A stretch of DNA of 38,370 bases from Actinomycetes bacterium (lineage in GTDB: Bacteria; Actinomycetota; Actinomycetes; Actinomycetales; BWSM-131): contig JBKHWX010000121.1 in the NCBI GenBank assembly GCA_046566325.1, positions 1-38,370 of the forward strand. Reading direction: 5' to 3'. The position numbers and the translations under genes were made by a program. The notes under the pieces were generated by a model. That model had not been told where the DNA came from. It saw only the letters and a list, made by a program, of their open reading frames with translations, and ran no database searches. Shown piece after piece: positions 1 through 38,370 of the stretch; position 1 is the first letter of the stretch; the number at the start of each line of letters is the position of its first letter.

Positions 1-120
1 GACGAGAAGCGGATCGAGAAGCACACGGTGCGGCCACGGCCCGCCACCGGCGGTCCCGCCGAGACCGAGCAGTCCGGCAAGCCCGCGCGCTCCGGCACAG
101 GCGAGGAGGTGGGGTCCTGA
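1..120 (+). CDS. 3' end of probable CoA-transferase subunit A (partial)
   Basis: Frame 1 reads [11 protein letters not shown]...EEVGS*. The KRIEK-x-TV C-terminus is typical of 3-oxoacid CoA-transferase A subunits, and the stop overlaps the subunit B start (TGATG). Confidence 0.75.
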
Positions 121-785
121 TGGCGCTGACCCGCGAGCAGATGGCGGCCCGGGCGGCGGCCGAGCTGTCGGACGGCTCGTACGTCAACCTGGGCATCGGC
201 CTGCCGACGCTCGTGCCGAACTACGTGCCGGACGACGTCGAGATCGTGCTGCAGTCCGAGAACGGGATCCTCGGGGTCGGCGCCTATCCCTACGAGGGCG
301 AGGAGGACCCGGACCTCATCAACGCCGGCAAGGAGACGGTGACGCTGCGCAAGGGCGCCGCGTTCTTCGACTCCGCCATGAGCTTCGGCATGATCCGCGG
401 CGGCAAGATCGACGCCGCCATCCTCGGCGCCATGCAGGTCTCCGCGGCCGGCGACATCGCGAACTGGACCATCCCCGGCAAGATGATCAAGGGCATGGGC
501 GGGGCCATGGACCTCGTCCACGGCGCCAAGAAGGTCATCGTCCTCATGGAGCACGTCGCCAAGGACGGCTCGTACAAGGTGGTGAACGAGTGCTCCCTGC
601 CCTATACCGGCAGGGGCGTCGTGCAGCGCATCATCACCGACCTCGCCGTGATCGACGTCACGCCGGACGGCCTCGTGCTCCGCGAGACGGCCCCGGGAGT
701 GAGCGTCGACGAGGTCCGCGAGAAGACGGAACCGCCTCTTCTCGTGGACGACGTCGCGGAGGTGACCGTCGCCGTCCCCTCGTAG
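120..785 (+). CDS. scoB: 3-oxoacid CoA-transferase subunit B (ScoB/PcaJ family)
   Basis: [10 protein letters not shown], catalytic SENG motif, GMGGAMDL. Confidence 0.92.
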
Positions 786-858
786 CGAGGGCAGCTCCCG
801 CGAGACCGCAACTCCCGAGGCCGTTTCCAGGCAGCGTCCGGGGAGCGCGCGTCATCGG

Positions 859-2058
859 CTACCCGAGGAACGGCCCCGGCACGGATGCGAGGACGAGGTC
901 GCCGTGGCCGTGCACCTCAAGGGGACCGTCGGATGCGGGCACGAACGCCGACTCTCCTCGTCGAAGCGGCAGCGTCTCCTGCCCGGCGGCGAGCTCGACC
1001 GCGCCGTCCAGGCAGAGCAGGATGCGCGGGCCCGTCTGCGAGAGGCGCACGGTCTCGCCACGCACCACGACCTGGCTCAGCTCGAACTCCTCGGCCGGGG
1101 TCCGCCAGGTACGGCAGCCACCGTCCTCGGCGGGGACGACGTACGGCACGTCGCTCGGGGTGAAGTCGACGACCCGCAGCAGCTCCGGGATGTCCACGTG
1201 CTTCTCGGTGAGCCCACCGCGCAGCACGTTGTCCGAGCACGCCATCAGCTCGACGGCCGTGCCCCGCAGGTGCGCGTGGATGTTGCCCGCCGCCAGGAAG
1301 AGCGCCTCTCCCGGCGCGAGCGAGACGCGGTGCAGGAGGAGCGAGACCAGGACGCCGGGGTCCCCCGGGCAGGACGACGCGAGCGCCACGACCGTGGCGT
1401 CCTCGAGCGGGTAGGGCGAGCCGCTCCGGAGCCGAGCCGCGCACGCGTCCGCGACGCGCCGCACCAGGTCCGGTCGCGGCGACCCGTCGCCGAGCACCTC
1501 GGTGAAGACGGCCCGCAGCGACTCCGCGCTCGGGTCCTGCGCGAGCTGGTCGCGCCAGACGTCCACCTCCGGCACACCGAGCCCCTCGAGCAGCTCGGCG
1601 GTCTCCTTCGGGTCACGGAAGCCGCAGAGCGCTTCGAACCGTGTCAGGGCGAGCACCAGCTCGGGCTTGTGCTGGTCGTCCTTGTACCTGCGGTGGGGCG
1701 CGTCCATCGGCACGCCGCTGCGCTGCTCCACCGCCCAGCCGTCGGCGGCCTGCCCAGAGCTCGGATGCACCTGCAGGGAGAGCGGCCGGTCGGCGGCCAG
1801 CACCTTGAGCAGGTACGGGACCCGGGCACCGAACCTCTCCAGGACGTCCGCCCCGAGCACGGCGGCGGGCGCGTCTCGTACCACCTCGTCGAGCGGCCGC
1901 TCACCGCCGGAGTCGACGACCAGGGACGGGCCGCTCTCGTGCGCTCCCAGCCACAGCTCCGCCTGGGGCGACCCGTCGGCCTCCACCGCCAGCAGCTCCG
2001 GGATCGCGGTCCGCGAACCCCAGGCGTAGTGACGGACGGGGTTCTTGAGCGGCTTCAT
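859..2058 (-). CDS. manA: Mannose-6-phosphate isomerase, class I
   Basis: YAWGS, AELWLGAH, PLSLQVHP, YKDDQHKPE, SDNVLRGGLT motifs. Start set at MKPLKN (2058). Confidence 0.95.
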   Translation of the reverse strand: MKPLKNPVRHYAWGSRTAIPELLAVEADGSPQAELWLGAHESGPSLVVDSGGERPLDEVVRDAPAAVLGADVLERFGARVPYLLKVLAADRPLSLQVHPSSGQAADGWAVEQRSGVPMDAPHRRYKDDQHKPELVLALTRFEALCGFRDPKETAELLEGLGVPEVDVWRDQLAQDPSAESLRAVFTEVLGDGSPRPDLVRRVADACAARLRSGSPYPLEDATVVALASSCPGDPGVLVSLLLHRVSLAPGEALFLAAGNIHAHLRGTAVELMACSDNVLRGGLTEKHVDIPELLRVVDFTPSDVPYVVPAEDGGCRTWRTPAEEFELSQVVVRGETVRLSQTGPRILLCLDGAVELAAGQETLPLRRGESAFVPASDGPLEVHGHGDLVLASVPGPFLG

Positions 2059-2125
2059 GATGATGTCAGGGTACCTGCCCATTCGTCCCAGGAAGGTGAC
2101 ATTCGACGCGACCTAGGCTGAGCGG

Positions 2126-3238
2126 GTGACCGCCCCGGACGCCGACCCCGCCCGCGTCGCCGTCACCGTGGAGCAGGCCTGGCACCGCGTGCCGGGCGGC
2201 ACCGCGACGTCCGTCCTCCAGGCGCTGGCCGCGCTCGCGCAGCGGGACGACGTCGCCGTCGTCGGCGTGTCGGCGCGGCACCGCCACCTGCCGCCCGAGG
2301 CGTTCCGCCCGCCCGTGCCCGTCCGGCAGCTCCCGCTCCCCCGCCCCCTGCTGTACGAGGCGTGGCACCGCCTGCGCTGGCCCGCCGTCCAGACGGCGAC
2401 GGGTCCGGTGGACGTCGTCCACGCCACCACGTTCGCAATCCCGCCGAAGCGAGGCCCGCTGGTCGTCACCGTGCACGACCTCGCGTTCCTCGCCGACCCT
2501 CAGCACTTCACCCGCCGCGGCAACCGGTTCTTCCGTCGGGGGCTCGAGCTGACGAAGCGGGAGGCCGACCTCGTCGTCGTCCCCTCGACGGCGACGCTGC
2601 AGGAGTGTGTGGCGGCGGGCGTCGACGAGGACCGGCTGCGGCTCGTCCCGCACGGTGTGCGGCACCTGCCCGTCGCGGAGGACCGGGCGGGCGCCGTCCG
2701 CCGCCGGCTCGGCCTCGACCGCCCGTACGTGCTGTGGTGCGGGACGCTCGAGCCGCGCAAGAACCTGCCCACGCTGCTGACAGCCTTCGCGGCCGTGGCG
2801 CGCACCCGGCCGGAGCTCGACCTCGCCCTCGTCGGTCCGACCGGATGGGGGGACGCCGGACTCGGCTCGGCCCCGCCCGAGCGCGTCCGCCTGGTCGGGT
2901 TCCTGGACGACCCGGACCTGCACGCCGTCTACGCCGGCGCCCGCGCCTTCTGCTACCCGTCGATCCGGGAGGGGTTCGGGATGCCCGTGCTGGAGGCGAT
3001 GTCCCACGGCGTACCGGTCGTGACGTCGTCGGGTACCCCGATGGAGGAGCTCGTGGGGGAGGCCGGGATCGCGGTCCCGGCACTGGACACGGACGGCGTC
3101 GCCGAGGCTCTGCTCACGGCGACCGGCCCAGCCCACGACGACCTGGCCAGGCGCGCCCGTGAGCGGGCCGGGAGGTACTCGTGGGAGCGGGCCGCCGACC
3201 AGCTCGCGACGGTCTATCGGGAGGTCGCAGGACGCTGA
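2126..3238 (+). CDS. Glycosyltransferase family 4 (MtfB-like)
   Basis: VVTVHDLAF, GTLEPRKN, EGFGMPVLEAM. GTG start lies 6 nt after TAGGCT. Confidence 0.92.
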   Translation: MTAPDADPARVAVTVEQAWHRVPGGTATSVLQALAALAQRDDVAVVGVSARHRHLPPEAFRPPVPVRQLPLPRPLLYEAWHRLRWPAVQTATGPVDVVHATTFAIPPKRGPLVVTVHDLAFLADPQHFTRRGNRFFRRGLELTKREADLVVVPSTATLQECVAAGVDEDRLRLVPHGVRHLPVAEDRAGAVRRRLGLDRPYVLWCGTLEPRKNLPTLLTAFAAVARTRPELDLALVGPTGWGDAGLGSAPPERVRLVGFLDDPDLHAVYAGARAFCYPSIREGFGMPVLEAMSHGVPVVTSSGTPMEELVGEAGIAVPALDTDGVAEALLTATGPAHDDLARRARERAGRYSWERAADQLATVYREVAGR

Positions 3239-3294
3239 CCCTGGCAGCGCGCCGCTGAGCGTCCCGAGACCCGCCGTGGTGAACACTGTCCGGC

Positions 3295-4164
3295 ATGCGC
3301 GGAATCATCCTGGCCGGCGGGTCCGGCACCCGGCTGCACCCGATCACCCAGGGCGTGAGCAAGCAGCTGGTCCCGGTCTACGACAAGCCGATGGTCTACT
3401 ACCCGCTGTCGACACTGATGCTGGCCGGCATCTCGGACGTGCTCGTGATCACGACGCCCCACGACGCGGAGCAGTTCGAGCGGCTGCTCGGGAACGGCTC
3501 CCAGTTCGGCATCTCGGTCACCTACGCCCAACAGCCACGGCCGGAGGGCCTGGCACAGGCGTTCGTGATCGGCGCCGACTTCCTCGGCTCGGACGCCGCC
3601 GCCCTCGTGCTCGGGGACAACATCTTCTACGGGCCGACCCTCGGCAGCCAGCTCGGCCGGTTCAGCGAGCTCGACGGAGGAGTGGTCTTCGCCTACTGGG
3701 TGGCTGAGCCGACCACGTACGGCGTGGTGGAGTTCGACGACCAGGGACGCGCGCTGTCGCTGGAGGAGAAGCCGGCCGACCCCAAGAGCAACTACGCCGT
3801 GCCGGGCCTGTACTTCTACAGCAACGACGTCGTCGACATCGCCAGGGACCTCAAGCCCTCAGCGCGCGGGGAGCTGGAGATCACCGACGTCAACCGCATC
3901 TACCTGGAGCAGGGGCGGCTGCAGGTGAACGTGCTCCCCCGCGGGACCGCCTGGCTCGACACCGGCACCTTCGACTCCCTGCTCGACGCCGGCAACTTCG
4001 TCTCCACCCTGGAGGCTCGGCAGGGCCTGAAGATCGGCTGCCCCGAGGAGGTCGCCTGGCGGCGTGGCTGGCTGGACGACGAGGGGTTGCGCGAGCGGGC
4101 GGAGAGCCTGCGCAAGAGCGGCTACGGCGGCTACCTGCTCGAGCTGCTGCAGCGGGGCCGCTGA
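3295..4164 (+). CDS. rfbA: Glucose-1-phosphate thymidylyltransferase
   Basis: [41 protein letters not shown]. Confidence 0.97.
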
Positions 4165-4174
4165 CGCTGAGGGG

Positions 4175-5023
4175 TCACCCGGCCAGCACGGACGGTGCCG
4201 CAGCCGCCCACCGCTCCTGCCAGGGGCCGATCGGCTCGACGCCCGCCGCGCCGAGGGCGTCGTGGCCCAGTACCGAGTAGGCAGGGCGCGGGGCCGGGCG
4301 CGGGAAGGCGTCCGACGTCGTCGGGCGCACCATGTCCGGGTCGAGGCCCGCGGCGGCCACCACCTCGCGGGCGAAGCCGCACCAGCTCACCTGCCCGGAC
4401 GACGTCCCGTGGTACGTGCCCGCCGGGACGCCGGCCTCGACCAGCCGCACCAGCAGGTCGGCGACGTCGACCGTCCAGGTCGGCTGTCCCACCTGGTCGT
4501 CGACGACGTCCAGGTGGTCGCGCGTCGCGGCGGCTCCGGCGATGGTCTTCGGGAAGCACCTGCCGTGCGTGCCGTAGAGCCAGGCGGTGCGGACGACGAG
4601 GACGTCGTCCCACTCGGCGCGGACCGCCCACTCCCCCGCCGCCTTCGTCCGGCCGTAGGCGGAGCGCGGCGCCATCGGAGCGTCCTCCCGGTAGGGGGAG
4701 GTCGCAGCACCGTCGAACACGTAGTCCGTGGAGACGTGGGCGAGGCGGGCCCTCGCCTCCGCGGCCGCACGGGCGACGTTGGCGGCTGCGACGGCGTTGA
4801 CGTCGAACGCCGCCGCCTCCTGCGTCTCGGCGTCGTCCACCGCGGTCCACGCCGCGCAGTTCACCACGACGTCGTGGCCACGGACGGCGTCGGCACAGGC
4901 GGCCGGGTCGGTCACGTCCAGGTCGCCGCGGGTGGCGGCGGTCACCACGTGACCCTCCGCGGCGAGCCGGGACACGACGTCACGGCCCAGCATCCCCCCA
5001 GCACCCGTCACCAGCCACCGCAT
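4175..5023 (-). CDS. rfbD: dTDP-4-dehydrorhamnose reductase (RmlD)
   Basis: MRWLVTGAGGMLG, NCAAWTAVD, STDYVFDG, YGRTK, DDQVGQPT, RPAYSVL. True start taken as ATG 5023. Confidence 0.95.
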   Translation of the reverse strand: MRWLVTGAGGMLGRDVVSRLAAEGHVVTAATRGDLDVTDPAACADAVRGHDVVVNCAAWTAVDDAETQEAAAFDVNAVAAANVARAAAEARARLAHVSTDYVFDGAATSPYREDAPMAPRSAYGRTKAAGEWAVRAEWDDVLVVRTAWLYGTHGRCFPKTIAGAAATRDHLDVVDDQVGQPTWTVDVADLLVRLVEAGVPAGTYHGTSSGQVSWCGFAREVVAAAGLDPDMVRPTTSDAFPRPAPRPAYSVLGHDALGAAGVEPIGPWQERWAAAAPSVLAG

Positions 5024-5092
5024 GGCTCGCAAGGGTACCGACGCCCGCGCTAGTAGCCTGACGCTGCCAGGGCGTCGACGTCGGGAGCACTG

Positions 5093-5707
5093 TTGGAGAT
5101 CCGGGAGCTGTCCGTACCAGGCGCCTACGAGGTGACGCCGAAGCAGTTCGGGGACGCCCGAGGCGTCTTCCTCGAGTGGTTCCGCAGCGACCATCTCGCC
5201 GACGTGATCGGTCACGAGATGCAGGTACGTCAGACGAACTGCTCGGTGTCCGCAGCGGGGGTCGTCCGGGGCATCCACTTCGCCGACGTCCCACCCAGCC
5301 AGGCGAAGTACGTGACCTGCTTCACCGGGGCGGTGCTGGACGTCGTCATCGACATCCGCGTCGGCTCACCCACGTTCGGGGAGTGGGACAGCGTCCTGCT
5401 GGACGACGTCGACCGGCGGGCGGTGTACGTCTCGGAGGGCCTCGGCCACGCGTTCATGTCGCTGCAGGACGGGTCCGCCGTCGCCTACCTCTGCTCGACC
5501 CCGTACTCGCCCACCCGCGAGCACGGGGTGCACCCCCTCGACCCGGAGGTGGGCGTCGACTGGCCGACGCAGGACCGGACCGGCCGCCCGATCGAGCCCC
5601 TGCTGTCCGAGAAGGACGGCCAGGCCCCGTCGCTGGCGCAGGCCCGCGAGCAGGGCCTGCTCCCGACGTTGGACGACGCCCGGCGGTTCGTCGACTCCCT
5701 GCGGTGA
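5093..5707 (+). CDS. rfbC: dTDP-4-dehydrorhamnose 3,5-epimerase (RmlC)
   Basis: DARGVFLEWF, GVVRGIHF, QAKYVTC, DIRVGSPTFG, GLGHAF. TTG start with GGGAG upstream. Confidence 0.95.
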   Translation: MEIRELSVPGAYEVTPKQFGDARGVFLEWFRSDHLADVIGHEMQVRQTNCSVSAAGVVRGIHFADVPPSQAKYVTCFTGAVLDVVIDIRVGSPTFGEWDSVLLDDVDRRAVYVSEGLGHAFMSLQDGSAVAYLCSTPYSPTREHGVHPLDPEVGVDWPTQDRTGRPIEPLLSEKDGQAPSLAQAREQGLLPTLDDARRFVDSLR

Positions 5708-6471
5708 CCACGCCCCCGTCGTCCACCGACCCGCCCGAACCAGGCAGCCCAGAGACGGGCAGCCCAGGCACCGGCAGCCCAGACGTCCCCAGCCCAGACA
5801 TCGGCAACCCGGACACCGCCGTCGTCATCCCCGTCTACAACGAGGCCACCGTGATCGCGTCGGTCGTCGAGGGTGTCCTGCGCCACGTCGACAAGGTGGT
5901 GTGCGTCGACGACGGCAGCTCGGACGGGTCCGCGGACGAGATCGCGAAGACCCGGGCCCACCTCGTCCGCCACCCCGTGAACCTCGGCCAGGGCGCCGCG
6001 CTGCAGACCGGTCTCGAGTACGCGCTCCTCGACCCCGCCGTCCGCTACTTCGTCACCTACGACGCGGACGGCCAGCACCGGATGGAGGACGTGCTCACGA
6101 TGCTGGACGTGGCCCGCCAGCAGCACGTGGACGTCGTCTTCGGGTCGCGCTTCCTCGGCGGCCGCAGCGAGGTCGGCGGGGTCAAGCGAGTCGTGCTGAA
6201 GCTGGCGGTCGCCTACATGAACGCGTCGTCCGGGATCCGGCTCACCGACGCCCACAACGGGCTCCGCGTGCTCACGCGGCCCGTCGTGGAGCGGCTGGAC
6301 CTGCGGCAGAACGGCATGGCGCACGCCAGCGAGCTGGTGAACAAGGTCAGCAAGGGGGGGTACTCCTTCGCGGAGGTGCCCGTGCACATCCTCTACACCG
6401 ACTACTCCAAGGGGAAAGGTCAGTCCCTGCTCAACTCCGTGAACATCCTGTTCGACATGCTGTTCCGCTGA
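5704..6471 (+). CDS. GT2 polyprenol-phosphate glycosyltransferase (DPM1/PpgS-like)
   Basis: VVIPVYNE, VDDGSSD, NLGQGAALQTG, DADGQH, TDAHNGLR, YTDYSKGKGQS. GTG start overlaps the rmlC stop. Confidence 0.9.
   Translation: MTTPPSSTDPPEPGSPETGSPGTGSPDVPSPDIGNPDTAVVIPVYNEATVIASVVEGVLRHVDKVVCVDDGSSDGSADEIAKTRAHLVRHPVNLGQGAALQTGLEYALLDPAVRYFVTYDADGQHRMEDVLTMLDVARQQHVDVVFGSRFLGGRSEVGGVKRVVLKLAVAYMNASSGIRLTDAHNGLRVLTRPVVERLDLRQNGMAHASELVNKVSKGGYSFAEVPVHILYTDYSKGKGQSLLNSVNILFDMLFR
5743..5817 (+). repeat. Five degenerate 15-bp tandem units encoding GSPET/GSPGT/GSPDV/PSPDI/GNPDT
   Basis: ggcagcccagagacg, ggcagcccaggcacc, ggcagcccagacgtc, cccagcccagacatc, ggcaacccggacacc. Confidence 0.85.
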
Positions 6472-6480
6472 GGGGGAGCC

Positions 6481-6834
6481 GTGCTGATCCAGATCCTGCT
6501 CGTCGCCGCGATCGCCGTCGTCGTCGTGTCCTTCCTCCACAACCGGAACGCCATGCGCTTCCAGGCCGGCAAGAAGCTGCTGTTCGCCCTGTTCGTGCTC
6601 GCCTGCCTCGTGGCCGTGGTCTACCCCGAGGGCATGACCGCCGTGGCCCACCTCGTGGGGGTCGGCCGTGGGGCCGACCTGATCCTCTACGGCCTGGTCG
6701 TGGCCTTCGTGTTCGTCTCCCTCAACACGTACCTGAAGTTCCGGGACTACGAGGCCCGGCTGACGGCGATCGCCCGCCGGCTGGCGATCGCAGAGGCCCG
6801 CGCCCAGCACCGCGACGGGCAGCCGTGGCACTGA
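6481..6834 (+). CDS. DUF2304 family membrane protein (Rv3632-like GT partner)
   Basis: 117 aa with three hydrophobic segments and GVGRGADLILY. Directly follows the PpgS-like GT2. Confidence 0.9.
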   Translation: MLIQILLVAAIAVVVVSFLHNRNAMRFQAGKKLLFALFVLACLVAVVYPEGMTAVAHLVGVGRGADLILYGLVVAFVFVSLNTYLKFRDYEARLTAIARRLAIAEARAQHRDGQPWH

Positions 6835-8210
6835 GGTCCTCGTCGAACCCCTTCCCCGACCACGACCCGTCGCCGCACGCGGCTCCCTCACCCGAGCGCG
6901 TCCCGGCCCCTGCCCTCCTGCGTCTCCCCCGTGCGGTCCTCGGCGGCCTGCCACGCGGCACCCTCGACGTGGGCGTCGGGCTCGCCGTCCTCGGCGTGGC
7001 CGCGTACGTCTACCTCGCCGTCGCTGGGCGGGCGCTCGGCCCCGAGCGCTTCGCGGCGCTCTCCGTCGTGTGGGTCCTCGTCTTCACCGTGGGTCCCGGC
7101 CTCTTCGTCCCGCTCGAGCAGGAGATCGGCAGGGCGGTGGCCGAACGGCGGGCTCGACACGTGGGCGGTCTCCCGGTCCTGCGGACGGCGGCTCTGCTCG
7201 GCGCCGTCTTCGCCGTCGGCGTCCTCGTCCTGCTCGCGGCCGCGTCGCCCGTGATCGTTCCCGCCCTGTTCCGGGGCAACGGCGTCCTGCTCGTGATGAC
7301 CGGGCTCGCCGTGGTCTCGCTCGCGGTGGCCTACCCCAGCCGGGGCGCGCTGGCCGGGTCCGGACGGTTCCGCCGGTACGGGGCGCAGCTCAGCGTCGAA
7401 GGCGCGCTGCGGGTCGCGGTGGCAGTCGGCCTGTGGGTCGCGGGTGTCCGCTCCACCGGCGCGTTCGCGCTGGCGCTCGCGCTGCCGGCGCTCGTCGCCG
7501 CCCTCGTCACCGTCCCACCGCCGCGCCGTCTCCTGGACGACGGCCCCCACGCCAGCGTGCACGAGCTGTCCGGACGGATCGGCCTGCTGCTGGGCATCTC
7601 GCTGATGACGAACTCGCTCGTGAACGCGGGCCCCGTGCTGGTGCAGGCGCTGGCGTCCCCGTCGGAGAAGGCCGCGGCAGGGGTCTTCCTGGCGGCCCTG
7701 ATCGTGGCGAGGGTGCCGCTGTTCCTGTTCTCCGCGGTCCAGGCCGTGATGCTCCCCCGCCTGGCGTCGCTGGCGGCGGTGGGCGCCGCTCACGACTTCA
7801 CCCGCCTGCTCTACCGGGTGCTGCTGCTCGTCGGCTCGATCGGAGCGGTCGGCGTCCTCGGCTGCCTGACGGTCGGCCCGGAGGTCATCGTCGTCTTCTT
7901 CGGCGGCGACTTCGCGTTCCCGCGCACGGACCTGGTGCTGCTGGCAGTTGCCAGCGCCGCCTACATGGTGGGGGTGGCGCTCACCCAGGTGCTCGTGGCG
8001 CTCGATCAGCACCATCGCGCGCTGCTGGCCTGGGTCGTCGGCGTCGTCGTGCTGGTCTTGCTCACGCTCGTGCTGCACGACCTGCTGCTGCGGGTGGAGC
8101 TGGGCTTCCTGTTCGGCAGCACGAGCGCCGTCCTCGCCCTCGCTATCCTCCTGCGAACCCCGATGGCCGCTCTTCGAGGACGGCACCAGCCAGCGGACGG
8201 AACCTCGTGA
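6825..8210 (+). CDS. Polysaccharide biosynthesis membrane protein, Wzx/MATE-like flippase (start uncertain)
   Basis: About 12 hydrophobic segments; LAVAGRALGPERF, PLEQEIGR, ARVPLFLF. Confidence 0.8.
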   Translation: MALRSSSNPFPDHDPSPHAAPSPERVPAPALLRLPRAVLGGLPRGTLDVGVGLAVLGVAAYVYLAVAGRALGPERFAALSVVWVLVFTVGPGLFVPLEQEIGRAVAERRARHVGGLPVLRTAALLGAVFAVGVLVLLAAASPVIVPALFRGNGVLLVMTGLAVVSLAVAYPSRGALAGSGRFRRYGAQLSVEGALRVAVAVGLWVAGVRSTGAFALALALPALVAALVTVPPPRRLLDDGPHASVHELSGRIGLLLGISLMTNSLVNAGPVLVQALASPSEKAAAGVFLAALIVARVPLFLFSAVQAVMLPRLASLAAVGAAHDFTRLLYRVLLLVGSIGAVGVLGCLTVGPEVIVVFFGGDFAFPRTDLVLLAVASAAYMVGVALTQVLVALDQHHRALLAWVVGVVVLVLLTLVLHDLLLRVELGFLFGSTSAVLALAILLRTPMAALRGRHQPADGTS

Positions 8211-9052
8211 AGCTCACCGTGCTCATGACCGTCTACGACGGCGCGGAGCCGGACCAGCTGCGACGTGCGCTCGAGAGCGTGGTCCGGCAGACCCGGGTGC
8301 CGGACGAGATCCTCGTCGTGGAGGACGGGCCCCTGCGTCCGGCGTTGCGGGAGGTGCTCGCGCGCTTCCAGGACGACCGTCGGGACGTCGTCCGCCTGCT
8401 GCCGCTCCCCGAGAACGTCGGCGGCGGCGCGGCCTCCGACGTGGGCCTTCGGGCGGCGACGTGGGACGTCGTCGCGAAGATGGACGCGGACGACGTGGCC
8501 ATGCCGACGCGGTTCGAGACCCAGCTGAGGCTGCTCGAGGAGCAGGGGCTCGACGTGGTCGGGTCGAGCATGCTGGAGTTCGAAGGCGCCGAGAGCAACG
8601 TCGTGGGGCTGCGCCGTCCCCCTCTCTCCCACCAGGAGATCGCGCGGTACGCCCGCCTGCACAACCCGCTCAACCATCCCACCGTGATGATGCGACGGGA
8701 CGCGGCCCTGCGGGCCGGCGGGTACGTCGAGATCAAGTACGTCGAGGACTACGACCTGTGGGCCCGGATGCTCGCGTCGGGAGCGAGGTTCGGCAACGTC
8801 GCCGAGCCGTTGCTGCTCTTCCGGACGTCGTCCGCGATGTACCGGCGCCGTGCCGGCGTGGCGCTCCTGCGGTCGGAGTGGGTGCTGCAGCGTCGGCTGC
8901 AGGAGCTCGGGCTCGTCAGCGGCTGGCAGCGGGCACGGAACCTCGTGCTCCGGTGCACCTTCCGGCTGCTGCCCACCGGCCTGCTGCGGCTCGCGTACGC
9001 CCGGCTGCTCCGGGCGCGGAGGGCGTCAGACGCTGCGGCTGGGCTCCGGTGA
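8207..9052 (+). CDS. Glycosyltransferase family 2 (AmsE-like)
   Basis: LTVLMTVY, VVEDGPL, AKMDADD, NHPTVMMRR, EDYDLW. Confidence 0.9.
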   Translation: MKLTVLMTVYDGAEPDQLRRALESVVRQTRVPDEILVVEDGPLRPALREVLARFQDDRRDVVRLLPLPENVGGGAASDVGLRAATWDVVAKMDADDVAMPTRFETQLRLLEEQGLDVVGSSMLEFEGAESNVVGLRRPPLSHQEIARYARLHNPLNHPTVMMRRDAALRAGGYVEIKYVEDYDLWARMLASGARFGNVAEPLLLFRTSSAMYRRRAGVALLRSEWVLQRRLQELGLVSGWQRARNLVLRCTFRLLPTGLLRLAYARLLRARRASDAAAGLR

Positions 9053-9997
9053 CGGCTGAGCGTCGGGTGACGCCTGAGCCTGAGGTGACGGATGGGCCTC
9101 GCGTGACGGATGGGCCTTCGCTGAGGGCTGAGCCTTCGCTGACGGCTCGGCCTGGGCGGACAAGTGGCGGCGCGCCGGACGCTGCCTCCGCAACCGTCCG
9201 AACGCCTGACCGATCGCGTGCTGTCCCGTGGCGAGGCCCATCCGCGCCCTGACGATGTACGGGACGAGCCGGCTCGGGATACGGAACGAGATGGCCGTCG
9301 TCCCCGCCGGCCAGACCCGCACGACCTCCTGCTCCGCCACGGTCTGCCGCTCGTGCTCGAGCCCGCTGGTCGGCAGCCAGGCATCCAGCGCCTCCCGCCA
9401 GGGACCCGGGTCACCCCAGGTCGCGTACAGCTTGTGCGACGTGGTCACGAGCACATGGAGACCGCCCGCCACCTCCCCCCACACGACCGCCGCCACCCCG
9501 GGCGTGTGCTCGCTGCGGTAGTCGTCGAAGACGACCACTCCGTCGGGGGCGAGCAGCGTGCGAGCGGCCTCGACGTCACCGACGACGTGCTCGTACAGGT
9601 GGGAGGCGTCGATATGGACGAACCGGTGCGTCCCATGGCTGGCAGAAGCGGTGATCTGCGAGCTCGGCGCCCTCACGACGACCGGGAGCTCGCCGTGGAT
9701 GCGCCGGTAGTTCTGCTCGAACCGCTCCTGCGACAGGCCTGGGTACTGCCCGGTGTTCTCGTCGGCGTTCTCGTCGTCGCCCGGGTTCGCGCCGAACAGG
9801 TCGATGACGGTGAAGGTCTCGCCCGGACGCACGTAGGCACCGATGAGGGCCGCGCTCTTGCCGAGGTAGGCGCCCAGCTCGGCGACATCGCCTCCGAGGT
9901 CTCGGGCGGACAGGAAGAAGCGGAAGAGGGCCTTGTCCGTGCCCGTGAACCAGCCCTCGATCCCGTCGATCTCGCTGTCGGTGACGTCCCGCCGCAT
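9026..9997 (-). CDS. Class I SAM-dependent methyltransferase (Methyltransf_24-like)
   Basis: IEGWF, ELGAYLGKS (motif I), FVHIDASHLY, GVVVFDDY. Start set at MRRDVTD. Confidence 0.88.
   Translation of the reverse strand: MRRDVTDSEIDGIEGWFTGTDKALFRFFLSARDLGGDVAELGAYLGKSAALIGAYVRPGETFTVIDLFGANPGDDENADENTGQYPGLSQERFEQNYRRIHGELPVVVRAPSSQITASASHGTHRFVHIDASHLYEHVVGDVEAARTLLAPDGVVVFDDYRSEHTPGVAAVVWGEVAGGLHVLVTTSHKLYATWGDPGPWREALDAWLPTSGLEHERQTVAEQEVVRVWPAGTTAISFRIPSRLVPYIVRARMGLATGQHAIGQAFGRLRRQRPARRHLSAQAEPSAKAQPSAKAHPSREAHPSPQAQASPDAQPSPEPSRSV
9050..9157. repeat. Six degenerate 18-bp tandem units
   Basis: Units tgacggctgagcgtcggg, tgacgcctgagcctgagg, tgacggatgggcctcgcg, tgacggatgggccttcgc, tgagggctgagccttcgc, tgacggctcggcctgggc. 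They encode the S-x-x-A-x-P tail of the methyltransferase. Confidence 0.85.
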
Positions 9998-10101
9998 GCC
10001 GCGCATCCTCCCACAGCGGTGAACCGCGGCTGTCAGAGGACGACGGCCGCTCGCCGGGCGTGCTGCCCGGGAGCGGTCGTCGTCCTCGATGAGCGTCGAC
10101 G

Positions 10102-11493
10102 TCAGCGTGCCTGCGTGGTCGACACCCAGACGGCGCCGTCGGTGCCGCGCACGAACACAGCCATCTTCTTGTCGAGCCGGCCGACGAGGGCAGGTCCCGC
10201 GTCGGTCTGGCCGCCGGCGTCGGACCAGCCCAGCCAGCCTGCCGAGTAGCCGCGCCGCTTGACCCTGCGGTCCTTGCCCACGCTGGCGACCTCCAGCATG
10301 TTCGTGGCGGGAGCGGCGATCGCGGGGTCGGAGGTGCTCTGGCCGCCCAGGTTCAGCCAGGGCGTCCACGTGGTCCGCAGAGAGCGGTGCCATACGCCTC
10401 CGTCCGTCCCGGTCACCACGAGGTCGATCCGCCCCGGCCCGTCGGAGGTCACGGAAGGCGCCGAAGCCAGCCCACCGCCGAGAGACTTCCATCCGCTCCA
10501 GCTGCCGCCGGAGTACGAGCGCTGCCACAGCGCCTTGTCGGTGCCTCGGACGAACACGTCCATGCCGCCCGGCTTCGCCGACACCGCCGCGGGGGCGGAG
10601 TCCAGCGTGCCGCCGAGACTCTCCCAGGCACTCCACGTCTTCCCGGTCCGGGTCCGGTGCCAGAGGGCGTTGTCGGTGCCGCGGACGAAGACGTCGACGC
10701 GATCCTTCGCCGGCGAGGCCACAGCGGGGCTCAGGTCCGTCGTCCCGCCGAGACCCTCCCAGGGTGACCAGCTGCCGCTGAAGCTCCGCGAGTACAGAGC
10801 TCGGTCGGTCCCGACCGTGACGACCTCCATGCCGTCCGACGGCGTGGAGAGGGCCGCGGGGCGGCCGATGATCCCGCCTCCGAGGGACTGCCAGGCGCTG
10901 TACTGGAGGGTGTACCAGGACGTCTCTCCCCGGGCCCCCGCCCAGGACATAGAGATGTGGACGTGGTTGCGGTGGCAGATGTTGTCGTCGACCGGGCTCG
11001 TCCGGACCGACACGCAGTCGCTGTACTCCCGCCAGCCGGCGGCGGTGTTGTACAGGGAGAAGATGCGGCTGTCCCAGATGACGTACTGGATGCCGAGCCG
11101 GCGCGCCATCGCGTGGTGGTTGCCGTACTCATCGTCCCGCAGCAGCCACTCGAGGAACGACTCGGCGGTCGCGCGCTGGTCGGGCACCCGCGAGTTGGTC
11201 ATCCAGTCGATGGCCCGGCCTTCCTCGTGCCCGCTGTTGCTTGCGGTGCACGCTCGGGAGATGTTGCTGGTGATCGACGTGCCGTAGGTCGCCTTGAGCA
11301 GCCGGACCAGCGCCTCCGCCCCTGGCTTCGGTGTCGGGTCGCAGCCGGACTCCGCCTCGTACCGGGAGTAGGCGTCGATGCTGCGCGGAAACGGCGGTGC
11401 GGAGGGTGCGACCGCGGACGCCGGAGAGGCGACGCCGAGGACGGTGCCGAGAAGGGCCAAGGGAACGAGAAGGCGCAAGAACGAGAGGTTCAT
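10102..11493 (-). CDS. Secreted protein: putative Zn-peptidase (DD-peptidase/M15-like fold) plus six PLL-like beta-propeller repeats
   Basis: Signal peptide ending ASA. HEEGRAID and HRNHVHIS motifs. Six W-x-x-W-x-x-LGG...P-A-V...D-V-F-V-R-G-T-D-x-A-L-W repeats. Confidence 0.8.
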   Translation of the reverse strand: MNLSFLRLLVPLALLGTVLGVASPASAVAPSAPPFPRSIDAYSRYEAESGCDPTPKPGAEALVRLLKATYGTSITSNISRACTASNSGHEEGRAIDWMTNSRVPDQRATAESFLEWLLRDDEYGNHHAMARRLGIQYVIWDSRIFSLYNTAAGWREYSDCVSVRTSPVDDNICHRNHVHISMSWAGARGETSWYTLQYSAWQSLGGGIIGRPAALSTPSDGMEVVTVGTDRALYSRSFSGSWSPWEGLGGTTDLSPAVASPAKDRVDVFVRGTDNALWHRTRTGKTWSAWESLGGTLDSAPAAVSAKPGGMDVFVRGTDKALWQRSYSGGSWSGWKSLGGGLASAPSVTSDGPGRIDLVVTGTDGGVWHRSLRTTWTPWLNLGGQSTSDPAIAAPATNMLEVASVGKDRRVKRRGYSAGWLGWSDAGGQTDAGPALVGRLDKKMAVFVRGTDGAVWVSTTQAR

Positions 11494-11535
11494 GAGACGT
11501 GACCACGCAATCGGTAGGCGGCGTTCCCTTACGGG

Positions 11536-11562
11536 ATCGGCCTGCCGGCCTGATCACTTGAG
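11536..11562 (-). promoter_or_regulatory. Putative FliA/sigma28-type promoter CTCAAG-N15-GCCGAT
   Basis: Minus strand ctcaag tgatcaggccggcag gccgat, about 43 nt upstream of the start at 11493. Same spacing as the copies at 15664 and 17375. Confidence 0.65.
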
Positions 11563-11632
11563 GTGAGGAATGTTCACCTCTCTGTAGCCGGGGGCGGACG
11601 GCGCGCCGCTCGGCGTCCTGCGCGTCGTCTCG

Positions 11633-13384
11633 TCAGCGCCCGGGGCTGGTGAACAGAGCGCACGTGGGGGTCGTGCCGGACGCGCGCCACCCGGCTCGGG
11701 TCAGGAGCTCGTCAGCGGCGTCCTCCGTCTCGACGCAGGCCACGGCCACGTCGAGCTCGGACAGTGCCCGCAGCACCGCTGCATCCTCGCCGTCCATGCG
11801 GTCCCCGTCGGCGAAGCGCTCGAGCAGAAGCCGGTCGTCGAGGTGCCCGCCGGGTACGGAGCGGAGTGCGGCCATGTAGTCGCCCCTGCTGACGACGGGG
11901 TGCACGCGGGCGGAGACAAGGCTCACCGCGAACGAGGTGCTCGTGGGAGCCAGGACCGGATGCGACGCGCCGTCAGAGGTGGCCACGCTCACGACCTGCC
12001 GTGCCGCCTCCAGGTCAGGTTCGGGAACCTTCCACCGGGGAAGGGTGATGGCCGCTCCCGCGTTCTTCGGCGACCACAGCGGGAGCCCGGTCCCTACCAG
12101 GGCGCCCACGGCGAGGACGGCGACGAGGCCCCGCCACGCAGGCGATGACCGTGCGCTCGCCAGGAGCGACACCGCGGCGCCGACCAGCGCGGGGAGCGGC
12201 GCCACCCATGCCAGCCGCCACAGGATCAGGCCGGCACCGGTGGCGGCGTCGATCGTGTGCAGGGTGGCGGGTGCCAGGACGGCGCAGGTGCCGAGCACGC
12301 TGAGGAGCGCGACCGCGCGGCCCACGCCCCGCGCGCCCAGCCAGCCGAGCGCCAGCCCGACCACCGCGGGGACGACGACGGCGCCGCTTCCGAGCACAGA
12401 GGCGACGACCTGCATGCTTCCCGGCGCGGACACGTCAGGCAGTGGGGGCGCCCCGGGGACCGACACGGAGACGAGCGCCGTCGTGACGGGGTAGACCGCG
12501 ACGGCTGCCGCTCCGGCCGCAGCTCGCAGATCTCGTCTCAGCACCGCTACCACTCCGAGGACGCACGCGACCACCGGCACCACGAAGAACGCGGAGGTGG
12601 TGAGTCCCACACCTGCGACTGACGCCCCCGTCATCAAGATCAGACTGCGCCGGGACCGGCTCCGCAGCCAGTCCGTACCCACCGCGTACAGGTACGGAAC
12701 GACGACCGCGACGAACAGGACCTTCCCCTGCCAGATCCGCCCCACGTGCAGGTTGCCGAAGGACGCATGGTCGGCACCGCCCCACAGGATGAACACGAGC
12801 GCCGCGACCAGCGCGAGCGAGGGCGCGGACACCCGCCACGACACGAGCAGCCGGTGCAGCGCGAGGACGGCGACGGCGGCCCCGACGGGAGTCGCGACCA
12901 GGTAGACGACCGTCCCCGCCTCGAGACCCGCGGCGCGAGCCACGGCACCGAGCAGGGTCTCCCAGGAGGTGACCGGGGGATAGCCGCTCGCAACCGGGGG
13001 GTAGACACCGGCCGAGAAGACCGTGTCGCGGGTGGGGATGAGCCCCAGCTGCCGGACCGCTACCGAGCGGCCCACGTAGACGATGTCGTCGGCGTCCGGC
13101 CGGGTGAGCAGCAGCGAGAAGACGGCCATCGCACAGGCCAGGCCGACCGGCACGTAGCGACCGGCGCTCCGCCGTCCCCGGGAAGGCACGGACGGCCGGC
13201 CGCGGGTCAGCCAGACGACCACGCCGGCCGACAGGGCAACCCACACGAGGGCCACCGCGAGCAGCGGCATGCTCAGCAGCAGCCCGAGGTGGTACGCCAG
13301 CGTCCATGCGGCCAGCAGACCCAGGGCGAGGTCGACGAGGAGGTCCAGACGGCCGGCCGGCGGCGCGGCGGCGCGTGCTCCCAT
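11633..13384 (-). CDS. Polytopic membrane protein, DUF6077-like, probable GT-C glycosyltransferase
   Basis: Many hydrophobic segments, an acidic PDADDIVY loop, and GNLHVGRIWQGKVLF. ATG 13384 has a GAGGGG RBS. Confidence 0.75.
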   Translation of the reverse strand: MGARAAAPPAGRLDLLVDLALGLLAAWTLAYHLGLLLSMPLLAVALVWVALSAGVVVWLTRGRPSVPSRGRRSAGRYVPVGLACAMAVFSLLLTRPDADDIVYVGRSVAVRQLGLIPTRDTVFSAGVYPPVASGYPPVTSWETLLGAVARAAGLEAGTVVYLVATPVGAAVAVLALHRLLVSWRVSAPSLALVAALVFILWGGADHASFGNLHVGRIWQGKVLFVAVVVPYLYAVGTDWLRSRSRRSLILMTGASVAGVGLTTSAFFVVPVVACVLGVVAVLRRDLRAAAGAAAVAVYPVTTALVSVSVPGAPPLPDVSAPGSMQVVASVLGSGAVVVPAVVGLALGWLGARGVGRAVALLSVLGTCAVLAPATLHTIDAATGAGLILWRLAWVAPLPALVGAAVSLLASARSSPAWRGLVAVLAVGALVGTGLPLWSPKNAGAAITLPRWKVPEPDLEAARQVVSVATSDGASHPVLAPTSTSFAVSLVSARVHPVVSRGDYMAALRSVPGGHLDDRLLLERFADGDRMDGEDAAVLRALSELDVAVACVETEDAADELLTRAGWRASGTTPTCALFTSPGR

Positions 13385-13535
13385 GCGACCCCCTCTGCCA
13401 CCGCCCGTGCCGGCCCGACGGTATCCGCCGACCTCCGGGCACGACGAAGGGCGGGCCTCCGCGGCTGCTGTTCGCGCCGGGAGGCCCGCCCTGGTGGAGC
13501 TCTGCCGTCTGCTGGCGGGAAGGCCCGCAGCAGAC

Positions 13536-15548
13536 CTACTGCGACTGTCCGGACAGGAGCCAGACGGCGCCGTCCGTACCGCGCGCCGCGAGACTGATGC
13601 TCCCGTCTCCCGCACTGGCGAGGGCCGGGCCCTCGGACGTCGTGCCGCCGACGTCCGACCAGGACTGCCAGCCGACCGAGTAGGCGCGCCTCTTGACGTG
13701 GCGGTCGGTCCCCGTGGTCGCGATCTCGAGGGTGTCGGCGGCCGGAGCGGTGACCGCCGCGTCGCTCCCGGTGTCGCCACCCAGGCCGAGCCACGGCGTC
13801 CAGCTACCCCGCAGCGAGCGGTGCCAGACCGCCCGGTCGGAGCCGACGGCGACGACGTCCACACGGCCCTCGCCGTCGGAGGTGGCGGCCGGCCCCGACG
13901 TCAGCGCGCCGCCGAGAGACGACCACGAGGACCACGTCCCGTTGTCGTAGGCCCGGTGCCAGAGCGCCTTGTCGGTCCCCTGCACGAGCACGTCGATCCG
14001 GCCGGGACGCGACGAGACGGCCGCCGGCGAGGACGCGAGGGTGCCTCCGAGGCTCCGCCACGCGGACCAGGCACCGTTCTCGTAGGTGCGCTGCCACAGC
14101 GCGCGGTCCTGACCACGGACGAAGACGTCCCGTCGGTCGCTTCCCCAGCTCGAGACGGCCGGGCTGAGGTCGGTCGCTCCTCCGAGCGACTGCCACGAGG
14201 ACCAGGAGCTGCTCTTCGACTTCAGGTACACCGCCTTGTCCGAACCGACGGCGACGACGTCCAGACGACCCGGTGCGGGAGCCACCGCGGCAGGACGTCC
14301 GAGGATGGCGCCGCCGAGGGACTGCCAGGTGGAGTACTTCACGGCCCGCGGGACCGGCTTCGCGGCCGCCGGTGGCTGCGACGTCCCCTGCAGCTGCTGC
14401 ACCGTCGTCCGGATGGCCGGCAGCTGTGAGTACAGGTTGTTCCCGGGGCACTCGGTGAGGCCCACGTCCCGGTGACCGAAGATGACCGGAAGGGTCACGC
14501 GCTGACCCACCGCGTACCTCGCGGTCCCGCCGCCCGCGCTGGTGAGCGTGACGGAGCCGGTCGGGCTGACCCCGTACATCCCCAGCTTCCAGGCGGCGAC
14601 GCGCGAGATCGCGTTGACCATCGCCGGCGGAGCCGACGTCGTGGAGTAGTTGCCGAGTGCGGAGATGCCGGCCGTGCTCGCGTTGAAGCCACCGGCGTGC
14701 GCGCCCTGGACCGCCTTGTCGACGCCCCCGGCACGGCCCTCGTAGATGTTCCCCCACTTGTCGACCACGAAGTTGTAGCCCAGGTCGCACCACCCCAGGA
14801 CCTTGGTGTGGTACGCGTAGTCCGCCCGCAGCTGGGCCATGGCCTGAGCCTGGGTGGAGTAGGAGTTGCCACCGGCGGTGTGGTGCACGGTGATGCCCTT
14901 GACGGACGACATGTACGTGACCGAGTTGCACTTCAAGCGCTCGTCCGCGCCCCACTGAGCGCGGCTGATGATGGCGGGACGGGCAGCGGCAGCGCCAGCC
15001 GTCGCGAGAGGTTGAGCGCTCGCACCGGCGGAGGTGCCCGGGTCCACGAGCCGCACGTCGAGCTGGTCGGGCAGCTGGCCGGCCTGCGGGCGGACCCGCA
15101 CCTGCACCTGGTCGCTGTCCCCTACCCAGAGCGGCTCGGTCGCGGTCGTGATCGCAGAACCGGCGTCCGGCGCGCCGGGATCAGGAGCGCTGTCGAGCGT
15201 GGAGAGCTTCTGCCAGGCCTGCCAGCGGCCACCTGTGGCCACGCGCACCTCGACGCTCGGGGTGCGGTCCTTGCCCGTCCACGTGGCGCCCACCATCGAG
15301 AAGTTGCGGACGGCGATCGGCGCGGACTCCAGCGTCCCCTGCCCCGCCTCCGCGTTCGGCTGAGCAGAGACGCCGCTGGACGGCGCGGCCGCGGCCTTGA
15401 CGCCCTGGAGGCCGTCGAGACGGACGGAGACGGTCTGCAGCTCGGGAGACACCGGCTGCGGCGAGTCCGCCCAGACCGGCCCGATGACGGGTGCTGCGAC
15501 CAGCAGAGCGGCCGTCCCGACCGCCGTGATCACGGAATGAACCTTCAT
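13536..15548 (-). CDS. Secreted N-acetylmuramoyl-L-alanine amidase (Amidase_2/PGRP-like) plus six PLL-like repeats
   Basis: Signal peptide, IISRAQWGA, TVHHTAG, GWCDLGYNF, GAHAGGFN, GHRDVGLTECPG, then the propeller repeats. ATG 15548 has a GAGG RBS. Confidence 0.9.
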   Translation of the reverse strand: MKVHSVITAVGTAALLVAAPVIGPVWADSPQPVSPELQTVSVRLDGLQGVKAAAAPSSGVSAQPNAEAGQGTLESAPIAVRNFSMVGATWTGKDRTPSVEVRVATGGRWQAWQKLSTLDSAPDPGAPDAGSAITTATEPLWVGDSDQVQVRVRPQAGQLPDQLDVRLVDPGTSAGASAQPLATAGAAAARPAIISRAQWGADERLKCNSVTYMSSVKGITVHHTAGGNSYSTQAQAMAQLRADYAYHTKVLGWCDLGYNFVVDKWGNIYEGRAGGVDKAVQGAHAGGFNASTAGISALGNYSTTSAPPAMVNAISRVAAWKLGMYGVSPTGSVTLTSAGGGTARYAVGQRVTLPVIFGHRDVGLTECPGNNLYSQLPAIRTTVQQLQGTSQPPAAAKPVPRAVKYSTWQSLGGAILGRPAAVAPAPGRLDVVAVGSDKAVYLKSKSSSWSSWQSLGGATDLSPAVSSWGSDRRDVFVRGQDRALWQRTYENGAWSAWRSLGGTLASSPAAVSSRPGRIDVLVQGTDKALWHRAYDNGTWSSWSSLGGALTSGPAATSDGEGRVDVVAVGSDRAVWHRSLRGSWTPWLGLGGDTGSDAAVTAPAADTLEIATTGTDRHVKRRAYSVGWQSWSDVGGTTSEGPALASAGDGSISLAARGTDGAVWLLSGQSQ

Positions 15549-15663
15549 GTCAACCTCGTCGACCTCGACATCTCGGACAGCGCGAGGAGTCCTGGGACCT
15601 CCACCACCGGAGTCACCACCGCAGTCGGTTCCGGTGCGGGGTCCGCCATCGCACGAGAGAGTC

Positions 15664-15690
15664 GTCGGCCGAAAAGGGCCGGCACTTGAG
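15664..15690 (-). promoter_or_regulatory. Putative FliA/sigma28-type promoter CTCAAG-N15-GCCGAC
   Basis: Minus strand ctcaag tgccggcccttttcg gccgac, upstream of the amidase. Confidence 0.6.
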
Positions 15691-15920
15691 CCGATCGGAG
15701 GACGCCTTCGCGTGCGGGTCGTGACGGCGTTCCACGGATCGGGCCCAGGTGCGGGTCGCGAGGAGCCGCAACGAGGACGTTCCGCATCCGCCCTCGGGGC
15801 TCTCAGGTCGCTCACGAGGCTCGGCGGCCGAGCGGCGAGCTCGGTGTCGACGAGGTGTCTGGCGGGAGCGCCTCGTGCGCCTAGTGATCACAAGGGCCGC
15901 GGAGGCCGTAGTCTCCTGCG

Positions 15921-17261
15921 GTGCTGCCTACAGGGCCGAGAGCCGCGCGCGGACCGGCGTGGGTGCGCTGGACCGTCGTAGCCCTGGTCGTGGGCGTGCT
16001 CGCCCTGGGAGCGGTGGCCCGCTACCTCCCGATCCAGCAGTCCTTGTCCAGGGCGGACGAGTACGTGTTCATCGATGCGCTCGACAAGGCGTCACGAGGC
16101 GACGTGGTGGAGCAGGGAGAGCACCTCGACCCCTACACGCTGACGCTGCTGCAGTGCCGGGGCATCTCCGACTTCGGCCCCGTCGGCCCCCCCTGCGGCC
16201 AGCCGTTCCCGCTCTCGAAGGCTCCCTTCGGGGGGGTCACCTCGGCGGACGCCTACACGCCCACCTACTTCTTCCTCACGGCCTGGCTCGCGAAGGGCCT
16301 GCTGCTCACGCCCTTCGTCCAGGACCTGCTGGTCGCCGGACGGCTCGTCGACGGCCTGTGGCTGTGGGCGGGGCTGATGGCGACGATCGCCCTCGCGCGA
16401 TCCCTCGGGGCGTCAGGAGCGGCGTCCGTCGCCGTCGCGCTGCTGATGCTCACCGCACCTGCGACACGGTGGACGAACACGTACCTCACCCCGGACTCCA
16501 TGTCGATCCTGCTCGGCGCGGTCGCCGCACTCGCCGCCGTGAAGGTCTCCCGCCGGCAGTGGCCCGTGTGGGCCATGGTGCCGGTCGCGGCGCTGGCGAC
16601 GGCGGTCAAGGTGACCAACATCGTGGTCCTGGGAGCGGTGGTCGCCTTCCTGGTGCTCAAAGCGCTCCCGAGGCCGACCGCGCAGGTCGCCGGGGAGCCG
16701 AGGACACGAGAGCTCGCCCGGTCCCTGGTCGCCGCCGGCGTCGTCATGGGCACGACGCTCGCAACCGAGCTCGCCTGGCTGTGGGTCCGGTCCCGCCTGG
16801 CCGTCGGACCACCGCCGGAACAGAACCTCCAGCCGTTCCCGCTCACGCCGCACAACGCGGGGTCGACGATGGTGCGGTTCATGCGCGGCATCGTCGTCGG
16901 GCCCGACAGCGTCAACCACCTGGGAGACATCGCCTCGTTCCGGGGCGAGGTCATCTCCTGGCTCCTCGTCTCCGGTGTCGTGGCGGCCGCCCTCTTCGGT
17001 TACCGGCGCCGCGAAGACGTCGTGCACCTCGGCCGGGCGACGATGTTGACGCTGGTCACCGCGGGGCCGGGTCTCCTCGTGCTGCTGCTCGCCGCTCAGG
17101 TGCCGGTGTTCGACCTGCCCGAGCGATATGCGAGCTCGGCGCTGCCCCTGATGGGGGCGGTCACAGCAGCACTCGTCAAAGACCGGTGGGTGGCCCTCGC
17201 CGTCCTGGCCTTCGCCGTGGTCGTCTACGTCCACCTCGTGGTCTTCGCCGGAACCTGGTGA
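15921..17261 (+). CDS. Polytopic membrane protein, probable GT-C (PMT-like) glycosyltransferase
   Basis: N-terminal TM followed by a DE motif (SRADEYVF), YTPTYF, TPDS, AVKVT and a C-terminal PERY. About 10 hydrophobic segments. Confidence 0.7.
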   Translation: MLPTGPRAARGPAWVRWTVVALVVGVLALGAVARYLPIQQSLSRADEYVFIDALDKASRGDVVEQGEHLDPYTLTLLQCRGISDFGPVGPPCGQPFPLSKAPFGGVTSADAYTPTYFFLTAWLAKGLLLTPFVQDLLVAGRLVDGLWLWAGLMATIALARSLGASGAASVAVALLMLTAPATRWTNTYLTPDSMSILLGAVAALAAVKVSRRQWPVWAMVPVAALATAVKVTNIVVLGAVVAFLVLKALPRPTAQVAGEPRTRELARSLVAAGVVMGTTLATELAWLWVRSRLAVGPPPEQNLQPFPLTPHNAGSTMVRFMRGIVVGPDSVNHLGDIASFRGEVISWLLVSGVVAAALFGYRRREDVVHLGRATMLTLVTAGPGLLVLLLAAQVPVFDLPERYASSALPLMGAVTAALVKDRWVALAVLAFAVVVYVHLVVFAGTW

Positions 17262-17374
17262 CCACCGCGCACCGGCTGCGCGAGGTGGACGGAGCGAGCA
17301 CGTCCCGCCCGCCGACATGCCGCCGGAGCCGCCGGGGGTGAGTCGTCCCAGGACGCCCGACACCCCCGCCAAGC

Positions 17375-17401
17375 CTCAAGACCGGGCCCGCTCGGACCGA
17401 A
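17375..17401 (+). promoter_or_regulatory. Putative FliA/sigma28-type promoter CTCAAG-N15-ACCGAA
   Basis: ctcaag accgggcccgctcgg accgaa, upstream of the third secreted protein. Confidence 0.55.
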
Positions 17402-17581
17402 TCAGTTGGTCAGGCACCTCGCTTCCGACTGGTGCCGAGCAGGCTCCAGTCGAGAGGCGCTCCGTACGTGGCCACTCCCTTCCGCACAACCCCCGGGCGA
17501 CGCTCGGCGGGCACCGGTCCCAGCCGCGCCCCAGCCGGGGCAGTCGCTCTCCGAGCCCTTCCCGGCGCCTACGGCAAAGCA

Positions 17582-19840
17582 GTGCGAGGACTGCTGACGC
17601 TCACCCTCGCCCTCGCTCCCGTGGTGGCGGTCTTCACCCCGCAGGCGGCGCAGGCGCTGACCGGAAGCGAGTTCGACCCCGGGAACATCATCACGGACAC
17701 GGTCTTCTTCGACTCGGGAACCATGACGGCCGAGCAGGTGCAGGCCTTTCTCGACAGCAAGGGCTCGCACTGCCGGTCGGGCAGCGTCCCCTGCCTGAAG
17801 GACTACCGGCAGACCACGTCGGACAGGCCGGCGGAGGCGAAGCTCTGCCAGGGCTACACCGGCCGACCCGACGAGTCGGCGGCGCAGATCATCGTCAGGG
17901 TGGCGGACAGCTGCGGCATCAACCCTCGCGTCCTGATCGTCCTGCTGCAGAAGGAGCAGGGCCTCGTCAGCAGCACGCAGCCGACCGCCGCCAAGTACAA
18001 CACCGCGACGGGCTACGGCTGCCCGGACTTCGCGGTCTGCGACACGCAGTACTACGGGTTCTTCAACCAGGTCTACTCGGCGGCTCGCCGGTTTCGGAGC
18101 TACGGCGTGAGCCCCGGCTTCAGGTACCAAGCCGGACGGACCAACCTCATCCAGTACAACCCCAACGTCTCCTGCGGCAGCAAGTCCGTCTACATCGAGA
18201 ACCGGGCGACGGCCGCCCTGTACAACTACACGCCGTACGTGCCGAACGAGGCCGCGCTGAACTTCCTCTACGGGACGGGTGACGACTGCAGCGCCTACGG
18301 CAACCGCAACTTCTGGCGCTTCTTCACCGAGTGGTTCGGATCGACCCAGGCGGGCAGCTTCCTCGTCCGCAGCGAGAACAACCCGACCGTCTACCTGCTG
18401 GTGGACGACGCCAAGTACCCCGTCCCGAGCCTGGCCCTGCTGTCGGCGCTCGACCGACTGGGACCCGTCGGGGTCGTCTCCCAGAAGTTCCTCGACGCGA
18501 GGGCCACCGGCCCGACGATGGGCCGGCTGGTCCGGTCCACGAACGGGACGATCTACTTCGTCGACGCCGGGATCAAGCTGTACGTCCCGACCTGCCAGAT
18601 GGCCGCCGACTACGGGTACTCCTGCTCGCAGACGACGCTCCTGCCGGACGCCCAGCTCGCGTTGCTGAAGACCGGCCCGTCGCTGACCTCGGTGTTCGAG
18701 ACCACGAGCGGCAAGCGGTTCTTCGTCCAGGGCGCGGCGAAGCGCGAGGTGTACGACGCTCAGTCGCTAGCGTCGGCCGGCGTTCCGGCCACGTCGGTCC
18801 GGCTGCTCGAGAGCGCCCTGGACCACCTCCCGTACGGAACTCCCGTGATCCGGGACGGCGTCGTGGCTCGAAGCCGCGCCACCGGCGCGCTGACCCTGCA
18901 CCAGGGCGGACGAGGCAGCGCGGTCGGTGCAGCCCTGCTGAGCCAGACGCCGCTCGGCGCCCTGGTGCCGGAGGAGCCGCTCGACCAGCAGAGCATCGAC
19001 CGGCTGGCGGACGCCGGGACGCTGACGGGCCTCGTGCAGTCGGCGGACGGCGCACGGGCCTACGCGCTCACGGCGACGGGCAAGATGCGCCTGGCCGAGC
19101 CGGGCCAGTGGTCGGGAAGGTTGACGGCCCTGCCCGACTCCCTGCTGGCACAGATCCCGGACGAGGGCACCATCGCGCCGTCCTCGTTCGTGAAGTCCTC
19201 CACGAAGGCGGACGTCTACCTGGTGCTGGACGGCGAGAAGCGGTACGTCCGCACGTGGGGCGACCTCACGACGTTGAGCGGGGGCGCCGCGCCGCAGATC
19301 TCGACGCTGCCCGACGAGGTGCTGGGCGGCCTCCCCTCCGGAGGACCGGTCCTCGCGCCCGGCACACTGGTGTACGCACCCGGCTCGCCGGCGGTGTCGC
19401 TGGTCGACGGCCTGCGCCGCCGCATCCCGGTCACGAGCTTCAGCGTCGTGGACGAGACCGGCGCCGGAGCCCTGGTGCAGGTGGACGCGTCGACGATGTC
19501 GAAGTACACCCCCTCCGCTCGTCCGATGTCCGTCGCGGTGTCGTGCAACGGCCACACCTACCTCGGCGTCTTCGGCGTCCTGAGGCGCATCCCGGACGCG
19601 CTGCTGGGCGACTACCGCCTCACCCCGGTCACGCTCGACCCGCTGACGTGCTCCGCGCTGCGCCCGTCCGAGCAGGCGCTCGGCCGCTTCCTGCGCACTC
19701 CGGACGGCACCATCTACTACGTGGCGAACGGCGGCAAGCGCTGGCTGACCTCGTACGCGGAGTACGTGCGGCTCGGCGGCACCGCCGCGAACACGACGGC
19801 GGTCTCCCCGCTGGTGGCGTCCGCCGTCCCGACCCTGTGA
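17582..19840 (+). CDS. Secreted protein: putative lysozyme-like wall hydrolase domain plus about 9 C-terminal repeats
   Basis: Signal peptide ending AQA. FDPGNIITD, GINPRVLIVLLQKEQGL, GYGCPD, YGFFNQV, ATAALYNYTPY. C-terminal repeats resemble (G)RLVRS-x-x-GT(I/V)Y(F/L)V-x-x-G-x-K. Start GTG 17582 is inferred. Confidence 0.75.
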   Translation: MRGLLTLTLALAPVVAVFTPQAAQALTGSEFDPGNIITDTVFFDSGTMTAEQVQAFLDSKGSHCRSGSVPCLKDYRQTTSDRPAEAKLCQGYTGRPDESAAQIIVRVADSCGINPRVLIVLLQKEQGLVSSTQPTAAKYNTATGYGCPDFAVCDTQYYGFFNQVYSAARRFRSYGVSPGFRYQAGRTNLIQYNPNVSCGSKSVYIENRATAALYNYTPYVPNEAALNFLYGTGDDCSAYGNRNFWRFFTEWFGSTQAGSFLVRSENNPTVYLLVDDAKYPVPSLALLSALDRLGPVGVVSQKFLDARATGPTMGRLVRSTNGTIYFVDAGIKLYVPTCQMAADYGYSCSQTTLLPDAQLALLKTGPSLTSVFETTSGKRFFVQGAAKREVYDAQSLASAGVPATSVRLLESALDHLPYGTPVIRDGVVARSRATGALTLHQGGRGSAVGAALLSQTPLGALVPEEPLDQQSIDRLADAGTLTGLVQSADGARAYALTATGKMRLAEPGQWSGRLTALPDSLLAQIPDEGTIAPSSFVKSSTKADVYLVLDGEKRYVRTWGDLTTLSGGAAPQISTLPDEVLGGLPSGGPVLAPGTLVYAPGSPAVSLVDGLRRRIPVTSFSVVDETGAGALVQVDASTMSKYTPSARPMSVAVSCNGHTYLGVFGVLRRIPDALLGDYRLTPVTLDPLTCSALRPSEQALGRFLRTPDGTIYYVANGGKRWLTSYAEYVRLGGTAANTTAVSPLVASAVPTL

Positions 19841-20057
19841 CCCGCTCCGGTCGACCGGGAGCAGACCGGGTGGCCGACCTCCCTCTGCAACCGCCTCGAG
19901 GACCGCTCGCGCCACCGACGCGGCCTCCGCGGCAGCGGGACAGGCACGGATCGGCCTACGCAAACCCGACACGGTCTGACGCTAGAGTGCCTCGGGCTGC
20001 TTCTGTGCCTCCCGGCACGAGCCGGCGCTGAGGACGCGAGGGGCCGCCCCGCACCGC

Positions 20058-21353
20058 GTGCGTCGGGTGGGCTCGCGTCCCTGGAAGCGACTGGAAGGGG
20101 TCAGAGTGGGAGAGGCTGTGCGGCTGCTGGGCAGGGCTGTCCAGGTGACTCGCGACGAGGGCGTCCGGGCGGTCGCCGCCAAGGCACTCGCCCGCGCCGG
20201 GCGCCGCGTCGAGGCGCCGACCCCACCACCCAAGCAGGCCATCTCCATGCTGGTCCGGCGCGAGGACGCCCTGGAGGCCGACTGGACCGAGCCTCCCGCC
20301 TGGCAGCACGGCGGCAGGGAGCGGCGCCCCTACTCCGTCGCCTGGATCATGTCGCCGCCCGGTGAGAGCAGCGGCGGGCACCAGAACCTCTTTCGCTTCA
20401 TCCGGTTCATGGAGCAGCGCGGCCACCGCGTGACCATCTACCTCTACAGCAGCGACCCCAACTTCAGGGACGTCGACGGCGTCCGACGCATGGTCTCCAC
20501 GAGCCCGTCCTACTCGAGGGTCAGCGCCGCCATCCGTCTCTACGGGGACGACGGCGTGGCGCCGGACACGGACGCCATCTTCGCCACCGGATGGGAGACC
20601 GCGTACCCCGTGTTCCGGGACAGGTCCAGGGCCGAGCGCTTCTACTTCGTCCAGGACTTCGAGCCCTACTTCTACGCGATCGGCTCGGAGTCTGTTCTTG
20701 CGGAGAACACCTACCGCTTCGGGTTCTACGGCATCACCGCGGGCGCGTGGCTGAGCCGCAAGCTCTCCGACGAGTACGGCATGGCGACCGACCACTTCGA
20801 CTTCGGCGCCGACACGACGCACTACAACCTCGTGAACCGCGGGGAGCGACGCGAGGTGTTCTTCTACGCCAGGCCGGTAACGGTCCGGCGGGGTTTCGAG
20901 CTGGGCATCCTGGCGATGGAGCAGTTCGCGCGGATGTGCCCGGAGTACACGATCAACCTGGCCGGGTGGGACGTCGACGCGTGGGACATCCCGTTCGAGC
21001 ACGTCAACCTCAGGAGCCTTCCGGTCTCGCAGCTGAACGACCTCTACAACCGCTGCGCCGGTGCGCTCGTCCTCTCGCTGACCAACATGTCGCTCCTCCC
21101 CCTGGAGCTGCTCGCCAGCGGTGTCATCCCGGTGCTGAACGACGGACCGAACAACCGGCTCGTCTCCGACAACCCCCACATCGTCTACAGCGCCGCGACA
21201 CCGAAGGCGCTGGCACACACCCTCGCCGAGGTCGTCCGCCGCCCGGACCTACCGGACGTCGCGGAAGCCGCCGCTGCCAGCGTTGGTCACCAGGGGTGGG
21301 AGTCGTCGGGAGCCAAGTTCGTGGACATCTTCGAAAGGGTCATGTGTGGCTAG
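20058..21353 (+). CDS. WsaF-like GT-B glycosyltransferase (putative rhamnosyltransferase); start uncertain
   Basis: SGGHQNLFRF, FATGWETAY, YFVQDFEPYFY, FFYARP-x-T-x-RRGFELG, SLLPLEL. Confidence 0.82.
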   Translation: MRRVGSRPWKRLEGVRVGEAVRLLGRAVQVTRDEGVRAVAAKALARAGRRVEAPTPPPKQAISMLVRREDALEADWTEPPAWQHGGRERRPYSVAWIMSPPGESSGGHQNLFRFIRFMEQRGHRVTIYLYSSDPNFRDVDGVRRMVSTSPSYSRVSAAIRLYGDDGVAPDTDAIFATGWETAYPVFRDRSRAERFYFVQDFEPYFYAIGSESVLAENTYRFGFYGITAGAWLSRKLSDEYGMATDHFDFGADTTHYNLVNRGERREVFFYARPVTVRRGFELGILAMEQFARMCPEYTINLAGWDVDAWDIPFEHVNLRSLPVSQLNDLYNRCAGALVLSLTNMSLLPLELLASGVIPVLNDGPNNRLVSDNPHIVYSAATPKALAHTLAEVVRRPDLPDVAEAAAASVGHQGWESSGAKFVDIFERVMCG

Positions 21354-22278
21354 GTGCCTCGTCGTCGGTGCCAACGGCTTCATCGGCTCACATCTCGTGG
21401 ACGCCCTCGTCCGACGGGACCACGAGGTCACCGCTTTCGACAGGTTCGCGACGGCCCGGCCCTCCTTCACGTCCAGGACGGTTCGGCTGGTTGCCGGGGA
21501 CTTCATGAACAGGGCCGACATGGCGGGGGCGCTCGAGGGACAGGAGGTCGTGTTCCACTTCCTGTCCACCACCGACCCGGCGACGGCCGAGAACGACCCG
21601 ACCTTCGACGTCCGCACGAACGTCGCATCCACCGTCGAGATGCTCAAGCTGAGCGTCGACGCCGGCGTGGACAAGGTGGTCTTCGCCTCGACCGGGGGGG
21701 CGATCTACGGCGACCAGGACAAGCTCGTCTTCTCGGAGGACGACCCGACGCTGCCCGTGTCTCCCTACGCGATCGGAAAGCTCTCGATCGAGAACTACCT
21801 TCGGTACTTCCGGGTGAAGTGGGGCCTGGACTACCTCGTGTTCCGGATCTCCAACCCCTACGGGACGCGTCAGCGCCCACACAAGAAGCAGGGGGTCGTC
21901 CCCATCTTTCTGCGGGAGATCGCAAAAGGTGAGCCGATCACGGTCTTCGGGGACGGAGAGATGGTACGTGACTACATCTACGTCGAGGACCTGGTCGAGA
22001 TGATCGCGGGGACGGCGCCGGCGCCCACCCGCCATCGGCTGTACAACCTCGGCAGCGGCGAGGGCCGGACGATCAACCAGATCGTGGACGCGATCCGTGC
22101 GGTCACCGGGCGCGCGGTCGAGGTGGTGCACCGGCCCACGCCACGCACGTACGTCGACCACGTCATCCTCGACGCGAGCAGGTTCACCGACGAGTTCGGG
22201 CTCCGGGCCACGACGTCTCTCCACGAAGGCATCTCGAAGCTCTGGACGGAGACGCAGGAGCAGCGGCATGTCGGGTGA
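21346..22278 (+). CDS. NAD-dependent sugar epimerase/dehydratase (extended SDR, GalE-like)
   Basis: VVGANGFIGSHL, FASTGGAIYG, catalytic YAIGK, RISNPYG, RDYIYVED. Confidence 0.9.
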   Translation: MARCLVVGANGFIGSHLVDALVRRDHEVTAFDRFATARPSFTSRTVRLVAGDFMNRADMAGALEGQEVVFHFLSTTDPATAENDPTFDVRTNVASTVEMLKLSVDAGVDKVVFASTGGAIYGDQDKLVFSEDDPTLPVSPYAIGKLSIENYLRYFRVKWGLDYLVFRISNPYGTRQRPHKKQGVVPIFLREIAKGEPITVFGDGEMVRDYIYVEDLVEMIAGTAPAPTRHRLYNLGSGEGRTINQIVDAIRAVTGRAVEVVHRPTPRTYVDHVILDASRFTDEFGLRATTSLHEGISKLWTETQEQRHVG

Positions 22279-23248
22279 GGCGCTCCTCGCGACGGTCGTC
22301 ATCCTGACGTTCAACGGCGAGCAGTACCTGGAGGACATCCTCGGCGCGCTGTCCGTCCAGCGCATGGACGAGCCGTTCGAGGTCCTGGTCATCGACTCCG
22401 GGTCCACCGACCGTACACTCGACATCCTCGCCTCGCACGAGGACGTGAGGCTGCACGAGATCCCCAACGAGGAGTTCGGCCACGGCCGCACCCGCAACCT
22501 CGCCGCGCGGATGGCACGCGGCGAGTACGTCGTCTTCCTGACGCACGACGCGGTACCGGCCCACGATCGCTGGCTCTACGAGATCCTCGCTCCGTTCCGC
22601 CTCAACGAGGAGGTGGTCGGCGTGATGGGGAAGCAGGTTCCTCGGCCCTGGTGCTTCCCGCTGCTGAAGTACGAGATCCAGCAGGTGTTCGCAGGCTTCG
22701 GCCCCGACTTCGGGACCTCCTTGTTCTACAAGGACGACTTCATCACCTCGCAGAGCGTGTACGACGCCGTCTGCTTCTACTCCGACGTCAACTCCGCAGC
22801 ACGGCGAAGCCTTCTGCTGGAGAACATCCCCTACCGCGACGTCCAGTACGCCGAGGACCAGCTGTTCGGGCGGGACGTCGTGGAGAGCGGCCGCATCAAA
22901 GCGTATGCAGGGCGGGCGGCGGTCGTGCACTCCAACGACCTCACCCTCGCCGAGTACCGCAAGCGGATGTTCGACGAGACCGTCGGACTTCGCAGGATCG
23001 GCCTCGTCGTGGAGGCCCCGAGGGGGCGCACTCTTGCCCGCCTGCTGTTCTGGGGCGTCCTGCGGGACACCCGGAGAATCCTGCGCGACCCGGACTACTC
23101 GTGGCGGCGCAAGCTGTACTGGCTCGTGCTGAACCCCTCCTACCACGTGGAGAAGTGGCGCGCCGTCCGGCACGCGGTGGACGCCGACCTGGAGGACGCG
23201 ACCTTGTTCCGGCGGCACTCCCTCGAGCACTTCCGCCGGGGCGCATGA
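22268..23248 (+). CDS. Glycosyltransferase family 2 (putative rhamnosyltransferase)
   Basis: VIDSGSTD, FGHGRTRN, FLTHDAVP, YSDVNSA, AEDQ. Confidence 0.88.
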   Translation: MSGEALLATVVILTFNGEQYLEDILGALSVQRMDEPFEVLVIDSGSTDRTLDILASHEDVRLHEIPNEEFGHGRTRNLAARMARGEYVVFLTHDAVPAHDRWLYEILAPFRLNEEVVGVMGKQVPRPWCFPLLKYEIQQVFAGFGPDFGTSLFYKDDFITSQSVYDAVCFYSDVNSAARRSLLLENIPYRDVQYAEDQLFGRDVVESGRIKAYAGRAAVVHSNDLTLAEYRKRMFDETVGLRRIGLVVEAPRGRTLARLLFWGVLRDTRRILRDPDYSWRRKLYWLVLNPSYHVEKWRAVRHAVDADLEDATLFRRHSLEHFRRGA

Positions 23249-23269
23249 CGTGCTGAGCGGGCTGTCGCG

Positions 23270-24385
23270 GTGAAGGTGACCGTCGATGCCACCCCGCTCG
23301 TGGGGCCGATGACGGGGGTCGGCAGGTACGTGGAAGGACTGCTCGGGGAGCTGGAGCCCGCGGCCTCGCGCAGGGGTGAGGAGCTGACGCTCCGGGCGGC
23401 GATCCTCTCGGCACGCCGCCGGAAGCTCGAGCGGGCAGGCGCTCCCCCGGTCACCGGCCTGCCGGTCCCGGCGCGGCTGCTGCGACGCGCCTGGTCGCGA
23501 GCCGACGCACCGCCGGTCGAGCTCGTCGTCGGGCGCTGCGACGTGTTCCACGGCACGAACTTCGTGTCCCCCCCGACCCTTCGAGCCGCCGAGGTGCTCA
23601 CCATCCACGACCTGGCGTACGAGCGGCACCGGGACACCGTGGGCCACGAGTCGCTGGCGTACCGCGCGCTCGTACCGAGGGCGCTGAACCGGGGCGCCGT
23701 CGTCGTCACGCCGAGCGCGGCGACACGTGACGCGGTGTGCGACTTCTACCGTCTTGCCGCCGAGCGCGTCGTGGTCACCCCTCTGGGGGTGGACGACGTG
23801 TGGCGCACCGCTGCTCCGCTCTCCCGCGAGGGCCTGGCGAGGCTGGGGGTGCCGTCGGACTACTTCCTGTTCGTCGGCACCGTCGAACCGCGCAAGAACC
23901 TCCCGGTCCTCGTCGAGGCCTACCGCCGGATGGCCTCCTGCTGCTCCGACCCGCCCGCACTCGTGCTGGCAGGCCCAGCCGGGTGGGCACGCCTGCCTGC
24001 CGTCGAACGCGACCTGCCCGGCCTCGTCCAGGTCGGCTGGGTGGAGCAGCAGGTCCTCTGCGGGCTGGTCGCCGGTGCTCGCGCCGTCGCCCTGGTCTCC
24101 CGCGACGAGGGGTTCGGGCTGCCGGTCGTGGAGGCGATGACATCGGGCCGCCCGGTGGTGGTCAGCGACATCCCGGCGCTGCGCGAGGTTGCCGGTGACC
24201 TCGGGGTCGTCGTCCCCGTGGACGACGTCGACGCGCTCGCGCACGCGCTCGCCGTCCTCGCCGAGCAGGAGGACAGCGAGAGCGGGCAGCGGGGACGTCG
24301 CGACTGGGCGGCGCGGTGGACGTGGCGCGCGTGCGCAGAGGCGACCCTGGACGCCTACCGGCTGGCGCTCGAGGGTCGACGGTGA
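23270..24385 (+). CDS. Glycosyltransferase family 4 (MtfB-like)
   Basis: TGVGRY, LTIHDL, GTVEPRKN, EGFGLPVVEAM. Confidence 0.92.
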   Translation: MKVTVDATPLVGPMTGVGRYVEGLLGELEPAASRRGEELTLRAAILSARRRKLERAGAPPVTGLPVPARLLRRAWSRADAPPVELVVGRCDVFHGTNFVSPPTLRAAEVLTIHDLAYERHRDTVGHESLAYRALVPRALNRGAVVVTPSAATRDAVCDFYRLAAERVVVTPLGVDDVWRTAAPLSREGLARLGVPSDYFLFVGTVEPRKNLPVLVEAYRRMASCCSDPPALVLAGPAGWARLPAVERDLPGLVQVGWVEQQVLCGLVAGARAVALVSRDEGFGLPVVEAMTSGRPVVVSDIPALREVAGDLGVVVPVDDVDALAHALAVLAEQEDSESGQRGRRDWAARWTWRACAEATLDAYRLALEGRR

Positions 24386-25458
24386 CCGGGCAGCGCACGG
24401 GCGCGGAGCGGCTCTCGGTCGTGGTCGTCAACTTCAACGGTGCGAGGCTCCTCCCGGCGTGCCTGAACTCGCTGGCCCGGCAGACGCTTCCCCGCGAAGA
24501 GGTGCAGGTCGTGGTCGTCGACAACGCCTCGACCGACGAGAGCCTCAGGCTCCTGGCGACGAGCTACCCGTGGGTCGAGGTCGTCGCGTCGGGCACGAAC
24601 GTCGGCTTCGCCGCAGGGTGCAACCTGGGGATCGCGCACAGCAGGGCAGGACTCGTCCTGCTGCTGAACCCCGACGCGACGGCGGAGCCCGACGCGCTCG
24701 AGCAGCTCGTCGCGGCGGCGGCCGACCCCGGATGCCGGGAGGTGGCTGCGTTCGCGGGCCGCGTCCTCCTCTCCGCGCGCTTCTCCCCGGATGCGCAGGG
24801 CCCCGTCAGGACGCCGAGGGGAAGGTTTCGCGAGACGCCCCACGGGGCGGTGCGACTGGTGAACTCGACCGGGAACGTCGTCCGCACGGATGGTCTGGGC
24901 GTGGACCGCGGCTGGCTGCGGCCGGCGGACGAGCACCACCCGCCGGCCGAGGTCTTCGGCTTCTCGGGGGCCGCGTGTCTCTTGCGCAAGGGCGCGGTCG
25001 ACGGCGTCGGCGGCTTCGACGAGAAGCTCTTCATGTACTACGAGGACACAGACCTGTCGTGGCGGCTGCGGCTCGCCGGCTGGCGCGTCCGCTACTGCGA
25101 GCGGGCGGTCTTCTCCCACTGGCATTCCGCGACCTCGGTCGAGGGGTCGCAGTTCTTCAGGTTCCACGACGAGCGCAACCGCCTCCTGGTCCTCACGAAG
25201 AACGCGAGCCTGCCCTTGGTGGCCGGCGCGGTCCTGCGCTTCCCGGTCAGCACCGTCGGTTGGATGAGGCAGGGCCGTTCCGGCAGAACGAGAGCCAGAG
25301 TTCGCGTCACGGCGTTCGCCAGCTACCTCCGGCTCCTTCCGCGGGCCCTCGCCGACCGCCGACGCATCTCCAGGTCCGCGGTGGTGCCGCGGTCCGCTGT
25401 CGAGGAGCTCCTCGTACGTCCCCAGGAGGAAACGGGGGGGTCCTACCGCGGCGGCTGA
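24382..25458 (+). CDS. Glycosyltransferase family 2 (WbbL-like)
   Basis: VVVVNFNG, VVDNASTD, NVGFAAGCN, LLLNPD, GGFDEKLFMYYEDTDLSWR. Confidence 0.9.
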   Translation: MTGQRTGAERLSVVVVNFNGARLLPACLNSLARQTLPREEVQVVVVDNASTDESLRLLATSYPWVEVVASGTNVGFAAGCNLGIAHSRAGLVLLLNPDATAEPDALEQLVAAAADPGCREVAAFAGRVLLSARFSPDAQGPVRTPRGRFRETPHGAVRLVNSTGNVVRTDGLGVDRGWLRPADEHHPPAEVFGFSGAACLLRKGAVDGVGGFDEKLFMYYEDTDLSWRLRLAGWRVRYCERAVFSHWHSATSVEGSQFFRFHDERNRLLVLTKNASLPLVAGAVLRFPVSTVGWMRQGRSGRTRARVRVTAFASYLRLLPRALADRRRISRSAVVPRSAVEELLVRPQEETGGSYRGG

Positions 25459-25471
25459 CGACACGCCGTCG

Positions 25472-26794
25472 TCACGAGATGCTCTCGGGACCGCCGACAC
25501 GCTCCTCCCGACGGCGCAGGGACCGGGGCCGGGTGCCGTCCACGGCCGGCTCGGTCTCCTCGGCGGCCGACCAGGCGCCTTCCAGCACGACGTCACCACC
25601 GACGTCCTGGATGCCCGCACGGGACTGGACCTTGAACTCGTAGCCGCGGATCACGTGGTCGTAGGCGTGAGCGAACCCCCGGTCCGTCACGCCGATGCTG
25701 AGCTCCCACCGTCCCGGCTGAAGCGGCAGCTCCGCCATCGTGAAGTCGACGTGGCCCGTTCCCTCGACGATCCCGAGGTCGCTCGCCCCGGTGTGCGGGC
25801 CCGCCACCTTGTGGCCCTGCTCGGTGTAGATCCCCAGCGCGAAGACCGGGTCCCGCACGGGTGAGTAGGCGACGTAGTTGACGCGGATCGTGAGCGGCCA
25901 GCCCGTCGTCCCCGCGGACACCTCCTCGCCGTCCCGCAACAGCTCGATCCCCTGGACCCGGATCTCGCCGGACCCTCGTCGAGACGGTGTGGCCTCCTTC
26001 TCCGGGGGCTGCTCTTGCTGCTCCGCCGCCATGCTCTGCGCGATCCGCTCCGCCTCCACGGCATTGACCTGCTCCAGGTAGGCGTCGACGACCTTGACGG
26101 CCGGGCCTCGCTCCAGCAGCCGCCCGTGGTCCAGCCACGCGACCTCGTCGCACATGTTCTGGACGGTGCCGAGGCTGTGGCTCACGAAGATGATCGTCAC
26201 CCCGCGGTGCCGCAGCTCTGCCAGGTAGTCGTAGCACCGCCGCTGGAAGTCCTCGTCGCCGACCGCGAGGATCTCGTCGACGATGAGGATCTCGGGGTCC
26301 AGGTGCACCGCGATCGAGAAGCCGAGGCGGGCGTACATACCGCTCGAGTACACCTTGACGGGGACGTCGATGAACTCGCCGAGGCCGCTGAACTCGACGA
26401 TCCTCTCCAGCGCCGCGTCGATCCGACGACGGGTCATACCGAGGATGGACCCGTTGAGGTAGATGTTGTCGCGACCCGTCAGCTCCGGGTGGAACCCGGC
26501 GCCCAGCTCCAGCAGCGCCGAGACCCGGCCCTGGTGCGTGATGGTGCCGGTGGTCGGCCGATGGATCCCCGCCATCAGCTTCAGCAAAGTGGACTTGCCG
26601 GACCCGTTGTGGCCGATGAGGCCGAAGGTGGACCCCTTGGGGACGTCGAGAGTGACGTCCCGCAGGGCCCAGAACTCGGAGTACCGTTCGCGCCCCCGGA
26701 CGACCAGCTCCTTCAGGCTGCTCCGCTTCCCGGTGGCCAACCGGAACATCTTCGAGACGTCCCGGACCTCGACGGCGTTCCCCCTGTCCGTCAC
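25472..26794 (-). CDS. wzt: Polysaccharide ABC exporter ATP-binding subunit with C-terminal Wzt_C domain
   Basis: GHNGSGKST, YSSGMYARL, ILIVDE, VSH, then an RRGSGEIRV... extension of about 150 aa. GTG start overlaps the wzm stop. Confidence 0.93.
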   Translation of the reverse strand: MTDRGNAVEVRDVSKMFRLATGKRSSLKELVVRGRERYSEFWALRDVTLDVPKGSTFGLIGHNGSGKSTLLKLMAGIHRPTTGTITHQGRVSALLELGAGFHPELTGRDNIYLNGSILGMTRRRIDAALERIVEFSGLGEFIDVPVKVYSSGMYARLGFSIAVHLDPEILIVDEILAVGDEDFQRRCYDYLAELRHRGVTIIFVSHSLGTVQNMCDEVAWLDHGRLLERGPAVKVVDAYLEQVNAVEAERIAQSMAAEQQEQPPEKEATPSRRGSGEIRVQGIELLRDGEEVSAGTTGWPLTIRVNYVAYSPVRDPVFALGIYTEQGHKVAGPHTGASDLGIVEGTGHVDFTMAELPLQPGRWELSIGVTDRGFAHAYDHVIRGYEFKVQSRAGIQDVGGDVVLEGAWSAAEETEPAVDGTRPRSLRRREERVGGPESIS

Positions 26795-27603
26795 AGGTAC
26801 TCCGCCACGTCCAGGCTGCGCCGCTGGAAGATGGCCCACCCGGCCACGAACACGCCGACGGACAGAACCACGAGCACCACGGCGAGGCGCAGGCTGGGGA
26901 GCGTCTGGAACCAGAGAAGGTCTCGGATGGCCTCGACGAAGCGACTCAGAGGGTTCAGTCCGAACAACGTACGCAGCGACACGCCGAACACGTCCCGCTC
27001 CGGGATCAGCTGTGGCGGGTAGATGATCGGCGTCGCGTAGAACAGCAGCTGCAGCGCAACACCGACCAGGTAGCTGACGTCCCGGAAGCGCACGTTCGCG
27101 AGAGCGATGATCAGGCCGATCCCGAGGGCGAACATCGCCAGCAGCAGGAAGTACAACGGCACGAACACCACGACCCAGGAGAGGTTCCCGACCGCCGCGA
27201 GCACGAGAACGAGGATTCCCAGCTCGATCCCCGTCTGGACCAGGGCGGAGACGCCGTTCCCGACGACCGGGACGAACGCCGGGAACGAGATCTTCTTCAG
27301 TAGGGAGCCGGCGCCCAGCAGGGAGTCCATGCTCGTGCTGAGCAGACCAGCGAAGAAGTTCCAGGCGACGAGGCCGATGAACAGGTAGATGGTGTAGCTC
27401 TCGAGCCTCCCGTTGCCCGCCGTGGGCGGCTGCCCGCGAAAGATCAGCGAGAAGACGAGCGTGTAGATGAGCAGGGTGGCCGCCGGGTTCACGAGGGACC
27501 AGGCCCACCCGATGAGGCTCTGCTTGTACCGAGACTTCAGCTCTCGCCGGGCGAAGTTCAGGATCAGCTCGCGTTGGCGCCAGATCTGGGCTGCTGGTGT
27601 CAT
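26791..27603 (-). CDS. wzm: Polysaccharide ABC exporter permease
   Basis: RELKSRYKQSLIGWAWSLVNP, FYATPIIYP, LNPL. Start probably ATG 27603, because the ORF-track ATG at 27663 lies within a TATGAT -10 box. Confidence 0.93.
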   Translation of the reverse strand: MTPAAQIWRQRELILNFARRELKSRYKQSLIGWAWSLVNPAATLLIYTLVFSLIFRGQPPTAGNGRLESYTIYLFIGLVAWNFFAGLLSTSMDSLLGAGSLLKKISFPAFVPVVGNGVSALVQTGIELGILVLVLAAVGNLSWVVVFVPLYFLLLAMFALGIGLIIALANVRFRDVSYLVGVALQLLFYATPIIYPPQLIPERDVFGVSLRTLFGLNPLSRFVEAIRDLLWFQTLPSLRLAVVLVVLSVGVFVAGWAIFQRRSLDVAEYL

Positions 27604-27698
27604 TGTCGCCGGCGCTCCACGCTCCCGCGGTTCTTCGGGGCCATTCCCAAACCCACCGATCATACTGTCCGAGATGTCCGACGCGAGCCAGGAGATGC

Positions 27699-29642
27699 TC
27701 AGCCGTCACCGCGCTTCTTGGCTCCGCCGAGGAGGCGACCATCCGAACCGGGGCGGAGGCGGCGGCCAACCCGTCGTACTGCCTGGTCGACCCTCACACC
27801 CGGCAGCGAAGCGAGCGCCTCGTACTCGAGGCGCAGCTCCTCTCTCTCCATCCGAGCCCCGAAGAGAAGGTCACCCGTAGCGAGAAGCTCCGCCTCGAGC
27901 GAGTGGACCCGGTCCACCAGCTCCTGGATCTCGTGCTGCACCTCGCCGAGCCGCTGCTCCGCGGCGCTGAAGGCGGTCCGCAGCTCCTCCGCGCGGGCAG
28001 GAAGCCGTCTGCCCAGGGGCAGGTCCTCCAGCGCGACCTCGAGGTTGGCGGCGAGGGACTCCTCGTGGAAGCGCCGGATGCCTTCCTCGTCGCCGGACAG
28101 GCCGGGGTTGAGGTGCACCCGCGCCTGCAGTTCCGCCTCCTGGGCGAGCAGCGGTGCCAGCCACGCGTCGTCCTCGTGCTGCCCCGCAACCCTGGCCAGC
28201 AGGGTCACGACGTCCCGAACGGTCGAGCAGGTCGGCCACCGCGACGGGGGTGTCCTGGGCGCGAGCCGCACGCCCAGCCAGTACAGACCGCGGTCGACCA
28301 CCCACGACGTGGGCCCCGAGGCGGAGCCCCACTCCTCGTCGATGACCACCAGCTCGCCGTCAGGCGCGACGACGAGGTTGTGGGGCACGAGGTCGATCGG
28401 GCACTCGCCGTCCCTCTCGCGGCTGCGCAGCAGCTCGACCCACGTCCGGAGCTCGGCGGACAGCGTCTCGTCCGACCAGTACCCTGCCGCGTCGACGAAG
28501 TCGGTCCCGGGCTGCATCGCCGCACGGCTGCCGTCGACGTCCAAGCCACCCCCGGCCGACGCGCTGAGGGCGCGCCTCACGAAGGCGAGGTCTCCTGAGG
28601 GTTCGGCCACCAGCCTGGTGTCCGTCGCGAAGCGGCTCGCGCGGCCCACCGAGAAGAAGGCGGCCAGCTGGTCCCGCGGCCAGAGCGCCGAGCCCTCGCC
28701 GTCGCGGCCGGCGACGACCAGCAGGGAGTTGCCCGTCTGGTCCGCCAGGCCGGCGTCCACCAGCTGGCCCCAGACGCACCGCTCGTCGGCGAGGTGGGGT
28801 CGGGGCACGACCCAGTCGGGACTCGGAAAGTCGGGGAGCCGCTTCAGCAGCGAGGGCTCCCGCTGGCCGAGCTTGCCGCTCAGGACCGTGCGGGTGAGCT
28901 TGTAGTCCGGGAAGACCTGGAAGACCTGGACGTCTCGGAGGCCGGCGCCGTCCACCAGCCGCTCGAGCTGACGGCGGGAGAAGGTGCGCGCGGGCCCCGG
29001 CGTCGGGTAGCCCTCGATCGACTGGAACAGGGCGCCGCTGTGGTCCTCCGGCGCGCCCACCAGGTACTTCACCCCGAGCGCGTTCTCGATGGCGAGCACG
29101 AGCCGCCCACCGGGGTTCAGCAGCCGTTCGATGCTCTGCAGGAACGTGCTGTACGGCTCCTCGTGCGGATCCCCGGAGCCGACGTACTCGAGCACGCCGA
29201 TCACGAGGACGACGTCGTAGCTCGCCTCCTGCGGAACGTCGTCGAGCTCGCCCACGAACACCTCGACGTTCGGCAGGTCGCGCGTGCGGGCCCTCGCCAC
29301 GCGAGCCCTGCTCGCCGCCGGCTCGAGCGCGTCGACGAGCCCACACGTCTCGCCCACGTAACGGGTCACCGCTCCGCAACCAGCTCCGATCTCGAGCACG
29401 GCGGCGTCACGAGGCAGGTCGAGGCTGCGCAGGACGTTCGCTCGCGCGGGGTCGAGGTGGTAACGCGTGGGCCAGTCCGCGGCCCGGGAGACGAGGCCGT
29501 CGCTGAGCGTGCCCAGCTCGGTCGTCTCCGACACCCACTCCAGGAGCGTCTCCTCGGAGCCGTCGCGGTAGTCGGAGCCGGTGTCGGAGAGGACGATGCA
29601 GCCGTAGGGGTCCCGTCGTCCCAGGCCCCTCACCGCCGTCAC
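27699..29642 (-). CDS. Methyltransferase + kinase-like + coiled-coil protein (WbdD-like chain terminator)
   Basis: VLEIGAGCG, IGVLEY, AIEN; IDLVPHN...VIDEEW; heptad-rich C-terminus and a basic amphipathic tail. Confidence 0.78.
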   Translation of the reverse strand: MTAVRGLGRRDPYGCIVLSDTGSDYRDGSEETLLEWVSETTELGTLSDGLVSRAADWPTRYHLDPARANVLRSLDLPRDAAVLEIGAGCGAVTRYVGETCGLVDALEPAASRARVARARTRDLPNVEVFVGELDDVPQEASYDVVLVIGVLEYVGSGDPHEEPYSTFLQSIERLLNPGGRLVLAIENALGVKYLVGAPEDHSGALFQSIEGYPTPGPARTFSRRQLERLVDGAGLRDVQVFQVFPDYKLTRTVLSGKLGQREPSLLKRLPDFPSPDWVVPRPHLADERCVWGQLVDAGLADQTGNSLLVVAGRDGEGSALWPRDQLAAFFSVGRASRFATDTRLVAEPSGDLAFVRRALSASAGGGLDVDGSRAAMQPGTDFVDAAGYWSDETLSAELRTWVELLRSRERDGECPIDLVPHNLVVAPDGELVVIDEEWGSASGPTSWVVDRGLYWLGVRLAPRTPPSRWPTCSTVRDVVTLLARVAGQHEDDAWLAPLLAQEAELQARVHLNPGLSGDEEGIRRFHEESLAANLEVALEDLPLGRRLPARAEELRTAFSAAEQRLGEVQHEIQELVDRVHSLEAELLATGDLLFGARMEREELRLEYEALASLPGVRVDQAVRRVGRRLRPGSDGRLLGGAKKRGDG

Positions 29643-29864
29643 CCGGGCACGCTACCAGGACGAACCACCCGGACGACGTGCTGGCGGCGGGGCGCACGCA
29701 TCGTGCCCGCTGCTGCTTTGCGCACGGCGAGGACGGTCTCGCGCCTGGTCATCGCAGGAGCTCCCGCGACGGACGAAGGCGTATCGCCATACTCGCCCAT
29801 CCCTGCCAAACTCTGACAACTTGTACAGTGGGGAAGATTCGCCACAAAGGCCCTGGAGTTCCTC

Positions 29865-30755
29865 ATGCCGGTCGACATTCTGGTGCCGTTCTACGGCGAC
29901 CCGGGGCTGTTGCGGCAGACGGTCGCGAGCGTCCAGGCCCAGCTGAACAAGGAATGGCATCTGACCGTCGTCGACGACGGGTACGACGACCCGGGCGTCA
30001 GCCACTGGTTCGACCAGCTGCAGGACGCGCGTGTGACGTATATCCGCAACGAGCAGAACCTCGGAGCGAACGCCAACTACGTCAAGTGCGTGAGCCTGGC
30101 CACCCACGACGCGTTCGTCGTCCTCGGCGCCGACGACCTTCTGCTCCCCAACTTCGTCGACGTCGTCCTGCGTGCACGCCGACAGTTTCCCGGTGCGGCC
30201 GTCGTCCAGCCTGGTGTCGTGGTCATCGGTCAGGACAGCCGGCCGAGACGCACCCTCGTGGACTCCGGCAAGCGCCGGTACGCGCCGAGGGTCACGGCAC
30301 CTACCGTGCTGGGCGGCGAGGAGCTGGCGAACAGCCTGATGCGAGGCAACTGGTTGTACTTCCCGTCACTGTGCTTCGACCGGCGGGCGGTGCAGCACGT
30401 CGACTTTCGTGCGGGGCTGGACGTGGTGCAGGACTTGGCCCTGGTCCTCGACCTCATGATGCGCGGAGAGAGATTGGTCGTGGACCCTGAGGTGTGCTTC
30501 GCCTACCGGCGGCACACGGGGAGCGACTCCTCCCAGCGAGCCCTCGAGGGCACGCGGTTCACCGAGGAGGGGGAGTACTTCCTCGAGGTCGCCGACGAGC
30601 TGCAGGCGCTCGGCTGGCATCGCGCCGCCCGGACGGCGCGTCGTCACCTGTCCTCGAGGCTCAACGCCGCGACGATGCTCCCCGCCGCGCTTCGCACGCG
30701 CCGTCTCAGCGGGGCGCGCAGGCTCGGCCGCCATGTGATGCGTCGACCGACCTGA
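29865..30755 (+). CDS. Glycosyltransferase family 2
   Basis: DILVPFYGD, VVDDGY, RNEQNLG, LGADD, YFPS, QDL, FAYRRH. GGAG RBS. Confidence 0.9.
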   Translation: MPVDILVPFYGDPGLLRQTVASVQAQLNKEWHLTVVDDGYDDPGVSHWFDQLQDARVTYIRNEQNLGANANYVKCVSLATHDAFVVLGADDLLLPNFVDVVLRARRQFPGAAVVQPGVVVIGQDSRPRRTLVDSGKRRYAPRVTAPTVLGGEELANSLMRGNWLYFPSLCFDRRAVQHVDFRAGLDVVQDLALVLDLMMRGERLVVDPEVCFAYRRHTGSDSSQRALEGTRFTEEGEYFLEVADELQALGWHRAARTARRHLSSRLNAATMLPAALRTRRLSGARRLGRHVMRRPT

Positions 30756-30825
30756 AGGCGGACGAGCCGGTTCTGGAGGACTTGCGGGCTAGAGGAGTGC
30801 GGGAACACCGGCCCGGACAGGAATG

Positions 30826-30990
30826 GTCCCCCTCCGTGACACCGCGAACGTGGCCATGGAGTCCCACCGCGAAGGCACGGTGCCGTTGGCGTAGAACGTC
30901 AGATCGGCGGTGAGGGTGTCCGCGACGAGAGCGCCGCGCTCGCCGGTCACCATCACCGACCGCTCCTTCACGGGGGACAGCCAGTTGAAG
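30826..30990 (-). pseudogene. Frameshifted internal fragment of a Gfo/Idh/MocA-type (WbpB/WlbA-like) nucleotide-sugar oxidoreductase
   Basis: NWLSPVKERSVMVTGERGALVADTLTADLTFYANG...WDSMATF continues as RGVTEGD in another frame. No N-terminal Rossmann domain. Confidence 0.65.
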
Positions 30991-31021
30991 AGCAGCACCA
31001 ACACGCGCAGTCGGAGACGGC

Positions 31022-32008
31022 TCAGGAAAGCGCAGGGACGACGTCTCTCTCGAACAGCTCGATGCTGGCGCGGTCGTACGCGGCGTCGACGAAGTAGCAG
31101 ATCGCGTAGGCCATGCCCAGCTTGTCCAGCCCCTGGAGGCGCTCGACGACCTGCTCCGGTGTGCCCACGAGCGGACCGGTGCGGAACTGCTGCGTCGCCT
31201 GCTCCGCCCGCTTGGGGGCATAGCGCGAGTAGTGGTCCCGGATCCGGGCCAGGCGGTCCTCGACGTCCCGCTCGGTCTCACCGATGACGACGTTGTAGTT
31301 GGCGGACCTGGTGATCTCGTCGACGTCCCGGCCGACCTCCCGGCAGCGCTCGGCGAGCACCTCCGACTTGTGCGCGAACGTCTCGGGCGTGCCGTCGAAG
31401 TTCGTGTACGTGGCGTACTTGGCCGCGATCCTCAGCGTCTTCTGCTCGCCCCCGCCGGCGATCCAGAGCGGGATACCGCCGGGCTGCAGGGGCAGCGGCC
31501 GGCAGATGGCGCCGTCCACCTGGTAGTACCGCCCGTCGAGCGTCGCCACGCCCGTCGTCCAGAGCTGCCGCATGATCTGCACGCCCTCGTCGAGCATGCC
31601 GAGCCGCTGCCCCGCCCTCGGGAACCCATAGCCGTACGCGCGCCACTCGTGCTCGTACCAGCCACCCCCGATCCCCATCTCGACGCGGCCCACGGAGAGG
31701 ACGTCCACGGTGGCCGCGACCTTCGCCAGGTAGACCGGGTTGCGGTAGCCCATGCACGTGCACATCTGGCCGAGCCGCACCCTCTCGGTGCTCGCCCCGA
31801 GGGCGGACATGAGCGTCCACGCCTCGTGGGTCGCCTCGTCCGTGGGGACCGGGACCGTGTGGAAGTGGTCGTAGACCCACACGGACTCCCAGACGTCCGA
31901 CGCGTCGGCGTGCCGGGCGACGCCCAGCATCGTCCGCCAGTGCTCGGCGGGGTCGATCCCGGCGAGGTCGAGCCGCCAGCCCTGGGGGACGAAAAGTCCG
32001 AAACGCAT
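31022..32008 (-). CDS. LLM-class F420-dependent oxidoreductase
   Basis: MRFGLFVPQGWRLDL, WVYDHFH, RLGQMCTC, YRNP, GIGGGWYEHE, WIAGGGE. Confidence 0.92.
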   Translation of the reverse strand: MRFGLFVPQGWRLDLAGIDPAEHWRTMLGVARHADASDVWESVWVYDHFHTVPVPTDEATHEAWTLMSALGASTERVRLGQMCTCMGYRNPVYLAKVAATVDVLSVGRVEMGIGGGWYEHEWRAYGYGFPRAGQRLGMLDEGVQIMRQLWTTGVATLDGRYYQVDGAICRPLPLQPGGIPLWIAGGGEQKTLRIAAKYATYTNFDGTPETFAHKSEVLAERCREVGRDVDEITRSANYNVVIGETERDVEDRLARIRDHYSRYAPKRAEQATQQFRTGPLVGTPEQVVERLQGLDKLGMAYAICYFVDAAYDRASIELFERDVVPALS

Positions 32009-32027
32009 GCCGGTCACCTTATGGTCG

Positions 32028-33524
32028 TCACGACGAGCACACGGCCTCGAGGTCCTGGGGCGCGCCGGCCGCCGGTGCCTGCGGCTCGCCGCCGGCGGAG
32101 CCGTTGTCCGAGCCGTTCCCGGTCCCGCCGGTTGCGGTGGGCGGCGGCGAGCCGTTCGAGCCGTCCGGCGCCGGCTGCTGTCCCGCGTCGTGCGCGGCCT
32201 CGGACGCCGCGATCCCCTCGGCCACGATCGCCCTGGTCTTGCGGAAGTCCGGGTGCGACGTGTTCACCGCCGGCGGGATCAGCTGGACGCTCGTCACCGG
32301 CTGGGCCTTGGCCTTCAGCGCCAGGTCGACGAAGCTCCCGAGGTGCGACTGCGGGATGTCGGTGCTGATCATCCCCTCGGAGGCCTTGGCAATGTCCTGA
32401 AAGCGCAGGAGCACCGTCTGGGGGTCAAGCTGCGCGAGCATCGCCGACATCACGCACCGCTGCCTGGCCATCCGCTCGTAGTCGGAGCTGCCGAACCGGG
32501 ACCGGGCGAACCACAGTGCGTCCGCGCCGTTCAGCCGCTGGCGCCCGGGCTCGATGAACGCCTTCGCACGTCGGTCGGTGACCGCCGCCTTGGGCACCCG
32601 GGTCTTCACGTCGACCTCAACGCCGCCGAGCGCGTCGACGAGCTGCTCGAAGCCGGCCATGTCGATGAGGGCGTAGTACTGGATCGACAGCCCGGTCACG
32701 CCCTCCGCGGCCAGCTTCACCGCCTCCGCCCCGGAATCCTTCGCCCCCGGGAACAGCTGGGGGTGGTCCTTGCCGTACTTGTAGACGGCGTTGAACAGGC
32801 CCTCGTCGGCGTTGAAGCCGCGCGGGAACTGCTTGGCGAGCACCGAGCCCTCAGGAAACCGCGGGTGCTCCAGGTTGCGTGGGATGCCGATCTGGACGGC
32901 GGCCCCTGTGTTGGCGTCGATGCTGATCACGTTGTTGCTGTCGTTGCGCAGCCCCACCCGGTCCGCCCCGGCGTCCCCGCCGATCAGCAGGATGTTGTAC
33001 CGGCCGTCGACCGCGTCCTTCGCGGTCCCGCCGGCGAACACGGTCGAGATCAGGCTCTGCTGTGCGGACACGAGGTACCCGCCGTAGAGCAGGGGGCCCG
33101 AGGTGCACAGCATGAGGACGACGGTCACGGCGCTGACGACTTTCGCCGCCCCGCCGGGCAGCCGGCTGGGCCGTCCCAGCCGCCAGGCGTCGAGGAACAG
33201 CAGGAGCCACAGGGCCGCCAGCAGCACCAGGACGACGATCATCAGCCAGAGGACAGGCGTGCGCGTGAAGAGGGAGAACAGCAGCGCGCGGTCGAGAGCG
33301 GCGATGAGGAGCAGCACCGCGGCGGTCACGAGCACACCGATGAACACGCGCAGCCCGAGGCGCCCCAGCCGCCGGTTGCCGGCGACGATCTGGGCGCTGC
33401 CCGGGACGACAAGGGTCATCAGGACCAGCCAGAACGCCCGTTTGGTGCGCACGTCCGGCGGGCTGCCGTCCGGATGCCGCAGGGGGTCGGTGGCCGGACG
33501 CGGCGACCGGTAGGTGCTGGTCAC
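32028..33524 (-). CDS. LCP (LytR-CpsA-Psr) family glycopolymer-peptidoglycan ligase
   Basis: N-terminal TMs, RYNILLIGGDAG, GLRNDS, GIPRNL, LVDALGGV, ARSR, SDYERMARQR. Start inferred. Confidence 0.92.
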   Translation of the reverse strand: MTSTYRSPRPATDPLRHPDGSPPDVRTKRAFWLVLMTLVVPGSAQIVAGNRRLGRLGLRVFIGVLVTAAVLLLIAALDRALLFSLFTRTPVLWLMIVVLVLLAALWLLLFLDAWRLGRPSRLPGGAAKVVSAVTVVLMLCTSGPLLYGGYLVSAQQSLISTVFAGGTAKDAVDGRYNILLIGGDAGADRVGLRNDSNNVISIDANTGAAVQIGIPRNLEHPRFPEGSVLAKQFPRGFNADEGLFNAVYKYGKDHPQLFPGAKDSGAEAVKLAAEGVTGLSIQYYALIDMAGFEQLVDALGGVEVDVKTRVPKAAVTDRRAKAFIEPGRQRLNGADALWFARSRFGSSDYERMARQRCVMSAMLAQLDPQTVLLRFQDIAKASEGMISTDIPQSHLGSFVDLALKAKAQPVTSVQLIPPAVNTSHPDFRKTRAIVAEGIAASEAAHDAGQQPAPDGSNGSPPPTATGGTGNGSDNGSAGGEPQAPAAGAPQDLEAVCSS

Positions 33525-33594
33525 AACTGACCAGTATCCGCGATCCCGGAAGGCCGCCGTGCCAGCGGCCGGCGGCGTGTCTAGCGTCGGGACT

Positions 33595-34071
33595 ATGACG
33601 AGCGAACCGATGCAGAACAGGGGCCAGGACCGGGACGAACCGGCCCGCGCGGACAGGCACCGCAACGACCCGGCGGTGGTGCGCCGGCTGCTCACAGAGC
33701 CGGGCCGCTGGGCGGTCGTCGGGCTGAGCACCAACCGCCACCGGACGGCGTACTCGATCGCGCAGTACGTGAAGGACGCGCTGGGCATGCAGATCGTGCC
33801 CGTCCACCCGAAGGCCGAGGCGGTGCACGGCGAGCGTGGCTACGCCCGCCTGGCGGACGTGCCCGAGCCGATCGACGTCGTCGACGTGTTCGTCCGCAGC
33901 GACCTCGCGGGGGACGTGGTCGACCAGGCGATCGCGGCGGGCGCGAAGGCGGTGTGGCTGCAGCTCGGCGTGGTGGACGAGGCAGCCGCCCGACGTGCCA
34001 AAGAGGCGGGGCTGGACGTCGTGATGGACACCTGCCCGGCGATCGAGGCCCCGCGGCTGGGCATTGCCTGA
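33595..34071 (+). CDS. CoA-binding protein (YccU-like)
   Basis: WAVVGLS, IVPVHP, IDVVDVF, AVWLQLGV, VVMDTCP. Confidence 0.92.
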   Translation: MTSEPMQNRGQDRDEPARADRHRNDPAVVRRLLTEPGRWAVVGLSTNRHRTAYSIAQYVKDALGMQIVPVHPKAEAVHGERGYARLADVPEPIDVVDVFVRSDLAGDVVDQAIAAGAKAVWLQLGVVDEAAARRAKEAGLDVVMDTCPAIEAPRLGIA

Positions 34072-34185
34072 CCCCCTTCGCCCCCCGCGTTGATGACGGG
34101 GTCCCGGCCCCACTTCCCCCTTGAATCGTCGGTGATGAAGCAAGGCTCGGTTCACGATTCGGCGGACATGGCGTGTGAGGTGCGG

Positions 34186-34986
34186 ATGCCCCGGTTTCGG
34201 ACCGTGGAGGTGTACCCGATGTCCGGGGGGTGGGACCAACCGTGGATCAAGGGCGACGCTGACGCGGATGCCTTCGCGAAGGTCTCCCGTGGGATCTGCG
34301 ACCTCTACAGCGGGCACCTGGCCGAGGCTGACCTGCGCAATCCCGTCTCTACTTTGCGCATCTTCGTGGGCGCCGAGGCCGACAACGCTCCGCCCGCGTC
34401 CGAGGACGGACGTGCTGGCGTGCTGTCGCCGACCTGGACCGGTCGTCCCCAGGGCTTCGAGCAGGCAGCGGTCCGCGTACCCGCAGGCTTCGCGTTCTGG
34501 GAGCTCGCCAGGCAGCAGCGAGTGGTGCTGGACGCCGTCCATGCAGCCGCCCGTGGGGTCGCCGACCTCCGGGGGCTGGACCGCACCGCGTTCGAGCAGG
34601 CGCGGGAGACGGTCGAAGCGGCGGCCTTCACGTTCACGTGGACAGGGCCCTGGAAGGTCTCGCCTGGCCGGCGGTGGCGTGCCCGCTGCACGTTCCGCAC
34701 GATGCCGGACGGCTTCGGGCGGCTCGTGGTCCAGGTGGCCGGCCCCCAGGATGAGTCGCCGTTCGCATCATCGTCGGAACAAGTGGCCTGGACGACAGCA
34801 GAGGGCTACCGCCGCGCGGCCAAGACGCTTCGCTGGGCCTCACCGCGTCGGCTCGAGGTCATCCCGTCCGTGGGACTCCACGATGTGGTCGGTGGCACGT
34901 TCGTCGCCGAGCTCGGGGCGAGCTCGGAGCACCCCGAGCTTCACGATGTGGAGCTGCCGCCCCCACTGGGCCGCTCGGGCACCTGA
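34186..34986 (+). CDS. Hypothetical protein
   Basis: Open frame with protein-like composition and a GAGGTG RBS before ATG 34186. No recognised motif. Confidence 0.6.
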   Translation: MPRFRTVEVYPMSGGWDQPWIKGDADADAFAKVSRGICDLYSGHLAEADLRNPVSTLRIFVGAEADNAPPASEDGRAGVLSPTWTGRPQGFEQAAVRVPAGFAFWELARQQRVVLDAVHAAARGVADLRGLDRTAFEQARETVEAAAFTFTWTGPWKVSPGRRWRARCTFRTMPDGFGRLVVQVAGPQDESPFASSSEQVAWTTAEGYRRAAKTLRWASPRRLEVIPSVGLHDVVGGTFVAELGASSEHPELHDVELPPPLGRSGT

Positions 34987-35028
34987 CGCCTGCGTCCGGC
35001 CCCTCGTACCGGCAGAGGACCACACCCT

Positions 35029-35583
35029 TCAGCCGGAGCTGAAGCCCGTGACGCTCCCCAGCCGGGATCGCAGCCTTGCGCCCTTGTCCTCCGCCGCGGC
35101 CCGCAGCCCGTCCTGGAACCGACCCATCGCCGTCCGGAGCGCCTCGCCCTGCTCGCCGCCGTCCACGCCGAGGATCCGGACGGCGAGCAGGCCCGCGTTG
35201 CGCGCACCGGCCACCGACACGGTGGCGACGGGGACGCCGGCGGGCATCTGCACGATGGAGAGCAGGGAGTCCATGCCGTCCAGGTGCCGAAGAGGCACGG
35301 GCACTCCGATGACCGGCAGCGGCGTGACCGACGCGAGCATCCCGGGCAGGTGGGCGGCGCCGCCGGCGCCGGCGACGAGCACACGGAGGCCGCGTTCGGC
35401 GGCGGTCCGGCCGTACTCCAGCATCTGCGCCGGCATCCGGTGCGCCGAGACGACGTCGACCTCGTGGGGGACGTCGAACTCGGCCAGCGCCTGGGACGCG
35501 GCCTCCATCACCGGCCAGTCCGAGTCGGAGCCCATCACGACGCCGACCAGTGGCGGACGCGTGCCTCCTGCCTGCAGGCTCAC
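35029..35583 (-). CDS. purE: N5-carboxyaminoimidazole ribonucleotide mutase
   Basis: [41 protein letters not shown]. Confidence 0.96.
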
Positions 35584-36863
35584 TCGTCGATCACCCCCGT
35601 GATGAAGTCGGCAGCGTGCCGGGCGCGCGCGCGGACGTCGTCCAGGTCGTCTCCGCAGACCGTCACGTGCCCGACCTTGCGACCGGGACGCACCTGCTTG
35701 CCGTAGAGGTGCACCTTGACGCCGGGGTCCCGGGCCATCACGTGCAGGTAGGAGCGGAACAGGTCCGGATGGTCGCCGCCGAGGACGTTGGCCATCACCG
35801 CCCAGCGCGCGCGGGCGCGGGTGTCGCCGAGGGGCAGGTCGAGGACGGCGCGCAGGTGCTGCTCGAACTGGGAGGTCACCGAGCCGTCGATGGTCCAGTG
35901 ACCCGAGTTGTGCGGTCGCATCGCGAGCTCGTTGACCAGCACCTCGCCGTCCGTCGTCTCGAACATCTCGACCGCCATCACACCGGTGACCTCGAGAGCG
36001 GCCGCGATCCGCAGCACGGTTCCGGTCGCCGAGACGGCGACGTCGTCGTCCAGGTTGGGTGCGGGCGCCAGCACCTCGGTGCAGATGCCGTCCGTCTGCA
36101 CGGTCTCGACGACAGGCCACACGGCTGCCTGGCCGGAGGTGCTGCGCGCGATCAGAACCGCGAGCTCGCGGACGAAGTCGACGTTCTCCTCGGCCAGCAG
36201 CGGCTCGCCACCCGCCCGTGCGAACCAGTCGGCGGTCTCCTCCGCGCCGTCCCCGGAGGCGACGAGGCGAACCCCCTTGCCGTCGTATCCGCCCCGGGGG
36301 GTTTTGAGGACCAGCGGCCAACCGGTCCGCTCGCCGAAGCTCCGGAGCTCGCCGACGTCGTGCACCGCGGCCCAGCGGGGGCACGGGATGTCCAGCTCCT
36401 GCATCCGCCGGCGCATCACGAGCTTGTCCTGGGCGTGCACGAGAGCGTCCGCGCCGGGCCGGACGGCCACTCCCTCGGACTCGAGCTTGCGCAGGTGCTC
36501 GTTCGGCACGTGCTCGTGGTCGAAGGTGAGGGCAGCCGCGCCGTCCGCGAGCCCCTGCAGTGCGGGAAGGTCGGTGTGGTGGCCGATCCGGGTGTCGACG
36601 ATGACCTGGGCCGCGCTGTCGTCCTCGTCGACGGAGAGCAGGCGGAGCCGTACGCCGAGCGGGATCGCGGCCTGCTGCATCATCCGTGCCAGCTGCCCCC
36701 CGCCCACGACGGCGACGACGGGAAAGCCACCGGGAACGGTTGCCTGCGCTGGTCCGCGAGCTGTGTCACCGGTCGACGTCACCGACGAGATCTCGGCCTC
36801 CGCGTGACCGGAGACCGGCTGAGCGGGGGTGCTCCCGCTGCCGGAGGGCAAAGAGCTGGACAC
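35580..36863 (-). CDS. purK: N5-carboxyaminoimidazole ribonucleotide synthase
   Basis: [42 protein letters not shown]. Confidence 0.96.
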
Positions 36864-37006
36864 GAACAGGCAGGGTAACCGTGCGCCGGATGCGGTCCCC
36901 GGCGTACCGGGCCATAGTGGTTGGCGCAGTTGCTCGGGGGCGTGGCAGAGCGTCCTCCCCGACGGCCGGATGCTCCGGCCGGATACAGCGGATCGAGGAG
37001 ATGACG

Positions 37007-37186
37007 ATGGTCGAGACGGCAGTCGTGCTGCTCGCCGTCGTCGGCGCGATCGTCTTCGTCATGCGGATGGACGAGGACCCCAACCGGTGGCTGAGCTCAC
37101 GAGCCTCGGCGACCGGGAGGCACCGGCGAACGGACGAGGCACCTGCTCCCGAGACGGGGGCGTCGAGGAGGTCCGTCAGCAGCTGA
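37007..37186 (+). CDS. Small single-pass membrane protein (59 aa)
   Basis: GAGGAG RBS, then MVETAVVLLAVVGAIVFVMRM as one TM followed by a GRHRR motif. Confidence 0.6.
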   Translation: MVETAVVLLAVVGAIVFVMRMDEDPNRWLSSRASATGRHRRTDEAPAPETGASRRSVSS

Positions 37187-37282
37187 CCCGGCGAGCGGTC
37201 TCGCTGTGCTCGGTCGTGCCGAGAGGACGACGACGGCTCTGGGTGTGAGGCCGGGACGGCGGTGGCGTCTGTCTGACGAACT

Positions 37283-37340
37283 TCGCACGCGGGCCGACCT
37301 CGCACGCGGGCCGACCTCGCACGCCGGCCGACCTCGCACG
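37283..37340. repeat. 17-bp intergenic tandem repeat, 3.4 copies
   Basis: tcgcacgcgggccgacc twice, then tcgcacgccggccgacc, then tcgcacg. Confidence 0.9.
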
Positions 37341-37515
37341 GTCGCCACGCGCCGCGCCTGGCCGGCAGCGGTTAGGCCGTCGGGGTGAGCGGGCCGTCGT
37401 CCCTCCTCGTAGGCGTGCGAGAATTGCCCGCGAAGACCCATTCGTGCTCGGGGTGCCGCTAAGGGGAGGTTCGTTGCCCGATCTGGTTCCCCGGGTGGTT
37501 CGACCGCTTGGCCAG

Positions 37516-37998
37516 ATGCTCGCCCCGCTGCGGCGAGGCATGCACGTCCTCGTTCGCGAGGTCGTCAAGTTCGGGGTCGTGGGGGCGCTCGCGTACGTCG
37601 TGGACGTGGGCCTGTTCAACATGCTGCGCTACGCCGGTCCGGCGCTGCTGGAGCACAAGCCCTTGACCGCCAAGGCCATCTCCGTCGTGGCGGCGACCCT
37701 CGTGGCCTGGGTGGGCAACCGGTACTGGACCTTCCGGCACCGCCGTCGCGTGGCAGCCAGGCGCGAGCTGGTGATGTTCGGCGTCACCAACGTCGTCGGA
37801 CTGGCGATCGGCCTCGGCTGCCTAGCCTTCTCCCACTACGTGCTCGACCTGACCTCCCCGCTTGCGGACAACATCTCCGCGAACGTGGTGGGTCTCGGGC
37901 TCGGGACCATCTTCCGGTTCCTCGCGTACCGCTACTGGGTCTTCACCGAGATGCGGGAGGAGCCGCCGCAGCTCGTTGCTGCTGCAAGGCCGCTATAG
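37516..37998 (+). CDS. GtrA family flippase-like protein (start uncertain)
   Basis: EVVKFGVVG, KPLTAK, GNRYWTF, ADNISAN, FRFLAYRYWVF. Usual actinobacterial position next to purK. Confidence 0.9.
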   Translation: MLAPLRRGMHVLVREVVKFGVVGALAYVVDVGLFNMLRYAGPALLEHKPLTAKAISVVAATLVAWVGNRYWTFRHRRRVAARRELVMFGVTNVVGLAIGLGCLAFSHYVLDLTSPLADNISANVVGLGLGTIFRFLAYRYWVFTEMREEPPQLVAAARPL

Positions 37999-38197
37999 CC
38001 CACTGCCCCGTCAGAGGGCCGCCGTGCGGCGTGAGGACCTTCGACGGTGGTGCACGTGTGCCGGGTGGCCAAGCAGGCGTGTTGGACGCCCCGCCGCATG
38101 AGTGCCGGCCCCGGCGGGGCGGTTGGCGCAGTCCCAGCCTGAATTCGTTCCGATTGCAGAGCCTTTCCCGGCAGGGCCGCGTCCAACCGAGTTGGAC

Positions 38198-38219
38198 TGT
38201 CGGTGGTCGGTACTAGCGT
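38198..38219 (+). promoter_or_regulatory. RecA-NDp (PafBC-type) DNA-damage promoter
   Basis: TGTCGGTG-gtcggtac(8 nt)-TAGCGT matches TGTCRGTG-N8-TANNNT. ATG follows 6 nt later. Confidence 0.8.
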
Positions 38220-38225
38220 TCGAGT

Positions 38226-38370
38226 ATGGACAGCGGTTGGGGTACGCCGGAGCCGGGAGCGACCCGGGCCCTGGCCGTGCTGTCCACCGGCCTGGACGAC
38301 CTGCTGGGCGCGCCGACCACGGTGCTGTCCGACGCCGAGCTGCGCGGCGCGCTGGTCGGCCTGGCCATGC
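38226..38370 (+). CDS. N-terminus of probable DUF222/HNH endonuclease (13E12-like), truncated by the window edge
   Basis: MDSGWGTPEPGATRALAVLSTGLDDLLGAPTTVLSDAELRGALVGLAM... The LSDAEL helix and the upstream promoter type are typical of this family. Confidence 0.6.
   Translation, partial: MDSGWGTPEPGATRALAVLSTGLDDLLGAPTTVLSDAELRGALVGLAM

Follow-up and report, generated by a model that had tools for sequence, protein, structure and literature searches.

SLH, CWB2 and choline-binding domains hold proteins on cell wall polymers. SLH binds a pyruvylated polymer and CWB2 binds PSII, and the choline-binding repeats are a further wall-polymer module. In each case a genome puts one module on several of its wall proteins, the target is a wall polymer other than peptidoglycan, and a dedicated gene for modifying that polymer accompanies the module. 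Peptidoglycan itself is the ligand of many other hydrolase tails, among them LysM, SH3b and PG_binding_1. The hydrolase gene can also lie inside the polymer cluster itself, as in Enterococcus faecalis, where the EPA rhamnopolysaccharide cluster codes for the autolysin EpaU and the wall-binding domain of EpaU binds the cluster product, EPA (PMC13343894). A different binding module is found in the Photorhabdus PLL family (PLL, PLL2-5 and PHL), which belongs to DUF346 and to the "PLL-like" class PropLec7A of UniLectin; DUF346 has already been equated with PLL-like lectins in passages of PMC7778903. According to passages of PMC12203525, the sugars recognised by PLL lectins include alpha-L-fucosides and 3,6-Me2-Glc-beta1,4-(2,3-Me2)-L-Rha (apparent affinities from nM to uM), the hydrophobic site (H-site) of these lectins holds the 6-methyl group of fucose, the arrays of PLL lectins described there, with 634 epitopes, yielded solely fucosylated or O-methylated ligands, and the targets of the characterised lectins are host and nematode glycans.

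The window, which is the whole stretch of 38,370 nucleotides that was analysed, carries a rhamnose wall-glycan locus of the ABC-transporter type. By Pfam it holds rmlA, rmlD, rmlC, six GT2 genes, two GT4 genes, a WsaF-like gene, Wzm, Wzt, LCP and two methyltransferases, one of them in a block of four co-oriented minus-strand genes at 9026-15548. The block, with gaps of about 95-150 bp, was delimited by frame-specific GC3 and the listing of open reading frames. The original prediction had placed such a block, with a SAM methyltransferase and a gene taken to be GT-C-like, inside an rml/wzm/wzt/LCP locus, and GC3, open reading frames and Pfam all agree with this layout; the putative GT-C-like gene is the one that Pfam assigns to DUF6077. 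The features are as follows.

3295-4164, plus strand: rmlA (Pfam NTP_transferase, E 3.5e-75)
4175 to about 5023, minus strand: rmlD (Pfam RmlD_sub_bind, E 3.2e-91)
5093-5707, plus strand: rmlC (Pfam dTDP_sugar_isom, E 1.4e-58)
5821-6471, plus strand: GT2 (Pfam)
6481-6834, plus strand: DUF2304 protein (Pfam)
about 6849 to 8210, plus strand: membrane protein with 11 TM segments (hydropathy)
about 8210 to 9052, plus strand: GT2 (Pfam)
9026 to about 10006 (start approximate), minus strand: SAM-dependent methyltransferase, Methyltransf_24, last gene of the block (Pfam PF13578, E 1.3e-15; GC3)
10102-11493, minus strand: P0001, 463 aa, predicted to be secreted: zinc peptidase of LAS type that ends in a PLL-type propeller (open reading frame and translation)
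10105-10908, minus strand: six-repeat PLL-type propeller of P0001, residues 196-463 (phmmer, AlphaFold2, Foldseek, repeats)
10909-11412, minus strand: catalytic domain of P0001, VldE-like LAS / clan MD peptidase, residues 28-195 (AlphaFold2, Foldseek, motifs)
11633 to about 13384, minus strand: DUF6077 polytopic membrane protein of about 583 aa with 12 TM-like segments (Pfam PF19554, E 4.7e-11; hydropathy)
13536-15548, minus strand: P0002, 670 aa, predicted to be secreted: N-acetylmuramoyl-L-alanine amidase of Rv3811 type that ends in a PLL-type propeller (translation, Pfam)
13539-14342, minus strand: six-repeat PLL-type propeller of P0002, residues 403-670 (identity to the P0001 tail, PLL3 match, repeats)
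14439-14906, minus strand: Amidase_2 domain of P0002, residues 215-370 (Pfam, E 1e-17)
20058-25458, plus strand: WsaF-like transferase, NAD epimerase/dehydratase, GT2, GT4 and GT2 (Pfam; NCBIfam for the epimerase)
25472 to about 26700, minus strand: Wzt ABC ATPase with a Wzt_C domain (Pfam ABC_tran; Wzt_C, E 6.6e-19)
26791-27663, minus strand: Wzm permease (Pfam ABC2_membrane)
27699-29642, minus strand: 647-aa protein, class I methyltransferase domain at the N-terminus (Pfam Methyltransf_11/12)
32028-33788, minus strand: LCP (LytR_cpsA_psr) wall-polymer ligase (Pfam, E 3.1e-24)

P0001 had been called a putative Zn-peptidase, and its fold and motifs uphold this. The AlphaFold2 model of residues 28-195 reached a pLDDT of 96.4, and its top five Foldseek matches were the C-terminal LAS-type L,D-endopeptidase domain of VldE (probability 1.0, TM-score by target 0.70-0.76). 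The motifs H89-x6-D96 and H177-x-H179 were unchanged across homologue sets of 13 and 30, and they have their counterparts in H301/D308 and H373xH375 of VldE (PMC11667670). VldE (Spr1875) of Streptococcus pneumoniae and P0001 have the LAS fold and the zinc-ligand motifs H-x6-D and HxH in common, and both are modular peptidoglycan hydrolases, but the identity is about 22-25% over the fold alignment. VldE has an N-terminal LysM module, whereas P0001 has the C-terminal propeller instead. The precomputed domains of P0001 are PF26571 and PF26607, and its hydrophobic N-terminus, ending in ASA-VA, is probably a signal peptide.

The precomputed domains of P0002 are PF27503 (Rv3811_N), PF01510 and PF26607. 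The Pfam match listed above bears out the earlier assignment of Amidase_2, and the protein also matches PGRP and amidase structures in the PDB. Residues H222/H223, H359 and C367, which we take from T7 lysozyme to be the zinc ligands, are unchanged in six Amidase+PLL proteins. The two-domain core, Rv3811_N followed by Amidase_2, is that of the Rv3811-type actinobacterial amidases, with 37-55% identity. Among the 119 relatives of this core that were listed, the C-terminal tail was DUF4214 in 20, CWB2 (PF04122) in 10, FlgD_ig in 8, FG-GAP in 3, LGFP in 1 and PLL in only 5; most of them, unlike P0002, end in some other domain or in a stretch to which Pfam assigns nothing.

The two different catalytic domains end, as had been noticed, in the same propeller. 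No gap interrupts the alignment of the tails, which are 59% identical (E 3e-98) and have six repeats of 44-45 residues each. Searched against the PDB, the P0001 tail matched PLL2 (6rfz) at E 3e-87 with phmmer and the P0002 tail matched PLL3 (6t96) at E 3e-74. These matches are far beyond chance, and judged by sequence both tails are true PLL homologues. Structure prediction against PLL and AAL-type lectins agreed with this: the AlphaFold2 model of the P0001 tail is a compact propeller of 23 strands (pLDDT 92.4, pTM 0.90), for which Foldseek placed PLL3, PHL and PLL2 on top and then the six-bladed AAL lectins. The matches include complexes with L-rhamnose (PHL, 6rgr), 3-O-methyl-glucose and the O-methylated PGL-1 disaccharide.

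The tails also have the repeat signature of the PLL lectins, W-x-x-W...GG and G-[ST]-D-x-A-L-W, together with the Ser/Thr and two Trp of the H-site. GxD contributes the Ser/Thr and ALW one Trp, and the other Trp is the second in WxxW; in our own reading of the P0002-PDB alignment against passages of PMC12203525 they correspond to S246/W251/W265 of PLL3, and so mapped they are retained at four of the six blade junctions (2-3, 3-4, 4-5 and 6-1) in P0001 and P0002 alike. One blade junction is degenerate. Contrary to these tails, the PLL lectins have seven blades and a polar-site (P-site) tryptophan, which inspection of the repeats found missing from both tails. Furthermore, Photorhabdus PLL is a free-standing lectin, whereas the propeller is here the C-terminal tail of peptidoglycan hydrolases in a high-GC actinobacterium, with a predicted ligand.

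We put at roughly one half the probability that the two secreted hydrolases of the block are targeted by their propellers to the wall glycan of their own locus. In the VldE-like LAS zinc endopeptidase and the Rv3811-type amidase alike, the duplicated six-bladed PLL-type propeller would be the C-terminal targeting module, and this may bind, multivalently, 6-deoxy-L-hexose and/or O-methylated sugar epitopes of that glycan. The two autolysins would then be held on, or spatially restricted to, the cell's own wall, and the propeller would play the role of the SLH, CWB2, choline-binding and EpaU wall-binding domains elsewhere. To call this a new glycan-anchoring system, as was done at first, is an overstatement, since hydrolases anchored on a wall polymer, EpaU among them, already work on this principle; it is the binding module that is unfamiliar, a lectin propeller that probably tethers the hydrolases to the polymer. 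The gene arrangement is like that of EpaU, but binding is demonstrated for EpaU in the account cited and predicted here, and phylum, catalytic domains and binding module are all different. Like the SLH, CWB2 and choline-binding modules, to which they are unrelated in fold, the PLL tails are one module on several wall proteins of the genome. The third PLL protein of the source genome, a CAP+PLL fusion, lies among housekeeping genes.

A wall-targeting role of the tail is supported, on comparative grounds, by a switch of tails in a congener, by other wall-binding tails at the same position and by the recurrence of PLL-tailed hydrolases in polysaccharide loci. Only one pair of congeners was compared, the source genome (G000, 68% complete) and G001 (92% complete). 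Their glycan loci have a CoA-transferase flank in common, and that of G001 contains a UDP-sugar dehydrogenase, DegT, GFO, a hexapeptide transferase and a 2-epimerase. No match to PLL or rmlC was found in G001, and only a weak rmlA-like one over 64 residues. FG-GAP tails of 255-263 aa occur on its LAS, SpoIID and Amidase_2 hydrolases, two of which lie inside the glycan locus, and a search of the 68% complete G000 found no such tail.

In a class sample of 400 genomes we classified 24 PLL genes from 20 published genomes. Twelve were fusions to peptidoglycan-hydrolase domains, and five of these lie in polysaccharide loci, as compared to none of the 12 other PLL genes; in L232 an Amidase_2+PLL gene is flanked by rmlB-like/rmlD and GT4/Wzm/Wzt. 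Among named actinomycete genomes (Streptomyces, Lentzea, Saccharothrix, Actinomadura and others), however, none of 30 LAS+PLL genes has a homologue of rml, Wzm, LCP, Methyltransf_24 or DUF6077 at a distance of 10 kb or less. The proposed co-occurrence with rml and Methyltransf_24 does not hold for LAS+PLL genes. Of the proposal that the propeller reads its own locus's glycan, the wall targeting is backed by comparison, while the linkage fails for LAS+PLL and non-wall fusions exist. A rhamnose locus need not come with PLL: an rmlA/rmlD/Wzm/Wzt locus is present in G003, where PLL gave no match, and rml-linked hydrolases in close relatives (L020, L181, L190) have beta-sandwich repeat tails, not PLL.

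The lack of linkage for LAS+PLL genes fits an explanation that we consider unlikely, namely that the propellers aim the hydrolases at foreign glycans, as lytic weapons or for foraging on other microbes, and that the position in the locus is incidental. PLL tails are also found on many enzymes whose target is not the producer's wall, among them tyrosinase, endoglucanase, GH16, alpha-galactosidase, astacin and matrixin (CAP and M43 are further partners), and the host and nematode targets of the characterised lectins point in the same direction. Against this, both hydrolase genes lie inside the producer's own glycan locus, PLL-tailed hydrolases recur in such loci in other families, the tails of the congener's hydrolases change together with the locus content, and CWB2 and LGFP tails occupy the same position in orthologous amidases.

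It is also improbable that the propeller is a general wall module for peptidoglycan or another widespread component, with the hydrolases in the locus since remodelling accompanies glycan attachment. The Rv3811-type family lies in glycan loci, adjoining rml/Wzm/Wzt genes, at 13 of 80 metagenome loci whatever the tail, which implies that the linkage between propeller and glycan may belong to the amidase enzyme and not to the propeller. LAS and amidase genes are paired elsewhere too (L125, L131), and peptidoglycan-binding hydrolase tails are commonplace. However, the retained residues belong to the H-site, which in the cited account of the PLL lectins accommodates the 6-methyl group of fucose, and the arrays there gave fucosylated and O-methylated ligands only. 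With invariant peptidoglycan as the ligand it would also be hard to see why congeners whose glycan loci differ have exchanged every one of these tails.

The adjacent Methyltransf_24 and DUF6077 genes had been thought to build the docking epitope, and with an O-methyl-rhamnose epitope the four genes would be a dedicated anchoring cassette. Their common orientation and spacing would fit this, as would the preference of PLL lectins for O-methylated sugars in passages of PMC12203525. In L218 a SpoIID+PLL gene is flanked by two Methyltransf_11 genes, and weak class I methyltransferase matches adjoin PLL hydrolases in L224 and L230, but class I methyltransferases are common and this adjacency is therefore only a lead. 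The cassette is the least probable of the explanations, given that no Methyltransf_24 or DUF6077 homologue was found near other PLL-tailed or related hydrolases at 80 genome, 80 metagenome and 24 class-sample loci, and that DUF6077 occurs in 4 of 40 relatives, all without PLL.

In those relatives the DUF6077 homologues sit in wall-glycan loci without hydrolases, and for this reason DUF6077 looks like ordinary glycan-assembly machinery; an Atlas search with the protein returned DUF6077 clusters only. Unlike for the SLH, CWB2 and choline-binding modules, no dedicated polymer-modifying partner gene for PLL was found among the genome, metagenome and class-sample loci or the relatives. For the Methyltransf_24 protein of the block, no relative was found in PDB or NCBIfam. 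As maker of an epitope for targeting to the locus's own glycan, the 647-aa methyltransferase beside Wzm/Wzt is at least as good a candidate, and next to a CBM-bearing Wzt it may form a chain-end cap, by analogy with WbdD. The trio of GT2, DUF2304 and membrane-protein genes recurs beside DUF6077 and LCP in the relative G023 (L209).

P0001 and P0002, the two secreted hydrolases of the window, appear to be autolysins whose duplicated six-bladed PLL tail (a C-terminal propeller homologous to the Photorhabdus PLL lectins) directs both enzymes to the rhamnose-containing wall glycan of the producer itself, a reading to which we assign a probability of about one half. The window is 38,370 bp long, about 72% GC, and belongs to an assembly of 2.88 Mb in 309 contigs that is 68% complete (genome G000). 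A gene map based on codon-position GC and Pfam scans bears out the locus as it was originally described, and its features follow in map order.

Gene map of the window (family names from Pfam)
Flank of the locus: CoA-transferase, phosphomannose isomerase, GT4
3295-4164, plus strand: rmlA
4175-~5023, minus strand: rmlD
5093-5707, plus strand: rmlC
After rmlC: GT2, DUF2304, 11-TM protein, GT2
9026-~10006, minus strand: Methyltransf_24 (MT24), last gene of the co-oriented block
10102-11493, minus strand: P0001, 463 aa, block
11633-~13384, minus strand: DUF6077, block
13536-15548, minus strand: P0002, 670 aa, block
15921-17261 and 17432-19840: two proteins without family match
After these two: WsaF-like transferase, NAD epimerase/dehydratase, GT2, GT4, GT2
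25472-29642: Wzt with Wzt_C domain, Wzm, 647-aa protein with class I methyltransferase domain
End of the map: GT2, luciferase-like oxidoreductase, LCP, then purE/purK and GtrA

NCBIfam gave no match for P0001, P0002, MT24, DUF6077 or three unassigned proteins, and the Rfam and tRNA scans of the whole window gave none either. A promoter and terminator scan of 8800-16100 returned 0 sites, which is uninformative in an actinobacterium of 72% GC. Of the two proteins at 15921-19840, neither of which belongs to a Pfam or NCBIfam family, one is a 7-TM protein of 446 aa and the other has 802 aa and a single TM-like segment at its N-terminus; the structural neighbours of the latter in the Atlas (TM ~0.6) are actinobacterial clusters carrying LysM. 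At 5821-8210 the GT2, the small DUF2304 membrane protein and the 11-TM protein lie in succession, and the same trio adjoins DUF6077, Wzm/Wzt and LCP in the relative G023 (L209). It may resemble the extracytoplasmic glycosylation systems that consist of three parts (GtrB / small membrane protein / GT-C).

Both hydrolases begin with a signal-like segment. Residues 28-195 of P0001 are PF26571 in the precomputed annotation and have no family in the Pfam scan or NCBIfam; PF26571 and PF26607 are absent from the Pfam copy that was scanned, and assignments to them rest on the precomputed annotation. An AlphaFold2 model of these residues, built from 30 homologues, had a pLDDT of 96.4, and all five significant Foldseek matches were the catalytic domain of the pneumococcal peptidase VldE (probability 1.0, TM 0.70-0.76 by target), followed by weak matches to Hedgehog N-domains, a Streptomyces Zn DD-peptidase, LdcB and MepA. 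VldE is described in PMC11667670 as a LAS / clan MD L,D-endopeptidase that has an HxH motif and binds zinc through H301, D308 and H375. The corresponding H89-x6-D96 and H177-V-H179 of P0001 are invariant in 13 and 30 homologues, and by its predicted LAS fold and its H-x6-D and HxH zinc motifs the protein is a putative LAS / clan MD peptidase. The N-terminal domain of P0002 is PF27503, named Rv3811_N, and an Amidase_2 domain follows at residues 215-370 (Pfam E 1e-17), matching PGRPs and phage and bacterial amidases in the PDB sequence search. Its H222/H223, H359 and C367 are invariant in six Amidase+PLL proteins and are presumably the zinc ligands of the amidase fold, as in T7 lysozyme. With this domain and its His, His and Cys ligands, P0002 is a predicted amidase of the Amidase_2 / PGRP type.

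Over their C-terminal 268 residues P0001 and P0002 are 59% identical in a gapless alignment, and each of these tails consists of six repeats of 44-45 residues. Both tails match every solved PLL-family lectin among the PDB chains (E 1e-56 to 3e-87), the best values being 3e-87 for P0001 and 3e-74 for P0002. PF26607, taken to be the PLL-family propeller domain, is precomputed for both, and the Pfam scan gave a sub-threshold DUF346 match only. The AlphaFold2 model of the P0001 tail (pLDDT 92.4, pTM 0.90, 23 strands) matched PLL3, PHL and PLL2 in Foldseek at E 1e-19. Its best fold matches include PHL with L-rhamnose, PLL2 with 3-O-methyl-glucose and PLL2 with the O-methylated PGL-1 disaccharide, and six-bladed AAL-type fucose lectins reached equal or higher TM-scores, 0.78-0.81. 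The comparison with PLL and AAL-type lectins that had been proposed thus found both types among the matches, and the tail stands as a PLL-like lectin propeller on the PDB sequence matches and the Foldseek search of the predicted model. Since it combines six repeats, PLL homology and model matches to both PLL and six-bladed AAL lectins, the tail is, by repeat count and predicted fold, a six-bladed member of a family described so far as seven-bladed; the seven-blade definition of the PLL family fits neither protein.

According to passages of PMC12203525, the hydrophobic (H) site of PLL3 is formed by S246, W251 and W265. Counted along the PLL3 alignment, S246 corresponds to the Ser of G-S-D, W251 to the Trp of A-L-W and W265 to the second Trp of W-x-x-W. 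P0001 retains the Ser/Thr and both Trp at four of six junctions (2-3, 3-4, 4-5 and 6-1), and P0002 has the full site at three of six, with Gln in place of Ser/Thr at junction 2-3. In both tails Tyr replaces Trp at junction 1-2 and junction 5-6 is degenerate. The Trp of the polar (P) site, at the position of PLL3 W111, is replaced in every repeat, by T, S or S after ALWH-x. P0001 and P0002 share this pattern blade by blade, which shows, as judged from the alignment, that the whole propeller domain was duplicated. The same passages of PMC12203525 state that PLL lectins bind alpha-L-fucosides and 3,6-Me2-Glc-beta1,4-(2,3-Me2)-L-Rha, that apparent affinities reach nM, and that the O-methyl group matters for binding.

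The propeller domain itself is not new, because secreted enzymes of very many kinds carry PF26607 tails in the precomputed annotation and DUF346 has already been equated with PLL-like lectins in UniLectin (PMC7778903). The logic of the proposed system is that of known hydrolases anchored to wall polymers through SLH, CWB2 or, in the Enterococcus faecalis autolysin EpaU, through binding of a polysaccharide; EpaU is encoded in the rhamnopolysaccharide cluster whose product it binds (PMC13343894). What would be new is the PLL-type propeller as an anchoring module, its six-bladed form, and an apparent set-wise exchange of tails together with the glycan locus. Among the open-access papers and preprints searched, we found none on a PLL-type propeller as the wall-binding domain of bacterial hydrolases. 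The system is well defined, directly testable and built from known parts; that the propeller binds, what it binds and whether methylation plays a part are inferred.

The congener G001, 92% complete, gave matches to neither PLL nor rmlC and, for rmlA, no more than a weak one of 64 residues at the end of a contig. Its contig C156 starts with the same CoA-transferase gene (89% DNA identity) and ends in a Wzt gene, and between them lie a UDP-sugar dehydrogenase, GT4s, a GFO/DegT/hexapeptide set and a UDP-GlcNAc 2-epimerase. By this gene content the glycan of the G001 locus is a different one, of amino-sugar or uronic-acid type. Two adjacent genes inside the locus encode FG-GAP-tailed proteins, one a LAS peptidase and the other SpoIID (L118, 2025-5699), and a third FG-GAP tail is carried by the protein of G001 that is homologous to P0002 (44% identical in the first 400 residues; L119 on contig C72, 2599-4620). 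The three tails are 255-263 residues long with 38-44% mutual identity, and no FG-GAP tail was detected in G000. Given this locus content and these three tails, the two congeners differ at once in their glycan locus and in the tail set of their hydrolases. Each genome has one module common to several secreted wall proteins: three PLL proteins in G000 (68% complete) and three FG-GAP hydrolases in G001. Furthermore, what follows the amidase domain in the 119 proteins related to the P0002 core is DUF4214 (20), CWB2 (10), FlgD_ig (8), PLL (5), FG-GAP (3), LGFP (1), B_lectin (1) or nothing recognised by Pfam, so that PLL takes the position of recognised wall-binding repeats.

It is conceivable, though we hold it tentatively, that the autolysin sets of Actinomycetes (Rv3811-type amidase, SpoIID, LAS) carry interchangeable tails of about 260 residues that are swapped setwise with a hypervariable glycan locus, giving a glycan-matched anchoring code in which the six-bladed PLL tail would read methyl-capped or 6-deoxyhexose (rhamnan) chains. 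The repertoire would comprise PLL and FG-GAP propellers, beta-sandwich repeats, CWB2 and LGFP, and the PLL tail would place the hydrolases at the ends of the glycan chains. If such a code exists, lectin specificity would predict wall-glycan chemistry in uncultured lineages. The finding itself also points to a use for the tails of autolysins encoded in such loci, whose type could predict, from genomes, the wall-glycan chemistry of uncultured bacteria.

The link between tail and glycan locus was followed in other genomes. A class sample of 400 other genomes (PLL match at E <= 1e-15) gave 23 with a match, or 20 of 397 without three unpublished genomes, and 24 PLL places were taken from the 20 published ones, scanning the best-scoring frame per locus; one PLL-matching frame of 1290 aa in G307 (L229) stayed outside the classification. 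The partners were peptidoglycan hydrolases (SpoIID 4, Amidase_2 2, LAS 1, SLT 1, CHAP 2, M23 2) and others (NAGPA 4; GH16, M43, astacin and alpha-galactosidase 1 each; none recognised 4). Five of the 12 peptidoglycan-hydrolase+PLL fusions lie among polysaccharide genes, as against 0 of the 12 other PLL genes; because kinship among the genomes makes them non-independent, the counts are given without a statistical test. In L232, one of the five, the Amidase_2+PLL gene has rmlB-like/rmlD on one side and GT4/Wzm/Wzt on the other, with a related C-terminal domain on the Wzt; in the same genome a SpoIID+PLL gene (L218) lies beside GT4s and two Methyltransf_11 genes.

Hydrolase genes thus stand with polymer genes in this window, in G001 and in these five fusions, whereas no homologue of rml, Wzm, LCP, MT24 or DUF6077 lies less than 10 kb from any of 30 LAS+PLL genes. 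These 30 belong to 80 PF26571 peptidase loci in genomes, of which only L020, without a PLL tail, has such a neighbour, and we rejected a general linkage of the LAS+PLL family to glycan loci. Co-occurrence of PLL-tailed hydrolases with polysaccharide loci was therefore seen in part of the class-sample fusions and did not hold for these LAS+PLL genes. A rule that a rhamnose locus implies a PLL tail was likewise rejected: G003 has an rmlA/rmlD/Wzm/Wzt locus and no PLL match, and the rml-linked hydrolases of L020, L181 and L190 carry beta-sandwich repeat tails. As a base rate for the amidase family, mostly with tails other than PLL, rml, Wzm/Wzt, WsaF or multiple GT genes were nearby in 13 of 80 metagenome loci (8 of 39 with at least 10 kb of sequence), and these glycan-linked amidases carry several tail kinds. 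L122, on a contig below 4 kb, is the sole metagenome locus with amidase and propeller matches in one frame; in L123 the two are on one short contig in different frames.

The original claim that the propeller anchors to the glycan of its own locus is consequently favoured by the different tails of the congener and by the repeated appearance of PLL-tailed peptidoglycan hydrolases in polysaccharide loci of other lineages, and weakened by the LAS+PLL family and by rhamnose loci without PLL. If the propeller does bind the glycan of its own locus, Actinomycetes would gain an anchoring principle comparable to the SLH, CWB2 and choline-binding domains in Firmicutes, through a lectin fold studied so far only as a free insect- and nematode-directed lectin. 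It is unlikely that the propellers target a foreign glycan, the kind of role in which that fold is known; the hydrolases carrying them here reside in a glycan locus. General wall binding unrelated to this glycan is also improbable: the joint change of locus and tails in the congener would not be expected from it. The four-gene cassette of the original prediction, a narrower version of the main reading in which the co-oriented neighbours MT24 and DUF6077 would build the docking epitope, is doubtful and finds no comparative support, since homologues of either are near 0 of 184 other loci (PLL or related hydrolases) and the DUF6077 genomes among relatives (4 of 40) are all without PLL, the genome sets not overlapping. 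Should the propeller not bind the glycan, P0001 and P0002 would simply join the modular hydrolases whose lectin domain is already annotated in databases.

The csaB gene co-occurs with the SLH module as a polymer-modifying partner. In the loci compared here PLL shows no such partner gene, and neither MT24 nor DUF6077 behaves as a dedicated one. The DUF6077 protein has 12 TM-like segments, an Atlas search returned DUF6077 clusters only, and four of its five places in relatives are among glycan genes, without hydrolases. Under our main reading, targeting to the producer's own glycan, a methylated chain end could equally well come from the 647-aa methyltransferase-domain protein beside Wzm and the Wzt with its carbohydrate-binding Wzt_C domain (E 6.6e-19). 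By analogy this layout suggests an export gated by a methylated chain end, with the 647-aa protein presumably capping the chain in the manner of WbdD. A relationship to WbdD or WsaE is an analogy only, because the PDB sequence search gave no match for MT24 and, for the 647-aa protein, generic methyltransferases and no link to WbdD. In the 647-aa protein the methyltransferase domain is N-terminal and some 400 further residues are without assignment.

Several other arrangements were seen. The third PLL protein of G000 is a CAP-domain protein of 437 aa (L099 on contig C111, 8941-10254, minus strand) among housekeeping genes, between enoyl-CoA hydratase and HMG-CoA-lyase-like genes and outside any glycan locus. 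Of 40 other genomes in an order sample, 3 matched PLL; the proteins concerned are of C39-like, matrixin and papain type, and none of them lies in a glycan locus. The proteins most closely related to the catalytic domain of P0001 (57-69% identity; L020, 9596-11632, and proteins P0088, P0094, P0104 and P0106) have, instead of the propeller, three repeats of about 115 residues that Pfam does not recognise, and in L181 and L135 amidases linked to rml or Wzm/Wzt also end in repeats of this type. In two unrelated genomes a membrane gene of the LPG_synthase_TM family lies directly upstream of SpoIID+PLL (L220, 7234-10349; L234, 3215-6292), which may be a conserved small module; in L234 it is followed by a GT2 gene and a PMT_2 (GT-C-type) match that is weak and below threshold. 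Proteins of about 750 aa whose N-terminal part is a PLL propeller and whose C-terminal part is NAGPA, a phosphodiester-glycosidase domain that could act on phosphodiester-linked wall polymers, are encoded in four genomes belonging to one family (L221, L222, L226, L228). A second PLL-propeller gene was found within a few kb of the LAS+PLL gene in L015, L018, L019, L022, L033 and L056, from Saccharothrix, Lentzea, Spirillospora, Actinomadura and Streptomyces.

Follow-up and report, generated by a model that had tools for sequence, protein, structure and literature searches.

Three genes for secreted proteins in the 38,370-nucleotide window (the whole stretch of DNA analysed here, contig C121) are each preceded by a copy of the two-part motif CTCAAG-N15-RCCGA. 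We interpret these copies as predicted promoters, with transcription starts likewise predicted, for a sigma factor of the sigma-28 family (WhiG/FliA), which would place wall hydrolases in a regulon with late flagellar, pilus and c-di-GMP genes, and we give this reading a probability of about 80%. The -35 element would be CTCAAG (read as CTCA, or one base further along as TCAA), and the -10 element RCCGA, in which the central CGA is conserved. Site 1 (minus strand, 11537-11562) consists of CTCAAG in the -35 region, a 15-nt spacer and GCCGA(T) in the -10 region, and the end of its RCCGA lies 43 nt from the ATG at 11493 of a LAS-peptidase gene. Site 2 (minus strand, 15665-15690) reads CTCAAG, 15 nt, GCCGA(C) and stands 116 nt from the ATG at 15548 of an amidase gene. 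Site 3 (plus strand, 17375-17400) reads CTCAAG, 15 nt, ACCGA(A) and stands 67 nt from the GTG at 17468 of the third gene, or 181 nt from an alternative GTG at 17582. The initial annotation had reported the motif three times, with one spacing and oriented towards secreted-protein genes, and it was found as described: all three sites occupy non-coding gaps, correctly oriented, each ahead of a gene with a signal peptide, and, against these three matches, 100 shuffles of the window that preserved its dinucleotides averaged 0.07 and never reached three. When the three sites were aligned with two further sites, only CTCAAG and CGA were invariant, and since the flanks and spacers of sites 1-3 are dissimilar they did not arise by duplication of a single segment. 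The spacers are G+C-rich; the host is a soil actinobacterium with DNA of 72% G+C. No relaxed copy precedes the biosynthetic genes of the window, as had also been noticed earlier: the intergenic matches to CTCA-N16-18-RCCGA on contig C121 are sites 1-3 only. There was no sigma-70-type promoter match within 11300-17700.

The label 'hydrolase', given to all three products at the outset, proved to be of unequal strength. It holds fully for the gene behind site 2 (13536-15548, minus strand), which is predicted to encode a secreted N-acetylmuramoyl-L-alanine amidase of 670 aa with a signal peptide (MKVHSV...VWA), a match to Pfam Amidase_2 (64.8 bits, E 1.3e-17; cut-off 26) and H, E and C columns that are invariant in 23 sequences. 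Its C-terminal PLL-like propeller is 59% identical to that of the product behind site 1 (10102-11493, minus strand), a secreted protein of 463 aa composed of a signal peptide, a predicted VldE-like LAS zinc peptidase domain and a PLL-lectin-like beta-propeller. For this second protein the label holds well. Its putative zinc ligands H62-x6-D69 and H147/H150/H152 (H-x2-H-x-H) are invariant among 14 sequences, and the LAS signature H-x(3-6)-D plus H-x-H is matched by H62-x6-D69 and H150-x-H152. The structural model of the N-domain (pLDDT 93) matched the C-terminal domain of VldE in Foldseek (9fln/9flm/9flh, E 6e-6 to 5e-5; the best with E 6e-6, probability 1.0 and TM 0.73 on the target), followed by Zn DD-peptidase, Hedgehog N-domains, MepA and LdcB. 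The LAS domain had no match in the local Pfam copy, and an Atlas lead to PF26571 agrees with a LAS peptidase. The C-terminal half matches PLL/PHL lectins (PDB 6rfz, E 3e-87; 5c9o, E 3e-77) and is predicted to form a lectin beta-propeller of that type. Between the amidase and LAS genes lies a gene for a membrane protein (11633-13384, minus strand; Pfam DUF6077, E 2.8e-11) that has no motif of its own in the intergenic scan and may be co-transcribed from site 2.

The label is only moderately supported for the third gene (17468-19840, plus strand; start at 17468 or 17582), which encodes a secreted protein of about 790 aa with a cysteine-rich N-domain and a long C-terminal part. The N-domain had no sequence match in Pfam, NCBIfam or the PDB; it shares 48-58% identity with its homologues, among which the K-E of LQKEQ (E100) is invariant. 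Its model (pLDDT 73.7) was structurally closest to the GH73 domain of LytB (Z 7.4), followed by a lysin from a phage tail (7.1), an autolysin of clostridial origin (6.4) and MltF, PlyC, MltC and Slt; the VIA comparison itself flags scores of Z < 8 as middling. Lysins, lytic transglycosylases or chitinases make up most of the top 50 VIA rows. Foldseek gave matches only at E of at least 0.15. Judged from the model, the N-domain probably has a lysozyme-like fold, with E100 as a candidate for the catalytic Glu.

The initial annotation had proposed that the motif would stand above background in the genome. This was not borne out by the raw count of the exact motif, which is 7 at N15 and 11, 7, 10, 6 and 6 at the other in-phase spacings N9, N12, N18, N21 and N24, a background level whose matches lie in coding DNA with codon periodicity. 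It was borne out clearly in intergenic DNA ahead of genes, where the excess becomes visible only after a split into intergenic and coding DNA by a crude GC3-based gene caller. Counting CTCA[AG][GC]-Nx-RCCGA in intergenic DNA up to 300 nt upstream of a same-strand gene, at spacings from 8 to 23, we found 7 copies at N14 and 12 copies at N15, whereas the 14 remaining spacings had 0-3 copies each. Likewise, CTCAA-N16-RCCGA occurs 8 times in intergenic DNA ahead of genes, compared with 2 at N15, 1 at N17 and none at 11 other spacings. The genes behind the 19 sites include flgN-K-L, fliD and those for PilM, a PilB-type MshEN protein, an EAL-HDOD protein and a PilZ protein, as well as the three window hydrolases, HPF and a CAP-domain protein that bears the propeller found in the window. 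Of the 19 sites, about 8 stand ahead of genes with no obvious link to motility or the wall (a permease, a flavohaemoglobin, a solute-binding protein and others), and some sites are therefore probably due to chance. The flagellin gene, at a contig end, and flgN-K-L have promoters of the form CTCAGG-N14-GCCGATG, fliD has CTCAAC-N15-GCCGA (the CTCAA-N16-GCCGA geometry) and a GH114 gene has the variant CTCAAA upstream. Thus the flagellin gene that had been expected among the targets was recovered, together with flgN-K-L, fliD, pilM and pilB, but the chemotaxis genes expected with it were not seen among the sites of this genome, which is 68% complete, so that absences from it prove little.

A sigma-28-family gene, which had also been predicted, is present twice. 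The product of the first (C31:259-936) scores 278.5 bits against TIGR02479 (cut-off 189.6) and matches Streptomyces venezuelae WhiG in PDB 6pfj with E 1.6e-98, as a WhiG-type sigma would. The second (C116:4287-4928) encodes a FliA-like sigma that scores 175.5 bits against the same cut-off of 189.6 and matches WhiG (112-116 bits) and E. coli FliA (111 bits) about equally among PDB entries; its gene adjoins flgN-flgK-flgL and the flagellin gene and has a CTCAAG-N15-GACGA site of its own. Outside the window, C255:5739-6350 is predicted to encode a homologue of the anti-sigma factor RsiG. Two copies of the motif E-x3-S-x2-R-x3-(Q/H)-x3-D are described for RsiG in PMC8325347, and the C255 product carries two copies of E-x3-S-x2-R-x3-Q-x3-D, at residues 42 and 156 of 203. 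Among the called genes it is the only one with two copies, one other having a single copy. It matches RsiG chain T of 6pfj with E 2.2e-16 and Rubrobacter RsiG chains with E 3e-4.

The motif was also found ahead of amidase and LAS orthologues in other genomes, and there only where a sigma of this family is encoded. Using TCAAG-N15-[AGC][CA]CGA as the footprint pattern, we found it ahead of 11 of the 28 top amidase loci, with 2 more at N14, and ahead of 4 of 19 further amidase loci where the genome encodes a WhiG/FliA sigma, compared with 0 of 20 where it does not (no sigma-family match at E <= 1e-40). The compared genomes are kin and not independent samples. Even with the loose pattern, 15/28 and 14/19 of these amidase loci in sigma-bearing genomes lack the motif. 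Of 28 LAS loci 5 have it, while 15 alternative spacings gave 0-1 (0-2 across the amidase and LAS sets); most LAS loci are without it, including the two closest (L072 and L074, 59% identity). An exact copy does precede the LAS homologue of G001, a 92% complete genome of the same genus, whose exact sites also precede a GGDEF gene and the orthologue of a small protein that bears a site in the present genome too. In a set of 78 loci of amidase homologues that includes Kineococcus and Geodermatophilus records, the loose pattern occurs in 12 and the strict one in 8, other spacings giving 0-4 for the TCAAG core and up to 4 for the looser T[AC]AA and CTCA cores. The strict motif stands ahead of the amidase homologue in two Kineococcus and three Geodermatophilus records (one metagenome-assembled), and G. 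arenarius has a weaker form. Site 2 is thus the best conserved of the three. For the third gene the motif was found in 0 of 29 homologous loci, 10 of them in sigma-bearing genomes, and in 0 of 10 in an earlier scan; site 3 is supported from its own genome only, its promoter not being conserved among homologues. We regard the sites as real and the earlier reading as largely right.

The promoter consensus that the initial annotation had given, CTCA-N-GCCGA, is in print. Preprint 10.64898/2026.01.14.699351 gives CTCA-N16-17-GCCGAACT (CTCA-N16-17-GCCGA) for the flagellar clade and T(A/C)AA-N16-GCCGATAA (T(A/C)AA-N16-GCCGA) for the RsiG-controlled clade, and assigns the CTCA -35 to the flagellar clade in Actinoplanes missouriensis. 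In sites 1-3, CTCAAG-N15 equals CTCA-N17 as well as TCAA-N16, so both published forms fit. The CGA in the middle of the -10 is present throughout (GCCGA, GCCGA and ACCGA), and the ACCGAA of site 3 is one step off GCCGA. The form CTCAAG-N15-ACCGA also occurs ahead of pilM in the same genome. Since the two consensuses overlap, the sigma cannot be assigned from sequence alone, as the preprint states. Upstream of orthologues the conserved core is TCAAG, the first C often being G or A (gTCAAG or aTCAAG in G012, G055, G121, G147, G146, G067, G052 and G125). Three genomes (G019, G067 and G104) carry only the sigma of roughly 280 bits and yet have the motif ahead of the amidase homologue, and in these and in G001 neither flagellin nor a FliA-like sigma was found. 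The TCAAG core and the persistence of the motif in such relatives make WhiG/RsiG, and with it c-di-GMP, the more likely partner than the flagellar sigma.

The sites could instead be read by the FliA-like sigma of the flagellar cluster (C116) alone. The hydrolases would then belong strictly to the flagellar regulon, with tasks such as opening the thick wall while a flagellum or pilus is assembled, or releasing swimming cells. This narrower form of the initial reading is unlikely, though it has points in its favour: all three window sites begin with CTCA, fliD shares their CTCAA-N16-GCCGA geometry, and 10 of the 13 genomes with the motif before an amidase homologue encode both sigmas. Against it stand the variable first base upstream of orthologues and the four genomes with the motif in which no FliA-like sigma or flagellin was found. 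Two genomes, G023 and G064, show a sigma of the FliA-like class only (roughly 180 bits) and have no motif at any of 4 loci, and the flagellin and flgN promoters of the present genome differ in form (CTCAGG-N14-GCCGATG).

The mechanism we favour therefore remains one in which mainly the WhiG-type sigma on C31 would read the sites. At high c-di-GMP the RsiG homologue encoded on C255 would restrain this sigma; as c-di-GMP falls the sigma would be freed, pili and flagellar parts would be made and the wall trimmed or split, so that daughter cells may separate and disperse. One regulon would then comprise three secreted peptidoglycan-cutting enzymes (an amidase, a LAS-type endopeptidase and a probable lysozyme-like glycosidase) together with late flagellar, type IV pilus and c-di-GMP genes. 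The C116 sigma may form a second tier of the cascade that reads the promoters with CTCAGG-N14-GCCGATG ahead of the flagellin gene and flgN-K-L. A motility- or development-coupled hydrolase regulon, which may serve to release cells from clusters as first proposed, is supported by the sigma genes and by the sites at motility genes. It is qualified by the third promoter, which homologues do not share (0/29), and by the persistence of the motif in relatives where no flagellin or FliA-like sigma was found, so that the link would be to a lifestyle switch and not strictly to swimming.

That the shared words instead bind a transcription factor, or a sigma of another family (e.g. ECF, envelope stress), and only mimic a sigma-28 promoter, is very improbable. 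Envelope-stress or two-component systems often control cell-wall hydrolases, and the spacer is G+C-rich; however, the motif is two-part and non-palindromic, its counts drop sharply one base either side of a fixed spacing, both halves match the sigma-28-family consensus, flagellin, hook-associated, cap and pilus genes of the same genome carry it, and it precedes orthologues only where a WhiG/FliA sigma is encoded (4/19 versus 0/20). Chance is less probable still: CTCAAG and RCCGA are common words at 72% G+C (Leu-Lys and Ala-Asp codons), the raw count at N15 resembles those at other spacings and every related genome has 4-41 exact matches, but the background matches are coding and codon-periodic, the intergenic excess is limited to one spacing, only 0.07 matches were expected in window shuffles and orthologues in several families have the motif in the same position upstream.

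The general kind of system, autolysins under sigma-28 control, is already known. In Bacillus subtilis, SigD (sigma-28) drives the vegetative autolysins LytC (an amidase), LytD (a glucosaminidase) and LytF (an endopeptidase). The likeness lies in a flagellar-family sigma that serves motility genes and secreted wall hydrolases of three bond specificities. The promoter-like sites suggest that expression of the three wall hydrolases accompanies that of pili and flagella, in the manner of the Bacillus autolysins. The present case differs in belonging to another phylum, in a -35 of CTCA/TCAA instead of TAAA and in being known from its sequence alone. The targeting parts are non-homologous (PLL-lectin-like propellers here, wall-binding repeats in Bacillus), and control would probably be exerted by RsiG and c-di-GMP, not by secreted FlgM. 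Reportedly, an Actinoplanes wall hydrolase acts in spore maturation, going by the title of a 2019 study by Mitsuyama et al.

Further parallels are the actinobacterial WhiG1/WhiG2 regulons (preprint 10.64898/2026.01.14.699351; Rubrobacter WhiG-RsiG, PMC8325347), which share the consensuses, predicted targets (flagellin, type IV pili, c-di-GMP enzymes) and the occurrence of two sigma clades, the first encoded beside flagellar genes and the second paired with RsiG. The words 'amidase', 'peptidoglycan' and 'cell wall' are absent from the main text of the preprint, whose supplementary target tables may list such genes; 'hydrolase' occurs there once, as a GO term, and 'autolysis' once, with reference to other phyla. 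As far as that main text goes, a conserved module of amidase and LAS peptidase as a sigma target is not spelled out. Similarly, according to PMC13689560 and PMC13083903, FliA1-3 of Actinoplanes missouriensis serve FliA-family promoters of flagellar and pilus genes and of non-motility genes of the sporangium programme, including a clpX promoter that is lost in a triple fliA mutant; this organism differs as a filamentous sporangium former without RsiG, according to PMC8325347.

Three copies of a two-part FliA/sigma28-type motif, CTCAAG-N15-RCCGA, were found in the window exactly at the positions described in the initial annotation, each in an intergenic gap and aimed at the next gene. Site 1 (CTCAAG-N15-GCCGA, 11537-11562, minus strand) lies 43 nt before the ATG at 11493, site 2 (CTCAAG-N15-GCCGA, 15665-15690, minus strand) lies 116 nt before the ATG at 15548, and site 3 (CTCAAG-N15-ACCGA, 17375-17400, plus strand) lies 67 nt before the GTG at 17468. 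At a window G+C content of 71-72%, the three observed copies compare with 0.07 expected, and none of 100 shuffles reached three; the motif observation in the window is solid. Searches of the whole window against Rfam gave no matches at gathering scores, indicating that the shared words are not explained by a riboswitch or known leader, and neither sigma-70-type promoters nor intrinsic terminators were found in 11300-17700. The idea that the sites are copies of one duplicated segment was rejected on alignment of their flanks and spacers, which do not match; the upstream regions are alike only in the two words, showing that the sites are not copies of one another. The stretch is present in two DNA runs, both from one soil-metagenome study, and no RNA runs are listed among the runs containing it.

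The genes behind the sites had been described as encoding three secreted hydrolases. Translations begin with a plain signal peptide in all three cases, and two of the enzyme assignments stand, while the third is only probable. The gene behind site 2 (13536-15548, minus strand) encodes an N-acetylmuramoyl-L-alanine amidase (Amidase_2). The product of the gene behind site 1 (10102-11493, minus strand) has no Pfam match in its first 200 residues and was assigned as a LAS-family zinc peptidase from conserved residues and a predicted-structure match: H-x6-D and H-x2-H-x-H are invariant in an alignment of 14 homologues, the model (pLDDT 93) is matched best in Foldseek by the C-terminal, zinc-binding domain of VldE from pneumococcus (E 6e-6) and next by further peptidases of the LAS family, and the Atlas lead for this product is also an LAS/VldE-like family. 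No sequence-level family was found for the product of the gene behind site 3 (17468-19840, plus strand). Its N-terminal domain is 48-58% identical to that of homologues, with an invariant Lys-Glu in LQKEQ, and was modelled with moderate confidence (pLDDT 73.7). The best structural neighbours of this model are almost all wall glycosidases, namely LytB GH73 (Z 7.4), a staphylococcal phage tail lysin (7.1), a clostridial autolysin (6.4), MltF, PlyC, MltC and Slt; Foldseek alone returned only E values of 0.15 or above. On this modelling the protein is probably a lysozyme-like enzyme. Its C-terminal ~460 residues (18458-19840) have no family match. A DUF6077 membrane protein gene (11633-13384, minus strand) separates the amidase gene from the LAS gene and may share a transcript with the former, and a 446-aa protein without a family is encoded at 15921-17261, just upstream of site 3.

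The surrounding genes are for the manufacture and export of a rhamnose-type wall glycan (RmlA/C/D, GT2 and GT4 transferases, a WsaF-like transferase, Wzm/Wzt, methyltransferases and an LCP ligase), and an intergenic scan bore out the statement that none of them carries the motif. Both the amidase and the LAS peptidase end in a propeller matching the Photorhabdus PLL/PHL lectins (E 3e-87), encoded at 13536-14324 and 10102-10890, respectively. Within the assembly this propeller is confined to three genes, the third encoding a CAP-domain protein (contig C111, 8941-10056; L063), and the motif precedes all three. The propeller genes lie within or close to the rhamnose-/methyl-sugar wall-glycan locus, which allows the speculation that the propeller may have the wall glycan of the cell itself as its ligand.

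The source genome (2.88 Mb in 309 contigs, of which the window is C121; 68% complete) was scanned using gene calls from our own GC3-based caller (2,458 genes, 89% of the genome covered). As a raw count the motif is at background, with seven exact copies at N15 compared with 11, 7 and 10 at the in-phase spacings N9, N12 and N18, a background that comes from coding DNA with codon periodicity. Ahead of genes, however, there is an intergenic excess specific to spacing. Of the seven exact matches, two fall in coding DNA and five between genes, the latter comprising the three window sites, one upstream of pilM and one upstream of the gene for a small unknown protein. In counts that took in only intergenic DNA up to 300 nt upstream of a same-strand gene, CTCA[AG][GC]-Nx-RCCGA occurred 7 times at N14 and 12 times at N15, with 0-3 at each of 14 other spacings. 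CTCAA-Nx-RCCGA occurred 8 times at N16; the spacings on either side gave 2 and 1, and 11 others gave none. A TAAA-type -35 element was rejected: no intergenic TAAA-N16 site was found in the genome, indicating that this genome does not use the classical TAAA form.

The expectation that flagellin would carry the motif was borne out on contig C116, where flgN-flgK-flgL are found together with a divergently oriented sigma gene and the beginning of a flagellin gene; CTCAGG-N14-GCCGATG stands before both the flagellin gene and flgN. Other gene-proximal sites precede fliD and genes for PilM, a PilB-type MshEN protein, an EAL-HDOD protein, a PilZ protein, the ribosome hibernation factor HPF and the propeller-bearing CAP-domain protein; a CTCAAA variant precedes a GH114 glycosidase gene. 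Eight further sites precede genes without an evident link (a permease, a flavohaemoglobin, a phosphoesterase, a solute-binding protein, a DUF4235 protein and three unknowns), some of which are probably chance occurrences.

A fliA/whiG homologue had been anticipated, and two members of the family were found. The sigma factor encoded on contig C31 closely resembles WhiG of Streptomyces venezuelae (PDB 6pfj chain A, E 1.6e-98), and the one in the flagellar cluster on C116 is about equidistant from WhiG and Escherichia coli FliA. A 203-residue protein (contig C255, 5739-6350; L250) matches the RsiG chain of 6pfj (E 2.2e-16) and contains two copies of the c-di-GMP-binding signature of RsiG as described in the available text of PMC8325347. 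A twin-motif homologue of RsiG, the anti-sigma factor of WhiG that binds c-di-GMP, is present in a unicellular-looking soil actinobacterium. According to the available text of a preprint (10.64898/2026.01.14.699351), actinobacterial WhiG homologues split into two clades: WhiG1, tied to the flagellar cluster, with the consensus CTCA-N16-17-GCCGAACT, and WhiG2, under RsiG control, with the consensus T(A/C)AA-N16-GCCGATAA. The same text describes the two consensuses as overlapping and indistinguishable by sequence where both sigma factors are present. CTCAAG-N15-RCCGA can be read both as CTCA-N17 and as TCAA-N16 and therefore agrees with either consensus.

Conservation was assessed in 150 genomes of the same order, with a strict pattern (TCAAG-N15-[AGC][CA]CGA) and a loose, relaxed form of the same motif; the genomes compared are related to one another. 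Among the best 30 amidase loci, 28 of which had upstream DNA, the loose pattern was found in 13 of 28, at 35-158 nt before the estimated start; the strict pattern was found with N15 in 11 of 28, as an N14 form in 2, and at other spacings in 0-1. A perfect CTCAAG-N15-RCCGATG was found in 4 of 19 further amidase loci from genomes with a WhiG/FliA sigma factor, and the motif was found in none of 20 loci from genomes without a sigma-family match at E <= 1e-40. Upstream of LAS-peptidase genes, the strict form was present at 5 of 28 loci and the loose form at 8 of 28. The amidase and LAS genes are adjacent in many genomes of the order (e.g. G121, G113, G138, G021, G082, G023, G147 and G015). In G147, G015 and G038 a homologue of the third gene adjoins the amidase gene, making a recurring wall-hydrolase gene cluster. 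Among named records, the strict form precedes the amidase homologue in two Kineococcus, three Geodermatophilus (one metagenome-assembled) and several other metagenome genomes, and is absent from the Rhodococcus, Nocardia, Mycobacterium, Streptomyces and Prauserella records. The totals were 8 of 78 for the strict form and 12 of 78 for the loose form, with other spacings giving 0-4 for the TCAAG core and up to 4 for the looser T[AC]AA and CTCA cores. A conserved promoter for the third gene was rejected, as its homologues had the motif in 0 of 10 and 0 of 29 loci (ten of the 29 in sigma-bearing genomes), and site 3 accordingly draws on within-genome evidence only.

The locus as such is not conserved in G001, a genome of the same genus, given that DNA comparison with window 9000-21000 gave four weak pieces only (66-89% identity). 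There the motif was found upstream of the LAS homologue and not upstream of the amidase homologue. G001 contains 10 exact motif copies. At least four of them stand upstream of gene starts, in sequence without a coding appearance: before the LAS homologue, the orthologue of a small protein, a GGDEF gene and a gene for a small membrane protein. The small protein (~115 aa; source genome C115, 712-1151, L064; G001 C55, L252) has two CxxC pairs and no Pfam family. An exact CTCAAG-N15-GCCGAA precedes its gene in each of the two genomes from the genus, and it counts as a conserved member of the regulon.

Which of the two sigma factors reads the sites was judged from these comparisons. The word conserved upstream of orthologues is TCAAG, preceded by C, G or A, and because this base is variable T(A/C)AA fits better than CTCA. 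The motif precedes the amidase homologue in G019, G067 and G104 (92, 97 and 84% complete), where only a ~280-bit WhiG-type sigma factor was seen and searches for flagellin found none; G001 (92% complete) likewise showed a WhiG-type sigma factor only, with no flagellin found. In G023 and G064, which showed only a ~180-bit flagellar-type sigma factor, the motif was absent from all four loci. In these few, mutually related genomes the pattern leads us to lean towards the WhiG/RsiG sigma factor as the reader of TCAAG-N15 sites. The flagellar-cluster sigma gene has its own upstream site, CTCAAG-N15-GACGAC (C116, 4218-4243; L002), and in relatives (L259-L278) CTCA-N17-xxCGA precedes it at 7 of 20 loci and an N18 form at 4 of 20, which suggests either autoregulation of this FliA-like sigma gene or a WhiG-to-FliA cascade.

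Judged from sequence, the proposal that the motif marks a motility- or development-coupled sigma28 regulon appears largely correct. The switch formed by RsiG, c-di-GMP and WhiG is known to govern sporulation in Streptomyces and pili in Rubrobacter. A more far-reaching reading, to which we assign a chance of roughly one in three, is that in unicellular soil actinobacteria (Kineococcus, Geodermatophilus and this lineage) the same switch directly controls a conserved amidase and LAS autolysin module, aimed here by propellers at the cell's own rhamnose-type glycan, and stands above the flagellar sigma factor in a two-tier cascade, such that a fall in c-di-GMP would cleave the wall, separate the cells and disperse them in a single step, with or without flagella. 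In the mechanism proposed for the sites themselves, RsiG would let go of the WhiG-type sigma factor at low c-di-GMP, and this factor with RNA polymerase would initiate at TCAAG-N15-RCCGA promoters, the predicted outputs being genes for pili, the flagellar cap, c-di-GMP enzymes, the flagellar-cluster sigma factor and the three wall hydrolases. The lectin propellers would aim the hydrolases, perhaps at the rhamnose-type glycan whose genes surround theirs, and the septal wall would be cut at its amide, peptide and probably also glycan bonds so that daughter cells part, which is in substance the release of cells from clusters proposed in the initial annotation.

Control of autolysins by sigma-28-family factors is classical, and no new kind of mechanism is revealed here. 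The SigD-dependent vegetative autolysins of Bacillus subtilis, as described in the available text of PMC3865298, parallel the proposed WhiG-hydrolase regulon, although in the actinobacterial case the enzymes are unrelated and the anti-sigma factor differs. Actinobacterial WhiG/FliA consensuses and predicted regulons are already in print (10.64898/2026.01.14.699351, in its available text); the terms 'amidase', 'peptidoglycan' and 'cell wall' are absent from the main text of that preprint, and its supplementary tables may list such targets. A link between WhiG and a peptidoglycan hydrolase was not found in the titles and abstract openings of matching literature, nor in the available text of a 2013 review (PMC4255298), and we did not find it spelled out in such literature text that WhiG has a wall-hydrolase module among its conserved targets in Actinomycetota. 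The regulon would provide a concrete target set for WhiG/FliA sigma factors in non-sporulating actinobacteria, point to a direct route in such bacteria by which c-di-GMP leads to wall cleavage and the separation of cells, and give the motility-autolysin pairing of Bacillus a counterpart in high-G+C Gram-positives. For annotation, TCAAG-N15-GCCGA(T) before amidase and LAS-peptidase genes would mark the regulon across several families. Finally, the sites before HPF (C186, 10806-11634, L057; CTCAGG-N14-GCCGAT) and the GH114 glycosidase (C67, 3139-4083, L070; CTCAAA-N15-GCCGAA) hint at links to dormancy and to the breakdown of matrix polysaccharide.
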